A stretch of DNA of 53,448 nt from a virus. Its lineage: Duplodnaviria > Caudoviricetes. A program made the position numbers and the translations under genes. The DNA lies in the IMG/VR virus record IMGVR_UViG_3300031753_000009, positions 1 through 53,448 of that record; one strand, written 5' to 3'. This document shows, piece after piece, positions 1 through 53,448 of the stretch. The notes under the pieces were generated by a model, which searched no databases, was not told where the DNA came from, and saw only the letters and a program-made list of their open reading frames with translations. Position 1 is the first letter of the stretch. The number at the start of each line of letters is the position of its first letter.

Positions 1-2455
1 TGAACGTAACTGTGCAAGCCGTGCTCGGGGATGTGCCAACCGTCACTCTGCCTCGCCAATCGTCACTCGTGGCGGCGATCGAGGGAGACGTGCCGCAGGA
101 GGTGACGGCCGGATTAGGCGGCTTGTCCCACAGGTTGTTGGCTGTGCGCACCGTTGCCGTCGAGCTGTCGGTCAAGGAAACTGCAATGGTCGCAATTGAC
201 GTGTTGCCCTCGATCTGGACGGTGCCGGTCGTGCCTTGCAGCAAAACCGGGTAGGTGCAGCTCAGGAATTGGTTGCCCACGACGTTATTGTTCGGGGCTC
301 CCGTCATGCTCAGAAGCACGCCGTAAATCGTGTTGCCACTCGATCCGCAGTTGAACTTGTTGCCGACGATGTTGTGATGGGCGGCGCTGTTCGCGCTCAG
401 TAGAATCCCACCGTAGGAACCACTGGTCGTCGTGTTGCCCAGAGATTCAATGTGGTTGCCGGTGAAATTCAGATTTTTGACGGCGGCGTTTGCGTCGGAG
501 TAGATCGAACCTTGCACGTAGCCGAAATGAAGTCCTTCAACACTGAAGGCGCTGGTCGTCGTTGCCGTCGAAGTGAAATTGAAAAGGGTCGCGGCTTGCG
601 TCGGAACGAGCGGGTTGATCGCATAAACTTCGGAGCTGGTGAAGTTTGTTGTATCGATAACCGCAGCACCTTCGACCGAAAGTATGGTTCCGATCGCATC
701 CCACAATGCGGGGGAAACATTGGAAACATCGAGGGTGCCGCTAAGTAAGCGTACTCCGTAACGATACCCGTAAATCAACCCCGCGCGCACCTGCAATCCA
801 TCGAACTTGGTGTAAGTCGAAGAACCGACATCGATGCGGATAAACTCGCCGTTTGCCGCTGTGTAGGTTTGCAGGTTCTTGGGACCCGTGTTGCCCTGGT
901 TCCCGAAGGCCCCCACGGTGAATTTATTGGATGAAGCGATGTTAAGGATGTCCGCGGCGCCGTTGAGCATCCACGCGCATTTATCGACACAATAAATCAA
1001 ATTGTCGCCAAGAACAACGCGGCCGAGCCCGGACGAAGCAGCGCTCGAATCGACCTTGATAAGCTGAAAAGCATTGGCGATGCGCAACTTGTTCAGCCAC
1101 ACGTTGACGAACACCGAGCTTTCAAACAGGGCCGGATAGGTCAGTGGCGTCGTTTGCGAGTTGTCCTGTGCGGGCCAGAAGAACCCCATGTCCGAAACTT
1201 CAACGCCGTCCATGCCGCCGAACACGGATGTCGAAGTGTTGGAAATGAAAAAATTAGTTCCGCCATTGAAGGGAAACTCATTCAGGCTGGACGGCCCGTC
1301 GCCGTAAAATTTAATGTGGTTGAGTGCAATAGCCGAGCTTTGCGAGGCCAGCCAATACGTGCCGGACGGCGCGTACACCGCAACATTCGCCGAGATCGCG
1401 GCAGAAACGGCATTGGAAACCGCCGTCGTGTCATCCGTGCCGTAGCTGAATTGGCCGCCGACCTGATACGGCACGAGGTTGAGCTCCGCCCCGGTGCCGC
1501 CTCCTCCCGTCGTATTGACAGGATTGGAGGGCAGAACCGAGCAATTGCCCGGCGTGACACTGGCAAGAACCGCCGTGACGGCATTGCCCGACACCGTGAC
1601 GGAGAATTGCGGTTGCGTGATGCATGTTCCGCCGGTCACCGTGAGGGTTTGAGTACCGTTAGTGTAACCCGAGCCACCCGTCTGCACCGAAGCGCTCCAG
1701 GTGCCGGACCACGGCGTTGCCAGCGTCGTAGCGAACGAGAGAGTCCAGGAATTGCCCGAGCAGCCCGTGATGGTTCCTGCCTGCGGGACGCCTGCGGCAC
1801 CCGAGCCGTGCAGGATGATGTATTTGCCGGTGTCTCCCGACACGCAATTCGCCGAAGCGCTGGCGAGAGTCGAAGTGCCTGCCGCGATCGTGCCGTCGCT
1901 GTAGCTTACCGTGTCGCCCTTCGCGTTGTACGGGGGCGCCTTGACGTTGATCGTCGAAGCGACGGGCGGAACGCCGCAATCCTTGACCAGCGTGCCGGAT
2001 GTATTGTTCCAGCAGACGAGATCGCCTGAAACTGTCGTTCCAGGTCCGGTAATGCCGCCGACCGTGTAGGGGAAATTATATGTGACGCCGTTGATGTTGA
2101 AGGCGAGCGGAACGGCCGAAGCGCCATTGTAGGAAAAGACCGAGAGTGTTGCCTGCGTGGGGGTGATCCCCAGGCACAGCGCCGAATAGGCTTGCGTGAT
2201 CGGCGCCGTGTTCTGGCAGATGCCTGGCCCTTGCGTCGTTACGCCGATGCTGGACAGGAAGCCGGAAGCAGCCGTGCCGGCGTCGATCACAATGCCCGGC
2301 GCAATCCACATGACCGCGTGACCCGGCGTGACATTGCCGGATTGCTGCACGGGTTGCGTGTGCGCTACGCCCATCAAAGCTAACAGGGATGCGACGATTG
2401 TCGCTATTTGACGCGATTTGACGCGATTTGTCGGAGATGCAAAGATGCGGCTCAT
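1..2455 (-). CDS. Tailspike/tail-fibre-like beta-helix protein with putative signal peptide; runs off the window
   Basis: Absent from the ORF track (no stop in window). Both ends hand-translated in the same frame. ATG at 2455 overlaps the upstream TGA (ATGA). N-terminus MSRIFASPTNRVKSRQIATIVASLLALMGVAHT-QPVQQSGNVTPGH; pectate-lyase-3-like INVKAPPYNAKGD and YGTDDTTAV; ends RGRVTVGTSPSTACTVTF at the edge. Confidence 0.75.
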   Translation of the reverse strand, partial: MSRIFASPTNRVKSRQIATIVASLLALMGVAHTQPVQQSGNVTPGHAVMWIAPGIVIDAGTAASGFLSSIGVTTQGPGICQNTAPITQAYSALCLGITPTQATLSVFSYNGASAVPLAFNINGVTYNFPYTVGGITGPGTTVSGDLVCWNNTSGTLVKDCGVPPVASTINVKAPPYNAKGDTVSYSDGTIAAGTSTLASASANCVSGDTGKYIILHGSGAAGVPQAGTITGCSGNSWTLSFATTLATPWSGTWSASVQTGGSGYTNGTQTLTVTGGTCITQPQFSVTVSGNAVTAVLASVTPGNCSVLPSNPVNTTGGGGTGAELNLVPYQVGGQFSYGTDDTTAVSNAVSAAISANVAVYAPSGTYWLASQSSAIALNHIKFYGDGPSSLNEFPFNGGTNFFISNTSTSVFGGMDGVEVSDMGFFWPAQDNSQTTPLTYPALFESSVFVNVWLNKLRIANAFQLIKVDSSAASSGLGRVVLGDNLIYCVDKCAWMLNGAADILNIASSNKFTVGAFGNQGNTGPKNLQTYTAANGEFIRIDVGSSTYTKFDGLQVRAGLIYGYRYGVRLLSGTLDVSNVSPALWDAIGTILSVEGAAVIDTTNFTSSEVYAINPLVPTQAATLFNFTSTATTTSAFSVEGLHFGYVQGSIYSDANAAVKNLNFTGNHIESLGNTTTSGSYGGILLSANSAAHHNIVGNKFNCGSSGNTIYGVLLSMTGAPNNNVVGNQFLSCTYPVLLQGTTGTVQIEGNTSIATIAVSLTDSSTATVRTANNLWDKPPNPAVTSCGTSPSIAATSDDWRGRVTVGTSPSTACTVTF

Positions 2456-2943
2456 GAGAGGTCGATCGCCGTTATGTATATGTCCGCCGTCGCCAGCGTC
2501 GGTTGTGGCGTCGTCAGCGAAAACCAGATGTTCATCAGCCCGCCGATCTGACCGAGCACGGCAGCGGAGAACCGCGTGTTGTTGGCGTATGAACTGAGGA
2601 ACGGCAATAGGAGGCTGTTCGATCCGGTCAACGCGGCGTAGGATTGTGTGGCGGCAACGATCGGCGTGCCGCCCTTGGACGGCTGCGGATAGAACCCGCC
2701 TTGCGCCGTTGCGAGGCTCATCGAGGGGTTGGTGACGATGATGCTCACCAGCATGAACGCGGTAATGTAGAGCGGAATAGGAATCGGCTGATCGAATGTC
2801 GTCGAGAAGTTGACGCTTTTGGCGGAAGCGATCACGCGCGCGTAAGTTGGAGCGGCGCCGAAATCACCGATCACGCCATTCGTAACCCAGGAAGTTAGAT
2901 GCCCTGGTGTTACGAGTCCACTTTGAAGGACTGCGCCACTCAT
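2452..2943 (-). CDS. 163-aa virion appendage-associated protein; no signal peptide, no Cys
   Basis: Start MSGAVLQSGLVTPGH at 2943 (ATGA overlap); paralogous to 4012-4551. Confidence 0.7.
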   Translation of the reverse strand: MSGAVLQSGLVTPGHLTSWVTNGVIGDFGAAPTYARVIASAKSVNFSTTFDQPIPIPLYITAFMLVSIIVTNPSMSLATAQGGFYPQPSKGGTPIVAATQSYAALTGSNSLLLPFLSSYANNTRFSAAVLGQIGGLMNIWFSLTTPQPTLATADIYITAIDLS

Positions 2944-3986
2944 GGATTGTCGAACTCGATGCCGCCGCCAATCGTAGTAATCGATCCGGTTGATGCTGAG
3001 CTGACAACCAGCAGATCGTAAGACTGTCCGGCAGTGCAAGCAGATGTGTGCGTCGTATCGTTACAGGTTGTTGCCGGACCTGTTATGGTGCAGGTTATTT
3101 GATTTGAAGGCGTAGCGTTATTGATGCGCCATGTGGCTGTAAGGGTTTGCCCGGTAGCGGGCGCCGTCGAAACGAGATAGAGATTTTTGAAAGTGCCGCC
3201 AAATGGGCACAGCCCTTGAATGGCTGCTTCGGTTGTTGCCAAACCAATGAGGATGTAAGCGGTGGTATTTTGAGGCAGCGCAGTGGCGGCGCTCGACATC
3301 GGAATGATTTGGCGCGTTGAAGCCCACGAGCCTGTTCCCGAGCCGTTCGTTTGCAGGAATTGAAGGTTCGTGCCGCCTGTCGGCACTTGAGATTGCGCAA
3401 GCGAGCCGGTCAGGTCCCCAAAACCAGCCTGCGAGACAGTGCCGCTGCCGTTTGCTTTAAGCGCCCCATTGACGGAACCAGCTCCGCCGTTCGCCGCTGG
3501 TAGAACCCCTGTAACGGTTGAGGTGCCGAGTGCAAGCGTGAAGCCTGTCCCGGTGCCGCCTGTTGTCAGCGTCCCAACTGCCGTCAAGGACGAAGTTACG
3601 ACATTCGTGGCAAGCGTGGTACCGGTAAGCGTGCCCGCCGCGGCAGGGGCGGTGCATGTCGATCCAAGCGTGCATGTCTGCCCGTTGACTGTCGTAGCGG
3701 GGTTCACAAGATCGGCGTTGGTGACGAGCCCTGTGGCCGTGAAGCTGTTAATGACGGTCAAGGCGGAGATCGTCAGGCCGCTGGGGAGCGTGCTCGTGCC
3801 GGAACAGACACCAGAATTGTTGTACAGCAACTGCCCGCTGGACGGAGGGCCGCAAGCATTGATGATGTCTTGCGCGGTGAGAACGGAACCGCCTGTCAGG
3901 CGGACAGGATTGGTTTGCGCATAGGCGATCGCGGCGCCGAACAGGAGGGCGCTGAGGAAGTAGAAAAAGGAAGGACGCAATTTCAT
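2940..3986 (-). CDS. Gly/Thr-rich tail-fibre-like protein with signal peptide (348 aa)
   Basis: Start MKLRPSFFYFLSALLFGAAIAYA-Q; fibre-like segments VTGVLPAANGG and LQTNGSGTGSW; 8 Cys. Confidence 0.7.
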   Translation of the reverse strand: MKLRPSFFYFLSALLFGAAIAYAQTNPVRLTGGSVLTAQDIINACGPPSSGQLLYNNSGVCSGTSTLPSGLTISALTVINSFTATGLVTNADLVNPATTVNGQTCTLGSTCTAPAAAGTLTGTTLATNVVTSSLTAVGTLTTGGTGTGFTLALGTSTVTGVLPAANGGAGSVNGALKANGSGTVSQAGFGDLTGSLAQSQVPTGGTNLQFLQTNGSGTGSWASTRQIIPMSSAATALPQNTTAYILIGLATTEAAIQGLCPFGGTFKNLYLVSTAPATGQTLTATWRINNATPSNQITCTITGPATTCNDTTHTSACTAGQSYDLLVVSSASTGSITTIGGGIEFDNP

Positions 3987-4011
3987 TTTTGTTCGGGTGC
4001 AATGATCGTTC

Positions 4012-4551
4012 TTATGACCAATCCTGTATCCGCACGCCCACATCGCATGTGAGCGCAGCCGCATTGGCGACCGTAACGTTGATGTAAATCGTTGCCGCCG
4101 TGAGCATAGTCGTGGCGACACTGCCGGCAATGGTTGAGTTGATTATCACCGAGGATGATGTCGCTCCGGTTATCGTCGCTGCTGCCACGATATTCGTGCC
4201 GCTCGCGCTTGCCCCGGTCCACAAACCAAGGGCGGCGAGAATTGGCGTGGTCGAGCAATTGGTAATTCCGACTGCAACAACTTGGTAGCGGGTTATCGTA
4301 GCGGGGATCGCGATTGTAGCTTTGTCACCAGTACCGGAGCCGAGGACAACCGCCTTGGCCTGATAGACACCAGCACTGTCGAGAGCCGGCGCACACTGCA
4401 TCGGCGAACCAGCAACAAGCGGCCATCCAGTTGTACCGCACCCGGTCGGCGTCGTATTAACCGGAGGGATTTGTGCCAAAGCTGGCGCAATAATCCCCAG
4501 CACGAGAAGCGCGAGAAGCGCGAGAACTAATGAATATCGGCGCATCAGCAT
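4012..4551 (-). CDS. Secreted-type appendage protein with signal peptide
   Basis: MRRYSLVLALLALLVLGIIAPALA-Q; 4 Cys; start at 4551 or 4545. Confidence 0.75.
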   Translation of the reverse strand: MLMRRYSLVLALLALLVLGIIAPALAQIPPVNTTPTGCGTTGWPLVAGSPMQCAPALDSAGVYQAKAVVLGSGTGDKATIAIPATITRYQVVAVGITNCSTTPILAALGLWTGASASGTNIVAAATITGATSSSVIINSTIAGSVATTMLTAATIYINVTVANAAALTCDVGVRIQDWS

Positions 4552-6728
4552 GATCCACCTACGTTATCCACAATGGTTACCGCTGTTGATGATGTTCCCG
4601 CGTATGAAATAAGTTTGCAGGTTCCAGAATTTGTGCCGGCCACCCACTCTAATTTAGCAAATCCACCTCCGGGCGCTGTGCCACTCGCAGTTATCTTTGC
4701 TTGTCCGATCTCACCTATTGAAAGCGTCGCTGCGGACGCCTCGTTGCCGACTTGAGTGGTGCCTGTCACGTTTCCGTTGCCAATGTAACCAAGATTATTG
4801 GTGATACGGACGTGACTACCCGGAACGTCGAGTTGCAAGACGCCTTGGCCGCTGGCATGAACATTGTCGTGGTAGTCGAGATAATCGAGCCCAGTGCCAT
4901 TGAGGACCAGGCACTGATTGGTAGTCAGACAAATGTTGTCATGAGCGACGGTGTTAATCGCAAAGGTTTGATCGAAGGTAAGGCAATATAAGAGCGACGA
5001 AATTCCACAAATGTTGTCGGAGATAATATTGCCGGTACCAGTAGCGATCTCTATACCAATATAACCATTCCCGATGCGGTTGCCTCTAATTTGGCTATTG
5101 CCAGAAAACGCGCCGTTAAACTGCATCACGTCGCCGAACTGGGAGGCACCCGATAGAATCGTGTTGCCCTCGATAATATGCCCCGAGCCGGCAAAGACCC
5201 CAAAACCTAAATAGACTGCCTGACTAATCACGTTATGATGAAGATTGATATTAATCGGAGCCGAGCCGCCATTCGCAGCATCGATGAGGATATTATAGGC
5301 CTGCGACGATGAGAAGTCGGTGGAATCAACTATCGTCTCAGACGAGCCGCCGTCAAAGTGGAACGAACTCGATGTAGTGTCGGCCACAAGTTGCCACACT
5401 ACTCCAGCGTCGGCGACGACAGTCAAATAAGGCGCAACAGTCGGCTGCGTGCCGGTCCCGCCGGTGCCGTTCGTTTGCGTGAAGCTGACGGTAACGCCAG
5501 TTATCGCACCGCACCCAGGGCCAGAAATCGGAAGGGCATTCGCGGGGCTCGATGGGAACGAGGCGTAGTAGCCGGAATAAGAAATGGTCAGCGAACCGCT
5601 CAGCGCGCCGCCAGTCACGGTCCCGGTAACGGTAGCAAGGGCCGGTCCGCCGGCTTGGTTAGTTCCAACCGTTCCGCCTTGGATGGCAAAAGTACAAGCT
5701 CCACTACCGCCGCCGCTGCCGCCTGCCGCAACGCTCGCGCTTGCGACGCCGCGCCCGGCCTGCATGTAGTAGGTATGGCCGTTCGCATTCGAGAACACGG
5801 CGACGGTGCCGACCGCATACGCCGTCCCGGCACCACCGTTGTTCGACCAGTTCGATAGTGATTGGCTTCGTGCACTCGGCAATTGCAGCGGCCAGACCTG
5901 ATCGAAGGTGGAGTCGTGAATACGGCCATTGGCTTCGAAGCTTGTATTACTGATGTGGCCAAGGTTCGCATAGGCGTAGGTGGCATACACCTTGTCGGCG
6001 ACATGATCGGCGGACTGAAATAGCATCCCGTCGAGCCCGCCAGTGGACCCGACCATGTGAAACTTGCACTGCTGGCACGCCGGCCCCATTACCAGCGCGT
6101 TACTTGTCGGCAAAATACCCCCAGCACTGTTGCCGATGCCGGGAATGCCGGCTCCCCAAAATTGCAAATTGGATACTAGCATCTGCGATGCGTTCGCGGT
6201 GAACGGCGTCACATCGTGATTACAGTTGCTGATGGCCGTACCGGGCTGCGAAGCGCCCTGAACGATCAGGCCAGGTATGGCCCAGGTGAGACCGGTAAAC
6301 GTACAGTTGACCCCAGGCGGCAGCACAACGATGCCGCCCGATCCATTACGGGCGTAGCCGACCTGATTAGCCTGCAACGCAGCATAGAGATTGGCGAATG
6401 CGGTGTCGTTGTTCGTCGACCCGTCACCCTTGACCCCGAACCATGCAGCGCTGACCGGCGTATCCGGTGTGCACGCCCATCCGGTCGTGGTGCCGGTGAC
6501 GCGGGCGGTTATCTGGCCAACGGTGCTGCAAAATAGGCTGTCGAACCAATTCGAGATCGTATCGCCCTTGCACCCCGCAGGCGTCGCCCCATTAGTGCCG
6601 AGAAGCTGGTTGGGACCGGCACCGCAAACCGAAGGAATTGAACTGGCGTTGACGCCCGAACTTAATTCTTGCGCCGAGGCTGAGAGAGTGAGAAGAAGAC
6701 CTGCAATTGCGCCAATAATAAATTTCAT
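4545..6728 (-). CDS. Pectate-lyase-like beta-helix tailspike with signal peptide (727 aa)
   Basis: Start MKFIIGAIAGLLLTLSASA-Q at 6728 (TGATG overlap); WFGVKGDGSTNNDTAF motif; beta-helix rungs IIEGNTI, IRGNRI, IISDNIC; 16 Cys. Confidence 0.8.
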   Translation of the reverse strand: MKFIIGAIAGLLLTLSASAQELSSGVNASSIPSVCGAGPNQLLGTNGATPAGCKGDTISNWFDSLFCSTVGQITARVTGTTTGWACTPDTPVSAAWFGVKGDGSTNNDTAFANLYAALQANQVGYARNGSGGIVVLPPGVNCTFTGLTWAIPGLIVQGASQPGTAISNCNHDVTPFTANASQMLVSNLQFWGAGIPGIGNSAGGILPTSNALVMGPACQQCKFHMVGSTGGLDGMLFQSADHVADKVYATYAYANLGHISNTSFEANGRIHDSTFDQVWPLQLPSARSQSLSNWSNNGGAGTAYAVGTVAVFSNANGHTYYMQAGRGVASASVAAGGSGGGSGACTFAIQGGTVGTNQAGGPALATVTGTVTGGALSGSLTISYSGYYASFPSSPANALPISGPGCGAITGVTVSFTQTNGTGGTGTQPTVAPYLTVVADAGVVWQLVADTTSSSFHFDGGSSETIVDSTDFSSSQAYNILIDAANGGSAPININLHHNVISQAVYLGFGVFAGSGHIIEGNTILSGASQFGDVMQFNGAFSGNSQIRGNRIGNGYIGIEIATGTGNIISDNICGISSLLYCLTFDQTFAINTVAHDNICLTTNQCLVLNGTGLDYLDYHDNVHASGQGVLQLDVPGSHVRITNNLGYIGNGNVTGTTQVGNEASAATLSIGEIGQAKITASGTAPGGGFAKLEWVAGTNSGTCKLISYAGTSSTAVTIVDNVGGSC

Positions 6729-7162
6729 CAATTCACCGTGCCGCGAATGAATCCGACCGTGGAGAGCGTCAATGTCGCGCATGCCGTAGAGCTGATAACT
6801 GCGATGATGCCGGTAGAATACGCCACCGGATACGATGGATACGTAATCGATCGCGAAGAGCCCGCGCCGATATCGACGCATTCAACCATGGCATTGGCGG
6901 TCGATCCGTTGCCCGCGGTCGTTGCTCCGTTCGACGGCACGGTTTTGGTGTTGAAAACCATCAACCAGCAGGCAGCGGTGCATTCGGCATAAATACCGAA
7001 AAAGTTGCCGTTGGTTGCCTTGAGGACACAACTCGATACTGCCGAGCCGCATGTCACGTCGATCAGCGTTACGTTGGGAGGCGTGAGCCGGACTTGGCTC
7101 TGTGCCTGCGCGTCAACCGCCCACACCAAGAGGCAAAAAACAGCGAAAAAGCTGCGAATCAC
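6728..7162 (-). CDS. Small beta-rich protein with signal peptide
   Basis: GTG start at 7162 overlapping the upstream TGA; MIRSFFAVFCLLVWAVDAQA-Q; 6 Cys in the mature part. Confidence 0.7.
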   Translation of the reverse strand: MIRSFFAVFCLLVWAVDAQAQSQVRLTPPNVTLIDVTCGSAVSSCVLKATNGNFFGIYAECTAACWLMVFNTKTVPSNGATTAGNGSTANAMVECVDIGAGSSRSITYPSYPVAYSTGIIAVISSTACATLTLSTVGFIRGTVN

Positions 7163-7443
7163 TTCCGCCTCACGATCCAATTGACGACAATTACAAAAAC
7201 CGCGTAGCCGCCGAGCCCCACAAGCTGCTCGATTGTCGGCGTATGAGGCACGACAGTCATCGCGAGCCAGAAGACCGATATGACAGTCAACAGGCTGAAC
7301 AGGTTGCCGAGAGCGATGATAGTCTTCTGGGAGAGCGGCTTGAGCAGCAACAGCAGGAAGTCGGCGGCGCGCTCGGATGCGCCCGAAGATTCAGGCGTCG
7401 GAACGTCGGGTTCCTCGACCACTGTGAACTTCGGTGACGCCAC
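7159..7443 (-). CDS. Two-transmembrane small membrane protein (holin-like size)
   Basis: GTG at 7443 after AGGAG; two hydrophobic segments and a basic C-terminus (VRRK). Confidence 0.55.
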   Translation of the reverse strand: MASPKFTVVEEPDVPTPESSGASERAADFLLLLLKPLSQKTIIALGNLFSLLTVISVFWLAMTVVPHTPTIEQLVGLGGYAVFVIVVNWIVRRK

Positions 7444-7651
7444 GCCTAGTCTCCTCGATCGCTTGCTGGAAATCAGCCATGGTAGAGCCGGAAGGCTCAG
7501 ATTCTTCGTTCCCCTTATCCTTTTTAAGGGTAGCATAGAGCGTCGTTAAAGCCTTTAAAGCGTCTATGCGCTCGGGCAACGGCGTTTTGTCTTTCATCGC
7601 TTCCTTGGCGATGGAAAGCCCAACAGATTCAAGATCGGATCGGAAGGTCAT
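7391..7651 (-). CDS. Hypothetical protein
   Basis: 86-aa ORF in the operon, overlapping both neighbours. Confidence 0.6.
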   Translation of the reverse strand: MTFRSDLESVGLSIAKEAMKDKTPLPERIDALKALTTLYATLKKDKGNEESEPSGSTMADFQQAIEETRRGVTEVHSGRGTRRSDA

Positions 7652-9495
7652 TGTTGCTTTAGCTGTCCTTCAACAGCAATCATGCTTTTCATGGAATCAA
7701 TAGCCGCAGCATTGACCTTATCCATCGATTTGGAAAGCGCTTTGACAAACGCAGGACGCGTCAAAACCTGCGCCGCTATGCTAGGACCAACAAAATTCAA
7801 AGCCGCTGCTCCCATCGCCGCTGCCCACTGTCCGGTAACGGCAAGCGTGACGGGCATTGCCGACTGCGCAAACAGCGGTCCCGCTACGTTGCTTTTAGAC
7901 GTACTGGCAAGTTTGTCCCAAACACTCATCTTTTGAGCTGCCAACACCAGATCATCAAACGCTTGTTCCAATGTAGCGTTGCCCGTTGTTTTGAACAACA
8001 TGTTCTTGGCGTCAGGCGATAGGTTTTTATAGTTAGTCAAAAATGTGCTCAATGAAAAACCTTCCATGTCGCCCAACTTGGAAGGATCGCGATTGCCCAT
8101 ATGAGACAGAACAGTTGCAGCGAGATCGCCTTGCTTCGCTTTGCCGAGCGAATGCCACACAGTTTCAAAAGCTTTCAAGTCGGCGGGGGCTTTGATGCCC
8201 GCTTGCCCGACGAGGATATTATAAACTTTCTCGGCAGCAATGGGCATTTCGCGAGTGCCCAATAGTTTCTTAAACGCCGTGCGATAATCATCCATTGCAT
8301 CTTTGTATGTAGCTTTAGCGTAATGCCAATCTTGCAGCACGTCCTTATTGCCTAAGGATTTAACCGCTTCCTCAATATCCTGATCCAACGCACGCTGGAC
8401 TTGGCTGATCTGAGCCGCGTTAACAGATTTGTCGTATCGCGGCGATAACATTTCACCAAACTTAGATTTCAAAGCTTTCATGTCAGCAAAAGACAGCATG
8501 CCTCCCGTCGAATCCAATAAAGTCTTTACTTCCGTCAATTCAGGAGAATCCGTTATGTCTTTGACTTGTTTCGTTGATGCCGCTCCGACAGGTTTCAGAA
8601 CGGCATTGAGCAAATTATTAGATTTGAACATATCGGCCGGACTGAACGCCTGCTGAATCGCGTTCATAATCTTACCGGCTTCGTCTTTGCGTTGTTCCCA
8701 TCCGGTAAGCAGGGTTTCTTGCAGTTCGTGCCCCGTATCGTACTTAGGTTTAGGAGCCCCGAAAGCCGACGCGATCTCTTGCTGCTGCTTTGTAAACTGC
8801 TGAAGATTACCTTCGATAACTTTCTGCATGCGATTGGCGCTGCCGATCGTTTGCGGCAGCACGTTCGCCTCTAACCATTGTGCAGTTTTACCCCCTACGC
8901 CCGTCGTGGCAGCGGTAGGCGTCAATCCAAGTCGCTTGAACGTATCGTATACTTCATCAAATCCAGGACGAGCTTTAGCGGCGGTCAACGTTCCGCCGGA
9001 TAGTCCTCCACCTAGCATTCCACCTGCTAAACGCCCGACAGGGCCGGCCAATTCTGCACCCTTTTCGGCCCCTACGCCGCCGCCCAAAGCTATTCCAGCT
9101 TTGACAAGCAAGGATTCAGGTCCAATCATTGCAGCAGGAACGAACTCAGCAACGCTCTCAGCATATTTGCCTGGAGTTGTTTGCGTTTCGCCCCACGGAC
9201 CGGTGATGGATTGAATCGTCTCTCTTATTTGCTCCGTCGTAGGCGCGAACTGAGCAAGAATGCCCAGCGGTCCTAACGCAGACGTAGCAACCTGTTGTCC
9301 GGATTCTTTTGAAGCACCCAGCCGTTCAGCGACGGCTCCGCCCGCTTCGCGCAGCTCGGCAGGAAGTCCCACCAACCCGGTAACACCTTTTGCCAAACCA
9401 CGCGGAACTGCTTTTGCAACGTCTTCAATTACACCCGGTTCCGCATCGGCAAATGCGTTATCGTGGGCATCGAATTGATCGAACGGATTTGCCAT
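7648..9495 (-). CDS. Putative internal virion/DNA ejection protein
   Basis: 615 aa, helical, NPFDQFD N-terminus, Gly/Ala hydrophobic stretches; third of three genes after the nozzle. Confidence 0.6.
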   Translation of the reverse strand: MANPFDQFDAHDNAFADAEPGVIEDVAKAVPRGLAKGVTGLVGLPAELREAGGAVAERLGASKESGQQVATSALGPLGILAQFAPTTEQIRETIQSITGPWGETQTTPGKYAESVAEFVPAAMIGPESLLVKAGIALGGGVGAEKGAELAGPVGRLAGGMLGGGLSGGTLTAAKARPGFDEVYDTFKRLGLTPTAATTGVGGKTAQWLEANVLPQTIGSANRMQKVIEGNLQQFTKQQQEIASAFGAPKPKYDTGHELQETLLTGWEQRKDEAGKIMNAIQQAFSPADMFKSNNLLNAVLKPVGAASTKQVKDITDSPELTEVKTLLDSTGGMLSFADMKALKSKFGEMLSPRYDKSVNAAQISQVQRALDQDIEEAVKSLGNKDVLQDWHYAKATYKDAMDDYRTAFKKLLGTREMPIAAEKVYNILVGQAGIKAPADLKAFETVWHSLGKAKQGDLAATVLSHMGNRDPSKLGDMEGFSLSTFLTNYKNLSPDAKNMLFKTTGNATLEQAFDDLVLAAQKMSVWDKLASTSKSNVAGPLFAQSAMPVTLAVTGQWAAAMGAAALNFVGPSIAAQVLTRPAFVKALSKSMDKVNAAAIDSMKSMIAVEGQLKQQ

Positions 9496-11294
9496 TAAGG
9501 CGATCCCAAAATTTTATCCGCTTGTCCCGCGCCATATTTGGCGTCAAAATCACTTCGCAACGAGGGATTATTACGAAGCATTTGCTTAGCGGCATCGGGA
9601 ATAAAACGTTTGGCTCGCTCATCGTTTTTAGCCCCGGTAAAACCGGCGGCTTTCTGCGTCCAAAACGGCATCTTGTCGATGTCGGAGCGATCGTCGAATC
9701 CCATCTTATATTCGCGCGCAATCCGATCGGCCTCATCATAACGCTTTTCAAGAATAGAGAAAAACGCACCGGGAGACGAAGCCTGCTGGTAGATTTCCTT
9801 GAACGCCTTATCGAGGTAAATCGTTGCCCCGCGTGAACCTGCTGTGGCGGCGTCGGCAAAAGATTGAGTAGTCAACATTTTTTGTAAAACTTTGGCCTTG
9901 GCAGCTTGCGACAAATCAAGCTTTTTCTCTTGCGCCACTTTATCAACCATGGCATCGCGGTCAGCTTCGGTTTTGGAACGCAGTTTTCCAAGATCGTTAA
10001 AAAGCCCTTGGTAAGCATCTAAATTCATGCGGCGCGTTGCCTCAGCAATCAGGCCAACTGCTTCGGGATTTTCTTTGGCGTATGCAGCAATTGCTTCGAG
10101 ATTCTTGGCGCTTTCAAACGCTCCCATCAATTTAACTTGCCGGCCAGGCGGGATGAACCCTAAATCAGTAGGTTTCATCCCCGGATAATGCTCCATTTCA
10201 TTAAACAACGCCTGGTCTATTTTTCCGGCCTCGCGCGAAGAACCTGCTACGCGGCGTCTTGCCTCCAGCGCCGCTTCGGTTTCACTCATACCTTGCGCGA
10301 TCAACTCCCTTTCTATTTTCTGTTTATCGACCGCACGGTCCGATGAATCTGTAACTCGGTAAATACCTGCATAGTGCGCAGATTCAATTTGCGTTCTTAG
10401 TTGGTTACGTTCCTGTTGCGAAATGACCTGATCGGGATGCTCCTTCTGCCAGGCGGCAACACCTCGATAAAACTCCATCGCTTTCTGGTCGCCACGCTTG
10501 ACCGCATCAAGCCAGCCGGTGCGATCGGCCAACGTCTTGAGGTCAGGTGCCAGCTCGGCATACGCCTGCCGATCCGTTTCGAACTTCTCCACCTTGTCGC
10601 GATAATCGATAAGCTTGTTCGCGGTATCGACTTGCCTTGCCTGCATCTCCAGAATCTCAGGCACCATCCCAAATTCCATCATAACCAGCGTTTTTTGGCT
10701 ACCAAACCGGGCAGCATCAGCCATGGTCTTGGCTTTCCACGCCGCCATGTCCGTTTCAAGCAACTTGTTGGTGTCCTGAAACACCGCACGTTCCATCTCG
10801 AAACGGTGCAAGGCCAGATTAGTGTTTTCCTTCCACGCCTCGAAAGCCGACTTGTAGGCACGCTCATCGTTGTTGTGAATCGCCGTCATCGCCGCGGCGG
10901 ATGCGTTCAACGCCGACGTGATCGGAATCCTGGTGAAAGCTGAAGCCAGCAATCCGAAGATCGAGCCAATGGACCCGAATCCCTCAAGCGGTCCTGTAGT
11001 CCGCGCCTTCCGCTCTTCGTCGGCATTCCATGCAGGAGGCATCTTGGCGATGTTGGCCGACTCGGCGCCGTACGCTTTTTCCATCTGGTCGCGCCGACGC
11101 GACAGCAACGAATCGAGCTGCCCCGCATTGCGTTCCATTGCAGCGCCATGTTGCCGCTCGATATCGGCGAGCTTCGTCCCTGCCGCTTCAGTCTTGCTTT
11201 CAAGGCCGCGCAAGAAATCAGGCGTGCTGGACGCAGCCGGCGTAGCGTTGGGAGCCGCGATCCAATCGGGAAGCTGAGTTTGTGCATCGGCCAT
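9495..11294 (-). CDS. Putative internal virion/DNA ejection protein
   Basis: 599 aa, helical/coiled-coil; C-terminal FDAKYGAG motif; position in operon. Confidence 0.6.
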   Translation of the reverse strand: MADAQTQLPDWIAAPNATPAASSTPDFLRGLESKTEAAGTKLADIERQHGAAMERNAGQLDSLLSRRRDQMEKAYGAESANIAKMPPAWNADEERKARTTGPLEGFGSIGSIFGLLASAFTRIPITSALNASAAAMTAIHNNDERAYKSAFEAWKENTNLALHRFEMERAVFQDTNKLLETDMAAWKAKTMADAARFGSQKTLVMMEFGMVPEILEMQARQVDTANKLIDYRDKVEKFETDRQAYAELAPDLKTLADRTGWLDAVKRGDQKAMEFYRGVAAWQKEHPDQVISQQERNQLRTQIESAHYAGIYRVTDSSDRAVDKQKIERELIAQGMSETEAALEARRRVAGSSREAGKIDQALFNEMEHYPGMKPTDLGFIPPGRQVKLMGAFESAKNLEAIAAYAKENPEAVGLIAEATRRMNLDAYQGLFNDLGKLRSKTEADRDAMVDKVAQEKKLDLSQAAKAKVLQKMLTTQSFADAATAGSRGATIYLDKAFKEIYQQASSPGAFFSILEKRYDEADRIAREYKMGFDDRSDIDKMPFWTQKAAGFTGAKNDERAKRFIPDAAKQMLRNNPSLRSDFDAKYGAGQADKILGSP

Positions 11295-11295
11295 G

Positions 11296-12369
11296 TTAGC
11301 TGATCGAGATTGTCTTGCCCGCGCTGCTTACCGTGCTCGTATTTTTGCCCCCCAGCGCGCCTGCAAACGACGCAATCGCCTGCATGAGCGCGTTGTTGTT
11401 CGTCTGGTCGATCCCCACCAACGCCTGATAGAGCTGAGACGATAGCCCCGTTTCGTTGATCCCGGTCTGGAGCAATTGCTGCTCAATCTGCCCCATGCTG
11501 GACACGGCCTGGATATCGACCTGGTTCAATTCCTGAGCCAGGGCGCTGTTGGCTGCCGGATCGGTCGATTGACCATTCGCCGCGTACTTCGACATGATGC
11601 GCGCCTTGGCGGCAGCGGTTGCCTGCCCCAGCGCGGCTTGCAGCGCAGGCGGCAACGTACCGGACTGAAGGTACTGCTCAAGTTGCGTGCCCTGGGCCGA
11701 CAACTGCTGAGCTTGCTGCTCCAATTGCGCTTGCCCCTGAAGCGGCTGGTTGCCCTTGATCAGATCGAGCCCTAGCCCCGCCCCCGCGGCTGCAATGCCC
11801 AGAGGATTGTTGGTAACGGATTTCGTCGCGCCTGTGAGAAGCTGATTCCAGAACCCGCCTCCGCTGCCGGACGAACTCCCGGAAGCGGGAGCCGCTACTC
11901 CCGTCCCGGTGTCGGTTGTGCCGATCCCCGTTGCTGAGATGCCTGGGACCGAATCGGTGACCGTGCCCGACGCCGCGGCGTAATCCGCAGGATTGACGCC
12001 GATCGCAGAGCCGCCCGTCAGAATGCCGCCATCGCCGACACCGGTCCCCGTTGCAAGGCCGGGAATGCCATCAGCCGTGATGCCAGGAACGGCACCTGTG
12101 ATCGCATCCGCAGCGCCCGCCGCTGCATCGCCGCCTCCGAACAAGCCGCCGAACAGTCCTCCTGCATCGCCGGCACCACTGAATAGTCCTGTGAGTCCGC
12201 CGGTGCCGAGCCCGAAAAGATCGGCGCCCAATCCGATGCCCGTGCCTGCGAGCGCGAGTCCGCCAAGCCCCTCCAGTGTTTTAGTAAGCTCAGGTCCCTC
12301 AAACGCGTGCGTGACATCGGTGCCGAGATTGCCGAAGTTGCCGTGGATCAGATCGCTGAGGAAAGACAT
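11296..12369 (-). CDS. Putative DNA pilot/ejection protein
   Basis: Gly-rich N-half and Gln/Ala-rich C-half, as in P22 gp7-type ejection proteins. Confidence 0.55.
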   Translation of the reverse strand: MSFLSDLIHGNFGNLGTDVTHAFEGPELTKTLEGLGGLALAGTGIGLGADLFGLGTGGLTGLFSGAGDAGGLFGGLFGGGDAAAGAADAITGAVPGITADGIPGLATGTGVGDGGILTGGSAIGVNPADYAAASGTVTDSVPGISATGIGTTDTGTGVAAPASGSSSGSGGGFWNQLLTGATKSVTNNPLGIAAAGAGLGLDLIKGNQPLQGQAQLEQQAQQLSAQGTQLEQYLQSGTLPPALQAALGQATAAAKARIMSKYAANGQSTDPAANSALAQELNQVDIQAVSSMGQIEQQLLQTGINETGLSSQLYQALVGIDQTNNNALMQAIASFAGALGGKNTSTVSSAGKTISIS

Positions 12370-12849
12370 TTACAACCTCGCAAACACCTGCTGTCGCGTG
12401 AACAGCCGTCCCAACCGTTCCTTGATCAGATCATGCGGAACATCGGTCTGCTCCTCGACGATGAGCATGTCGGCGCCGAGCGTCTTGGCCCACCGCGCGA
12501 ACTCGTCGTAAAACCCCGATGCCTCGCGCTGGTACTTCTCCGATTCCGCCAGCACGAACCGTTCGCGCACCGCTGCTTTGTTGGCAATGCCGCCCGAGTA
12601 AGTCAATTCAGCAAGAGCCACGCCGTGATCCTGGCACAAAAACAGATACTCTTTCGATTCGAGCAGGCTGCGCAGCCAGCCGGCAACGTGCAACTCGTGC
12701 ATGTCGAGCGCCGTCGTCAAACGAGGAATCATCCAGCCGCCATGTCGGCTGAAATCCGCCAGCGAGAAACGCCAAAAGCGAGTTTCAATCGTTTTCTCTG
12801 GTGCCAACGCCACGCCGCCACCAACCTTTTGAACCACTGCCTGCACCAT
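12370..12849 (-). CDS. Possible GNAT-fold virion assembly protein
   Basis: EFARWAKTLGADMLIV resembles a GNAT motif; lies between nozzle and ejection genes, like P22 gp14. Confidence 0.45.
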   Translation of the reverse strand: MVQAVVQKVGGGVALAPEKTIETRFWRFSLADFSRHGGWMIPRLTTALDMHELHVAGWLRSLLESKEYLFLCQDHGVALAELTYSGGIANKAAVRERFVLAESEKYQREASGFYDEFARWAKTLGADMLIVEEQTDVPHDLIKERLGRLFTRQQVFARL

Positions 12850-13187
12850 TATCCTAATCCTAGTATCTGGCACGCCTGATAGTGCTCGTTGCCGTTAAAC
12901 GTAATCCATTCCTGAAAATCGCCCGGATCGCGCCAATCGAGATTAAGCAGATCGTTGCCTTGAATCTGAAGCACGGCATTCATCTGATTGTGCATGGTCT
13001 GATGCCAATACAACCACTGGTCCATGTTATCAGGGTCCATGGGATCAAGCAAGAAGGTGCTCAGCTCCACGCTCGCCTTTTCGAAAACGACGCGCACGAT
13101 GTCGTAGTGATTGGCAGCATGACAAAACGACCAGAACGGCCAATCATCCTTGCCCCGCGGTAACTCGTATATAACCGCGAGCGCCAC
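12849..13187 (-). CDS. Hypothetical protein (His/Trp-rich)
   Basis: 112-aa ORF tightly packed in the operon, with repeated W-x-x-x-H-x-x-x-H. Confidence 0.6.
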   Translation of the reverse strand: MALAVIYELPRGKDDWPFWSFCHAANHYDIVRVVFEKASVELSTFLLDPMDPDNMDQWLYWHQTMHNQMNAVLQIQGNDLLNLDWRDPGDFQEWITFNGNEHYQACQILGLG

Positions 13188-13189
13188 CG

Positions 13190-15250
13190 TCAGCCCCGGT
13201 AACTAATCCGAGGATCGGTCGAGAACTTGGCGCTCACTAGCGACACATCGGCCTCACTGGTTTTCCACGTCATGCCGAGCAACACGCCTTGCTGCCCGAT
13301 CGCTTGCGGAGGTGTCAGGAAGTACCCCGATTGTGCCGGACCGACAATCGTATAAGGTTGCGTGTTGGTGAATGTCGTGCCATCCGGGTTGATGCCAACG
13401 GCATCAAGCAAAGCCGTGATGTTCGGCGCGTTGTTGGTGTTGTACTGCCACAAGCTCCATAAACGGCTGTCGGCCTTGCTGAACTCGTAGCCGCCGGGGG
13501 CATCCCACAATTTTGATTGCACCGTCTTCACGAACCCCGTTGAAGGCGTGTTGAACAAACGGCGGATCGTTGTTCCATCGGTGCCCCACGCCGTCAGGAC
13601 CGAATTGATTTCCTGGGATGAAATGAAAGTCAGAGCAATGTCCTGCGAAGCCGGGAACCAAATCTTGTCGTTCCACAAAAACAATTTGTTGGTCCGCGCG
13701 CCGCTGATCGGATCGATGATCGGCGCTAAGATGATCCACACCTTCTTGGAAAAAATCTCCGCTTTGGCAGAAGACAATTGCCCGTTACCGAAGTTGGGAA
13801 CAGAGCCCCACACACCGTCAAGCGCTTCGCTGATCTTGTCGAGCGCCGCACCGCGGGAACGATACACGCCGATCACGTTTGCCAACAGGATGTCCCGACC
13901 GTTAGTCAGCACGGAAGCCGGGAACGGCGTGCCCACCTCGGGATCGGCATTCTGATTGGTGAATGTCGTGGTCGGAGGCGAACCCGAGGTCTGCACGCCC
14001 GAGATATAATTCATCGACGAATCGGCAATGAGAAACAAGAATCCATTCGAGTTGACGAGCCGCACATAATTCACGCGAAGAAACGCATCGCCTGAGCTGA
14101 AGCTACCGCCGCCCGAGGCGGTAGAAAAATCGGAGAACGAGCCGGGAGCCGTGAAATCCACCTCGTTGCCGCCCGCAACCCAGATGCGCCCCTGATAACT
14201 CTCGACTGCCGAACCCTGCACCCCGAACGGCATGAGCTGTACCGAAGCGCTCGCCTGACTGGCGCTATCGGTAATGACAACCGTATTAGGAATATTGGGA
14301 CCTGTACCTGGCGCGTAATAAATACCCGAATTAACCAAGTTTATGCCGATAAGCGACCCTGGAAGCGGCGTGGACACAACTGCATAAAACACTGCTTGAG
14401 CGCCAACAGCAACAGACGACGGAACATCGAAAGCCAAAACCGGATTTACATAATTACTGCCGCCCGCTACGACGCCAACAGTTGAAACAGAAAAAATATG
14501 CCCTGCTACTGCGCTTGAACCCGAGTATACAAGCGTTGCATTAATCGAACCGCCTACGCCGCTTTGCGTACCGCCGGAAATAACCACTGTCGGCGTATTG
14601 CCGACCCGATATCCCGTCCCAGGATTGACTAAACTGATCGCCGTGATGACACCGCTGACGATAACCGCCGACGCCACGACGCCGCCACCTTGACCGCCGA
14701 TCACGCTGATGTTCGGCTGCGTATAGTACCCAGCGCCGCCATTTGTCACCGTCACCACGGGAGACAACGTGCCGGAAGCATAGATCAATGTACCGTCCCA
14801 CAGCCAATATCCATTAGTCTGATTGGCAACGATGATCAAATATTGCTGCGCCCATTGTGAGATGCCGACATTGAGAATCGACGGCGCCGCGATGGTGCCA
14901 GGCGCCAATATGGTCGTTGCCGCAGTGGTGCTGGTGTTGACGACAACCACGCTGCCATCGGACAAAAACACGCACATATAGGGCGTCGAGCCGATGTTGA
15001 AGAAATAAAAGCAAACGACGGTCGGTCCCGAACTGGTGTAAACGGCCGGTCCGATACCTGGGAGGGCGCGCAGATTGCGTGGCGCGATCGGAAAGAACCC
15101 ATCCATCCAATAAACTTGCGCATCCGCCACCCCGGCGCGCGTGGTCGAGGTGTTAATGCCCTGAAACTGCTCCATGACCAGCGGTTCGGGCGCCGCCGGG
15201 GCGTACGGAGAAGGTTGAAGATCGGGGGGCGGAGAGGCGGTTATGGGCAT
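13190..15250 (-). CDS. Tail nozzle / packaged-DNA stabilization protein
   Basis: 686 aa, beta-rich, FQGINT N-terminus, YQGRIWVAG; follows the adaptors; internal GxGY repeat insertion. Confidence 0.65.
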   Translation of the reverse strand: MPITASPPPDLQPSPYAPAAPEPLVMEQFQGINTSTTRAGVADAQVYWMDGFFPIAPRNLRALPGIGPAVYTSSGPTVVCFYFFNIGSTPYMCVFLSDGSVVVVNTSTTAATTILAPGTIAAPSILNVGISQWAQQYLIIVANQTNGYWLWDGTLIYASGTLSPVVTVTNGGAGYYTQPNISVIGGQGGGVVASAVIVSGVITAISLVNPGTGYRVGNTPTVVISGGTQSGVGGSINATLVYSGSSAVAGHIFSVSTVGVVAGGSNYVNPVLAFDVPSSVAVGAQAVFYAVVSTPLPGSLIGINLVNSGIYYAPGTGPNIPNTVVITDSASQASASVQLMPFGVQGSAVESYQGRIWVAGGNEVDFTAPGSFSDFSTASGGGSFSSGDAFLRVNYVRLVNSNGFLFLIADSSMNYISGVQTSGSPPTTTFTNQNADPEVGTPFPASVLTNGRDILLANVIGVYRSRGAALDKISEALDGVWGSVPNFGNGQLSSAKAEIFSKKVWIILAPIIDPISGARTNKLFLWNDKIWFPASQDIALTFISSQEINSVLTAWGTDGTTIRRLFNTPSTGFVKTVQSKLWDAPGGYEFSKADSRLWSLWQYNTNNAPNITALLDAVGINPDGTTFTNTQPYTIVGPAQSGYFLTPPQAIGQQGVLLGMTWKTSEADVSLVSAKFSTDPRISYRG

Positions 15251-16185
15251 TAGTAGCGGCCATAAATATTGACTGCCCGCCCGATTCGCGCCGAGCGCGA
15301 ATATACGTTCAACTGCTTCTCATAAAGGTCCAAGTAAAACTTAGCCGCATTGTAGTTTTGCAACTCCAGCATACCAAGATGTGCAGAGAAATAAGGAACG
15401 GCGTCATCCCAAGGTTGAGGTAGCGCCTCGACACTTTGATTCGTAATCAAATCTTGTGGAAGGCAGTAACAATCTAACTCGTACTGATATGTTTGAGAGG
15501 GGAGAGGATAAACATAAAATGAACCGTTTACACCTTGTCCGTATTGTGCGGCCATGGTAGGTATGTATTGATATTGGAAGGGCCAAGAGCGGATTTGTGC
15601 CTGATACACTGAAAAACTGTAAACCGGTAAAGAATAACGATAATTCGCGTATATGACTGAGATTCCCTGAACCGCGAATACTGCTGAAACCCCAGGACTT
15701 CCCCTTAAATTTACTCCACTGAACGGATATACTTCCTGAGCGAGATTCAATACATTCAACGGCTCAGTCTGAATCGTAACCGACGCGCCCGTTCCCGTCG
15801 CATCCGTGATCGTCGCCTGCGGTTGAAAGTACCCACTGCCACCATACTGAATGAACACGTTGGCAAGCGAACCGCCTTGCACGATCGCTTGCGCCGTTGC
15901 CTGCGCGCCATTCGGAAATGCACCTGTACCGCTCGGAAAGTCGGGAGGCGTGATCGTGATCGTCGGGCTGTTCGAATATCCCGAACCTCCCAGGACGACG
16001 CTCGCCGTCACGCACGCGCCGGACACAGGCGTCAATACGCGGATGCACTGCGTGCGCATCGCAATCTCGCGCCGCGACCGGTTGATGTAAGTAACGATGT
16101 CCTCGGGATTGATCAAATCCTGCTTCTGCTCGCGAAGCAGCCGTTGCGTCATCTTCTCATAATCAAACAAGGTCTGAGGCATCAC
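15250..16185 (-). CDS. Head-tail adaptor protein (paralog 2)
   Basis: YINRSRREIA...CIR and EALPQPWDDAVPYFSAH motifs; position. Confidence 0.6.
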   Translation of the reverse strand: MMPQTLFDYEKMTQRLLREQKQDLINPEDIVTYINRSRREIAMRTQCIRVLTPVSGACVTASVVLGGSGYSNSPTITITPPDFPSGTGAFPNGAQATAQAIVQGGSLANVFIQYGGSGYFQPQATITDATGTGASVTIQTEPLNVLNLAQEVYPFSGVNLRGSPGVSAVFAVQGISVIYANYRYSLPVYSFSVYQAQIRSWPFQYQYIPTMAAQYGQGVNGSFYVYPLPSQTYQYELDCYCLPQDLITNQSVEALPQPWDDAVPYFSAHLGMLELQNYNAAKFYLDLYEKQLNVYSRSARIGRAVNIYGRY

Positions 16186-16955
16186 TGCGCTCCTTGCTGC
16201 CCAGCGGAGCGCTGAAGTCCCAACTTACCGACGATCACCGGATCGTTCGCCTGTTCGTAAATCGTACGGTTGACGCTCGGATTCGCCGCCTGACGGGCAC
16301 GAGCGACGAACTCCTTATAAGCCTCGTACATCCTCGCTGCATCAGCCTGGCGCGCACCTGTCTGCGCCGACAGAAACGCCCAATAAGCCGCCAGGAACGG
16401 CACCGCATCCGTCCAAAGGTACGGGATGGCTTCGAACGTCGTGTCGTCCACCAGCGTGACAGGCCAGCATGTGCAATCGAGATAAAGCTGGTACGTGGTG
16501 TTCGGCGGCGGATCAAGATAGAAGCTGCCCGATGCAGACGAACCGCCGGATGCTGGCGGAGCCGCCCCTTGCCCATACTGACTCCACACAGTCGGTGTGC
16601 CGTTGATCGGAACCGGGTTGTTCAAATGATAAAGGTCGAACCACGGCCAATTGCGAGGCGCAATCCACTGCTGCCCCTGCCCAACGCCGAACATAATCCG
16701 CCGCACGTTGATGGCACCTTGAATACCCGCCGCATTCGGCTGCCCGGTGAAGTTGATCTGTGAAAAGTTATAGGCGCGCTGCCCGATCGTGCACGTCACC
16801 TGCCCGATAGCGCGTATGCACTCAGCCTCGCCGGCCAACTGGCCGCGAGCCTTGTTGATCCACAGATTGAGATTAGCCGTCGAATAAAGCGACTGCGGTG
16901 GCGCCGGTAGTTGAAGCAAGTTCTGAAGATCGGTCTGATAGGCTGTAAGGGCCAC
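16182..16955 (-). CDS. Head-tail adaptor protein (paralog 1)
   Basis: WINKARGQLA...CIR and EAIPYLWTDAVPFLAAY motifs; position after the capsid genes. Confidence 0.6.
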   Translation of the reverse strand: MALTAYQTDLQNLLQLPAPPQSLYSTANLNLWINKARGQLAGEAECIRAIGQVTCTIGQRAYNFSQINFTGQPNAAGIQGAINVRRIMFGVGQGQQWIAPRNWPWFDLYHLNNPVPINGTPTVWSQYGQGAAPPASGGSSASGSFYLDPPPNTTYQLYLDCTCWPVTLVDDTTFEAIPYLWTDAVPFLAAYWAFLSAQTGARQADAARMYEAYKEFVARARQAANPSVNRTIYEQANDPVIVGKLGLQRSAGQQGAQ

Positions 16956-17092
16956 GACAGATAACCTCTCTGCCGCTCATTTCGTACGCTTCAGAACGGC
17001 CCTAAACCTTCAGCAAGACAAGAGGCCCGCCGGGGCGCGAGCGCTCTGTGTCGTAAGTATAGTACGCCTGCGATCCGTCCGGCCCTTTGACA

Positions 17093-18283
17093 TCAGGTTC
17101 GCAGAGGTTGCAGCACCGCGAAGTCAGTTACGGCGCCCATCGTCAGGACGACCGACGACGTTTCGAAAGCGAGCGAGCCGTTGGCAAATGGCGGCTGCGC
17201 CGCCACGACCGGAGTGGGAACGCCCGCCGTGTTGGTATTGAACAAACCGCCATCGTAAATCGTGCCCACTTGCGGGGCGAGCGATCCGGCGCCCGTAACG
17301 GCGAGCCCGATCTGCGCCGGACGAGGCAGCCAAGCAAGGTGCAGCGAGGAAGGATTGAGGATCGAACCTTGCTGCGGCACACCGCCAACCGTCGTCACCA
17401 GCGCCGCCACCGTGCCCCAGCCCGCGGCCGCACCGGTAGTTACGCTCGCCGCCGTCACGGTCTGCAAGCACATCGGCGAAACAGTCGCGTTCGTGCCGAC
17501 ACCGCTAACCGTCAACGTGATCTGATTAACCGTCGCGAGCTGATTGCCGTTATTGGTGCAGAGCGCGCCCGCCAACCCGCCGCCCGTTATGAGCGAGAAC
17601 GACAGGGACGCTGCCGTGATGCCCGTAGCGAGGTTCGGATCAAACGGCGACGGCAAAATCGTCGGCACCGGAGCACTCGGATAACCGGCGCCAGGATTGG
17701 TGAACGTAAAGCCGTTGACGGTGCCGTTCTGGATACTGCACCAGCCCGTTGCCGGGATGCCACCGACGCCATTTGCGTTGGATGCTGCCGGGGGAGGAGG
17801 CGGGATGAACACAAGCGGCGCGATGCCGTACCCGGCACCGGCATTCGCCGTGACAACCGTCGAAAAGCCGAGCTGGCCGCCGACGATCGGAAGCCACGTC
17901 GAACCGCCGCCACCCGTGACGGAGATCGAAGTCGAAGCCTGGACGTAGCTGCCGCCGATGCTCGTCACCACGGCTTCGGTTGGGCACCCGAGCAGATTGG
18001 CGATACGCACCGAGAACCCATCGCTCGATACGAACTGGAGCCCGCGCGAGTATGATGCGCTCGTTCCCATTGACCACGTGCCGGTCACCGGATCGAGATA
18101 CTGAATAACGAGGTAAAAGCCCAGGCTGACGATCCAGTCGCCGCGAGGGATTTGCAACGTCTCGCCCGGAGACAACGCAATCCGGTTGGTGCCGGTATCG
18201 TAGGCAGCGTTGTTGAGTTCGGTAGGATAGAGGAATTGCGGGACTTGAAGGCCAAGCCCAGGCCCGGCGAGCGGACCAGTCAT
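17093..18283 (-). CDS. Capsid decoration/head-fibre-like protein
   Basis: 396 aa, Gly/Thr/Pro-rich, directly after the capsid gene, with a strong AAGGAG RBS. Confidence 0.55.
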   Translation of the reverse strand: MTGPLAGPGLGLQVPQFLYPTELNNAAYDTGTNRIALSPGETLQIPRGDWIVSLGFYLVIQYLDPVTGTWSMGTSASYSRGLQFVSSDGFSVRIANLLGCPTEAVVTSIGGSYVQASTSISVTGGGGSTWLPIVGGQLGFSTVVTANAGAGYGIAPLVFIPPPPPAASNANGVGGIPATGWCSIQNGTVNGFTFTNPGAGYPSAPVPTILPSPFDPNLATGITAASLSFSLITGGGLAGALCTNNGNQLATVNQITLTVSGVGTNATVSPMCLQTVTAASVTTGAAAGWGTVAALVTTVGGVPQQGSILNPSSLHLAWLPRPAQIGLAVTGAGSLAPQVGTIYDGGLFNTNTAGVPTPVVAAQPPFANGSLAFETSSVVLTMGAVTDFAVLQPLRT

Positions 18284-18295
18284 GCTGAAATCTCC

Positions 18296-19336
18296 TTAAA
18301 ACTGGTTGCCCTGCAAGTTGTACCCAATGAAGCCCGAGGAAGGCTTGGCGGTCACCAGATCGTAGCCGACGACAACCACGCCCTGCTGTCCGATTTGCCC
18401 CAAAGGCACCAGCGAATAAAACCCCGAGAAGTCGAACGCAGCATCCTCGGACAGGTACATCGCCGTGTACTTGACGTTCGCGCCGACCACCGTGCCCTGC
18501 GGGCAGAAATGATCCGCAAAAATCGGAACGCCCGAGACGATGAGATTCGGGAAAGACGACCGAACCTGCGTGTCCATGGTAAACGCAGAGCCGGGCGGAG
18601 GATTGATCTGTTCAATTCCGATGAAATCGTTGTTCAAGGTCGCGTAGTCGCCGGGGTTCATGACGACGAACGTCGGCGCTTCGCCGCCCGCCTGATCGGT
18701 CACATAAGCGAGCAAGCTCGACATCGACTTGCGGGTAAACCCGACCGTCCCGAGAGAGAATGTCCCAGAGTTCAGGTTGATGTACTGACCCTTGAACGCC
18801 GAATTACCCTGGGCATTACGATTGATGCCGCCGTACGTCGGGTAATTCGTGCCGTTGTCGAACGCGTTGAGGAAGCTGTCGGGGAGCAACGCATTCGATG
18901 CGTTGTTGGTAAACATCAAGCGCGCCATGTTCTGCCGGGTCACGGCATACACGTCGTTCATGCGCGCTTTGAGGATACTGATCTCGCGATCGGTCGCCTG
19001 AATCACTGTTTCGCCGAAGGGGAGGGGAATCGGCACAACCCAATAGGCGAGATTGAATTGAAGATTTTGAATGCCGGGAGTGATGACCGGGTTGTTGAAC
19101 CCGCCGCCGTATCCCGTGAATTGGCCTTGGACCATGCTCTGTCCCTGGCCGGGGATCGTAATTTGATTCAAACCGCCCGCAGCGCGTTGCGCGTTGCCAG
19201 TCATGTAGAATAAACAAGGGCTTCCGAAATAAATTTGGACGAACAAACGGGGAACGAATGCGCGCCTAGTTGTGGAAGCCAACTCGCTGTACAAAGCACC
19301 TGCGGCAGGAGCGACGCCTAAACCGGGAAGCGGCAT
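18296..19336 (-). CDS. Major capsid protein
   Basis: 346 aa; AGGAG RBS; YGGINR and GVPIFADHFCP motifs typical of HK97-fold capsids; between scaffold and decoration gene. Confidence 0.85.
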   Translation of the reverse strand: MPLPGLGVAPAAGALYSELASTTRRAFVPRLFVQIYFGSPCLFYMTGNAQRAAGGLNQITIPGQGQSMVQGQFTGYGGGFNNPVITPGIQNLQFNLAYWVVPIPLPFGETVIQATDREISILKARMNDVYAVTRQNMARLMFTNNASNALLPDSFLNAFDNGTNYPTYGGINRNAQGNSAFKGQYINLNSGTFSLGTVGFTRKSMSSLLAYVTDQAGGEAPTFVVMNPGDYATLNNDFIGIEQINPPPGSAFTMDTQVRSSFPNLIVSGVPIFADHFCPQGTVVGANVKYTAMYLSEDAAFDFSGFYSLVPLGQIGQQGVVVVGYDLVTAKPSSGFIGYNLQGNQF

Positions 19337-19476
19337 TACCTAACTCCTATCCGATAACTATTTCGAACGCCGAAGCCGTTAAACAAAGAACAAGCTTCGA
19401 CAACCTGTCGCACACCAGCAGCCATCGATCCGATACTGATCGTGCACATTTACTTACCTTACCCTCCGTAAGCTAC

Positions 19477-19505
19477 TTGACACTTCGAAAAAGCATGACT
19501 ATAAG
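19477..19505 (+). promoter_or_regulatory. Sigma70-type promoter of the HNH gene
   Basis: TTGACA (19477-19482), 17 nt, TATAAG (19500-19505). Confidence 0.65.
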
Positions 19506-19536
19506 CACCCTTGTCGCCAAACAAGGAACCCCAGCC

Positions 19537-20355
19537 ATGCCCATCGAAATGAAATGCTTGAACTGCGAACAGCCGTTTTACTGCTATCAAAGCGAGGTTG
19601 ATCAGGGACGCAAATATTGCAGCATCCAATGCCGAGGAAAGCACCTGCACAAAAAACCCAACGCCGCGAGCCGCACGCCGGTAAACTTCGCCTGCAAAGA
19701 ATGCAAACAACCTTTTACGATGATGCAATCGTACTTGGCCGCTTACCGCAAAAGATTCAAAAAAGACCCGATGTACTGCTCGATGAACTGTTCGAACATT
19801 GGGCGCCGCAAAGATTCGGATGAAAGAAACAAATTCACGTGCCAACAATGCGGTAAAGAAGAAAATAGAAGCCGCTACAGCAAGCATTTTCGAATATACC
19901 GCGAGCAAAAATATTGCAGCCACGAATGTAAAGTTGCGGCGCAAGAAGTTGCGGCGTTCAAACGCTACGAATCGGGAGACATCAGCCGGCATATCAAGCG
20001 GAACGGCTACGTCTGGATTTCCGTGCCCGCCTTGGCGAACAACGGAAAAAGAACCGAAACTATGGAACACCGCTACGTAATGGCGAAGAAGCTCGGTCGC
20101 GAACTGCACAAAGACGAAACGGTGCATCACATCAACGGCAACCGGCAGGACAACCGGCTCGAAAACCTTGAACTGTTCTCGTCCCGGCACGGTCCCGGCC
20201 AACGCGTAATCGACAAGGTTCAATTCGCAATTGACATGCTGCTCACCTACCCTGAATTTGGGCGAGCCGCAGGATACGAATTGAAGCCGATTGGACATCT
20301 TAGCGCCGACCCGCCCCACGTTGATCGTTCAACGTCTGCTGAACGCGCGACATGA
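19537..20355 (+). CDS. HNH endonuclease with three CxxC...YCSxxC zinc fingers
   Basis: EHRYVM...VHHINGNRQDNRLENLEL; ATG at 19537 after AAGGAA. Confidence 0.85.
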   Translation: MPIEMKCLNCEQPFYCYQSEVDQGRKYCSIQCRGKHLHKKPNAASRTPVNFACKECKQPFTMMQSYLAAYRKRFKKDPMYCSMNCSNIGRRKDSDERNKFTCQQCGKEENRSRYSKHFRIYREQKYCSHECKVAAQEVAAFKRYESGDISRHIKRNGYVWISVPALANNGKRTETMEHRYVMAKKLGRELHKDETVHHINGNRQDNRLENLELFSSRHGPGQRVIDKVQFAIDMLLTYPEFGRAAGYELKPIGHLSADPPHVDRSTSAERAT

Positions 20356-20905
20356 GCGCGCCGTCAGAAATGCCGTTCTTTCCCGCCTTGAGAAGCTGAT
20401 CGACATACTTGTCGTCCGCCTGCGCCGTCTCGACAGGCGCCTCAGCGAAATTCCACGGACCAGAGCCCATCGGAGCAAGCGGCTGTGCCGGCGGATGATC
20501 GCGCTCAAAAATGGCGGCGGCGTCGAGAGGATCGAGGATGCCCTTTTCCTCCATGATCTTCTCGACGGCTTCGATGCCGTCCTTCATCCAGCCCTTTTCG
20601 CGCAGCTTGGCAATGCCGGTGTCGCGCATCTGGCGCAACGTGGTCAGCTTGGAATCCCGCTCGCGCTCAGCTTTCTCATCGTCGAGACGCTTCTGAAGCG
20701 CCGCGATCTGATCAGATGCTTCCTTCTTAACGGCTTCCAGCGGATCGGGCTCATCAAGCTCGGGAATCTTCGCGGTCGGATCGACGATCTTCTGCGCCTC
20801 CATGAGCTTCCTGGCGGCCTTCGGATTCTTCATCCAATGCTCGACCGTCGAGCGCAGACGGCGGTTCTGCTGAAGCTCAAGTTCGTCAATCTCGACCAGC
20901 GGCAT
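20300..20905 (-). CDS. Putative capsid scaffolding protein
   Basis: 201 aa, charged coiled-coil, upstream of the capsid gene. Confidence 0.65.
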   Translation of the reverse strand: MPLVEIDELELQQNRRLRSTVEHWMKNPKAARKLMEAQKIVDPTAKIPELDEPDPLEAVKKEASDQIAALQKRLDDEKAERERDSKLTTLRQMRDTGIAKLREKGWMKDGIEAVEKIMEEKGILDPLDAAAIFERDHPPAQPLAPMGSGPWNFAEAPVETAQADDKYVDQLLKAGKNGISDGALMSRVQQTLNDQRGAGRR

Positions 20906-20917
20906 GACGTAAATTCC

Positions 20918-21103
20918 TTACTTGCCGACCGTCGATCCCGCATTCGGGACATGATTGATGGGAAGGGCGCCGGACTTCATCGTCGCCGGGAGGTGACTCT
21001 TGCGGCCCTGAATCTCGATCTCGTCCATAGAGACGCGGACGATCTGCTCATCGCCCGTGGGGACGGTCTTCGCAGAGTTTTGGAAAATGTTGACGTTTGA
21101 CAT
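20918..21103 (-). CDS. Small hypothetical head-module protein
   Basis: 61 aa, packed in the operon. Confidence 0.6.
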   Translation of the reverse strand: MSNVNIFQNSAKTVPTGDEQIVRVSMDEIEIQGRKSHLPATMKSGALPINHVPNAGSTVGK

Positions 21104-21109
21104 TTGCGT

Positions 21110-21292
21110 TCAACCCTTCTTGCCGAAGCGCGGACGTTCCATCATGTCGGTCGGCTGCAAATCGGTGGCATTCATCCACGCCATCGATTGATAATTCTTG
21201 CGAACTTCCTCAACCGACTGCGCCGACTTGCAGCACGCGCTCTCGGACATCGGCGTCTGATCGTGAAAGATTGTCTCGCGCGCCATGCTCAA
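21110..21292 (-). CDS. Small hypothetical head-module protein
   Basis: 60 aa, packed in the operon. Confidence 0.55.
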   Translation of the reverse strand: MSMARETIFHDQTPMSESACCKSAQSVEEVRKNYQSMAWMNATDLQPTDMMERPRFGKKG

Positions 21293-21687
21293 GCCGCCAT
21301 CTTGGGCGGCATCTGCTGCCCGCCTTGCCCTTGGCCCTGCATCATCTGCTGGCGCAACTGCTGCTGCATGTCGCCGTTCTGCCGGTTCTGAAGCGCCATC
21401 TTCTCGATCTGATTGCGCTCCTGCATGTTCGAATTGGTGCCCGGCGGAACGTGTTTGGCGAGCGCAGTCATGGCTTTCATAAGCGCTTGTCCCACCTCGG
21501 ATGTCGCGCCCACAAGGGGGAGAATCTCGGACATCTGCTTGACGATTAGCCCCACCCGCTGCATTCCTGCGGCTTCATAACCCTTGTTCGGCGTCGGACC
21601 CGTAATGGGGCTCGCACCGAACGGCGCCTGTTGTGGCTGGGGTTGCTGCCCAGGAGACTGAGCAGCGGGCGGGGAAACTTCCGGCAT
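21289..21687 (-). CDS. Gln/Pro-rich hypothetical head-module protein
   Basis: 132 aa with low-complexity ends and a helical core. Confidence 0.7.
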   Translation of the reverse strand: MPEVSPPAAQSPGQQPQPQQAPFGASPITGPTPNKGYEAAGMQRVGLIVKQMSEILPLVGATSEVGQALMKAMTALAKHVPPGTNSNMQERNQIEKMALQNRQNGDMQQQLRQQMMQGQGQGGQQMPPKMAA

Positions 21688-21690
21688 GGA

Positions 21691-21729
21691 TTACCGGCGA
21701 CCCTTGCGGCCCTTCCGACGAAAACGCAT
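21691..21729 (-). CDS. 12-aa basic micropeptide MRFRRKGRKGRR
   Basis: AGGAG (21741-21737) 7 nt upstream of the ATG; TAA 3 nt before the next ATG. Confidence 0.55.
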   Translation of the reverse strand: MRFRRKGRKGRR

Positions 21730-21856
21730 CTGCATGCTCCTGTTTAAAGGGGTTGGATCGCACCATTGCGACTAGCGCAGTATCCGGCAAAGACTTTAGA
21801 AGTCCAATTAAAGCCCCTCTTGCGTTTCAAGCTTCTATGTATTATCAGTCTCAATC

Positions 21857-22120
21857 GTGAATCGACGGCGCCGCGAACAAGATTCCGAAGTCGAAAAACG
21901 GTACTGGACCGTCAAGGATGCTGCGCGTTACTTGAACATATCCCCCGTAACGTTTTACGGATGGCTCACCGATCAAGGCGTGAAACGTCCGGTCAAATTG
22001 TTCGGCAGCAAGCCTCCGCACTGCCGCTTCGGCGTCAATGTCATCCGCATTCCGATCAAAGAATTTATCGAGTGGGTCAACAAAAGAGAGGACTCCAACA
22101 AATGCACGCCATCACCCTGA
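21857..22120 (+). CDS. Excisionase/MerR-type helix-turn-helix protein
   Basis: YWTVKDAARYLNISPVTFYGW...RFGVNVIRIPIKEFIEWV. Confidence 0.75.
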   Translation: MNRRRREQDSEVEKRYWTVKDAARYLNISPVTFYGWLTDQGVKRPVKLFGSKPPHCRFGVNVIRIPIKEFIEWVNKREDSNKCTPSP

Positions 22121-22458
22121 CGGTTGGCCCGCTTGCCTGGTCCCTGCTGTTCAAAACCGCCGAAAAGGCGCAGGAAGCATGGACGCTATACAAAACCAAC
22201 AGTGAATCGGAAGTCGAGATTGCCGACGATTTCGGCCAAATCGTTCACGCCTTCCCCGGCGCGCTCACTGGCGGCATGCTTGAAGATTTGAACGAAACCA
22301 AGCGCGCACACATCGAACGCGCGCTGCATCAGGCGCGCATGCAGAACGAAGTGCAACAAGCAGCGGAAGCCGATGCGGGACTGCGCTTGCGTCGCGGACC
22401 AGCGATGCTCAGTCCGATGGGGATGCCGGGGGGATTCAACGGGGTAGGGAGGAACTAG
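22102..22458 (+). CDS. Hypothetical protein
   Basis: ATG at 22102 after GAGGA; 118 aa. Confidence 0.65.
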   Translation: MHAITLTVGPLAWSLLFKTAEKAQEAWTLYKTNSESEVEIADDFGQIVHAFPGALTGGMLEDLNETKRAHIERALHQARMQNEVQQAAEADAGLRLRRGPAMLSPMGMPGGFNGVGRN

Positions 22459-22471
22459 CTGGGGGTGCGCC

Positions 22472-22768
22472 GTGAGCAAATCTCACAAGACATACGGCCC
22501 GGTCGCTTGGTCTAAGGACCTACTCGACGCTGTGCACCATATCCCGAGTGATAATAACGATCCCGAGGTCACGCCGGAAACCGTCAAGGGCTGGGCGGCG
22601 AACGCGCAGAAACATGCCGTTCAATTTCGCAAGGATCACGAGGCGTTGATCGAAGAGATTAACGCTTGCCGCCCGTCAACTGCTTCTTCGCCAACGCCTC
22701 ACCCAGCTCGGGGTGCTCCTGCAAAAGCTTCTGAAGCATCGCCTGCTTGGCCTCGTTCTGCTTCCTGA
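22472..22768 (+). CDS. Hypothetical protein overlapping the portal 3' end
   Basis: GTG start after GGGG; convergent overlap with the portal gene. Confidence 0.45.
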   Translation: MSKSHKTYGPVAWSKDLLDAVHHIPSDNNDPEVTPETVKGWAANAQKHAVQFRKDHEALIEEINACRPSTASSPTPHPARGAPAKASEASPAWPRSAS

Positions 22769-24380
22769 TGCCGAGCTTCGCTTCTTCCTTGTTCGGGAAC
22801 GGCAGGTTGTCGATCACATAATCCGCCGTCACGATCCCGAGCTTGAACGACGTGATGATCAACTGCATGTTTTCATCGGAGAAGATCGGACTCGACGAGT
22901 GCGAATCGACGCTCACGCGCCAGTCCGCCGGCAAGTCCATCAGCTTGAACGATGTGGCGTCGATCGCTTGCAACGTATCGCCCTTCGTCCAATAGTTGCT
23001 GGAGTCCTTCGCTTCCTTAAGTTCCAACGACAGATCGGCCGCCATCGCGGCCTGACGTTCCACCGTCAATGCCTGATCCCGCTGCGTCGCCGAGCCCGTC
23101 TTGAGAAGCGTATCAGCGTGGACGCCTGCGCGCACACCTGACTCACCGCGCCCCTGCATCAACTCAGAGAAGCCGCCAAGCCAATTGATCGTATCGAGCA
23201 AGAACTTGATCATCGGCATCATTTCGGACGGAATGCCGGGCGTCAAATCCTGCACCTTTGAGTTCGGCCCAAGCTTCATGTAACCGGCATTACGCATCTG
23301 GCCGTACTGCTCGTCCGTAATCCCGTCGTCAGACATGAACGCAAGGATTTTATCGACTTGCAGCCCGAACAACCGACGGGCATCATCGCACCACGTAGCC
23401 AAGAGTCCCTGCGGCTCGATCAGATCGACAAGCTCGCTGCGCCCCCAGAACCAGTTCGACACTTCATTAGGCTGAATGAGCGTGTACGGATGTCGGTGCT
23501 CCACGCCAAGGATGTTCATGTGCCGGCCGAACGGTGCGATGATGATATCCGGCTCGACCATAATGATCGTCACGTAGTCTTCTTCGCCCTTCACCCACAG
23601 CTCATGAACATTGACAACATCCGCCGATACCTGCGGCCCCATGATGGCGTAGTTCGGATCGTTGTTGAGCTGCACGATGCCGCCAGGGAGCGGACGCGTA
23701 TTGCTGTTCACGCCTGTCTGCAACTGCGAAGTCGAAAGCACCTGATGAAAGTAGGATTGCGGATCGGACATCGCCTGACCGCGCATGGCGTGCGACCTGA
23801 TCCGGTCATACAGCTTGTCCGCCTTGGGCAAATGGTAGATGCGTCGCCATATTTCCGGCAACGTCAGCGTCACCGTCTCAACCATTGCTTCCTGGTTGGA
23901 CAGCTCGTTCTCAGCTTCGTTATAAACCCCGAATTGCCACGGCTGCACCAACTTCTTGTGATAAGTGGGATGCTGATCCTTGCCCTCAACCTGCGGCCAC
24001 TGCTTGAGCAGGCAAGCGCCGTACTTCAATCCCTGAAACACGCCGATCGCGAACGTCTTATCGGTATTGGTCCGCTCCCATGATCGCGTCAGAATCTTAC
24101 CGACAACCTTGGCGCGCTCCAACTGATTTTCAGGGTACTCGCGTTCGTAATCGACGGAGAATTTAAGCTCGACGGGACTAAAGATGTGCGATGCCAACCG
24201 CTGCAAATGGACATTGAGCGTGTTGATCAGCGCCTTGGTGCCGTCATACCGCCCTGTCTCAGCAATGGCGTTGAGCAGCCGGCAATACGAAGCGCGCAAG
24301 CCGACGCTGACACGGCACTGTTCAATGAGTTCATTGGCAAACGGAACGAGCGACTTGTGATCGGTCGGTACGCGGATCAT
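22659..24380 (-). CDS. Portal protein
   Basis: 573 aa after the terminase; WFWGRSELVDL and LMQGRGESGVRAG motifs. Confidence 0.8.
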   Translation of the reverse strand: MIRVPTDHKSLVPFANELIEQCRVSVGLRASYCRLLNAIAETGRYDGTKALINTLNVHLQRLASHIFSPVELKFSVDYEREYPENQLERAKVVGKILTRSWERTNTDKTFAIGVFQGLKYGACLLKQWPQVEGKDQHPTYHKKLVQPWQFGVYNEAENELSNQEAMVETVTLTLPEIWRRIYHLPKADKLYDRIRSHAMRGQAMSDPQSYFHQVLSTSQLQTGVNSNTRPLPGGIVQLNNDPNYAIMGPQVSADVVNVHELWVKGEEDYVTIIMVEPDIIIAPFGRHMNILGVEHRHPYTLIQPNEVSNWFWGRSELVDLIEPQGLLATWCDDARRLFGLQVDKILAFMSDDGITDEQYGQMRNAGYMKLGPNSKVQDLTPGIPSEMMPMIKFLLDTINWLGGFSELMQGRGESGVRAGVHADTLLKTGSATQRDQALTVERQAAMAADLSLELKEAKDSSNYWTKGDTLQAIDATSFKLMDLPADWRVSVDSHSSSPIFSDENMQLIITSFKLGIVTADYVIDNLPFPNKEEAKLGIRKQNEAKQAMLQKLLQEHPELGEALAKKQLTGGKR

Positions 24381-24874
24381 CCGCCCATCGCTCGCTGCAC
24401 CCGTTCCACGGCTCGCGCCCCCGCACGGGGCTCTGCTCGCCCGATCACCTGTCCATTCAACGTGATTGCACCGCTGGAAACGCCATCGCTATAAGCTTGC
24501 CCATTCTCGGCAAAACCGACCGGCGCCTTTGTGGTTGCCTTGATGCGATTGAAAGCCTCATCCGCCTGCTTCGCTGCCATGTCCCCTTCGCGCTGACGGT
24601 CGTGCAGATCGGTGATTCGAAGCGCGGCCATATCGGCGACAGGCGCATCGACCATCTGCGCCGCCAGCTCCGCTCGTCGCTCCGAACCTTGCTCCATGGA
24701 ACGGTAAAGCTGATCGTTCTGCTTGGTCCGAGACGACAGGAACGCCGGCATGACTACATCATCGTCGGGACGATCGGAACCGATAAATTCCTGGCAATGG
24801 AGACAATGCGTGATCTTGCCGCCATCCCATTTGAACTTCTTCTCGCACAGATGGCACTTGATCAGATAGCCCAT
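24377..24874 (-). CDS. Zinc-ribbon-containing hypothetical protein
   Basis: CHLC...CLHC at the N-terminus; coupled to terL and portal. Confidence 0.65.
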   Translation of the reverse strand: MGYLIKCHLCEKKFKWDGGKITHCLHCQEFIGSDRPDDDVVMPAFLSSRTKQNDQLYRSMEQGSERRAELAAQMVDAPVADMAALRITDLHDRQREGDMAAKQADEAFNRIKATTKAPVGFAENGQAYSDGVSSGAITLNGQVIGRAEPRAGARAVERVQRAMGG

Positions 24875-26799
24875 CAGAACCGCCGGCCGCCAGATCGCCA
24901 AGCATTGCGCAAAGCGATACGTGCCTGGCTGGCCCGCTCGCTCCGCTTCGCCGCAAAGAACATATCAAGATGGTTGCGATTAAACAAGGCCACCTGATCG
25001 ACAATCGATTCGCGCCGCTTGGCTTCAACCGATTCCCTGGTCCGCCGCGTCGCAATCAATTCCCGCTGCGCGCGCTCCTCCCAGCAATGTGTAGCAAGCG
25101 CCAACGCCAGCACGCGATCATCCTTCATGGTTCCTTGCGCGCCGATGGAATCACCCTCGCGCGAGATCGACTTCATCTCCCCGATCATGTCCAAAGACCG
25201 GACACGCACGATGCCCCGAGAGACGTGATCCCGCAACCGCTCCAGCAACGTGATCTTAAGACGCGTGTTGGTCAGGAAGTGATAGTTGTAGCCCGAGCCC
25301 ATGGAATCGGGGCGTGTGTAGATGTAGGTGCGCACATTCTGGAAGATGTTGCGCAATCCCTTTTCGTCGATCGCCTCGCGAATGCGCTTGTCGTTCTCGA
25401 TCTGAAATTTTAACGAACGCAGCTCGTTGAACACGGCCGTTCCAGGACCGTTGATTTCCAGGATATAACGAACCTCGTTGTTGTTCTGCCCGTACCAGCC
25501 CATGAGAGCGGCAATTACCCACGCAAGCTGACGCGTGGTAACCAGCGGCCACGCATACTCGGCCACCTGATCGACACCATCGGCATAGCAACGCAAGACC
25601 TGGATCGAGGAGCGATCATTATTCTCGTTCTCGCCGTAAGCCGGATCGACGCCGATCGTGTAACAAGCATCGCTCGGCTCGGGCTCCTCCCACACCTTGA
25701 GTTCGATCGAGCGGGCATTTGCCGCCCGATAAACGCCGAGGGAAGCGAACTCGGAACCGGCCTGGAACATATACGTCTTGAATTTGTCGCTAACGAATTT
25801 GTTAGTTACGTCGGTCAGAACGTCGGCAGAGAAAAACACCGCACCTGTCTGCTGAAAAGCCTCTTCCTCAACCCAGGGTTGTTCTTGGACCCGCGTACTA
25901 CTTCCTTCATATTCCGCATCAGCGTCCCCCTGCTTCTTGGCAACGGGGTTCATCTTGCGCCGAATCCACGCAAGCTGCTCGGGCGTCACTTCATGCCCAT
26001 ACAGTTCCTTAACTTCCCGTATTTTCTTGAACTCCTTTTCGGTCGGAACCTGCTCGCCGTAGAATTTGAAATCCATTTCGGAGCGATCGATCCGCTGGGA
26101 ATCCTTGGACCACCAGCCCAAAAATATGCATTTGCAATGCAGCACATCGAGACGCGCTTCCTTCCACATCTCCCACCATCGATTGAACCCGCGCGCCGTC
26201 GATTCATAAATGTAAAGCCGATCGGGATTCACATCCGATAACGACTGTTGAAAAGCTTCGAGTCCCTCATCGTTGTCCCACGAGCATAATTCCGAGCAAT
26301 GGGCGATAGTGAGCCCGACCGATCGCCCGAGCGTGCCGGAAGTCTTGGACTTCTTGACGCCGGCCGACATGAACAGAACCTTGGAATCATTGCCAAGCGT
26401 CAAACCCGCGCGGTTGTTGCTGACGATGCTTGGAAATTTCAACGAAGCAGGAAGATCGTTGATCATCACTTCAATTTCAGCACGGCTTTCCGACTTGTTG
26501 TTATCCGTGTCGAAAACAATTGCGCCCTTCAAACCGTTATGCACGCCAAGAAGAAAAATGACCAGCGCGCGGATGATCGTCGAAATGCCAAGCTGGCGAG
26601 ACTTGAGCACATAGATTACATGAATGCCTTCCTCAAGCGCATCAAATATTTGAGTAATAGCGCGCCGCTGCCCTTCATAAAGGACTTCGCCAAGACAAAC
26701 ACGTCCATCATCTTTGGAATTGACGTAGCAGCGATTCAAAAAAATGTAAAACGCCTGCTCGACCGCACGACGTTTCTTTGGACTCCACCCAGACATCAC
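24874..26799 (-). CDS. terL: Terminase large subunit
   Basis: Walker A LKSRQLGIST, Walker B AHCSE, coupling motif YESTA, nuclease IGVDPAYG and KDDRV. Confidence 0.92.
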   Translation of the reverse strand: MMSGWSPKKRRAVEQAFYIFLNRCYVNSKDDGRVCLGEVLYEGQRRAITQIFDALEEGIHVIYVLKSRQLGISTIIRALVIFLLGVHNGLKGAIVFDTDNNKSESRAEIEVMINDLPASLKFPSIVSNNRAGLTLGNDSKVLFMSAGVKKSKTSGTLGRSVGLTIAHCSELCSWDNDEGLEAFQQSLSDVNPDRLYIYESTARGFNRWWEMWKEARLDVLHCKCIFLGWWSKDSQRIDRSEMDFKFYGEQVPTEKEFKKIREVKELYGHEVTPEQLAWIRRKMNPVAKKQGDADAEYEGSSTRVQEQPWVEEEAFQQTGAVFFSADVLTDVTNKFVSDKFKTYMFQAGSEFASLGVYRAANARSIELKVWEEPEPSDACYTIGVDPAYGENENNDRSSIQVLRCYADGVDQVAEYAWPLVTTRQLAWVIAALMGWYGQNNNEVRYILEINGPGTAVFNELRSLKFQIENDKRIREAIDEKGLRNIFQNVRTYIYTRPDSMGSGYNYHFLTNTRLKITLLERLRDHVSRGIVRVRSLDMIGEMKSISREGDSIGAQGTMKDDRVLALALATHCWEERAQRELIATRRTRESVEAKRRESIVDQVALFNRNHLDMFFAAKRSERASQARIALRNAWRSGGRRF

Positions 26800-27053
26800 C
26801 GCATCCCAAATGCCTGGCCGGTGCGTCGGCTGTCCTCCAGGTTCTTCAGGACAATCTGAAGACGTGTCGCAATCGTGGACCAGAACTGCGCCGGATCGGC
26901 GGAAGCGTCAAGCATGAGCAGCTCGATCGGCTCCCCGCCATTCTCAGGCGGAACGATCACGCACGCGCCGCCGAACGGCGCCAACTCGTTATGCTTGATG
27001 CGCTCCGACATGGCGTCGAAGCGTTGAGCCAAACTTTGCGCTTCATCACTCAT
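26796..27053 (-). CDS. Hypothetical protein
   Basis: Start MSDEAQ at 27053; coupled to terL. Confidence 0.6.
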   Translation of the reverse strand: MSDEAQSLAQRFDAMSERIKHNELAPFGGACVIVPPENGGEPIELLMLDASADPAQFWSTIATRLQIVLKNLEDSRRTGQAFGMR

Positions 27054-27054
27054 T

Positions 27055-27501
27055 TTAATCTTCACACCCGCGTCCCGCGGCACCGTGATCTCGATCATCC
27101 ACAAAATCGCGCCAATGTCTCCATCCTCGCGGGCAATGGAAACCCCACTGTCGCACGCGGGGTCCGGTTATAAAAAGCGACCAACAAGGTGAATCAACTT
27201 CTATGCGATGTGCAGTAGTCGGCAAACGTATGCGCCAGTCCCCCGCAGCATAGCGTCGAGCGCGACACACGCCGCCTTGGGCTATCGTATGCTCCACATA
27301 CTCGCCCTCCAACAACACAGAAAGATTAACATACATGTGATCATGCAACGCTCGGTCATCGTCGCTACGCAGGAACTGATGCAGATAAATGTTAACAAGT
27401 GCGTTGCGCGGCACTAGCCACCACCGCCTCAAGTAAGGTGCCTCGGCACCGCCAATAATGAAATCCGGTAAGCGCGAATCCGCCACTCGATGCCACCACA
27501 T
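27055..27501 (-). CDS. Cupin-fold phage protein
   Basis: IYLHQFLRSDDDRALHDH...GEYVEH...HRIE...LFITGP...WGFHC. Confidence 0.7.
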   Translation of the reverse strand: MWWHRVADSRLPDFIIGGAEAPYLRRWWLVPRNALVNIYLHQFLRSDDDRALHDHMYVNLSVLLEGEYVEHTIAQGGVCRARRYAAGDWRIRLPTTAHRIEVDSPCWSLFITGPRVRQWGFHCPRGWRHWRDFVDDRDHGAAGRGCED

Positions 27502-27502
27502 T

Positions 27503-27718
27503 TCATTTGTACCTATGCTGATAAAACGGTTTGATCACCGAATTGACGAAGTTGCCGACGCTTGGAGCGCGCGCACACTGGTCCGCTACATCCTCGGGCA
27601 CGTCCAAGTAAACCGAAACCTTACCCGACTTTGCCCATGTGATCAACAACTCGCTCGTATCGCTATCGTATCCGACTTCGGACACCATGGAGCTGAAAAC
27701 GGAGCGAGCCCAACTCAT
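27503..27718 (-). CDS. KTSC-domain protein
   Basis: SSMVSEVGYD...YLDVP...APSVGNFVNSVIK. Confidence 0.85.
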   Translation of the reverse strand: MSWARSVFSSMVSEVGYDSDTSELLITWAKSGKVSVYLDVPEDVADQCARAPSVGNFVNSVIKPFYQHRYK

Positions 27719-28281
27719 CTCGCCGCATCCTCCATTTTCTGACGTTTTAACGCAAGCCGCTCGCTAAGCAAAGGCACAACAGCAGGAGGAAATTGCTCGA
27801 CATAGCGAAGCCAAATATCTGCACGTTTTCCTTTTCCAGGATGAACAAACGGCGCAAAACCCGCTTCGCGAAAACACTTGCCTGGCTCAGAAGTCTTAGC
27901 GCGACCAAAACTCGTTTTGTTCGAATTTACACCTGTTATAATTCCATCCGGCCATGTTACATCCGCAGCGTGAATCCAAGAACCCAAACATGCAATTGCC
28001 TCGCGAATCAAATCAGAAGATAAAAAACGCGTTTCATTGCGAAAAATAGTACATTCAATGCAACGAAGCCCATCCTTGCGCTCTGTTCCTTTTAACCCAC
28101 TCTCCCATTTAGGTCGCCACCAAACAAAAACAGCAGAGCGACCATTTTTTTGCTCGGCGTAAAGACAATAGTTCCACCCCGGCCGCGTCCACATCGGATG
28201 CCCCACTGAAATCCTAGTATAATGACAATCAGCAAGCAACCGTCCTCGTGCGTCGCCCTTATCGATTTCAATCCAACGCAT
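27715..28281 (-). CDS. Possible Mom-like DNA modification protein
   Basis: ADCHYTR, CTIFRNE...SSDLIREA and PGKCFREAGF motifs; family assignment from memory. Confidence 0.4.
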   Translation of the reverse strand: MRWIEIDKGDARGRLLADCHYTRISVGHPMWTRPGWNYCLYAEQKNGRSAVFVWWRPKWESGLKGTERKDGLRCIECTIFRNETRFLSSDLIREAIACLGSWIHAADVTWPDGIITGVNSNKTSFGRAKTSEPGKCFREAGFAPFVHPGKGKRADIWLRYVEQFPPAVVPLLSERLALKRQKMEDAAR

Positions 28282-28624
28282 TTGCAAGTCCTTGTTTCTT
28301 CGCCGCGTCCTCCATTATTTCCTGAACGATCGGCAACAGAACTTCATCGATGTCTTCGATCGTCTCGTCAGCAAAGGCCAGAAATGGAATCTTCAGAATC
28401 TTGACTTCCTTGGCGTCATAAGCCGGATGCTGTTCAGGAACACGCCAAAGGATGATCCGACGCCGCTCACGCTTGTGGTCACCAAGGGACCTGAACTCAG
28501 CCTCGCATTCAGGCATGTAACCCGCCGCTCGCTGCTTATTTACGACAGGGACGAGCCGAGGTGCGCGAATATGCGCGTACCTGCCAGGATGCTGCTGGAA
28601 AAATTGTACGTCGTGATCGATCAT
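28268..28624 (-). CDS. Hypothetical protein
   Basis: ATGA-coupled ORF in the operon. Confidence 0.6.
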   Translation of the reverse strand: MIDHDVQFFQQHPGRYAHIRAPRLVPVVNKQRAAGYMPECEAEFRSLGDHKRERRRIILWRVPEQHPAYDAKEVKILKIPFLAFADETIEDIDEVLLPIVQEIMEDAAKKQGLANALD

Positions 28625-29403
28625 GGCGTCACTTCCGGCCATGCCTTAACCACGTCGGGAATAGTGCTGAACAGAAGGTTGGTGTTCTGATACGGCAAAT
28701 TGAGTTTGATCCCATCATGCAGGAGCGCGGGCAACCCACCGTTCCTGTCTAGGATAAACGGCTTCTTTCCCAAATTGCCGAACCGGGCGATCAATTCCTC
28801 GACAGAACGGCCGGCGCGATTAAGCGCAACCTCGTTCACCTCGCTTACGATGTAAGGACAGTTCCTCAAACGCGAACCGCCGATAACTGCCGCAACCTCT
28901 GCACCCTCGATGTCCATTTTAACCAAACGAGGATCGTGCCACCTAAAAGCACTAAGCAAAAAATCATAAGGTACTGCCGAAATCGAAACAGAATCCAAAC
29001 GAGGATCAAACCACGCAGTTCCATCACTACCGCGCATCTTTCCCTGAATTCCTTTATGCCAAAGCGCACCTTCATAAATTTCCACGTTATTCAATTCATT
29101 AACAGCGATGTTATTTTTTAGCTTGGCAACTGATGTTGGGTTGGGCTCAATTGCCAAGACACGCCCTGACACCCCCGCCAGTTTCGCCATCATCACAGTG
29201 AACAACCCGATGTTAGCGCCAGCATCGACCACGAAGTCGCCAGGCTTCAACACCTTGAACAACACGTGACACAACTCGGGCTCGGGCAACGCACCTTGCG
29301 CGAAATAAGCAAGAGTGTGCGCCAAATCGATGCAAGCGTCGTCACGGCACAGCTTTACTTCCAGCTCTTTTTCGCCAATCGCAAATTTGGCAGAAACAAT
29401 CAC
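28621..29403 (-). CDS. FkbM-family SAM-dependent methyltransferase
   Basis: VVDAGANIGLFT, VLAIEPN, LVKMDIEGAE. Confidence 0.9.
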   Translation of the reverse strand: MIVSAKFAIGEKELEVKLCRDDACIDLAHTLAYFAQGALPEPELCHVLFKVLKPGDFVVDAGANIGLFTVMMAKLAGVSGRVLAIEPNPTSVAKLKNNIAVNELNNVEIYEGALWHKGIQGKMRGSDGTAWFDPRLDSVSISAVPYDFLLSAFRWHDPRLVKMDIEGAEVAAVIGGSRLRNCPYIVSEVNEVALNRAGRSVEELIARFGNLGKKPFILDRNGGLPALLHDGIKLNLPYQNTNLLFSTIPDVVKAWPEVTP

Positions 29404-29786
29404 AACAGCTCCAATGTTCGCTTGATCATCACGTCGGTCCACTTGCGAACGGCAACCTTGGGATCGTCGCCCGTAACTTGACTAGCCGCCTTGGCAGAAT
29501 CGGCGAGAATCTTGGCGGCCTGCTCGATAAAATCCTGAGTCGTTCGTTGGAGCCGCGCCACACTTCGCGATGCGTTTATAACATCGGCCAGCGCTTGATC
29601 ATTCTCCCGGTCGCGCTCCGCAAAGACTTCCCTGCCGGCGGGCGTAATGACGTAATTGGCCTCATCCAGCTTGTTCAACAGCCCGCGGGCCGTCAAATCC
29701 TTGACGGGCTTCTCCCATCGCCCCACAGCAAGCATGCTGTTGCCGTGAGAGGCGATCTCAAGGATCGTATATTCGTCATCAGTCAT
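29400..29786 (-). CDS. Hypothetical protein, possible winged-helix N-terminus
   Basis: LTARGLL...YVITPAGREV. Confidence 0.55.
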   Translation of the reverse strand: MTDDEYTILEIASHGNSMLAVGRWEKPVKDLTARGLLNKLDEANYVITPAGREVFAERDRENDQALADVINASRSVARLQRTTQDFIEQAAKILADSAKAASQVTGDDPKVAVRKWTDVMIKRTLELL

Positions 29787-29934
29787 TGAGCGTGCAATTT
29801 TCCAAATCGTTTACTTCATCCGCAAGCCGATCAATTTCTTCAAGCGCGTCTTTCAGCACCCTCGCCAAATGCACATCGTTACGCTCAAGCGCGTTCCAAT
29901 ATTCGTGCTCCAACGTTTCCTCGATGTTGCGCAT
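29779..29934 (-). CDS. 51-aa acidic hypothetical protein
   Basis: Hand-translated MRNIEETLEHEYWNALERND...; GAGGGAG upstream; fills the gap between two genes. Confidence 0.45.
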   Translation of the reverse strand: MRNIEETLEHEYWNALERNDVHLARVLKDALEEIDRLADEVNDLENCTLND

Positions 29935-31300
29935 CAAGTCTCTCCCTCAAAGCCTCACTAATCTGCTCGAACACGGGCTTCCATCGGCGATCCGGTCCTT
30001 GCCGGAAAACACGATGATTAGACCACAACTGATGCTCGCCTGTCACGCCGATGCGATAATCAAGCCCGAGGTAACTATAAGGAATCCAGCACTCGACACC
30101 GGCCAAAGCGCAGATATGCGCAAGCGCCGACTCGCACGTAATCACCAGATCGAGCCGCCGAATAAGGGCAATCGTATCGATCACCGTAAAAATGTTGGGC
30201 GTCAGGTCCCAGATCAACGCGAGGCAGCCGTTCTCGTAAAGCTGCGCATTGTCCTTGCTCTTTTGCAACCCGTAAAGCTGGATGCCCGAAACTTTGTAGA
30301 GTTCAAGAAACTCGGTCACCGAGAAGCTGCGATGCTTGTCGATATCGTTCAACGCACTGCCGGCCCAGCACACGCCAACATGGAAACGACGGTCAGGAAT
30401 GCGCCAATTAACAGGTATATCATACCGATCGACCTGAAAGTGAGGGGCATCCTCGATCTCCTTGCCGGACAGTTCCAGGGCCGAAGGCAGACTGACGAAT
30501 GTCGTCCAGCACTCGGCGGGCGGAAACTGATTGGAAGTCGCAAACAGTGTCAGGTTATCAATATGCCCAAAGGCGCGCTGAAAAAGATGCAGCAACTCGG
30601 GCTGCACCAACGCATGCACGTGTTTAGATCGCGCGCACGCCGCCGGAAGAAAACGCGAAAAGCTCAACGTGTCGCCCAAACCCTGATCGGCCAGGACGTA
30701 CACATGCTTGCCCTCCTCTCCGATCCACTTCGGATATGGATACTGAAGATAATTCTTCAGCCGATAAGCAAACCGCGATTCGAGATGTTTGAACCCCAGC
30801 TTCCATTGACGATTAAAAGCGTACGCCATTCCCAGCGCAAACTCGTTCATCGCCGTCTGAGGCGCCAACTCAAACGCGCGTTGAGCGCACTGAACCGACG
30901 TTTGCAGGTGTCCGAGCGTGCGATGGATAACCGACAAGTTCACCCACACCATGTCAAGCGAACCGTCCAGCTCGGCCGACGCCTGTGCGCACTCCAGCGC
31001 TTCCGTCACCTCGCCAAGGTCGTGCAGCTTCCACGCAAGGTTGGATAGAATCTTGGCACGCAAAGTGATGTCGGTTTCGCAATTCAATGCCTGCCGCCAG
31101 TGCGCAATCGAGGCAAGCGGCCAATTCAAATCGTGATTGTTGTTGCCGAGCTGATAGTGGGCCTCGCCCCATGTTGGATCGGCAAGGCACGCATTGGCGA
31201 ACAGACGATAGCCGTGATTGAAACGATCAGGGTTGTTCAGATCGTTGATCGCGGAAACGCCCTGATTGTAAAGCTCGACCGCTCTTTGCCTGTTGCCCAT
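29885..31300 (-). CDS. TPR-repeat glycosyltransferase (GT-B, GT9-like C-terminus)
   Basis: N-terminal TPRs; DQGLGDTLSFSRF, VGVCWAGS, LDLVITCESALAHI. Confidence 0.8.
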   Translation of the reverse strand: MGNRQRAVELYNQGVSAINDLNNPDRFNHGYRLFANACLADPTWGEAHYQLGNNNHDLNWPLASIAHWRQALNCETDITLRAKILSNLAWKLHDLGEVTEALECAQASAELDGSLDMVWVNLSVIHRTLGHLQTSVQCAQRAFELAPQTAMNEFALGMAYAFNRQWKLGFKHLESRFAYRLKNYLQYPYPKWIGEEGKHVYVLADQGLGDTLSFSRFLPAACARSKHVHALVQPELLHLFQRAFGHIDNLTLFATSNQFPPAECWTTFVSLPSALELSGKEIEDAPHFQVDRYDIPVNWRIPDRRFHVGVCWAGSALNDIDKHRSFSVTEFLELYKVSGIQLYGLQKSKDNAQLYENGCLALIWDLTPNIFTVIDTIALIRRLDLVITCESALAHICALAGVECWIPYSYLGLDYRIGVTGEHQLWSNHRVFRQGPDRRWKPVFEQISEALRERLDAQHRGNVGARILERA

Positions 31301-31996
31301 TTATGCTGTCACTCTCGCCGCGATCCGCTTCACCTGCGTCACATGAAATGGAACGCCAGTACGCGTTCGATAGCCATTCTGATTGAGGAACCGAGCGATC
31401 TGCCAGGGCGATTGGACCGTCTGAACCATATCCTTGACGAGCGCCACCACTTCCTGTTCCTGCGGATTGACCTCAAGGGTTGCCTCCCGTTCCGAACCGC
31501 GCACAATGTAACCGTACGGCGCTTGCCCGCCAAGATGCCCGCCGCGAGCCCGCTTGGCTTTCATGCCGTCAATGACCCGCTCGTGGATGCGCCCACGCTC
31601 GAACTCGGCCACGGCAGAGAGAATGGTGAAGAAGAGCTTGGCAACCCCGTTATCCGTCACCGGCTCCGCCGCAATGTCGAGCAGAATGACCTTCACGCCC
31701 CGCTTCTGGAGAACCTCGACCGTGGAGAGCGCGTCGGATGCGGAGCGGAACAGACGATCGAGCTTGGCAGCGCATACCACATCTCCAGAATCCGCGTCCG
31801 CCAGGAGTCGAGCGCCTTGCGGTCTTTCGCCGAGCGGGGTGGCGCCGCTAACACCTCGATCAACATACGCTGCAAAGTCGTATGGACTTGCACCGCGGAT
31901 TTGTGCCAACCCCCTGAGCTTGCGTTCCTGCTCCTCAAGCGTCGTCCCATCGGCTTGCTCCTCCGTTGAACAGCGGCAATAACCGAGAATCATCAT
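31301..31996 (-). CDS. Serine recombinase (resolvase family)
   Basis: GYCRCSTEEQ, DRGVSG, KLDRLFRS, AVAEFER, GGQAPYGY. Confidence 0.92.
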   Translation of the reverse strand: MMILGYCRCSTEEQADGTTLEEQERKLRGLAQIRGASPYDFAAYVDRGVSGATPLGERPQGARLLADADSGDVVCAAKLDRLFRSASDALSTVEVLQKRGVKVILLDIAAEPVTDNGVAKLFFTILSAVAEFERGRIHERVIDGMKAKRARGGHLGGQAPYGYIVRGSEREATLEVNPQEQEVVALVKDMVQTVQSPWQIARFLNQNGYRTRTGVPFHVTQVKRIAARVTA

Positions 31997-32004
31997 GCAT
32001 CCTC

Positions 32005-32046
32005 CGTGTAGTGAAAGTGACTACACGACCGCCTTGAGCTTGTCAA
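32005..32046 (-). promoter_or_regulatory. Promoter plus palindromic operator upstream of the recombinase
   Basis: TTGACA (32046-32041), 17 nt, TAGTCA; inverted repeat CGTGTAGT-N7-ACTACACG at 32005-32027. Confidence 0.6.
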
Positions 32047-32980
32047 CCCCCAACTGTTTTTCAATCCACAAATAAGTTTGGCGCAATCCTTTTTCCAAAG
32101 AAATACAAGGCTCCCATCCACCAGTACAATTTTTTAGCAATGTATTATCGCAACAACGCTTGCTAACGCCAATAGGACCGGGCACATGAACGGGAACAAG
32201 AGTCTTACCGGCAATTCGACAAATCAAGCTAATCATACGGCTAATGGTCACTTCCTCAGTCGAACCGACGTTGATAGGCAAGCTGCAATCACTATTCATG
32301 ACTCGCCTGATACCTTCCACCGCATCATCGATAAACATAAAGCTGCGTGTTTGTTGTCCGTTTCCCCACAACTCGACACATGAATGATCGCGCGCCTCTG
32401 CAACTTTTCGGCACATTGCGGCCGGGGCGCGTTCTTTGCCTCCTTTATATATTGTCTTAGGACCATAAGTTGAATGAAGCCGCACGATTCTTATTTCAAG
32501 CTTATTTCGCATGGCAGAAAGCAAGCGCTCAACGATTAGCGATGCCCATCCGAATTCGTTAGCAGGCTCCGCTGGATAAGCGTCATGCTCAGCTACAATT
32601 CCAATTTTAGATTTGGAATATACGCAGGAAGACGAAACAAAAAGCAATCTTTTAACCTTCATATAACAACATGCTTCTGCAATAGACATATTTATTAAGA
32701 TGTTATCGCGCAACAACATAAAATCGTTAGCAGTAGTTTCCAAATAACCAAGGCCACCTGTATTTCCAGCACATTGATACACTTCATCTGCGCCGTCAAA
32801 CACAGGATCATTAGCCTTTATATAACGCAAATCCGTCTTAATATATTCATCCGCCCGACTAGCTGAGTAAAGAGGACTATTGCGCGACAAAGCACGCACA
32901 TAATAACCTTCAGTCTTCAACCGCTCAACCAGCGCATGCCCAATAAATCCGCCGGCTCCGCATACTACTGCTATTATCAT
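32021..32980 (-). CDS. GDP-mannose 3,5-epimerase-like extended SDR protein with altered active site
   Basis: GAGGFIG, SSSCVY, APAAMCRK, WGNGQQTRSF; YxxxK replaced by FGWAS. Confidence 0.8.
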   Translation of the reverse strand: MIIAVVCGAGGFIGHALVERLKTEGYYVRALSRNSPLYSASRADEYIKTDLRYIKANDPVFDGADEVYQCAGNTGGLGYLETTANDFMLLRDNILINMSIAEACCYMKVKRLLFVSSSCVYSKSKIGIVAEHDAYPAEPANEFGWASLIVERLLSAMRNKLEIRIVRLHSTYGPKTIYKGGKERAPAAMCRKVAEARDHSCVELWGNGQQTRSFMFIDDAVEGIRRVMNSDCSLPINVGSTEEVTISRMISLICRIAGKTLVPVHVPGPIGVSKRCCDNTLLKNCTGGWEPCISLEKGLRQTYLWIEKQLGVDKLKAVV

Positions 32981-33055
32981 TTTACTCCCCGACCACTTGA
33001 TCACCACGCTCTGCAAGGCGCCCAACGAAACCGCAACCGCCTGTGATGAGAACTT

Positions 33056-33454
33056 TCATGCTTGCCCCGTTCGTGCCTCAATCTGGACGCGAGAGAAGGC
33101 TTCTAGGGTTTCGCGGGTTGGGTGCCAGTCGTCAGGAATCTGTGAAGGAATGTCGGAATATCGTTTACGACCATAACTAACTTCGATAACTGGACAATTG
33201 CAATTGGGAAGGTGTGCAAACAAACTCTTTGGGTAATGGCCGGCATACCATACTGCTTTAGCTGGTGATCTCCCCCAATTTAATTCCTCTATCCATTTCC
33301 TAACACCTTCCTCACTAAATTCAGCCGCCTTACCAAAGGCGCGTACCCGTTCCTCGTCGCTCAGCCCTGACGCAAGCAGCGCCTCCATCTGTGCCAGATG
33401 CGAAGCCCGCAGTTCGGCGGCAAGGGAGATTTGTTTAGTCATTCGGTTGGACAT
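33056..33454 (-). CDS. Hypothetical protein
   Basis: ORF in the operon; GGAG RBS. Confidence 0.55.
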   Translation of the reverse strand: MSNRMTKQISLAAELRASHLAQMEALLASGLSDEERVRAFGKAAEFSEEGVRKWIEELNWGRSPAKAVWYAGHYPKSLFAHLPNCNCPVIEVSYGRKRYSDIPSQIPDDWHPTRETLEAFSRVQIEARTGQA

Positions 33455-33455
33455 T

Positions 33456-33644
33456 TCATTTGCTCCCAACAGGTGTGACGCGCTGTTGTTTCTCTTTTTC
33501 CCTCTTAATTCGCCACTCGCGAATCAACCAAGCGCGAGCAATCTGCAAAGTGCGAATGTGCTGTTCCAACTTCGCCAAGTCGCAAAACTCGGTAGATTCG
33601 ATCCTGATATCCGGCGAATCGTCAGATCGCAAGGTCACGTTCAT
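33456..33644 (-). CDS. Hypothetical protein
   Basis: 62 aa, ATGA-coupled. Confidence 0.5.
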   Translation of the reverse strand: MNVTLRSDDSPDIRIESTEFCDLAKLEQHIRTLQIARAWLIREWRIKREKEKQQRVTPVGSK

Positions 33645-34876
33645 TCTATCCTCGGCAGTTTGCCATGATCAAACCGCCAGTCGGCAACTCGTATCTGGGG
33701 GTCGCGGCACTTGATGCCATACACGATACCCCCCGCCTTGGTTGCCGTGATCCTGATCTCACGATAGACAACAGGCGTCGGCAGATCAATCCACATCAGC
33801 GTCGTCTCGGGCGGCAATGTCGGACTAGCCTTGATGCCGGCGGTATCGATGATCTCCCACGCCGCCCCGTCCTTGCCCCCTGTCAAGTAGATCGAGCACG
33901 GTCCGACGACCGGAACAGTAAGGGAAGCACCTTGCTCAGCGGCGCGCCAGGCAAACGGACCGAAGCCGGCGAATGCCTTGAGAGTCCAGTTGCCCTCCCA
34001 GCGAGCACCAAGGCCGCCGAGCTGATGCGCAAAGACGATATGAGAGCCGTCAACGTTGCGAACGTAGGACGTGTCAGGTAAGCACAATCGCCCCTCTCGC
34101 ACCTGCCGAGTGCGTTCGACAAACAATCCGAAAGCACAGTCATTACGAAGTGCCTCCACGGGCTCGGTTGCAATGGTCAATCCCTGCTGCGCCAACGGCG
34201 GGTCCTGCCCGATCATCTGGACATGCGAGGGAGTAGAAGCGATCGAAGCAAGCCCGTGCGAGGCCAGCATCGCCTCGTTGTTCCAATCTGTCGTAATATG
34301 ATGTTCGCTCAGCCTGAACGCCCACCACTTGCCGATATCGACACCAGCCAACGAAGAAAAGGCGCGCCGGTTATCAAGAGTCCATCCGGTGCGAAGATTA
34401 TTAAGCGTGAGCTGGGCAGCCTCGCGCGTCATAATCTGAGTGCCCCAGCCGTGATTATGCACAAGCGCGTAACCGGAACGTTGAACGAGGATACGATCGA
34501 CGTAGCAGCGGGCGGAAACGGCACCGACCTTCAGGCCATCTTTGACGCCAACGTCGAACAACGCCATGGTGCGATCGAACCAGTCGTTCGGGAGAAGCAC
34601 GTCGTTTTCGACGAGTCCGATATAGTCATAATCGTTATCCAAAAGCATCGTAAGTGCATAGACAACCGCAGCGTCGGGACCGCCAAAAATATCAGAATGA
34701 AAATAAACTTCATTATGCTTACTTAGTAATTGATAAGTAAAATCCAACGTAGCCTTTTCCTTACTCCCGTCTAACCAATAAACATCACAAGCGTCAAACC
34801 GATACAAAGGCTTGATCGATCGCTTCGTCAACTCGACGCGATCCTTGGTTAGAAAGGCGATTGCAACCTTGTTCAT
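33641..34876 (-). CDS. GT-A (family 2-like) glycosyltransferase with C-terminal beta domain
   Basis: IAFLTKDRVELTKRSI, WLDGS, YIGLVENDVLLP, VGAVS. Confidence 0.7.
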   Translation of the reverse strand: MNKVAIAFLTKDRVELTKRSIKPLYRFDACDVYWLDGSKEKATLDFTYQLLSKHNEVYFHSDIFGGPDAAVVYALTMLLDNDYDYIGLVENDVLLPNDWFDRTMALFDVGVKDGLKVGAVSARCYVDRILVQRSGYALVHNHGWGTQIMTREAAQLTLNNLRTGWTLDNRRAFSSLAGVDIGKWWAFRLSEHHITTDWNNEAMLASHGLASIASTPSHVQMIGQDPPLAQQGLTIATEPVEALRNDCAFGLFVERTRQVREGRLCLPDTSYVRNVDGSHIVFAHQLGGLGARWEGNWTLKAFAGFGPFAWRAAEQGASLTVPVVGPCSIYLTGGKDGAAWEIIDTAGIKASPTLPPETTLMWIDLPTPVVYREIRITATKAGGIVYGIKCRDPQIRVADWRFDHGKLPRIE

Positions 34877-35106
34877 GCTTGTTTCTCGAATACAAATCCA
34901 AGGTAACGAAAATAATTCAACGGGGGGTCCACGCGCCGCGTATGCGTCACGAAGCCAGACATTTTGTGCTCTAAATAAATCAGCAAAGTCTTCCACTCAC
35001 GTTCCGGCAAAACAATTTTAACTTTTTCATGATCGATATTTAGCTGATGCATCGCCTCGGCAATAACATACATACACGCAGGAAATTCGTGATAATTTAT
35101 TGTCAT
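34873..35106 (-). CDS. Hypothetical protein
   Basis: 77 aa, coupled on both sides. Confidence 0.55.
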   Translation of the reverse strand: MTINYHEFPACMYVIAEAMHQLNIDHEKVKIVLPEREWKTLLIYLEHKMSGFVTHTRRVDPPLNYFRYLGFVFEKQA

Positions 35107-35351
35107 AGCATCCCCAGCGCGTGCATGTACTGATCGAGCAATGCCTCGCGCTCCTCCCTAGTTGCCTTGTCCTCACCCCTGATCTTGACAATCAAGCGAA
35201 GAACCGCGGGATGGAAACCAGCGTCCTTGGCTTCTACGTAGATGTCCTTGATGTCGGATTGCAGCTCGCGCTTTTCATCATTCAGCTTCTCGATGCGCTC
35301 GACGAGAGACGCAAGCGCCTGCTTGGCGTTGCCGCCGATATGTTCCATCAC
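35103..35351 (-). CDS. gapR: GapR/DUF2312 nucleoid-associated protein
   Basis: LASLVERIEKLNDEK...DIKDIYVEAKDAGF...LDQYMHALGM. Confidence 0.9.
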   Translation of the reverse strand: MMEHIGGNAKQALASLVERIEKLNDEKRELQSDIKDIYVEAKDAGFHPAVLRLIVKIRGEDKATREEREALLDQYMHALGML

Positions 35352-36337
35352 ATCACCTTCTCAAGGTCGTCGCACCATGCTTTAGTTAAATCAAACTCGT
35401 CCCCAAGACAACTATAAATATACCTGACTTGTTCTAAAACAGAGCCAGCAGGTAAAAGTGTTTTATCCAAAACGTAGGAAACTACATCAATACTATCCAT
35501 CCCAAACAACTCGGCGCGCAAGTCATCAACGAGATCATGCTGATTACGTTGTTGCCAAACAAAGGGGTGGCCGAAGTGGACGCACTGGCCTCGATCGCGC
35601 ATGACGCGCTGAGCGATCAGGGAAGCAAAAATATCATCGTACCGCTCGAACTGCGGGCACATGAGAAAGCACGGCGCCAGCTCGCGCGTGAACGCCGTAT
35701 TCTGCGAATTAAACACCGTCCAAGTTCCGGGCTCGACCACAATGCCAGCCTGCAACACCTCACTCACGCCGTGCACGATCGGATGATTGGCAATGCGCTC
35801 CACTGCGCCGATGTCGGGATCGCCCAGGCAGATGCCGGCAGCAACACCGATCTTAACGTTGGTAACCGGGGCGAAGTTCAAAGACTCATGCTTGTCATGC
35901 GGAAAACCGCGATGGGGAGCCTTCGGAACGAGCAGATCGCCCACGTCGAACCAGTTTCCAAAAGCTTGCAGCCCGTGGAAGCGGCCGGCGAAGATGCGCT
36001 CAAAGTGATAAAAATAATTCGAATTGATCGGAATGTTGTCGTCGTCAATCGTCACGATGATGTCAGCACCCCACTTGAGGGCTTCCAGCAGAGCAATGTT
36101 GCGCCGCGCGATCGTGTTCCAACCGAGGATTTCAGAGCACTTGTAGTTCAACGCTTTCTGGGCTTCGGGGGACAGATAAGACACGAGAGCGCCAAGCGAT
36201 CGGCAAAATTCCTCGGCTTCCGGCGGCGTTTTGAGATCGCCTGCGACGAAAAACTTAACCCACTCGCCCGCGAGCGCCCTATAAAGCTTAAGGACGTGCG
36301 GGACGTTGATCGTCGTTGTTATGAGAGCGGTTTTCAT
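35348..36337 (-). CDS. STELLO/DUF288-RGP-like GT-A protein
   Basis: ITTTINVP, RRNIALLEA, TIDDDN, HRGFP, GDPDIGA, FNSQNT, RYDDI. Confidence 0.75.
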   Translation of the reverse strand: MKTALITTTINVPHVLKLYRALAGEWVKFFVAGDLKTPPEAEEFCRSLGALVSYLSPEAQKALNYKCSEILGWNTIARRNIALLEALKWGADIIVTIDDDNIPINSNYFYHFERIFAGRFHGLQAFGNWFDVGDLLVPKAPHRGFPHDKHESLNFAPVTNVKIGVAAGICLGDPDIGAVERIANHPIVHGVSEVLQAGIVVEPGTWTVFNSQNTAFTRELAPCFLMCPQFERYDDIFASLIAQRVMRDRGQCVHFGHPFVWQQRNQHDLVDDLRAELFGMDSIDVVSYVLDKTLLPAGSVLEQVRYIYSCLGDEFDLTKAWCDDLEKVM

Positions 36338-36501
36338 TTTATCATGCCGAACATATCTAAAGCAAACAATATTGAAAAAGTACCGGCACAAACCCCAAGT
36401 ATAAAAGCAAGACCTTCGTGACAATGCCCTTTATAAGAAGAGCAAGGGCCGCGGTGTTTAATCCTTACCGCTTCGTAATCCTTTTCTTCGTCGGAAATCA
36501 T
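36334..36501 (-). CDS. 55-aa single-TM protein
   Basis: Hand-translated MISDEEKDYE...GLAFILGVCAGTFSILFALDMFGMIK; ATGA overlap with the next gene. Confidence 0.5.
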   Translation of the reverse strand: MISDEEKDYEAVRIKHRGPCSSYKGHCHEGLAFILGVCAGTFSILFALDMFGMIK

Positions 36502-36509
36502 TTGTCCGC

Positions 36510-36677
36510 CTAGGCAACGAAATGCGACGCAGCGACAGAAGCATTAACCGCAGCAGCAAGCGCATTAAGATACATAGAAACTCTTAAGCCATTAATTGCC
36601 GAATCTATGCATATCAGCATCGTAAACATGCACGCGCCAACATTCAACGTCCACGCCCAAGTTGCAAAGTCGGTCAT
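36510..36677 (-). CDS. 55-aa hydrophobic protein
   Basis: Start MTDFATW, ATGA-coupled to the RHH gene. Confidence 0.5.
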   Translation of the reverse strand: MTDFATWAWTLNVGACMFTMLICIDSAINGLRVSMYLNALAAAVNASVAASHFVA

Positions 36678-36826
36678 TTGTCCACCTTCTTGGCCCAATC
36701 GATATATTGCTGAAGAACGCGCGCGATCAGCCGGGACAGCGAGTAGCCTTGCAGCCTCGCTGCCTTCAACAGTTCCTCCTTGAGTTGCCTGGAGAGGCGG
36801 ATGGAGGTGGGGAGGTCTTTGGGCAT
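36674..36826 (-). CDS. Ribbon-helix-helix (Arc/CopG-like) regulator, 50 aa
   Basis: Hand-translated MPKDLPTSIRLSRQLKEELLKAARLQGYSLSRLIARVLQQYIDWAKKVDK; AAGGA RBS; below the ORF-track cutoff. Confidence 0.75.
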   Translation of the reverse strand: MPKDLPTSIRLSRQLKEELLKAARLQGYSLSRLIARVLQQYIDWAKKVDK

Positions 36827-36914
36827 CTAATTCCTTGAGTAAGAGCCCGGTCGCCGCCAGGTACACAGCGACCGGGCCGCTCCCGGCCGCGAAGGGAAAG
36901 CACGGCCGGTTGCT

Positions 36915-36951
36915 TGTAGTGAGAGCTACTACATTGATGAGGGGGAGTCAA
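36915..36951 (-). promoter_or_regulatory. Promoter plus palindromic operator upstream of the RHH gene
   Basis: TTGACT (36951-36946); TGTAGT-N7-ACTACA at 36915-36933, over the expected -10. Confidence 0.55.
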
Positions 36952-37898
36952 TATTTTTCTAAAGCCGCTTTGATGAACTCCGCCGCGACTTGCGGGACAA
37001 TCGCATTGCCGGCGGCGCGCAAGCGTCCCACTCTGGCGGATACCCCATGAGCCAAAGGGAAAATGCCGGATTTAACTGGCCGCGCTTTTCCGTCTGTGCA
37101 GGGAAGCCAGTCGAGATTGCTCCATGGGCTTGTTCGCTCAGCGGCTTGCCGCGTGCCTGTTCCAGGCGTTTCGCATGGAAGTAGTCGGTCCCCTCGTTGC
37201 TCTTGAAGTCGCGTGCCGAGGGTGTTGCCCAACTCGCCTGCGTTTGCAGATTCTCGCCGCCTTCTCCCCTCACCCCCGGACCCGTCGAATTGCTCGCCTT
37301 CGGAGAAGCCCATCCAACGAGATCGACCGTTTTCCTCCCGCTGTCCGTGTTGCCAGCTTCGTTGTAACCCTTTTGCGCTGGCGGGCACGCCATCGGCGTC
37401 GGCCACGAACCACAATCGCTGCCTGATGTGCGGCGCCCCGACGCTACAAGCTGGAAGTACGGCCGCCCCGCAGGCGTAGCCTTCGCCTTCCAGGTCAGAA
37501 CAAACAAGATCGAGCCACGAAAGGCCGGATTGCGAAGTAACCTGCTCACCAAGGATCGTTGCCGGCTTGAGAACGCGGATGAGATGCAGCCAAGCGGGCC
37601 ATAAGTGCCGCTCGTCAGCAAACCCGCCGCCTTTGCCCGCCGAGGAGAAAGGCTGGCAAGGACAGCTTCCAGTCCAAACCGGGAAACGATCGGGGATATC
37701 CGCGAGTCGCAGGGCGCAGCTCCAGCCGCCGATGCCGGCGAAGAAGTGACATTGCGTAAAAGGCTTGAGTTCCCAGGGCTTGATATCCTCGATGGAACGT
37801 TCATCCACCTCGCCCTTCGCAATCAGTCCTTGGGAAATCAAGTTACGCAGCCATTGGGCGCAATATGGATCGTTTTCGTTGTAGTAAGCAAGAGTCAT
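36948..37898 (-). CDS. DNA cytosine-C5 methyltransferase, large polypeptide
   Basis: FFAGIGG, GSCPCQPFS, EQV, PHIRQRLW, GNAIVP. Confidence 0.9.
   Translation of the reverse strand: MTLAYYNENDPYCAQWLRNLISQGLIAKGEVDERSIEDIKPWELKPFTQCHFFAGIGGWSCALRLADIPDRFPVWTGSCPCQPFSSAGKGGGFADERHLWPAWLHLIRVLKPATILGEQVTSQSGLSWLDLVCSDLEGEGYACGAAVLPACSVGAPHIRQRLWFVADADGVPASAKGLQRSWQHGQREENGRSRWMGFSEGEQFDGSGGEGRRRRESANAGELGNTLGTRLQEQRGDRLLPCETPGTGTRQAAERTSPWSNLDWLPCTDGKARPVKSGIFPLAHGVSARVGRLRAAGNAIVPQVAAEFIKAALEKY
36959..37822 (-). CDS. Overlapping alternative-frame methyltransferase small polypeptide (start uncertain)
   Basis: WPTP/WASP/WATP repeats and motif IX-like GQLNPAFSLWLMGYPPEW. Confidence 0.65.
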   Translation of the reverse strand: MRRARWMNVPSRISSPGNSSLLRNVTSSPASAAGAAPCDSRISPIVSRFGLEAVLASLSPRRAKAAGLLTSGTYGPLGCISSAFSSRQRSLVSRLLRNPAFRGSILFVLTWKAKATPAGRPYFQLVASGRRTSGSDCGSWPTPMACPPAQKGYNEAGNTDSGRKTVDLVGWASPKASNSTGPGVRGEGGENLQTQASWATPSARDFKSNEGTDYFHAKRLEQARGKPLSEQAHGAISTGFPAQTEKRGQLNPAFSLWLMGYPPEWDACAPPAMRLSRKSRRSSSKRL

Positions 37899-38134
37899 TA
37901 ACGCGAAAGGTCCCATGCCAAAGAAACAATAAGATGAACTAACAAAAGAACGGCGCACGCCAGCAACAGCACCATGCCCACCAGCATGATGTCATCGATT
38001 CCAAAAACGATTTTGACGCCGGTTGTCGAAGCGACAAACGCAAGTCCTATGATAACAAGAACGCCAATGCCGATCGTGATGTTTGCAAGGAAGCGTCCAA
38101 AATGGGCTAACAAATCATCCTTATTTCGCGGCAT
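37898..38134 (-). CDS. Two-TM membrane protein
   Basis: AAGGA RBS; two long hydrophobic stretches. Confidence 0.6.
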   Translation of the reverse strand: MPRNKDDLLAHFGRFLANITIGIGVLVIIGLAFVASTTGVKIVFGIDDIMLVGMVLLLACAVLLLVHLIVSLAWDLSR

Positions 38135-38144
38135 TGTTATTTCC

Positions 38145-38477
38145 TTAAAGATCGCGCCAATTTTCCCGGATGACTTTGGCAATTTCGGGCAGGGGGCGGC
38201 CATCGTCGTTCAAACCGGCTAGACTGCTATCTGGGCCGCCAATATCCCCCGTGCAACTTTTCATGCCGGCTTTAATCATCGCACTTTTCGGCAATACTTG
38301 TGTGGAACGATCATAGCAATACCGGTCGCCATATTGCATGCGTTCGATCTTGAGCATGTAGCACAAATGGCCAAGACAGCACCGCTTCCCTTCTCCGGCG
38401 TCAAGCACGCCAACAGCCTGTTTCCGACGAGGGTTTTCCAGGTATTTGGCCCAAGCGTAAGCTATATTGCGTTTCAT
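38145..38477 (-). CDS. Hypothetical phage protein
   Basis: CCLGHLC...LNDDG...EIAKVI pattern common in small phage proteins. Confidence 0.65.
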   Translation of the reverse strand: MKRNIAYAWAKYLENPRRKQAVGVLDAGEGKRCCLGHLCYMLKIERMQYGDRYCYDRSTQVLPKSAMIKAGMKSCTGDIGGPDSSLAGLNDDGRPLPEIAKVIRENWRDL

Positions 38478-39286
38478 TTGTTGCTTTCCTCGTTTTTGTT
38501 AAGTTCGCACCAACAAGCTGCCGTATGCGGCAGTTCGTTTTTCCAAGCAAGGTCCGAAACAACAAACGGAAAAGGGGTAGGCTTATAAACAAGCATTACA
38601 TATTTCGCCTTACCCTGTCTAACAGAAACAGCATTTTTGACGTTGCCCTGTCTAACAGGAACCGCAAGCGCGTTTTCGAGAGTCCATCCATTTTTCAAAC
38701 GACCATACACAATACTGCGCTTCAAGCCTAATTCCGAAACAACGTCAATAAGCAATTTTCGTTTGCCGTCCAATTCGACATAAACAGAGCGTCGCATATT
38801 ACGCCGCTGCTCTGCCTTGGCCGCCCATCGGCAATTTGTTTTTTCATAATTACCGTTTACATCAATGCGCTCGATTGTATAATCAGGAGCAGGTTTTTTG
38901 CCCATATCTTCCAAAAAATTGGCAAATGATTTCCATCGTTCACATATCGTAATTCCGCGACCGCCGTAATTCTTATAACCTTTATGCTTTTTGTCGGCGC
39001 ATCGCTGCCACATTTTTTCCCAGGAATGGCGCTCCGATCGCGTTAAAGCGGCGGTTGTTGCGGGTCGCCGATAAATCCACCTGTGTCCGTTAACAGCGCA
39101 AGATTTCAAATTTCCCTTTCTCAGCTTATCCCCGCGACAAACAACTTCTTGGCCGCAAGTGCAACGGCATAGCCAGAGAGCGAACGCGCCACCGTTTTTT
39201 CGGGGAAGTGAACCGGCGCGGCGTAACGCGGTCAAATTTCCAAACACTTGGCCGGTTAATTGAATCGCCGATTTACTATAGGCCAT
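38474..39286 (-). CDS. HNH homing endonuclease
   Basis: WLCRCTCG, YKNYGGRGITICERW, TIERIDVNGNYEKTNCRWA. Confidence 0.9.
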   Translation of the reverse strand: MAYSKSAIQLTGQVFGNLTALRRAGSLPRKNGGAFALWLCRCTCGQEVVCRGDKLRKGNLKSCAVNGHRWIYRRPATTAALTRSERHSWEKMWQRCADKKHKGYKNYGGRGITICERWKSFANFLEDMGKKPAPDYTIERIDVNGNYEKTNCRWAAKAEQRRNMRRSVYVELDGKRKLLIDVVSELGLKRSIVYGRLKNGWTLENALAVPVRQGNVKNAVSVRQGKAKYVMLVYKPTPFPFVVSDLAWKNELPHTAACWCELNKNEESNK

Positions 39287-39348
39287 TTAGACACCCCTTC
39301 ATTTATTTTCGTACGCGGTTTGCGTAAATAAGTCAAGGGGTGTCTAAA
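39286..39348. repeat. 14-bp perfect inverted repeat over the HNH ribosome-binding site
   Basis: TTTAGACACCCCTT (39286-39299) / AAGGGGTGTCTAAA (39335-39348). Confidence 0.85.
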
Positions 39349-39697
39349 ATTAAAAATTTTATATGCGGGGACAGACTAAGGTGCCCTCGTTTCCCTCTCG
39401 CAAACGGGCCGTCGAGCGCGCGAAAAAAGCTGCAACCTGGACCGCAACCCGACCACAACCGTCGCGATTTCGATTGGTGTAGTCGAAAACGTGCAGCCTA
39501 AAATAGAACACGCCTGGCGCGAAACGCGCTATTCCCCAATTAAATCAATAGGTAGCACGAGATTTTCCAAACACTCGGTGACAATCCTGTAGCATTGTCA
39601 GCGCCGTTTTCGCGCTCCGAGCGCGACAAGTTGACGCGGGGTAATGAAAAGCGAAGCGGAGCGTGGTAGTTAGGCGCGACGCTCGCGAGAACAAAGC

Positions 39698-40042
39698 ATG
39701 TCTGACACGGAAGCAAACGCTCCCCTAAGCCACTATGCGAATTTTCCCGCCGAGACGCGGACCACACCTCCAATAGATCAATTAATACGCAACCTTGTGC
39801 CCTCCGGTCGCCACCGCGATATCCTCAATTTGCTCGATAACCGCGTCACCTGGAGCGCCGTCAAACACTGGCGCAAAGGCCGGCGAGGAACACCACGTTG
39901 GGTCGTAGAACGCTTCCAGGCGCTGATTGCACCTGCACTGGAATTACAGCCGGGGCCAGGCATTGAAGCCGGCAAATACAATCTGCCAACAATCCGCAAC
40001 AAGCACCTTATCTATTCGCCAAACAAAAAAGGCGCCCCGTAG
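39698..40042 (+). CDS. Putative helix-turn-helix protein
   Basis: VTWSAVKHWRKGRRGTPRWV. Confidence 0.5.
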   Translation: MSDTEANAPLSHYANFPAETRTTPPIDQLIRNLVPSGRHRDILNLLDNRVTWSAVKHWRKGRRGTPRWVVERFQALIAPALELQPGPGIEAGKYNLPTIRNKHLIYSPNKKGAP

Positions 40043-40050
40043 GGCGCCTT
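40025..40050 (-). terminator. Intrinsic terminator
   Basis: AAGGCGCCC-CGTA-GGGCGCCTT with an A-tract on the left, giving a U-tail on the minus strand. Confidence 0.7.
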
Positions 40051-40142
40051 CCGTCTCACTAGCCGCGGGCTTGAACCGCCCAATCTATTTGACGGTCCAA
40101 GTCAGCCTTAGCCTCGGTTCTCGTTCGACCTTCGCCTGGAAC

Positions 40143-40391
40143 TCACACGGCTGCCCGGAACCAGTTGGTGCCGTCACCATTGCTATCGCGGCGATGCTCA
40201 GCGACCTTGCATCCTTTGGCATCGTAGATCGAGCAATAATCAGCGGTGGTGCCGTAACTCTCGGCGTACTGGCGACACTCGCGGATCGTTGCAAACTCGT
40301 CGGTTGGTCCGCGGGACCATGAGCTACCGCCGATCCTAGCGGTATAGGGACCACGGTTGCAATTGGGATGGGTCATTGGGATTGTAGTCAT
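40143..40391 (-). CDS. Hypothetical early-type protein
   Basis: GGAG RBS; TTGACA at 40462-40457 upstream. Confidence 0.65.
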   Translation of the reverse strand: MTTIPMTHPNCNRGPYTARIGGSSWSRGPTDEFATIRECRQYAESYGTTADYCSIYDAKGCKVAEHRRDSNGDGTNWFRAAV

Positions 40392-40500
40392 TTTCGGTCT
40401 CCGTTAAAAGCGCCGTCTAACGGTCGCAACGCCTATTTGATCCTTTCAACTCCCATTGTCAAGCCGCCTGGAAAAATAAAAGGCGTCCTTAAAAGATGCC

Positions 40501-40716
40501 TCATCCAAACGGCGTCTTGCGCTCACCTAGCATGCCATCATCATCAGGGTGCGCAATCATCCATTCTTTGCCAGGGACACAATAAATAGGACCGCAAGCA
40601 TCCACCGTGGAATTAAATGTAGCGCCGCACCGCAAGCATTTCCACACATGCCGCGACGACGGTCGGCCGTTGTGCGGCCAATCGCGAACTGCGTCGGACT
40701 TATTCTTGCGCGCCAT
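40501..40716 (-). CDS. Small Cys-containing hypothetical protein
   Basis: GGAGGGAA RBS; WKCLRCG. Confidence 0.55.
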   Translation of the reverse strand: MARKNKSDAVRDWPHNGRPSSRHVWKCLRCGATFNSTVDACGPIYCVPGKEWMIAHPDDDGMLGERKTPFG

Positions 40717-40777
40717 CGTTGATTCCCTCCTAGCCCCATTGCCGCGCCTAACTGTGACGATTTTGCGACGAGTCATA

Positions 40778-41261
40778 CTACAACCAACGATGTTTTAAAG
40801 CGTAACCAGCTCCCGCATACCATGCCCGCCCCGGCTTTGTCCAATCGGGAGGCTCTTTCTTGCCGCCTTGATGCCAATAAAACTTATCGGCTGCATAAAT
40901 CGCTTTGCGTAATGCATTTGCTTTCGATCCTACGCCGTGTTTGGCCTCGCCCCCAAAAAGCACGTAACCGAGCGAATTAACAACATGAAACCCCATGTCC
41001 ATCCCACACCCGCCAACTACAAAACCATCGCCGCGTTTCGCTCGCCTATACCCCAACACGGTTGCTACCGCATGATTGAGATGAATATCGCGTACTTCCT
41101 CCCCCTCCCCCCTCGCATTTCATCAGCACCACGCGAATCGAACGCGACATGCCAGACCGCGCGACATGATCTATAATCATGTAAACCGTATCTCCCGGTT
41201 TCAACCATTTGCGCAATTGTGCGATTTGCTCTTGTTTCTCAGCTTCCTGCTTTTTTGTCAT
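40778..41261 (-). pseudogene. Conserved-type phage gene split by a 1-nt frameshift
   Basis: LKPGDTVY...SGMSR half and GCGMDMGFH half join if one G is removed from the G6 run at 41107-41112. Confidence 0.65.
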
Positions 41262-41371
41262 AATTCCCTCCTAGCACTGTCCTAGCGGTCGCACCGCGCC
41301 GATCAGCATGAACCTCAAGTCTGCCCGACATGCGCCGAGCAACAAAACCAACAGCGTTTGTGCGAGCCATC

Positions 41372-41575
41372 TCACCACACCTCGCGTTCCAACCGCAAAC
41401 CTTCCCGACGCCCTCGCGCCAGCAACGCTTGCATGTGCGAACTATGCCGCGCTTTCCGAGCGCTGCACTCCGTACGCCCGCTCTTGCCTCGATTATCGCG
41501 CCACTCGATATAGAGCGTCTTTTGCCCGCTATCGCTGTAGTGCCGCACGTACATCCGTTTGATTTTGGCGATCAT
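41372..41575 (-). CDS. Small basic hypothetical protein
   Basis: GGAGGGAA RBS before MIAKIK. Confidence 0.55.
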   Translation of the reverse strand: MIAKIKRMYVRHYSDSGQKTLYIEWRDNRGKSGRTECSARKARHSSHMQALLARGRREGLRLEREVW

Positions 41576-41589
41576 CTTTCCCTCCCGAT

Positions 41590-42207
41590 TCACAACCATT
41601 CGGGCAGTGTCGCGGAGCACACAAACCGAATAGGCATAATCACGCCAAACGCGCGCTCATCGCCAAACTGAACAAGCGCAGGCATTTCCTCATCCGCACT
41701 CAAAATGCGCAAAGCATGCGCTTTGCGTCCAACAAGCATCTCCGCAATCTTACTCATGCGAGTAAGCAAGTCGCTCCGAAAAGCCGGATAGCTTTCATGC
41801 TTCTCCGGGATGCTGGGCACTACGCGGCGCCAATCCGGGAACGTCCCGTCAATGAGACACTTTTCCGATATTGCAACCGTACTCGTAACTTCTCGCAAAC
41901 CAGCATCGTTCAGCGCCACCGTCACCACACGCGCCGTGTCATCTTCAATCCGCACCTCGCGAGTTTCACCTTTGCCGGGTTTGCAACTTCTCAACGCTTC
42001 CGGCGTAAGCCGCACAATCGCATTTCGATCCGTCTCGCCAGTCTCATCGCGAATACAGATAAGCGTGCACCAATCAGTCGCAACAAGTAACACTCCGCCT
42101 GCGACACACGACTCAACATGCACGCCGCATAAATAAAAACGAATAGGATCAACAGGCGCCAACATCATGGTGGCAATCCGGTACAAATTCGCATCAAACC
42201 TAGTCAT
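41590..42207 (-). CDS. Beta sliding-clamp-like protein (short phage form)
   Basis: RFYLCGVHV, LVATD, IDGTFPDWRRVVP, VIMPIR. Confidence 0.75.
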   Translation of the reverse strand: MTRFDANLYRIATMMLAPVDPIRFYLCGVHVESCVAGGVLLVATDWCTLICIRDETGETDRNAIVRLTPEALRSCKPGKGETREVRIEDDTARVVTVALNDAGLREVTSTVAISEKCLIDGTFPDWRRVVPSIPEKHESYPAFRSDLLTRMSKIAEMLVGRKAHALRILSADEEMPALVQFGDERAFGVIMPIRFVCSATLPEWL

Positions 42208-42675
42208 TGATTCCCTCCTATTTCGCTCCACGCTCACTTTCTACTCTTTCAATTCGCTCCCGTCAAGCCCCTAATCACGTCTCGCAACGGCGCAAATCGC
42301 CACTTCCTGCCTTCGCTACGAGGCGTCACGCGCACGTCCTTGTGCATGCCGTAGTCGGACACGCACTGGCGCGGCTTGGTGCGCTTCGCCCGTCGATCCA
42401 CGTCGCTCCATTGCATGTTCCACACTCCATTGTTGCAGGTGATGGGTTACACAACTCGTCACAACCTACCACCACCACTAAAGCATTAAAAACAAACACA
42501 AAATGGAAATATGAAGCCGGTGAAAGGTTTTTTGCACATCGCTATGGATTCATGACGTATACATTGCATATTGTAGCCGTATATATGTATTAACAGCCTT
42601 TCGCGTTTTGCCTTTCGATATACTTTTAACCCTTCATACTATTCAACTATAAATAAATATAATAAAAACAATAAC

Positions 42676-45147
42676 TTACGTATTTATGGTTTGGTGGTGG
42701 GTTGAAGGGTTGGCACCCTCTTCGGCATTCCAAACGGGCAAAACATGCCGCCACGGCCATTTTCCGTAATTCTTTTCCCATATTTTACGCGCTTCTGCTA
42801 ATTCAGGAAAGCGCCACATACTGCAATCCTTGGTGTGAATTACGATGCCTCCAAATTGCGCCAAGAACCGCCCTAAGCGTGTCGGGTTAATTTCATGCGA
42901 CTTTGGCGCGAACTCGCGCAGCATGTTCAAAAGCACATAGGCAGCCACGCGCTCCGACTTGTCCTGCGCCTTTTTCAAGGGTAGCGACCCTTGTTGCAGT
43001 ACGTGTTCCCACCATTCCGCTATCGGAGGCAACGATCGCGCCTTTTGCGCCTGCAATCCTGCCGTCTGCGGCACCATGCGGGGATGCCAGCCTCTCAGGT
43101 CACAGCGCAGCAAGTCATAAAGCATGGCCGCGAGGCCGCCATTCTCCATCTCGGCATTGATCGCCTCAAAATAATCGCGGCAACCGATTTTATCCCCGGA
43201 CACGTCGAACACCGCGAATCGCCGCTCATCCGCCGACGCCGGCACAACCCATTCCGAATTGGCAGCCATGATCACATGCAGGCGATTGATCCACGGGATG
43301 GCGTCAATCCCCTTCTGCTCGATCACGATCGTCGGCTCCGTAAGCATCCCCTTGAGTACCGATTCGCCTTGCTTGTCCCCAGCCCAGAAGGCTTCATCGG
43401 CGAACAACAGAAGGCACGAGCGCAAGTGGCCGTTGAACGAGCCGATCAGATGCTTCGGGCTGTACAGTTGCAGCCCGTGCGTCCCGAAGATGCGGCGCAA
43501 TGCGTTGGCGAACGTCCCTTTGCCGCTCCCCTTGCCTCCGCGGAATACCAGGGCTACCTCGGCGCGCTTGCCTGGATTCTGCACCGCCCATGCGGCCCAG
43601 CGCAGGATGTATTCGGCATAGCTGCGCTCCCCGGCGCCCAGCACTTTGCAAATGTGCTCGCGCATCAGGTTCCACTCGCCCGCCATGGGCTGCACCGCGA
43701 GCCCCGTCCAGAGGTTGAGAATCCCCCCTGGCAACGACGGCGGTTGATCGGGGATGAGGTCAATTCCCTCGAACGAGCGCCTATGCGGCCACTTGAGCCA
43801 CTCCCCGCCAAGCGCCGCGCGCTCCGCAGCTCCGGTCTTGGGATTTATCCCTTTGTCCACATAGCGGTTGGAGTAGCGGTCACGGAACGAATTGAATGTC
43901 TGGAACGACGGCACTTTGACTGTCTCATCGATCTTGCTGGCAACCCACGACATGACCAGGCACTTGCCGCCGATATCTCCGATCACCGCATACTTTTCAT
44001 TCAGCTCGATAAGGGGATTGGCCGGCGTGGCAGCGGCCTGGAAACCTGGAAAGGCAAGAGCGTGCCCGTTGATAGCCCGCCCTGGCTCATCCAAGGCGGG
44101 CTGCGCTACAACGGTCTTAGTGGGAGTTGCGGATACATCGGAGCGTCCGCAGTCAATTGGCATCACCTCCTCTCTTATCTCTCGCGGCGCCTTGCTTGGC
44201 GGCAACCATCCGGGCTGCACGCGCCGCGCTTCGTACACCAGGGTTCCGAAGTCGATATCGGCGGGCGGGCTCGATGCGTAATGCGTCCAACGCGCGTGCG
44301 CCGCCCCTTCCCGCCATTTCCTCGATTTCCTCGACCAGGCGTCGAAAAGGTCTGCCCCCTCGGGCAACCCCTCGAGTGCGCGCCAGCACGCCATACCTAT
44401 GCGATTCCAGGCGTCCCAGCCGATATCTTCGTTAGGAATCACATCCAGCGCCGCCGCCACATCGTCCCACGTCACATTGCGTTGATTATCGAGCGATCGT
44501 TGTGCTAGGTTGCGCGAGGAAGCGCGCTCCCCTGCTCGCATCGGGGATGATCCTGGGAACGATCCAGGATTCGTTGTGCGCTTCCCACCTCGCTCCGCAA
44601 ACCACGCAATGAGCCATTCCGGCGCTCTCGCGAGCGTGTTCTGATTCGCCCATCGGTAGCGATTCCCCGACTTGTGCATCGAGGGCGGCAGCACCACGAG
44701 CCCGCCATCGCCCCGGATATCGAGCCCGTTTCCCGAATTGGTCGGCGTCGGCGAATTGACGGCGAAGAGTAGATGCAAGCCACCACCCGATCGGCCGCTC
44801 ACAACCGCCGCCGTTGGTTCCAGCACCTTACCCGCGGCAATCTGCCGCAACAGGTTGACCCCTTCGGCGGTGTCGATGTCCACCACGGCGATGCCTGAGG
44901 CCGCTCCCGTGATCGCGCCGACGTTCGCATTTGGCCATTTTGTCCACCAGGCGACGATCTGTTCGGCGCTGGTTGAGGCCGCGGCGTGCCCTCGCCCTGT
45001 TTTGATTCGCGGATGTTTGCCGGCGGATAGGCAATCTCGTCCACGCCGGCAGGTGCAACACTCATCGGCGACACCGTGCAAGGGCAGCACGCGCCAGCCG
45101 CGCCCGGCATATTGGAGAGCTGCTTCTAATAGTGGGTTATCGGGCAT
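42676..45147 (-). CDS. Primase-polymerase / PriCT-2 / SF3 helicase fusion
   Basis: AGKHP, VVDID, GLHL, DIRGDGG...PPS.H; WNRIGMA (PriCT-2); GGKGSGKGT, LFADE, EQKG. Confidence 0.9.
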   Translation of the reverse strand: MPDNPLLEAALQYAGRGWRVLPLHGVADECCTCRRGRDCLSAGKHPRIKTGRGHAAASTSAEQIVAWWTKWPNANVGAITGAASGIAVVDIDTAEGVNLLRQIAAGKVLEPTAAVVSGRSGGGLHLLFAVNSPTPTNSGNGLDIRGDGGLVVLPPSMHKSGNRYRWANQNTLARAPEWLIAWFAERGGKRTTNPGSFPGSSPMRAGERASSRNLAQRSLDNQRNVTWDDVAAALDVIPNEDIGWDAWNRIGMACWRALEGLPEGADLFDAWSRKSRKWREGAAHARWTHYASSPPADIDFGTLVYEARRVQPGWLPPSKAPREIREEVMPIDCGRSDVSATPTKTVVAQPALDEPGRAINGHALAFPGFQAAATPANPLIELNEKYAVIGDIGGKCLVMSWVASKIDETVKVPSFQTFNSFRDRYSNRYVDKGINPKTGAAERAALGGEWLKWPHRRSFEGIDLIPDQPPSLPGGILNLWTGLAVQPMAGEWNLMREHICKVLGAGERSYAEYILRWAAWAVQNPGKRAEVALVFRGGKGSGKGTFANALRRIFGTHGLQLYSPKHLIGSFNGHLRSCLLLFADEAFWAGDKQGESVLKGMLTEPTIVIEQKGIDAIPWINRLHVIMAANSEWVVPASADERRFAVFDVSGDKIGCRDYFEAINAEMENGGLAAMLYDLLRCDLRGWHPRMVPQTAGLQAQKARSLPPIAEWWEHVLQQGSLPLKKAQDKSERVAAYVLLNMLREFAPKSHEINPTRLGRFLAQFGGIVIHTKDCSMWRFPELAEARKIWEKNYGKWPWRHVLPVWNAEEGANPSTHHQTINT

Positions 45148-45161
45148 GATCTCCCCGCCGG

Positions 45162-45190
45162 TTGACAAGGAGGCACTGGTTCCCTATAGT
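45162..45190 (+). promoter_or_regulatory. Near-consensus sigma70 promoter
   Basis: TTGACA (45162-45167), 17 nt, TATAGT (45185-45190). Confidence 0.8.
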
Positions 45191-45196
45191 GGGAAT

Positions 45197-45273
45197 CAGT
45201 CGCGGGCGGTCCCCTCCCTCCATCGCGACTTCGACACCTCCAAGACCCTCATCTCCCCGATGAGGGTCTTTTT
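45197..45273 (+). ncRNA. Candidate ~77-nt small RNA with two hairpins and C-rich loops
   Basis: Bounded by the promoter and a 12-bp-stem terminator (45242-45273); first stem AGTCGCG/CGCGACT; 5' end inferred. Confidence 0.65.
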
Positions 45274-45536
45274 GTAGTGTCCGGTATTGTTCCTGCGGCG
45301 TCAATGATCGTCGTTTGTAACAAACTGACATATTATGTGATAAAATATCTCACGGGCTGGGCGCTACTCCAGCTCCCGCCTCTGCATCCGTAATTGATAG
45401 GCGTGTGCACTCCACTCAATTACAAAGCCGCGTGTCTAGCTTTCCACGCCGCCGTGAGACAGGGACTTATTAGCACAGAAAGACCGTGTTTGCCCATCTG
45501 TTTTACTCTGTAACAATTCGTGATTGGATTATTTGA

Positions 45537-45902
45537 TTGTTTCAATATAGGTACGGTGTCAGCGCAAGAACTGGCTCCATGGCATATCCATCGATCACTG
45601 AGCGCATTACCGACGCCCTGGCGGGCAAGGTCTTGGTTGACATCGGGCAATTCAACCCGGCAGATCGTCGCCGACTTGATAGGGAAGTCCGCGCCGGCCG
45701 CCTCGCAAAATGGCGGGGACATTGGTATCCGGATGCTGGCGCGCCGTGGGGTATTGGTCCGCTCAAAATGTGCTGGGGCCTACCCGAGATTCGCGATTAT
45801 CATGTCAACTTTACGCTAAGGACTGAGGGGAAAAATGAAAGATCATCGTTCGATAGCCGCTCGCGCCCTTCGAAAAGGGGACAAAGTGATTCATCCCGAT
45901 GA
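45537..45902 (+). CDS. Hypothetical protein (start uncertain)
   Basis: First ORF of the plus-strand block. Confidence 0.45.
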   Translation: MFQYRYGVSARTGSMAYPSITERITDALAGKVLVDIGQFNPADRRRLDREVRAGRLAKWRGHWYPDAGAPWGIGPLKMCWGLPEIRDYHVNFTLRTEGKNERSSFDSRSRPSKRGQSDSSR

Positions 45903-46026
45903 AGGTGAGTGCATCGTTACAAAAATAAGAAAGTCGGACGGAGCCGTTTTTATTCGCACTGCGGATGGACTCGAAGGAACGTGCAGCGCAGAAATATTAA
46001 AATGGGCAAATGGAGGGGAAAAATGA
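45835..46026 (+). CDS. Small beta-barrel-like hypothetical protein
   Basis: GAGGGGG RBS; LRKGDKVIHP. Confidence 0.6.
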   Translation: MKDHRSIAARALRKGDKVIHPDEGECIVTKIRKSDGAVFIRTADGLEGTCSAEILKWANGGEK

Positions 46027-46529
46027 TGCATTGTTCACTCATAAAACCGCCAAAAGAACAGATGCGCCACTATAACTGGTGTGAGTGGGTTGGGGAATTC
46101 GAGCGCGGGGAGCGCATCATCCTTGTTGATGGCGTCCGTTGGGGACGGACGCATTGCACGTGGCATGGTTGCTGGGGCACAAGAATTACAATTAGGCAAG
46201 ATAACGGCGGTTGTATCGCGGACGAAAACGGTCCAATCGAAATCAGGTCCGGGCGCAAAGGACGCTGGGACGAAGAGTCGACCGACAATAAGGTTTTGAA
46301 AAAAGTTCAGGAACTGGTCGCCGCGGGCAAATTGCGTGATCCGAAGATCGTGCAAGCCGAGAACGAAAAAGCAGCCGCGGAATACAGTCGCCGCGCTGCC
46401 GAGCGCGACGCGCAAGAGGAATTACAATTCAGAAAGCGCGCATGCGAAGCGTTAGGCCTGAACAGCGATAACGGCTCGGAGCTTGTGACTCGTGTCGTCG
46501 CGGCAATGCGATGGGCGCAATCGAAATGA
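46023..46529 (+). CDS. Hypothetical protein
   Basis: GGAGGGG RBS; ATGA coupling. Confidence 0.65.
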   Translation: MMHCSLIKPPKEQMRHYNWCEWVGEFERGERIILVDGVRWGRTHCTWHGCWGTRITIRQDNGGCIADENGPIEIRSGRKGRWDEESTDNKVLKKVQELVAAGKLRDPKIVQAENEKAAAEYSRRAAERDAQEELQFRKRACEALGLNSDNGSELVTRVVAAMRWAQSK

Positions 46530-46549
46530 ACGGATATGGAGGCTGCGCG

Positions 46550-47185
46550 ATGACCACATGGCTCACCGATGAAAACGGCAACAAATGCTCCGTGGAATAT
46601 TTCGGCACGCGAGAGGCCGCACAAGTGGCGCTCGATAGCCTGAAAGCTTGCCGGGATTGCACCAACTGCTCGCGCTGCTCGCGCTGCTCGTACTGCTCGT
46701 ACTGCTCGCGCTGCTCGTACTGCTCGTACTGCTCGCGCTGCTCGTACTGCTCGCGCTGCTCGTACTGCTCGGGCTGCTCGTACTGCTCGGACTGCTCGGA
46801 CTGCTCGGACTGCTCGGACTGCTCGTACTGCTCGCGCTGCTCGTACAAAAAAAATGTCAAAGAGGGGTCCGGCGCCGCCAGCCTTGGACCTCCACCCATT
46901 CCGGTGATTGAGGACATCCATCGTCGCGTGTATGTAGCAGTGTCGGCGCCGCACGCTCTCGACATGAGAAACTGGCACACCTGCAACACGACGCACTGTC
47001 GGGCCGGCTGGGTCGTGCATCTGGCGGGCGAGGCCGGTTACGCATTGGAGCAGTTTTTTAATACACCGCTTGCCGCCCAACTGATCTATCGCGCGAGCGG
47101 TGCACCGATCAATCCCGGAAGGTTTTACGACAACAATGATGACGCGCTCGCCGACATGAAGCGGCTTGCTGAGCGCACTCTGTGA
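46550..47185 (+). CDS. Cys-x-x repeat protein with WHTCNTTHCRAGW domain
   Basis: GGAGG RBS before MTTWL; 22 consecutive Cxx units. Confidence 0.75.
   Translation: MTTWLTDENGNKCSVEYFGTREAAQVALDSLKACRDCTNCSRCSRCSYCSYCSRCSYCSYCSRCSYCSRCSYCSGCSYCSDCSDCSDCSDCSYCSRCSYKKNVKEGSGAASLGPPPIPVIEDIHRRVYVAVSAPHALDMRNWHTCNTTHCRAGWVVHLAGEAGYALEQFFNTPLAAQLIYRASGAPINPGRFYDNNDDALADMKRLAERTL
46667..46846 (+). repeat. 20 x 9-bp coding tandem repeat TGCTCG(CGC/TAC/GAC/GGC)
   Basis: Read directly from the sequence. Confidence 0.95.
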
Positions 47186-47412
47186 CCGAACCCGAACGCG
47201 CGCAAAGGTGGAGGGTCGGCAACAACCTGACGCTGGCGGAGCTGGCGCAGTTGACCGGGTTTTCCATCTCCGCCATCAGCCGATTCGAACAAGGCATGTT
47301 CCAGAACCACGGCAAGGCGGGATTTCACAAAATCCCCCAAGCGGCATGGAAACGATATAAGCTCGTGTGCGCGGCAGTGGCGAGCGGAGCGAGCAAGACA
47401 TTTGATTGGTGA
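47182..47412 (+). CDS. XRE-family HTH regulator
   Basis: LTLAELAQLTGFSISAISRFEQG. Confidence 0.85.
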   Translation: MTEPERAQRWRVGNNLTLAELAQLTGFSISAISRFEQGMFQNHGKAGFHKIPQAAWKRYKLVCAAVASGASKTFDW

Positions 47413-47426
47413 GGAGGGAAGCAGTT

Positions 47427-47816
47427 ATGGCCAAAACACTTTTCAAGCCGGGGACTAAGGTTGCGGTGTGCGTCTCTGAATACGGCATCAATAATTTTAG
47501 AGAGGATTTTGTGGATAACGTCTACGAGACTGGAAACTTTACCCTTAAAAGTTATCCACAACAATGGAAGCCAAACAGAGACGGTCGTACTGCGTGGCAA
47601 ATAGGAGGAGATGTATGGAACAGAAAGTTTATTGAGATTTGGGATGACGCCAGTGATACTAGAATAACAGCCGCCATAGCGACCGCGAATAGAATTAGTC
47701 GCCATAGCAAAATTATAAGGCGCCTTGAGTGCTTTCCGTACTCTGCACTCACAGACGCAATGCTTGATGTTATTGAGTCAGTTTTAGATAATTACGAAAA
47801 ACGGAGTAAAAAATGA
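47427..47816 (+). CDS. Hypothetical protein
   Basis: GAGGAGGG RBS before MAKTLF. Confidence 0.65.
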   Translation: MAKTLFKPGTKVAVCVSEYGINNFREDFVDNVYETGNFTLKSYPQQWKPNRDGRTAWQIGGDVWNRKFIEIWDDASDTRITAAIATANRISRHSKIIRRLECFPYSALTDAMLDVIESVLDNYEKRSKK

Positions 47817-47905
47817 AACTGTTAGTCGATTTCATTGTAGGTGCCATTGTCTTGGGATGCGTGCTCGCCGCCGTGCTATTAATCGCAGTGGTGCTCGCGC
47901 CATGA
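47813..47905 (+). CDS. 30-aa single-TM peptide
   Basis: MKLLVDFIVGAIVLGCVLAAVLLIAVVLAP; ATGA overlaps at both ends. Confidence 0.6.
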   Translation: MKLLVDFIVGAIVLGCVLAAVLLIAVVLAP

Positions 47906-47982
47906 AATATCTCGATTTAATTGCAGCCGCTGTTCTCGGAATTGCCGTCACATATTTATTTGCACTGGCATTAAGGCCATGA
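47902..47982 (+). CDS. 26-aa single-TM peptide
   Basis: MKYLDLIAAAVLGIAVTYLFALALRP; ATGA overlaps at both ends. Confidence 0.6.
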   Translation: MKYLDLIAAAVLGIAVTYLFALALRP

Positions 47983-48065
47983 TTCCTTGGCTCCTCACTC
48001 ACTTTTTCGTTGCCGTGCTCATTTATGGCATCACATCTCTGTTGGCGCGAAGGATGATTAGATGA
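47979..48065 (+). CDS. 28-aa single-TM peptide
   Basis: MIPWLLTHFFVAVLIYGITSLLARRMIR; ATGA overlaps at both ends. Confidence 0.6.
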   Translation: MIPWLLTHFFVAVLIYGITSLLARRMIR

Positions 48066-48295
48066 CATTCAAGATTGAAAATGATGTACCACTCTCGCGG
48101 CGTGTTAGGGGCGGGCAAGGAGGTAGAAAGCCAAAATATCCATTCGGCGAAATGAAGATCGGGCAATCATTCGCCGTAACAAAAAGATTTAAACAGGTTA
48201 TAGCTTCGGCTCATAGTTATGGACATTTACGCAATAAAACCTTCGTCGGTCGTTCCGACGGTAAAGACAGCGGCAGGATATGGCGTATAAAATGA
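48062..48295 (+). CDS. Small basic phage protein
   Basis: FKIENDVPL...KYPFGEMKIGQSF...RIWRIK. Confidence 0.7.
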   Translation: MTFKIENDVPLSRRVRGGQGGRKPKYPFGEMKIGQSFAVTKRFKQVIASAHSYGHLRNKTFVGRSDGKDSGRIWRIK

Positions 48296-48795
48296 GCGAC
48301 TCATCGCGAAATAAATACGCTTGCCCTACCTGCGGCCATCCCATCCTGCCGAGCGATCCGTTCGCCATCCTCGGGCCGACACAGAGGCGCATATTCAACC
48401 TGGTGCATGCCGCCGGCCAGGCAGGCATCAACTCGCAACTGCTGGCGGAACGGGCTTACGCCGGCACCAGCGGAGGAGCTTCGGGCAGCCTGGTCTCGGT
48501 CCACATCCGGCACATCAACAACAAGCTGCGCCTGTTGAAGCTCCACATCGTCTCGACGCGCCTGGGGTCCCACGGCGCCAATTATGTCGTTCGACGCTTC
48601 GGCACACTCAACGGCGACAGCCACGGGCTGCACAACGGGTATGGCGAGGATAACACGGCTTCCCGGTTGACTGCCGAACAGGTCAAGCGCATCAGGCAGG
48701 ACGGACGATCCAACCGGACGATTGCCAAGGCGTACGGCGTGGCGGGGCGCACAATCGATCGCATCAAGCGGCGAGAGAGCTGGAAACACATTTGA
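48292..48795 (+). CDS. Winged-helix plus HTH DNA-binding protein
   Basis: CPTCG; LVSVHIRHINNKL; LTAEQVKRIR...IAKAYGVAGRTIDRIK. Confidence 0.65.
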   Translation: MSDSSRNKYACPTCGHPILPSDPFAILGPTQRRIFNLVHAAGQAGINSQLLAERAYAGTSGGASGSLVSVHIRHINNKLRLLKLHIVSTRLGSHGANYVVRRFGTLNGDSHGLHNGYGEDNTASRLTAEQVKRIRQDGRSNRTIAKAYGVAGRTIDRIKRRESWKHI

Positions 48796-48812
48796 TGGAG
48801 GAGGTTGCGCCG

Positions 48813-49012
48813 TGATGAGCGATCACTGCTTTTGCGACTATTTCGAGTTGCGCGGCCAAATCTACGAGATTTGGTCCAATTCTGGCGATCCTAGCAACCG
48901 CTGTCTAGTCGATCCGCGCAAGAACGAGGTCGTCGATACCGACCACGCCTTCGACCCTCCGCTCACGAACGACGAGCTGTTGGCGATCTACGACTACGGC
49001 AAGGGGTATTAA
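48813..49012 (+). CDS. Hypothetical protein
   Basis: GGAGGAGG RBS. Confidence 0.55.
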
Positions 49013-49015
49013 CGA

Positions 49016-49522
49016 ATGCGCCCTGTCGTAATCGACTTCGAGACGTATTTCGCAGACGACTTCACGCTGTCCAAAATGTCAACGGAAGCGTACATCCGCG
49101 ATCCGCGCTTCCAGGCTCACGGCGCCGCGATCAAATGGAGCGTCAACCATGCCGCCAAGTGGTATGACGGGCGGCAGCTTCGGCACGTCCTGGCGAACGA
49201 GGATTGGTCTGACGTTTTTCTTATTGCTTGGCACGCGCAATTCGACGGACTGATTCTCTCCCATCATTACGGAGTGAAACCGGCGATGTGGGGCTGCCCC
49301 ATGTCAATGGCGCGCTTGCTTCATCCTCCGCACGGCTCCGTCTCTTTGGACAATATTCGCAAATTATATGGCATGCCGGCGAAGACGACGCCGTACAATC
49401 TGTTCAAGAACAAGCGATGGGAGGACATGACGCCCGACGTGCAGCGCCAGGTTGCCGAGGGGGCGGAAGATGAAGTAAAATCGATTTGGTTGTTGTTTCA
49501 GAAGTTCATGAGGGAAGGTTGA
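49016..49522 (+). CDS. DNA polymerase A, 3'-5' exonuclease part
   Basis: ExoI VIDFET, ExoII AWHAQFD. Confidence 0.8.
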   Translation: MRPVVIDFETYFADDFTLSKMSTEAYIRDPRFQAHGAAIKWSVNHAAKWYDGRQLRHVLANEDWSDVFLIAWHAQFDGLILSHHYGVKPAMWGCPMSMARLLHPPHGSVSLDNIRKLYGMPAKTTPYNLFKNKRWEDMTPDVQRQVAEGAEDEVKSIWLLFQKFMREG

Positions 49523-49527
49523 ATAAC

Positions 49528-50079
49528 ATGGAACTCCCCAAATACGGGGTTATTTATGCTGATCCTCCTTGGGCTTATGGAGATAAAGGATTCGGCAAGC
49601 GACCTGAACAAGCCGAAAGCGGTTCGTTTGCGCCAGAAGCGGGCCGCTATAACACCATGACTATTGCAGACATCGCGGCTATGCCGGTATATAAAATTGC
49701 TGATGAAAATTGTGCTTTACTGCTTTGGGCAACGTCGCCGCTGCTTCCAGAAGCGTTGCACGTAATTTCCTCGTGGAAATTTAAGTTCAAAACCGTTGCT
49801 TTTTGCTGGTCAAAAATAACTTCGACAGGAAAGGAAGTTGCAAATTTGGGGCAATGGACTATGGGCAACGTAGAATTATGTTTGCTCGCGACAAAAGGAT
49901 CGCCAAAACGGTTGCGGCGCGATGTAAGACAATTGGTCGTAGACACGCGCACCGAGCACAGTAAAAAACCCGAAGAAGTGCGAACTAGAATCGAAGCTAT
50001 TTTTGGAAACGTGCGAAAAATCGAACTGTTTGCGCGCACGCGCGCTGCTGGATGGGATTCGTGGGGCAATCAATTATGA
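49528..50079 (+). CDS. MT-A70 family adenine methyltransferase
   Basis: IYADPPW, LLLWAT, HSKKPEE, IELFAR, GWDSWGNQ. Confidence 0.92.
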   Translation: MELPKYGVIYADPPWAYGDKGFGKRPEQAESGSFAPEAGRYNTMTIADIAAMPVYKIADENCALLLWATSPLLPEALHVISSWKFKFKTVAFCWSKITSTGKEVANLGQWTMGNVELCLLATKGSPKRLRRDVRQLVVDTRTEHSKKPEEVRTRIEAIFGNVRKIELFARTRAAGWDSWGNQL

Positions 50080-51452
50080 CCTTCCCCATCGAAGAACTGG
50101 AAATCATAGATTCCGTCGTCCAGATGTTCACCAATCCCGTGCTCCGCGCCGACGTGGATTTGCTCGGGAAGGTGTGGACGACCGAGGCGACCAAAAAGCA
50201 AGAGCGCATGACGGCGCTCGGCATCACCGAGGCCGACGTGCAATCCGCTGACAAATTCCAGGCGTTGCTTGAAGCCGAAGGTGTTGAGATCGAGTACAAA
50301 AAGGGCAAGAACGGCGACATTCCCGCCTTTGCCAAGAACGATGAGTTCATGCAACGTTTGTTGGAGGACGGCGATGAGCGAATCAGGACGCTTGCCGAGG
50401 CGCGCATCGGTGCCAAATCGACGCTGTTACAGACGCGCGCCGAGACGCTGGGCTGGATGGCAAGTCGGGGACCTTTGTGCGTTTATCTGCGCTACTGCGG
50501 AGCTGCTACCTTGCGCCCAACGGGCGGCGATGGCGCGAACTGGCTTAATTTCAAACGTGGTTCAGATATCCGACGTTCGATTCTGGCGCCGGAAGGCTAC
50601 CTCCTAGCTCCGATCGATGCTTCCCAGATCGAGTTTCGCGTCGCGATGTACCTCGCCGGTCAGGACGATGTGCTCGATCTGTTGCGCAATGGAGGTGATC
50701 CGTACATTGGTATCGCTTCTGAATTTTACGGAGAGCAAATATACAAACCTCAAAAAGACGACCCTCGCAAGCTGGAAATGGAACAAAAAAGGGGAACTGG
50801 CAAAGTTGCCCAATTGCAATGCCAATACGGTTCGTCAGGCAAGTCTTTTCGCCGTGCAGTTCGTTCAGGAGCGTATGGTCCGCCGGTCGATATGCCTATT
50901 GAAGATGCTAACCGCTTTGTAAAGCTGTATCGTGATACGCATCTCAAAGTGTGCGCCCGTCCAGGCGGCTATTGGTCCCAATGCGACCGCATGATTGCGC
51001 GCCTTGCCGGCGGGCCGCCTGTGGAATGGGGACCGCTGACCGTCAAGGATCACAGAATTTACTTGCCAAACGGCACCTTCATGAATTATGAAAGTTTGGA
51101 ATTTCATCATCCTGGTGCGGACGAGGAAGCAAGGGATTTCGAGCGCAACGGCTACTGGCGCGTGCGCACCAGGCAAGGATGGAAAAAACTGTGGGGATCG
51201 AAGCTTACCCAGAATATCTGCGAGGCGGTCAGCCGCGTCATCGTCAGTCAGGCGATGATTCGCATCAAGCGGCAGCATGGCATCCGAACGTTGAACTGGC
51301 CGTATGACGAGCTGCTTCTTCTTGTTCCCGATGATTCGAAAGCAGAGGAAGTTGTGAAAGCATGCCGGCAGGAATTGTGCAGGACGCCCGACTGGCTCCC
51401 CGGCATTCCGCTAGATGCTGAGGCAACGATCGGTAAGAGGTATAGTAAATAA
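50076..51452 (+). CDS. DNA polymerase A, polymerase part
   Basis: Motif A DASQIEFR, motif B RGTGKVAQLQCQYG, motif C-like WPYDE, LPGIPLDAE. Confidence 0.88.
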   Translation: MTFPIEELEIIDSVVQMFTNPVLRADVDLLGKVWTTEATKKQERMTALGITEADVQSADKFQALLEAEGVEIEYKKGKNGDIPAFAKNDEFMQRLLEDGDERIRTLAEARIGAKSTLLQTRAETLGWMASRGPLCVYLRYCGAATLRPTGGDGANWLNFKRGSDIRRSILAPEGYLLAPIDASQIEFRVAMYLAGQDDVLDLLRNGGDPYIGIASEFYGEQIYKPQKDDPRKLEMEQKRGTGKVAQLQCQYGSSGKSFRRAVRSGAYGPPVDMPIEDANRFVKLYRDTHLKVCARPGGYWSQCDRMIARLAGGPPVEWGPLTVKDHRIYLPNGTFMNYESLEFHHPGADEEARDFERNGYWRVRTRQGWKKLWGSKLTQNICEAVSRVIVSQAMIRIKRQHGIRTLNWPYDELLLLVPDDSKAEEVVKACRQELCRTPDWLPGIPLDAEATIGKRYSK

Positions 51453-51469
51453 CGCAGAGGAGGTGCACA

Positions 51470-51691
51470 ATGGATATGGACAATCGACAGATGCTTCAAA
51501 TCCCCGAGCCACGCGAGTACCTTGCGTCGGGAACCATTACTCTGATCGGGGTGCAATTCGTTATCATCGCATCGAGTCAAGAGGAAGCCGAGGCCAAGGC
51601 CGAGCGCGGCGAATGGCACGACTACGACATTGCGGGCGCGTCTAGCTCTGACTCCAATATCTGCGCCAGTACGATCAAGGAAAACGTATAA
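51470..51691 (+). CDS. Hypothetical protein
   Basis: GAGGAGG RBS; IASSQEEAEAKA. Confidence 0.6.
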   Translation: MDMDNRQMLQIPEPREYLASGTITLIGVQFVIIASSQEEAEAKAERGEWHDYDIAGASSSDSNICASTIKENV

Positions 51692-51721
51692 CGGCTGGAA
51701 TGGACCTTGTAGTTGCCTTAC

Positions 51722-51964
51722 ATGCAAAACGCATCAAAAATCACTAAACATCCCGAATGGAAAACCTTCCGGTACGTTCCACACTTCCGCGTTGGCGACT
51801 TCCTGAAAGCAGGATGGCACGCCACGGGTTCGGACCTGGGGCATCACAACGAGTATTCGATTCTCATGGAGTGGCTGTGCGATTGCAAGATCAATGAGCC
51901 CACAATCACATGGGAAGAATTTACGGGCGGGCACAGATATCCGAGAGGAATTGCAAACCAATGA
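51722..51964 (+). CDS. Hypothetical protein
   Basis: ORF in the operon. Confidence 0.5.
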   Translation: MQNASKITKHPEWKTFRYVPHFRVGDFLKAGWHATGSDLGHHNEYSILMEWLCDCKINEPTITWEEFTGGHRYPRGIANQ

Positions 51965-52296
51965 GTGACGAACAATTCTCAACAATTCTCAACGGATGCT
52001 GGCGTACCGAAGGATGTCAGAGTCCGGATAAATGTTGGGAGCGAGCTGTTTGTGCTGACGACGGTGTCAGAGCGCTATTGACCCGTCAACGATTTCGCAT
52101 GATAAAGACCCTGGATTTCTTTGAGATTCCAATTGGAGTGTTTGACCGGTACGAAATCGATTTCGCCGCAGCATACGAAAATTATGGTGCCTCTCCTCAT
52201 AAGAAATATCCGCCATCTTACAACGATTTAGATGCGCAACGGACAACTACGCAGCAACCAATAACACCGCTTAGTGTTTTCCAACGAGAAGATTGA
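51961..52296 (+). CDS. Hypothetical protein
   Basis: GAGGA RBS; ATGA coupling. Confidence 0.45.
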   Translation: MSDEQFSTILNGCWRTEGCQSPDKCWERAVCADDGVRALLTRQRFRMIKTLDFFEIPIGVFDRYEIDFAAAYENYGASPHKKYPPSYNDLDAQRTTTQQPITPLSVFQRED

Positions 52297-52655
52297 TGCT
52301 AACACGAACCCCGTTGCATGAGATCGTTGGTCGGATCGCGCTCGAACCTTGGCGCAAGATTCTGCTCGATGCCGCGGATCGGATTGAACGAAATGGGCAT
52401 GCTAAGGGAGCTTTAATTACTGAAACCGGAGCACAATGCGCGCTAGGCGCTATTCATAACTGGCGCTTTGACAGAGGGGTCCTCACGGCTAGTCTTCGTA
52501 CAGATGCCAGTGCATATGCTTCACGTCGCTTAGATCAAATGGTTGGCAACGTTGTCAAATGGAACAACGCCCCCGAACGCACCGCTGAGGAAGTCATCAC
52601 CACCATGCGCACATGTGCGCTCCAAGGAATCGACAAGGAGAAAACCGATGAGTAA
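52296..52655 (+). CDS. DUF6197-like phage protein
   Basis: AADRIERNG, CALGAI, WNNAPERTAEEVI. Confidence 0.65.
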   Translation: MLTRTPLHEIVGRIALEPWRKILLDAADRIERNGHAKGALITETGAQCALGAIHNWRFDRGVLTASLRTDASAYASRRLDQMVGNVVKWNNAPERTAEEVITTMRTCALQGIDKEKTDE

Positions 52656-53019
52656 CAGTGAGACATTTCCACAATTCCAGCCTCAACCTCCGATGTTCGA
52701 AACGCCAGTTGAAACGGCGCAACCTGCGCGGGACGCGCCCAAGCAAGGTCGCCGAGGTCCGCGCAAGGTAGCCGATGCAACGCCGCCCAAAAAGCGCGGG
52801 CGCCCCAAGGGATCGCCCAACAAAGGCCCCGCCAGTCCTTCGCCGGATCGGCATCGCGTTGGGCTGGCAATTCCGCTGTCTACGGCTGCAACGGCTCTCG
52901 CAGGCTTAGATTCCGCGGAAACGTCGCTGGTCGTGCAGGTGGCCGACGCGATCAACGCGTTGCCGCCGCAGTCGCGCACGAGCGTCGCGACAGCGCTTGG
53001 TAAACTGTTTGCGGCGTAG
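52648..53019 (+). CDS. AT-hook-like basic protein
   Basis: AAGGAG RBS; PKKRGRPKGS. Confidence 0.6.
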   Translation: MSNSETFPQFQPQPPMFETPVETAQPARDAPKQGRRGPRKVADATPPKKRGRPKGSPNKGPASPSPDRHRVGLAIPLSTAATALAGLDSAETSLVVQVADAINALPPQSRTSVATALGKLFAA

Positions 53020-53072
53020 CGTTAAAGATTGGCGAGAGGTTTCCAAGTCTCTCGCATTCTCAAGGCGCAAAA

Positions 53073-53448
53073 ATGAATTATCTCGATCCCGGTCCCATTC
53101 CTGCGTTCCTCGACCGGACGCGCTTGATCTATACGTACACGAATCTCAATACTTTCGATAACGTGTGTCCGCATCAGTTTTATCGACGCTACATCGTCAA
53201 GGACATTCCTTACGTTGAAACCGATGCGATGCGCTGGGGCAATCAGGTCCACACCGCATTTGAGCATCGCTTGGCCGGCGGCAAGCCGCTCCCTGTCGAG
53301 ATGCAGCAATGGGAGCATTTCGCCGAACCGTTCGACAACCGGACGGTCAAAGTCGAGATAAAACTGGCGATCGATTCAAACGGTGCTTCCGTCGGTTATT
53401 GGGACAAGGCGGCATGGCTGCGTGGCAAGATCGACGCGGTTGTGCTGA
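53073..53448 (+). CDS. PD-(D/E)XK (Cas4/RecB-like) exonuclease, partial
   Basis: Hand-translated ...CPHQFYRRY...WGNQVHTAFE...VEIKLA...LRGKIDAV; runs off the window. Confidence 0.8.
   Translation, partial: MNYLDPGPIPAFLDRTRLIYTYTNLNTFDNVCPHQFYRRYIVKDIPYVETDAMRWGNQVHTAFEHRLAGGKPLPVEMQQWEHFAEPFDNRTVKVEIKLAIDSNGASVGYWDKAAWLRGKIDAVVL

Follow-up and report, generated by a model that had tools for sequence, protein, structure and literature searches.

A gene module in the tail-fibre slot of an uncultured tailed phage encodes fibre- and spike-like proteins with predicted Sec signal peptides and paired cysteines

Organization of the module

The window analysed here is the whole 53,448-nt stretch of IMG/VR virus record IMGVR_UViG_3300031753_000009 (Duplodnaviria; Caudoviricetes). 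Six genes, A to F, occupy positions 1-7162, all on the minus strand (Table 1). The source record, a linear fragment, has a completeness of about 83%, and the window ends inside gene A. A metagenome scan with the full-length A protein (P0001), aimed at a longer 63-kb contig of the same phage, returned a different contig only. The window contains no tRNA.

Start and stop codons overlap at five of the six junctions of the module (GTGA, TGATG, ATGCTGATG, ATGA, ATGA), which bears out the description of most junctions as overlapping in an initial annotation of this DNA; the sole junction without an overlap, D to C, has a 25-nt gap. Gene F is translationally coupled to the upstream gene for a small membrane protein, whose stop overlaps the first start of the slot and whose true start probably lies near 7443. 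This membrane-protein gene is also kept at loci where the next gene lacks a signal (L047, L082, L084).

Table 1. Positions and content of the module genes, their subfeatures and the adjoining upstream gene.
Feature	Position	Strand	Content
Gene A	2-2455	-	Cut by the window end; full protein P0001, 868 aa, 16 mature Cys; predicted signal peptide, conserved N-terminal domain, long central/C-terminal region
Gene A, signal-peptide coding part	2363-2455	-	About 31 codons; heuristic score 36.0
Gene A, conserved N-terminal domain of the mature protein	1946-2362	-	Residues 32-170; two covarying Cys pairs
Gene B	2452-2943	-	163 aa; no signal; 0 Cys; A-like N-terminal motif, then jelly-roll
Gene C	2940-3986	-	Predicted 23-aa signal peptide; Thr/Gly/Ser-rich fibre-like protein; 8 mature Cys
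Gene D	4012-4551	-	Predicted signal peptide of about 26 aa; B-like jelly-roll; 4 mature Cys
Gene E	4545-6728	-	Predicted 19-aa signal; Cys-rich N-region, predicted right-handed beta-helix, conserved C-terminal domain; 16 mature Cys
Gene E, C-terminal domain	4548-4781	-	About 75 aa; end ...GTCKLISYAGTS..VDNVGGSC
Gene F	6728-7162	-	First gene of the module; predicted signal peptide; small protein; 6 mature Cys
Small membrane protein	7159-7536	-	Two predicted C-terminal membrane helices; clade core gene; 39 matches

Predicted signal peptides

Signal peptides were called with a home-made heuristic together with inspection of the sequences, the features sought being a basic n-region, an uncharged hydrophobic core and a small-x-small site. 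By these means, Sec-type signals are found on the five genes for which the initial annotation had proposed them, with N-termini as given there: A ...LMGVAHT/Q, C ...AIAYA/Q, D ...APALA/Q, E ...LSASA/Q and F ...VDAQA/Q (the slash marks the predicted cut). The protein encoded by B has no signal-like N-terminal segment. Cleavage of A could instead occur at GVA/HT, and that of F two residues before the site first proposed. The n-region of A, at 16 aa, is unusually long.

A heuristic score of at least 30 is reached by nine of the 300 window ORFs of at least 60 aa, five of which are A, C, D, E and F. The module thus contributes 5 of 6 genes as compared to 4 of the other 294 ORFs (hypergeometric p = 3.8e-8). 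Of the remaining four matches, one is the ORF at 24759-25055, which overlaps two putative terminase ORFs (24377-24901 and 24874-26799). The others are a short ORF, a small membrane protein and an epimerase flagged at its Rossmann N-terminus.

Across hundreds of homologues, the signals are conserved in form, not in sequence. The same heuristic flags 145 of 194 homologues (A family, 33 of 44; E family, 112 of 150), and most of the unflagged A and E homologues are fragments or have signals visible on inspection. Homologues P0002-P0012 of A, at 38-44% identity, are nearly all signal-bearing; in the A homologues the signal segment diverges in sequence and the n-h-c pattern is kept. The 143 flagged signals analysed have a median length of 20 aa, with Ala at -1 in 117 and Gln at +1 in 73, and their cores are strongly hydrophobic and short. 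No lipobox-like sequence occurs among 192 homologues; RR lies within the first 12 residues of 15 of them, and D itself contains RR (MLMRRYS). Judged by charge, core (about 8-18 uncharged hydrophobic residues), small amino acids at -3/-1 and the lack of a lipobox or a twin-arginine motif, the five N-termini are predicted to be type I (Sec, signal peptidase I) signal peptides.

Cysteine content and covariation

Even, covarying cysteines are a signature of extracytoplasmic proteins. The even mature counts that the initial annotation reported for C, D, E and F (Table 1) are confirmed, one further Cys of F, the seventh in all, lying inside its signal; full-length A is also even, with 14 of its cysteines encoded within the window. 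The same holds for 140 of 145 signal-bearing homologues. At the clade loci, 12 of 12 signal-bearing Cys-containing ORFs have even counts, whereas the signal-less ones divide into 31 even and 49 odd (Fisher 4e-5).

Cysteines are gained and lost pairwise among the homologues. In 23 sequences of the A N-terminal domain, both members of the first pair are present in 22 and a single member in one; both members of the second pair are present in 15, neither in eight, and a single member in none. The C-terminal domain of E has two alternative Cys placements, which move together. Forms of this domain that are Cys-less and F-ended (P0052, P0127, P0135, P0160) lack real signals, so that among copies of the domain loss of the signal accompanies loss of the conserved Cys pair. 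The three large proteins at 7648-12369, in the position of internal virion proteins, contain no Cys.

By their even numbers and pairwise covariation, the cysteines of the module are those expected of disulfide-bonded, presumably extracytoplasmic proteins. The proposal of export and oxidative folding, already made in the initial annotation, is strongly supported by comparison, because the signals are conserved in form, the cysteines are even and covary, and both are lost jointly in relatives.

Domains and protein families

After the predicted cut, mature A starts with the motif Q-x-V-Q-Q-S-G-x-V-T-P-G-H. The N-terminal domain that follows has no recognisable fold (model pLDDT 72; best Z 3.0); an Atlas model of full-length A has a pTM of 0.70. 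B opens with the same motif as mature A and belongs to a highly conserved family of fixed length, with 163 matching proteins. Among the 120 homologues of B listed, 118 lack a signal and 79 lack any Cys. Its fold is a confidently modelled jelly-roll (pLDDT 94.8) with generic structural matches only: a phage cement protein (Z 8.6), then carbohydrate-binding modules (CBMs) and fibre tips. The B-type jelly-roll also forms the C-terminal tip of long signal-less spike proteins. D is 29% identical to B over 110 aa, and its homologues lie directly behind E-type genes in L014/L015 and L035. The C-terminal domain of C is found again in genome G001, on a protein with a signal, and a homologue of F in L050 is 65% identical.

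The structural neighbours of the E Atlas model are beta-helix families (TM by query up to 0.55), and its nearest feature neighbours are viral spike-like clusters. E matches 593 clusters at 50% identity. Its C-terminal domain is common to hundreds of proteins at 60-70% identity, and also closes proteins of L038 and L039 that lack a signal and begin with a classic fibre N-terminus. This C-terminus was considered as a type IX secretion sorting domain and rejected, as neither E nor the domain-bearing homologues gave such a match in Pfam or NCBIfam.

None of the six module proteins has a Pfam, PHROG or NCBIfam family. Against Pfam, 82 signal-bearing homologues matched PF12708 (13 proteins), PF13229 (7) and Peptidase_S74 (1; P0132, 1e-12), and no family other than the beta-helix and S74 families. 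No Peptidase_S74 domain was found by Pfam in the six proteins as encoded in the window, the missing 50-aa tail of A having been scanned against NCBIfam only; the counterpart of A in G004 has a sub-threshold S74 match (18.9 bits; cut-off 22). A T7-type N-terminal tail-attachment domain was found neither in the six proteins (Pfam, PHROG) nor in the 82 homologues. Sequence and profile searches of the PDB returned nothing for A, E, the 311-aa and 396-aa structural proteins or profiles A1, A2 and A3. In L034 and G001, signal-bearing proteins match PHROGs annotated as tail spike or tail fiber. By our reading, C, D and F would be shorter fibres, E a beta-helix spike and A probably another, and B is a signal-less jelly-roll protein.

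The fibre slot and its distribution

The slot after the internal-protein genes was compared at 33 clade loci: it holds a signal-bearing gene in 28 and a signal-less gene in three (L047, L082, L084). In distant relatives, signal-less fibres follow immediately after the MANPFDQFD protein. The module genes are the only variable genes in the structural region of the clade; the other structural genes of unassigned role (311 aa, 396 aa) are conserved, of fixed length and not variable. These observations support the tail-fibre position claimed at the outset, and extend the signals to homologous loci, where the initial annotation had proposed to look for their conservation. Complete genomes have three to seven signal-bearing genes between the internal proteins and the downstream region, with no other variable fibre candidate there. 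In G001, the downstream region holds an Amidase_2 protein (probable endolysin), and a lipobox-like gene beside it suggests a two-membrane host.

Throughout the clade, whose phages measure 62-67 kb, this arrangement is retained; it is also seen in other types of phage. The module proteins are modular, and their domains are swapped with those of signal-less tail fibres. The T7-like locus L012 has its signal-bearing genes outside the fibre slot, with capsid genes on one side of them and tail genes on the other. The phage studied here has a match to an HK97-type major head protein and an SU10-type adaptor, so its particle is presumably built in the cytoplasm. No close relatives of E were found in viral contigs in the related-locus search, and tblastn gave no match of A, C or E in 50,697 records of cultured phages.

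Proposed maturation and attachment of the module proteins

Known tail fibres fold and attach in the cytoplasm, and tailed phages are thought to assemble wholly within it. The signals and paired cysteines described here suggest that the host-recognition parts of this phage are folded outside the cytoplasm, unlike those of any studied tailed phage that we know of. The reading we favour, at a probability of about one half, is that the module encodes the receptor-binding proteins of the phage, which mature in the periplasm and dock on particles at lysis. Attachment to the virion at or after lysis would be the simplest interpretation, as the clade offers no further variable candidate for receptor binding.

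If so, maturation would involve: passage of the unfolded precursors across the inner membrane via SecYEG; cleavage after A-x-A by signal peptidase I; and disulfide formation by the host Dsb system, with trimerisation of the fibres in the periplasm. Cleavage would expose a Gln, which may cyclise, and in A-type proteins would leave Q-x-V-Q-Q-S-G-x-V-T-P-G-H as the N-terminus. Once lysis opens the inner membrane, the fibres would come into contact with particles assembled in the cytoplasm without fibres, and would attach to their tails. The advantage would be disulfide-stabilised appendages, which could not be made in a reducing cytoplasm. As B has the N-terminus of mature A without any signal, it is proposed to be the member mounted in the cytoplasm.

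Docking would have to take place in the short interval around lysis, which weighs against it. So do the failure to detect a known tail-docking domain (Pfam; six proteins and 82 homologues), the lack of a fold match for the N-terminal domain of A, and the position of the signal-bearing genes of L012. The missing docking domain and the L012 position would also fit a different fate, namely that the exported proteins never join the virion but do their work in the periplasm, at the cell surface or once released. As depolymerases, they could loosen capsule or exopolysaccharide so that progeny are released; as enzymes or lectins, they could break down or cover receptors on the infected cell and its debris, leading to superinfection exclusion or avoidance of re-adsorption; or they could be adhesins on the infected cell, like the MAT fibres of Bdellovibrio. 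Secretion of this kind explains the signals and disulfides equally well, beta-helix folds are typical of polysaccharide-degrading enzymes, and the cited sections of two studies provide cellular precedents: Pantoea WceF (PMC7949094) and the Bdellovibrio MAT fibres (PMC10769870). Nevertheless, it would leave the particles of the clade without a variable receptor-binding protein, the remaining structural genes being of fixed length. The module also occupies the fibre slot, where signal-less genes replace it in L047, L082, L084 and distant relatives, and it shares domains with proteins that lack signals and start like classic fibres. Its presence in 28 of 33 relatives, at three to seven genes per genome, is generous for an accessory role, and enzymes released by lysis need no signal, disulfide formation excepted. 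We regard a purely secreted function as the main alternative, less likely than docking.

The signal calls themselves admit another reading, in which the hydrophobic N-termini stay uncleaved as membrane anchors or buried helices and the proteins stay within the membrane or on its cytoplasmic face. Such a reading could draw on the long n-region of A and on the fact that a Rossmann N-terminus and a membrane protein of the window score as signals in the heuristic too. It is nonetheless very unlikely: charge, core length and A-x-A are preserved in segments whose sequence otherwise varies freely and that stop just before the conserved mature N-terminus; the even, covarying cysteines point to extracytoplasmic proteins; and the motif at the predicted mature start of A also opens the signal-less B family.

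That the genes are foreign to the phage programme, either as host DNA on a mis-trimmed contig end or as morons of a single phage, might be entertained for a linear, incomplete record that ends within gene A, but is highly improbable given that the module stands in the same place in complete relatives, which have terminal repeats, that it is translationally coupled to the structural operon, that the E C-terminal domain was found in one of 185,579 species genomes as compared to 35 viral contigs, and that the B profile was not found in 401 sampled genomes of the class to which the one metagenome-assembled genome (MAG) with an E-type domain belongs.

Implications

Beyond this phage, the distribution of the module would allow a broader and more tentative claim, for which we put the odds a little short of even: a large section of the tailed phages, as yet uncultured and comprising podophages of the T7-like and SU10-adaptor kinds as well as one or more myophages, may complete its particles outside the cytoplasm by Sec export, Dsb oxidation and attachment at lysis. 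Host range would then hinge on the secretion and oxidative-folding machinery of the host besides its receptors, and host dsb or sec status could determine whether infection is productive.

If the proteins dock on virions, a conserved and widespread fibre and spike set built for export would add a second compartment to tailed-phage assembly; if they do not, they would form a large class of phage-secreted fibre-like proteins without an assigned role. The families concerned are large (593 clusters for E, 163 proteins for B), yet without a Pfam, PHROG or NCBIfam name. Pipelines and host-range predictors that equate signal-bearing with non-structural would misfile such proteins, and their production or engineering would require oxidising expression conditions.

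Comparison with known systems

Counterparts include tail fibres and tailspikes such as T7 gp17, P22 gp9 and the K1F endosialidase. The module resembles these in its place after the internal-protein genes, its beta-helix or fibre-like architecture, its domain shuffling, the several different receptor-binding genes per genome and, in some homologues (P0132), an S74-type intramolecular chaperone. It differs in its predicted cleavable Sec-type signals, its paired cysteines and the lack of a detectable tail-binding N-terminal domain. A literature search, which covered papers without their supplementary files, found none on Sec-signal tail fibres of tailed phages.

Among phage adsorption proteins, g3p of filamentous phages carries a Sec signal, is disulfide-bonded in the periplasm and is then built into the particle. 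The module proteins would share the first two properties, and by our reading the third. In contrast, filamentous virions assemble at the membrane during extrusion, and the present particle is presumably assembled in the cytoplasm. Exported lysis proteins, namely signal-peptide or SAR endolysins and the T4 antiholin RI, are likewise late phage proteins that pass through host Sec before lysis. These systems, however, comprise one or two lysis-factor genes, as compared to three to seven large fibre-like proteins here. In soil-prophage CAZymes, signals were reported in 5%, in the cited part of a survey from which structural proteins were excluded (PMC13507307).

The remaining parallels are cellular, and are drawn from the cited sections of each source. 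All 21 MAT fibres of Bdellovibrio bacteriovorus have a conserved beta-rich domain directly after the signal peptide (PMC10769870). Like the module proteins, they combine a signal, a conserved beta-rich N-terminal domain (about 130 aa) and a trimeric fibre that varies, and they divide into S74 and non-S74 subfamilies; unlike them, they are encoded by the bacterium and act on the cell, not on a virion, being used on its own surface or on the invasion vesicle (PMC10769870). The MAT structures solved so far are C-terminal pieces, and the PDB gave no match in a profile search. WceF of Pantoea stewartii, a trimeric tailspike-like enzyme behind a Tat signal, shares the right-handed beta-helix, the tailspike-like fold and a cleavable signal, and acts on exopolysaccharide (PMC7949094). 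Here the differences lie in the setting: WceF is a bacterial gene product of an exopolysaccharide cluster, is exported by Tat instead of Sec and, in the sections cited, has no link to a virion (PMC7949094).

Sec-like N-termini in the module

The module genes follow two small genes downstream of the internal-protein genes, in the order F, E, D, C, B and A (7162 down to 1). The N-termini of A, C, D, E and F open with basic residues, continue into a hydrophobic core and close with A-x-A or A-x-T, after which comes Gln. The initial annotation had described Sec-like starts in five of the six genes and start/stop overlaps at most junctions. Both descriptions hold: B, which has no signal-like N-terminus, is the sole exception, and overlaps occur at five of six junctions. 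Signal calls combined a simple heuristic (basic n-region, uncharged hydrophobic core, small-x-small site), homologue conservation and reading of sequences by eye. Scores of at least 30 are reached by 9 of 300 window ORFs, five being module genes (hypergeometric 3.8e-8).

The heuristic is passed by 33 of the 44 A homologues and by 112 of 150 E homologues, the latter being the best 150 of 593 clusters at 50% identity; failures are mostly proteins with a signal visible by eye, a start upstream of the signal, or fragments. Nearly all members of both sets start with a freely varying segment that keeps charge, core and cut site. The 143 flagged signals have a median length of 20 residues, with Ala at -1 in 117 and Gln at +1 in 73; a lipobox was found in none of the 143, and twin arginines in few. 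The predicted cut in A-type proteins immediately precedes a conserved motif, Q-x-V-Q-Q-S-G-x-V-T-P-G-H. Set beside these cut sites, the reading of the hydrophobic N-termini as uncleaved anchors is improbable.

The fibre slot and its phage

The window comprises an entire IMG/VR virus record; it is linear, has 53,448 bases (~83% complete, no tRNA) and carries mostly minus-strand genes. Few genes are recognisable and these include an SU10-type adaptor, a head protein, a nozzle-sized tail protein and a set at the internal-protein position; the phage is therefore divergent and apparently podovirus-like. The head protein has ~35% identity to two uncultured spring-water phages, and the 311-aa protein is an adaptor paralogue with an extra Ig-like segment (47-75% identity over the clade of related uncultured phages). 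Elsewhere the window encodes a primase-polymerase, DNA polymerase A, methylases, a serine recombinase and sugar-modifying enzymes; one cluster may comprise glycan-modifying or lysogeny-related genes.

Features of the window and their coordinates
Feature	Position	Strand	Remark
A	2-2455	-	cut by window end
B	2452-2943	-	
C	2940-3986	-	
D	4012-4551	-	
E	4545-6728	-	
F	6728-7162	-	
Small protein, two C-terminal membrane helices, ending RRK or RKS	7159-7536	-	core clade gene, ~30 related loci
Three large Cys-free proteins (615, 599, 357 aa)	7648-12369	-	internal (ejection) protein position
Tail protein, nozzle-sized	13190-15250		
311-aa protein	15250-16185	-	adjoins SU10-type adaptor
SU10-type adaptor	16182-16955	-	Pfam 1.7e-10
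Major head protein	18296-19336		phrog_9953
FkbM-type methyltransferase, TPR protein, serine recombinase (resolvase domain), NAD-dependent sugar epimerase	28621-33025	-	cluster

A search with the nozzle protein returned 47 relatives of 62-67 kb; five related records were examined, of which four have an estimated completeness of 100% and three carry terminal repeats. Conservation across homologous loci, raised initially as a check on the signals, was borne out: the gene starting at the stop of the two-helix membrane protein is signal-bearing in 28 of 33 clade loci with enough flank, signal-less in three (L047, L082, L084) and uncalled in two. The role of the two-helix protein may be that of a holin, of an ejection protein or of another kind; its stop invariably overlaps the start of the gene that opens the slot, signal-bearing or not. 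In L047, the closest relative by nozzle identity, the slot holds a signal-less 501-aa protein (14215-15717) whose N-terminus looks LamG-like by eye; the ORF that follows resembles a glycosyltransferase, likewise by eye. The MANPFDQFD start of the last internal-position protein is also found in distant phages, where ordinary signal-less fibres directly follow its gene.

Complete genomes carry 3-7 signal-bearing genes in the slot region, nearly all with even cysteine counts. Clusters of signal-bearing genes with even cysteine counts are also seen in other phages, among them a myophage (L023, next to the tail sheath gene) and a T7-like phage (L012). B, when a genome has it, is found just upstream of a signal-bearing gene that shares its motif (genomes G002, G004, G005). 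In genome G001 the module is followed by an Amidase_2 protein, the probable endolysin. Further small signal-bearing or lipobox-like proteins follow the module beside holin-like genes (L101 12153-13138, G004; L104 15145-16935, G001); these may be spanins, and if so they would point to an outer membrane in the host.

Paired cysteines

The even mature cysteine counts first noted for the complete signal-bearing genes (8, 4, 16 and 6) were confirmed; full-length A, encoded on a longer contig of this phage (P0001, 868 aa), contains 16. Counts are even in 140 of 145 signal-bearing homologues. In clade loci all 12 complete Cys-containing signal-bearing ORFs are even, versus 31 even and 49 odd among signal-less ORFs. 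Two cysteine columns of the A N-domain occur together in 15 sequences, are both absent in 8 and are never single (Fisher 2e-6).

The 75-residue C-terminal domain of E (window 4548-4781, minus strand, compared with proteins P0050-P0194) has two cysteine-bearing forms with different predicted disulfide layouts, ...VAGTNxGTCK...GxGC and ...VVCGTNAGTAK...GxGVTGC: the first cysteine occupies either of two sites and the tail is lengthened accordingly. A third form is Cys-less and Phe-ended, and its four members are those without a real signal; one, P0135, is flagged by the heuristic, yet reads as an ordinary fibre N-terminus. The B family is a mirror image: among 120 listed homologues, 118 are signal-less, 79 Cys-free and 30 have a single cysteine. 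The three internal-position proteins lack any cysteine, in the window and in relatives alike.

Folds and domain shuffling

In its predicted structure E appears to be a right-handed beta-helix, and many neighbours of its Atlas model are viral. Among 82 signal-bearing homologues, PF12708 is found in 13 and an endosialidase-type S74 chaperone in one; some match tail spike or tail fiber PHROGs. The C-terminal domain of E is 60-70% conserved across very different fibres, a pattern more suggestive of docking or chaperoning than of receptor binding. This domain occurs in 35 viral contigs versus one of 185,579 species genomes, and an origin of the module in host or moron DNA is highly improbable.

B is modelled as an N-terminal hairpin and a jelly-roll (pLDDT 94.8) and starts with the motif of mature A. 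In the fold comparison the jelly-roll has counterparts among small uncultured-phage proteins, cement proteins, carbohydrate-binding modules and fibre tips, with no specific match; B may be an adaptor, a short fibre or a cement-like protein. Its family is very uniform (163 database matches, 155-170 aa, 45-64% identity). The same jelly-roll recurs as the C-terminal tip in long spikes that lack a signal and have classic fibre N-termini, and in one fibre that has a signal; D is a signal plus this fold. Small D-like genes directly follow E-type genes in unrelated phages (L014 10180-10650; L035 7747-8157), a pairing reminiscent of a fibre and an assembly partner or tip adhesin. The C-terminal domain of C recurs in a signal-bearing G001 protein (L104 11286-12884) between two copies of the A/B motif; this protein looks like two module members fused. 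The module genes are shuffled fibre and spike modules.

Proposed assembly route

Judged from sequence, the module encodes Sec-type preproteins that have paired cysteines and the character of fibres or spikes; across the clade they occupy the receptor-binding slot. In the proposed route the chains would leave the cytoplasm unfolded and be cut by signal peptidase I. The host Dsb system would oxidise them, they would trimerise in the periplasm, and the mature fibres would dock on fibre-less particles after the inner membrane is breached. We give this reading as a whole a probability of about one half. Docking is favoured because the clade is otherwise without a variable receptor-binding protein, because signal-less genes can take the module's place in the same slot, and because mature A begins exactly like cytoplasmic B. 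The remaining structural genes of unassigned role (311 and 396 aa) are conserved and fixed in length.

Against docking stand the lack of a known docking domain or partner and the short time window. By analogy, so do the Bdellovibrio MAT fibres, which show that such a layout can also serve on a cell surface (PMC10769870). The main alternative, that the proteins are exported and never join the virion, is the less likely of the two, though a serious competitor. The sequence evidence for the module is strong and general, and virion membership is directly testable.

Comparison with known systems

Searches of the literature outside supplements turned up no account of tailed phages whose fibres carry Sec signals. 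Ordinary tail fibres and spikes share the proposed role and the folds of the module but are not known to be exported. The MAT fibres share its layout but are cellular, and WceF is a tailspike-like enzyme but behind a Tat signal (PMC7949094). Also among the closest known proteins are exported phage lysis proteins and g3p of filamentous phages, the latter exported and disulfide-bonded, as is proposed for the module proteins, but part of a virion of a different kind.

Follow-up and report, generated by a model that had tools for sequence, protein, structure and literature searches.

A predicted small RNA gene on the strand opposite the primase leader in a group of uncultivated phages

The record IMGVR_UViG_3300031753_000009, a whole uncultivated phage record of the Caudoviricetes (53,448 nt, referred to here as the window), carries a predicted small RNA gene head-to-head with its primase-helicase gene, an arrangement that our analysis confirms. 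The combination of promoter, hairpins and terminator supports the reading of this unit as a discrete small RNA gene, predicted to be counter-transcribed to the primase leader, and comparison with related phages provides the decisive evidence for it. On balance we lean towards a function as a counter-transcribed RNA that would pair with the complementary primase leader and repress primase. The primase gene and the rightward genes diverge from an intergenic region of 430 bp that houses the promoter and terminator of the small RNA. The features of this region are as follows.

42676 to 45147, minus strand: primase-helicase gene, with Prim-Pol, PriCT_2 and DUF5906/VapE-like domains
45145 to 45157, minus strand: start codon of the primase gene (45147-45145) with its Shine-Dalgarno sequence, CGGGGAG (45157-45151)
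45137 to 45223, minus strand: upstream reading frame of 28 codons in the primase leader
45151 to 45172, minus strand: predicted local hairpin in the primase message, in which CUCCUUGUC pairs with the Shine-Dalgarno sequence (-13.2 kcal/mol)
45162 to 45167, plus strand: TTGACA, the -35 hexamer of the small-RNA promoter, beginning 15 nt from the primase ATG
45180 to 45195, no strand assigned: inverted repeat TTCCC-N6-GGGAA around the -10 hexamer, statistically not notable
45185 to 45190, plus strand: -10 hexamer TATAGT, separated from the -35 by a 17-nt spacer
45197 to 45275, plus strand: predicted small RNA of about 77-79 nt, with a start inferred from the -10 hexamer and an end from the T-run
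45198 to 45230, plus strand: hairpin 1, with a 7-bp outer stem (AGUCGCG/CGCGACU) and a loop region at 45205-45223
45210 to 45221, plus strand: loop 1 motif UCCCCUCCCUCC, within the loop region of hairpin 1
45235 to 45241, plus strand: linker motif CACCUCC, single-stranded in the predicted fold
45242 to 45273, plus strand: intrinsic terminator, with a 12-bp stem at 45242-45270, loop UCCCC at 45254-45258 and T5 at 45269-45273
45276 to 45304, minus strand: candidate leftward primase promoter, with -35 TTGACG (45304-45299), a 17-nt spacer and a weak -10 GACACT (45281-45276)
45317 to 45346, plus strand: distinct candidate promoter serving the rightward genes (GTAACA-18-TAAAAT, TG-preceded, 9 of 12 consensus positions)

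An earlier sequence-only reading had proposed a TTGACA-17-TATAGT promoter followed by an RNA of about 77 nt that ends in a 12-bp hairpin plus T5 and exposes C-rich motifs in loop 1, the linker and loop 2. All of these elements are present, with TTGACA beginning at 45162 rather than 45163. The promoter agrees with the consensus at 11 of 12 positions, a score found at only two sites in the window (the other at 38856, plus strand), and CTATAG at 45184-45189 fits five of the six positions of CTATAT, which is quoted as an alphaproteobacterial signature in PMC10746234. The phage host is probably alphaproteobacterial, as the window carries a GapR gene. Promoter and terminator lie 50 nt apart on the same strand, and the terminator is one of two strong plus-strand terminators found across the 53 kb by the stricter scan. 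The sequence at 45197-45275 is predicted to fold into two hairpins at -33.9 kcal/mol (z = -4.26), a stability matched by one of 200 shuffles. Clusters of at least three C-rich motifs per 80-nt window occur at three places on each strand (95 and 79 of 53,368 such windows). The palindrome noted earlier around the -10 hexamer does exist as one exact copy, but allowing up to one mismatch gives 4 copies against 1.59 expected, a number reached in 10 of 100 shuffles.

The phages that carry the unit belong to an uncultivated group with genomes of about 55-63 kb, in which it is kept across six lineages, the window included. Their nearest cultured relatives by polymerase share only about 30% identity, and a DNA-level search of the phage collection gave no match. 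Related phages were retrieved via the DNA polymerase gene (54-69% identity, same gene order). Seven loci were compared, namely the window, L167, L168, L169, L170, L172 and L175, and these count as six lineages because L168 and L170 are near-identical. The unit recurs in the same place and orientation in 6/6 related loci extending to the primase junction. Every copy combines a promoter-like site by the primase start with a 5' hairpin whose loop is of the UCCCC type, a strong plus-strand terminator and, just past that terminator, a minus-strand TTGACG; the rightward genes have a promoter-like site of their own. The terminator lies no more than 220 nt beyond the primase start in all seven loci, the window included, and terminators of this strength are rare (one or two per locus in 9-53 kb). 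Between primase start and terminator, the five relative loci that were scored each have a promoter-like site matching 7-9 of 12 positions, and the site in L175 (TTGCCT-17-TATCTA) was identified by eye. The minus-strand TTGACG, which reads CGTCAA on the plus strand, falls 25-65 nt past the T-run in the six loci scanned and is also found in L175. With the unit in every relative that reaches the junction and TTGACG past the terminator in 7/7 loci, the earlier proposal of counter-transcription to the primase leader is supported.

Hairpin 1 also shows compensatory change. Both sides differ between L168/L170 and L169 in 6 of its 12 pairs, and six double changes were reached by 8 of 500 shuffles, with slid controls giving 0-2. 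The apical loop is UCCCCUC in the window and UCCCCC, UCCCCU or UUCCCU in the relatives. These changes bear on the explanation that the module works through transcriptional interference only, in which polymerases colliding or sitting between facing promoters about 100 bp apart would lower primase transcription and the RNA product would be inert. The convergent geometry is indeed conserved in all lineages, and in the window the rightward small-RNA promoter is far stronger (11/12) than the leftward one, whose -10 matches at 3/6 positions. Interference, however, needs no conserved fold, whereas hairpin 1 stays paired through the six double changes and keeps its UCCCC-type loop, and collisions at the opposing promoter would be limited, not promoted, by a terminator that stands exactly in front of it. 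We consider this explanation unlikely.

The copies are grouped as a family by their position, their architecture and a short motif, because covariance models fail to link them. On the L170 unit a model of the window RNA reached only 10.7 bits (E 1.6), and it found nothing in the other relatives, while a model of the relatives' hairpin 1 missed the window hairpin at E <= 10 and that of L175 at E <= 0.05. RNAalifold predicted no consensus pairs on the MAFFT alignment.

Because the leftward -35 TTGACG sits just past the terminator, the primase leader is predicted to hold the whole complement of the small RNA. The predicted leftward start near 45269 gives a leader of about 122 nt, and the perfect complement of the entire small RNA occupies leader positions -128 to -50. 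Scanning found no promoter scoring at least 7.5 with a leftward start below 45197, and the conserved TTGACG past the terminator predicts full overlap. Across the loci the predicted leaders, of 122-176 nt, include the full complement; their leftward promoters have poor -10 elements (GACACT, GCAAGT, CAGTCT, CAACCA) and the starts are predictions only.

The leader has features of its own, and the minus strand might be the functional one, with a G-rich leader (GGA loops, upstream frame, Shine-Dalgarno hairpin) controlling primase translation alone or via a host protein and the plus-strand signals arising as by-products. The leader fold is stable, pairing of the primase Shine-Dalgarno sequence is predicted at P ~1.0, and three of the five lineages examined (the window, L169 and L172, but not L167 or L168/L170) have an upstream frame whose end lies 8-10 nt beyond the start of primase. 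The 28-codon frame of the window has both its AUG and its GGAGG within the complement of the small RNA and stops 8 nt past the A of the primase ATG. This explanation leaves the U-tract terminator, which works on the plus strand only and is retained in 7/7 loci, and the promoter-like sites unaccounted for. The Shine-Dalgarno hairpin is moreover not distinctive of primase, because 7 of 28 scored genes in this phage have that sequence paired at P >= 0.9. We regard it as very improbable that the minus strand alone carries the function. Sequestration of the Shine-Dalgarno sequence is not supported as a primase hallmark on the same count, and a tap-like leader frame was rejected as a conserved feature, being present in only 3/5 lineages. 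Refolding of the leader by the small RNA, so as to free or close the primase Shine-Dalgarno sequence, is likewise unsupported, as blocking the target in silico leaves the pairing at 0.99-1.0.

The unit could instead be aimed at the rightward genes, either as an early rightward promoter with an attenuator read through by antitermination, as at lambda PR'-tR', where a terminator is read through under antitermination, or as a terminator shielding the rightward operon from stray antisense transcripts. It points towards those genes, and the other rightward promoter candidate in the window is weaker (9/12) and lies 233 nt ahead of the first gene. However, in all six loci scored the first rightward gene is preceded by a promoter-like site of its own (7-9 of 12), at 22-27 nt from the start codon in L167, L168, L169 and L172, and in L005/L006, where an analogous cassette occurs, it is not followed by any gene of the same orientation. 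With 12 bp and U5 the stem also appears efficient, and no antiterminator was identified. We give a role as terminated leader or insulator little credence.

The C-rich motifs raise the question of targets in trans. The 9-mer ATCTCCCCG is identical at 45149 and 45251, with a third copy at 25175, so that the repeat by which the sequence-only reading had matched the RNA to the primase ribosome-binding site (RBS) is exact. A 9-mer repeat within 800 nt is expected by chance, though, and a second such repeat is present; genome-wide, the best target score of the RNA in the window is 26 against 26.7 +/- 2.2 for 40 shuffled RNAs. Neither the 9-nt match nor one of 13 nt at 25173 exceeded shuffles, so neither is supported as a specific target, and no complementarity in the window rose above shuffled controls. 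The four GGAGGGAA RBSs reported at first are present on the minus strand (40730, 41271, 41585 and 42218), a fifth occurs on the plus strand at 47413, and every one of them lies 5-9 nt ahead of an ATG.

A trans-acting anti-Shine-Dalgarno RNA of the ar14/NfeR1, cuckoo/CcsR or AbcR-like kind would mask the RBSs of early genes (GGAGGGA type), of host genes or of both, with its place beside primase being incidental. The window's copy has three G-poor, unpaired C-rich motifs and a weak full-length match to ar14, and the host is probably of the clade named above. UCCCUCC can form a 7-nt pairing with the five GGAGGGA(A) sites, UCCCCUCC pairs over 8 nt with GGAGGGGA ahead of the ATG at 46023, and G follows GGAGG at 9 of 19 RBS-like positions against 14 of 71 elsewhere. 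Against this, the triple motif is limited to the window's copy and the relatives hold one short UCCCC-type loop; position and orientation relative to primase are conserved, a pattern that a free-standing regulator in trans would not be expected to show; anti-Shine-Dalgarno sequences of any kind fit many RBSs; and the complementarity, as noted, stays within the range of shuffled controls. Action mainly in trans is, in our judgement, distinctly unlikely. In some of the relatives, the loop CCCCUUG is the 7-nt complement of the Shine-Dalgarno sequence CAAGGGG, a match equalled by 1.1-1.6% of background windows. CAAGGGG serves primase in L168/L170 and, in L169, an upstream frame of 20 codons that overlaps the start of primase; such complementarity between loop and Shine-Dalgarno sequence is absent in L167 and L172. 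A lysogeny switch, also suggested at first, is without support, the sole recombinase in the window being a 231-aa resolvase-type protein.

At gathering scores, Rfam gave no match anywhere in the window (0/1 in the search of the window's record). Within 44900-45700, the only models at E <= 10 were ar14, cow-rumen-1 and two microRNA models, so the check for ctRNA membership that had been suggested came out negative, as no ctRNA covariance model matched there at that threshold. RF02344, ar14 (NfeR1), covers 45192-45274 with 23.5 bits against a gathering threshold of 58.8 (E 0.037 on 801 nt), and 3 nt stand in the alignment in place of the central 36 model positions. By published description, ar14 has three hairpins, each with an identical unpaired CCUCCUCCC (PMC10746234), and members of the cuckoo family (RSs0680/CcsR) have two to four adjacent hairpins of 24-50 nt with CCUCCUCCC in loops of 9-27 nt (PMC4615179). 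Judged by those descriptions, the window RNA resembles both in its adjacent hairpins, unpaired C-rich anti-Shine-Dalgarno motifs, intrinsic terminator and, probably, host clade; its hairpin count (two) and loop 1 size fit cuckoo. It differs from ar14 in having two hairpins rather than three and UCCCCUCCCUCC, CACCUCC and UCCCC instead of CCUCCUCCC, and from the cuckoo RNAs described there in its motif, CCUCCCUCC, and in a loop 2 of only 5 nt. Occurrence in conserved neighbourhoods of alphaproteobacterial chromosomes or plasmids is a mark of cuckoo RNAs, and the window RNA gene is, unlike ar14 and cuckoo, phage-borne and position-locked to primase. With the ar14 score well below threshold and CCUCCUCCC absent, cuckoo/ar14 membership fails.

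The closer parallels are functional. Like the plasmid ctRNA class (CopA, RNAII, repABC ctRNA), the unit has in silico its own opposite-strand promoter and intrinsic terminator in 7/7 loci. In plasmid R1, as described in PMC5717011, CopA is made opposite the repA leader and acts upstream of the RBS, and initiator translation is coupled to a leader frame. The window shares with this copB-tap-repA (IncFII) system a short RNA from the strand opposite a replication-initiator leader and, in three lineages, a small leader frame ending just after the primase start; it differs in that there is no sequence or Rfam relation, the putative target is a phage Prim-Pol/helicase and not RepA, and the leader frame is missing in 2/5 lineages. 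The same paper places RNAII of pMV158 opposite the region just before repB, downstream of the small regulator gene copG. RNAII and the window RNA are both small RNAs with a terminator hairpin, and the L005/L006 cassettes fit RNAII most closely on that description. The replicon type and protein family are nonetheless different, and the window RNA has two hairpins. The repABC ctRNA is an antisense RNA ahead of a replication gene in an alphaproteobacterial replicon, and the likeness is one of idea, as no Rfam ctRNA model matches the window RNA. Lambda OOP, P22 sar, P1/P7 c4 and P4 CI are short phage RNAs with terminators that pair with a phage message, and they act on cII, ant or the immunity circuit, whereas the putative target of the window RNA is the primase leader. 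No described phage primase countertranscript came up in the literature searched.

In an unrelated parallel, an analogous antisense promoter-terminator cassette precedes the nearest primase homologues (L004, L005 and L006), which lie in integrase-excisionase-primase islands without a divergent operon. The L005/L006 cassettes are about 50-60 nt long, form a single hairpin and lie between an excisionase-like gene and primase; an Rfam search of these two loci returned nothing at the cassette. The L006 primase had one match, at 30% identity, in 401 gammaproteobacterial genomes. No such cassette precedes the primase homologues of 23 further metagenome loci or of 10 alphaproteobacterial genome loci. 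The window-RNA model found nothing credible beyond its own locus in the window and 29 primase loci, and its eight matches at E <= 0.1 in 151 alphaproteobacterial genomes were not convincing; no Rfam family was found at those eight loci at E <= 0.01. Exact or motif DNA scans gave no matches in one case and two low-complexity matches in viral contigs in another, and none of the 99 matches from a motif scan of genome contigs was credible by the window-RNA model (best 19.8 bits).

On the reading that we favour, a host sigma-70-type promoter would start the small RNA 50 nt from the primase start codon, transcribing away from primase, and the strong intrinsic terminator would stop it about 77 nt later. 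The primase message would begin at the weak leftward promoter beyond that terminator. Small RNA and leader would then most likely make contact through their C-rich and G-rich loops, which are complementary, and the resulting duplex would reduce the output of primase. The reduction could come about because ribosome entry is blocked on the leader, at the upstream frame and/or the GGGG-type Shine-Dalgarno sequence, or because the leader is exposed to a double-strand RNase, and the two routes may combine. The logic would be that of the plasmid ctRNAs that set the level of a replication initiator. A more speculative possibility, to which we attach a low probability, is that the RNA works in two modes, as a primase countertranscript in all members and, in the window's lineage, also as a timer of the switch from early to late expression that turns off the early genes led by GGAGGGA on both arms. 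The window's copy would have acquired its three anti-Shine-Dalgarno motifs, converging on the ar14/cuckoo design of the host and possibly tapping a host regulon, and the accumulating RNA would therefore also silence those early genes.

Antisense control of replication initiators is textbook for plasmids. If the reading is confirmed, phages and satellites too would meter their primase-helicase by an RNA, and would do so with a compact module of about 160 bp, made up of a terminator, a leader and two promoters that face each other. The copy in the window would then suggest a route from a cis-antisense RNA to a multi-target anti-Shine-Dalgarno regulator.

The gene for the predicted small RNA (45197-45275, plus strand), which lies head-to-head with the primase-helicase gene, is very probably real. 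Every sequence element listed for it by the sequence-only reading is present, with the -35 hexamer placed at 45162-45167. The promoter agrees with the consensus at 11 of 12 positions, a score that just one further site in the window reaches, and the terminator, a 12-bp stem with a UCCCC loop followed by T5, is one of two strong plus-strand terminators in 53 kb. When folded, the 79-nt stretch forms two hairpins (-33.9 kcal/mol, z = -4.26), and its unpaired parts are G-poor and contain UCCCCUCCCUCC, CACCUCC and UCCCC, a density of C-rich motifs that is rare within the window. Two features to which that reading had drawn attention carry less weight. The ATCTCCCCG repeat, taken to link the RNA with the primase ribosome-binding site, is not beyond chance: it recurs at 25175, the 800 nt in question contain one more 9-mer repeat, and shuffling the small RNA yields sequences that match the window equally well. 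The TTCCC/GGGAA palindrome is present but without significance. At 41149-41233 on the plus strand lies another, less strong promoter-terminator pair, in which ATGCCA-17-TATAAT is followed by a 6-bp hairpin whose tail is T-rich; it is antisense to a 71-codon gene starting at 41261.

The window is one entire IMG/VR virus record of 53,448 bp (completeness estimate 83%), and its cumulative GC skew has a turning point at 44-46 kb.

Gene layout of the window
45147 to 1, minus strand: leftward genes (primase-helicase, RusA-like gene, methylases, resolvase-type recombinase, capsid and tail genes)
From about 45579, plus strand: rightward genes, DNA polymerase A among them
35103-35348, minus strand: GapR-like DNA-binding gene (PF10073, 87 bits)

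No matching phage was found when a cultured phage collection was searched with the window DNA, and the closest cultured relatives of the primase and polymerase are about 30-35% identical. The host is likely an alphaproteobacterium, because the GapR-type family matches Caulobacter alone among 14 control genomes. One recombinase alone was seen, a serine recombinase of resolvase/invertase type with 231 aa (31301-31996, minus strand); neither a tyrosine integrase nor a partition gene was found among the window frames scanned. After the primase stop comes an AT-rich stretch of about 430 nt (42240-42680) that contains just short frames lacking family matches and may be a further regulatory region, at the head of the RusA-like gene block.

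No Rfam family matched at gathering scores, and none of the ctRNA models matches the small RNA. Under permissive settings ar14 aligned over exactly 45192-45274. In the literature ar14 and cuckoo RNAs are defined by an identical CCUCCUCCC motif in each hairpin (PMC10746234, PMC4615179). This motif is absent from the window RNA, which excludes it from the cuckoo RNAs, and ar14 membership is rejected on the same ground together with a score of 23.5 bits against the 58.8 needed and a missing middle hairpin. The RNA is thus alike in design to these families, yet no member of them.

Copies of the RNA were not recovered by exact and motif scans of viral and genome contigs, nor by its covariance model on primase-related loci or 151 alphaproteobacterial genomes. 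Primase-based searches gave just distant relatives (at most 44% identity), the best full-length matches being the metagenome loci L004/L005 and L006, mutually 82% identical and 37-40% identical to the window. These three were the only ones of 26 loci with an antisense promoter-terminator cassette directly upstream of primase, against a background rate of 0.013 per 350 nt; a sense-strand cassette was found in 0 of 26, and the antisense cassette is absent in ten alphaproteobacterial genome loci. For the window's own antisense unit, transcriptional interference alone is a rival explanation, and an attenuated leader or insulator is another. The L004-L006 cassettes lie within integrase-excisionase-primase islands whose upstream genes are co-oriented with primase, which rules out a divergent-operon leader as the role of the cassette there, and the cassette is retained between L005 and L006 despite diverged spacer DNA. 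Example positions are L006 499-5193 and L005 1302-1364; the islands comprise integrase, excisionase-like and primase genes, and in L005 they adjoin a tRNA-like fragment.

The deciding comparison used the polymerase gene as probe, which yielded true phage relatives with identical gene order, on contigs some 57-64 kb long and at 54-69% identity. Of these, six loci extend to the primase junction, namely L167, L168, L170, L169, L172 and L175 (L168 and L170 are near-identical there); L171, L173 and L174 do not. The window layout was found in all six.

Layout at the primase junction of the relatives
Promoter-like site: -35 hexamer 10-15 nt from the primase start codon, or 8-11 nt from the leader-frame start codon
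5' hairpin (hairpin 1) with UCCCC-type apical loop: 6 of 6 loci
Strong terminator with U-run, plus strand: within 220 nt; 1-2 such plus-strand terminators in total per locus
CGTCAA (TTGACG on the minus strand): 25-65 nt past the U-run
Additional promoter-like site: ahead of the first rightward gene

Scores of the small-RNA promoter-like site were 7-9 of 12 across the five loci assessed. In five relatives CCCC precedes its -35 hexamer (CCCCTTG; cf. window 45157-45167), which on the other strand reads CAAGGGG, the Shine-Dalgarno sequence of primase or its leader frame; promoter and ribosome-binding site therefore occupy identical base pairs at these junctions. The polymerase A gene is split in the window (49016-49522 and 50052-51452, whole region 49016-51452) with an MT-A70 methyltransferase frame between the pieces (49486-50079), and its parts abut in relatives (e.g. 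L167, 8524-9024/9001-10395).

An element functioning on the minus strand only is a further rival. In hairpin 1, between L168/L170 and L169, both sides are changed in 6 of 12 pairs with pairing kept, a number reached by just 8 of 500 shuffles; slid controls gave 0-2. On the opposing side, the RNA copies are too diverged for the models used here: the window-RNA covariance model scored only 10.7 bits on L170, a model of the relatives' hairpin 1 missed both the window and L175, and RNAalifold predicted no structure on a MAFFT alignment of the copies, in which a shared GCGGnCGnT...TCCCC core lined up.

The sequence-only reading proposed that one RNA may silence replication and early genes, and a mainly trans-acting anti-Shine-Dalgarno RNA is a rival. 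Early genes of both arms have in common an extended ribosome-binding site, either (A)GGAGGGAA or GGAGGGGA (40716-42218, minus strand; 46012 and 47413, plus strand), and the base after GGAGG is G in 9 of 19 ribosome-binding-site-like positions versus 14 of 71 elsewhere. The GGAGGGA(A) sites on which the multi-target idea rests are real, but the triple C-rich motif that would address them is restricted to the window's lineage.

The best-supported reading is that the small RNA is a putative countertranscript of primase. The predicted primase leader (122-176 nt) includes the entire small-RNA complement, and the window has no leftward promoter-like site giving a start below 45197. The arrangement is that of the plasmid counter-transcribed RNAs R1 CopA and pMV158 RNAII (PMC5717011). 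Folding gives no support to a refolding switch of the leader. The small RNA might occlude a leader frame (frames ending 8-10 nt past the primase start occur in the window, L169 and L172), its C-rich loop could pair with the GGGG-type Shine-Dalgarno sequence (complementarity of 9 nt in the window and 7 nt in L168/L170 and L169, none in L167 or L172), or the duplex of small RNA and leader may be cleaved. Loop-loop pairing of the small RNA with the primase leader would be followed by duplex formation, and this in turn would lead to less primase synthesis.
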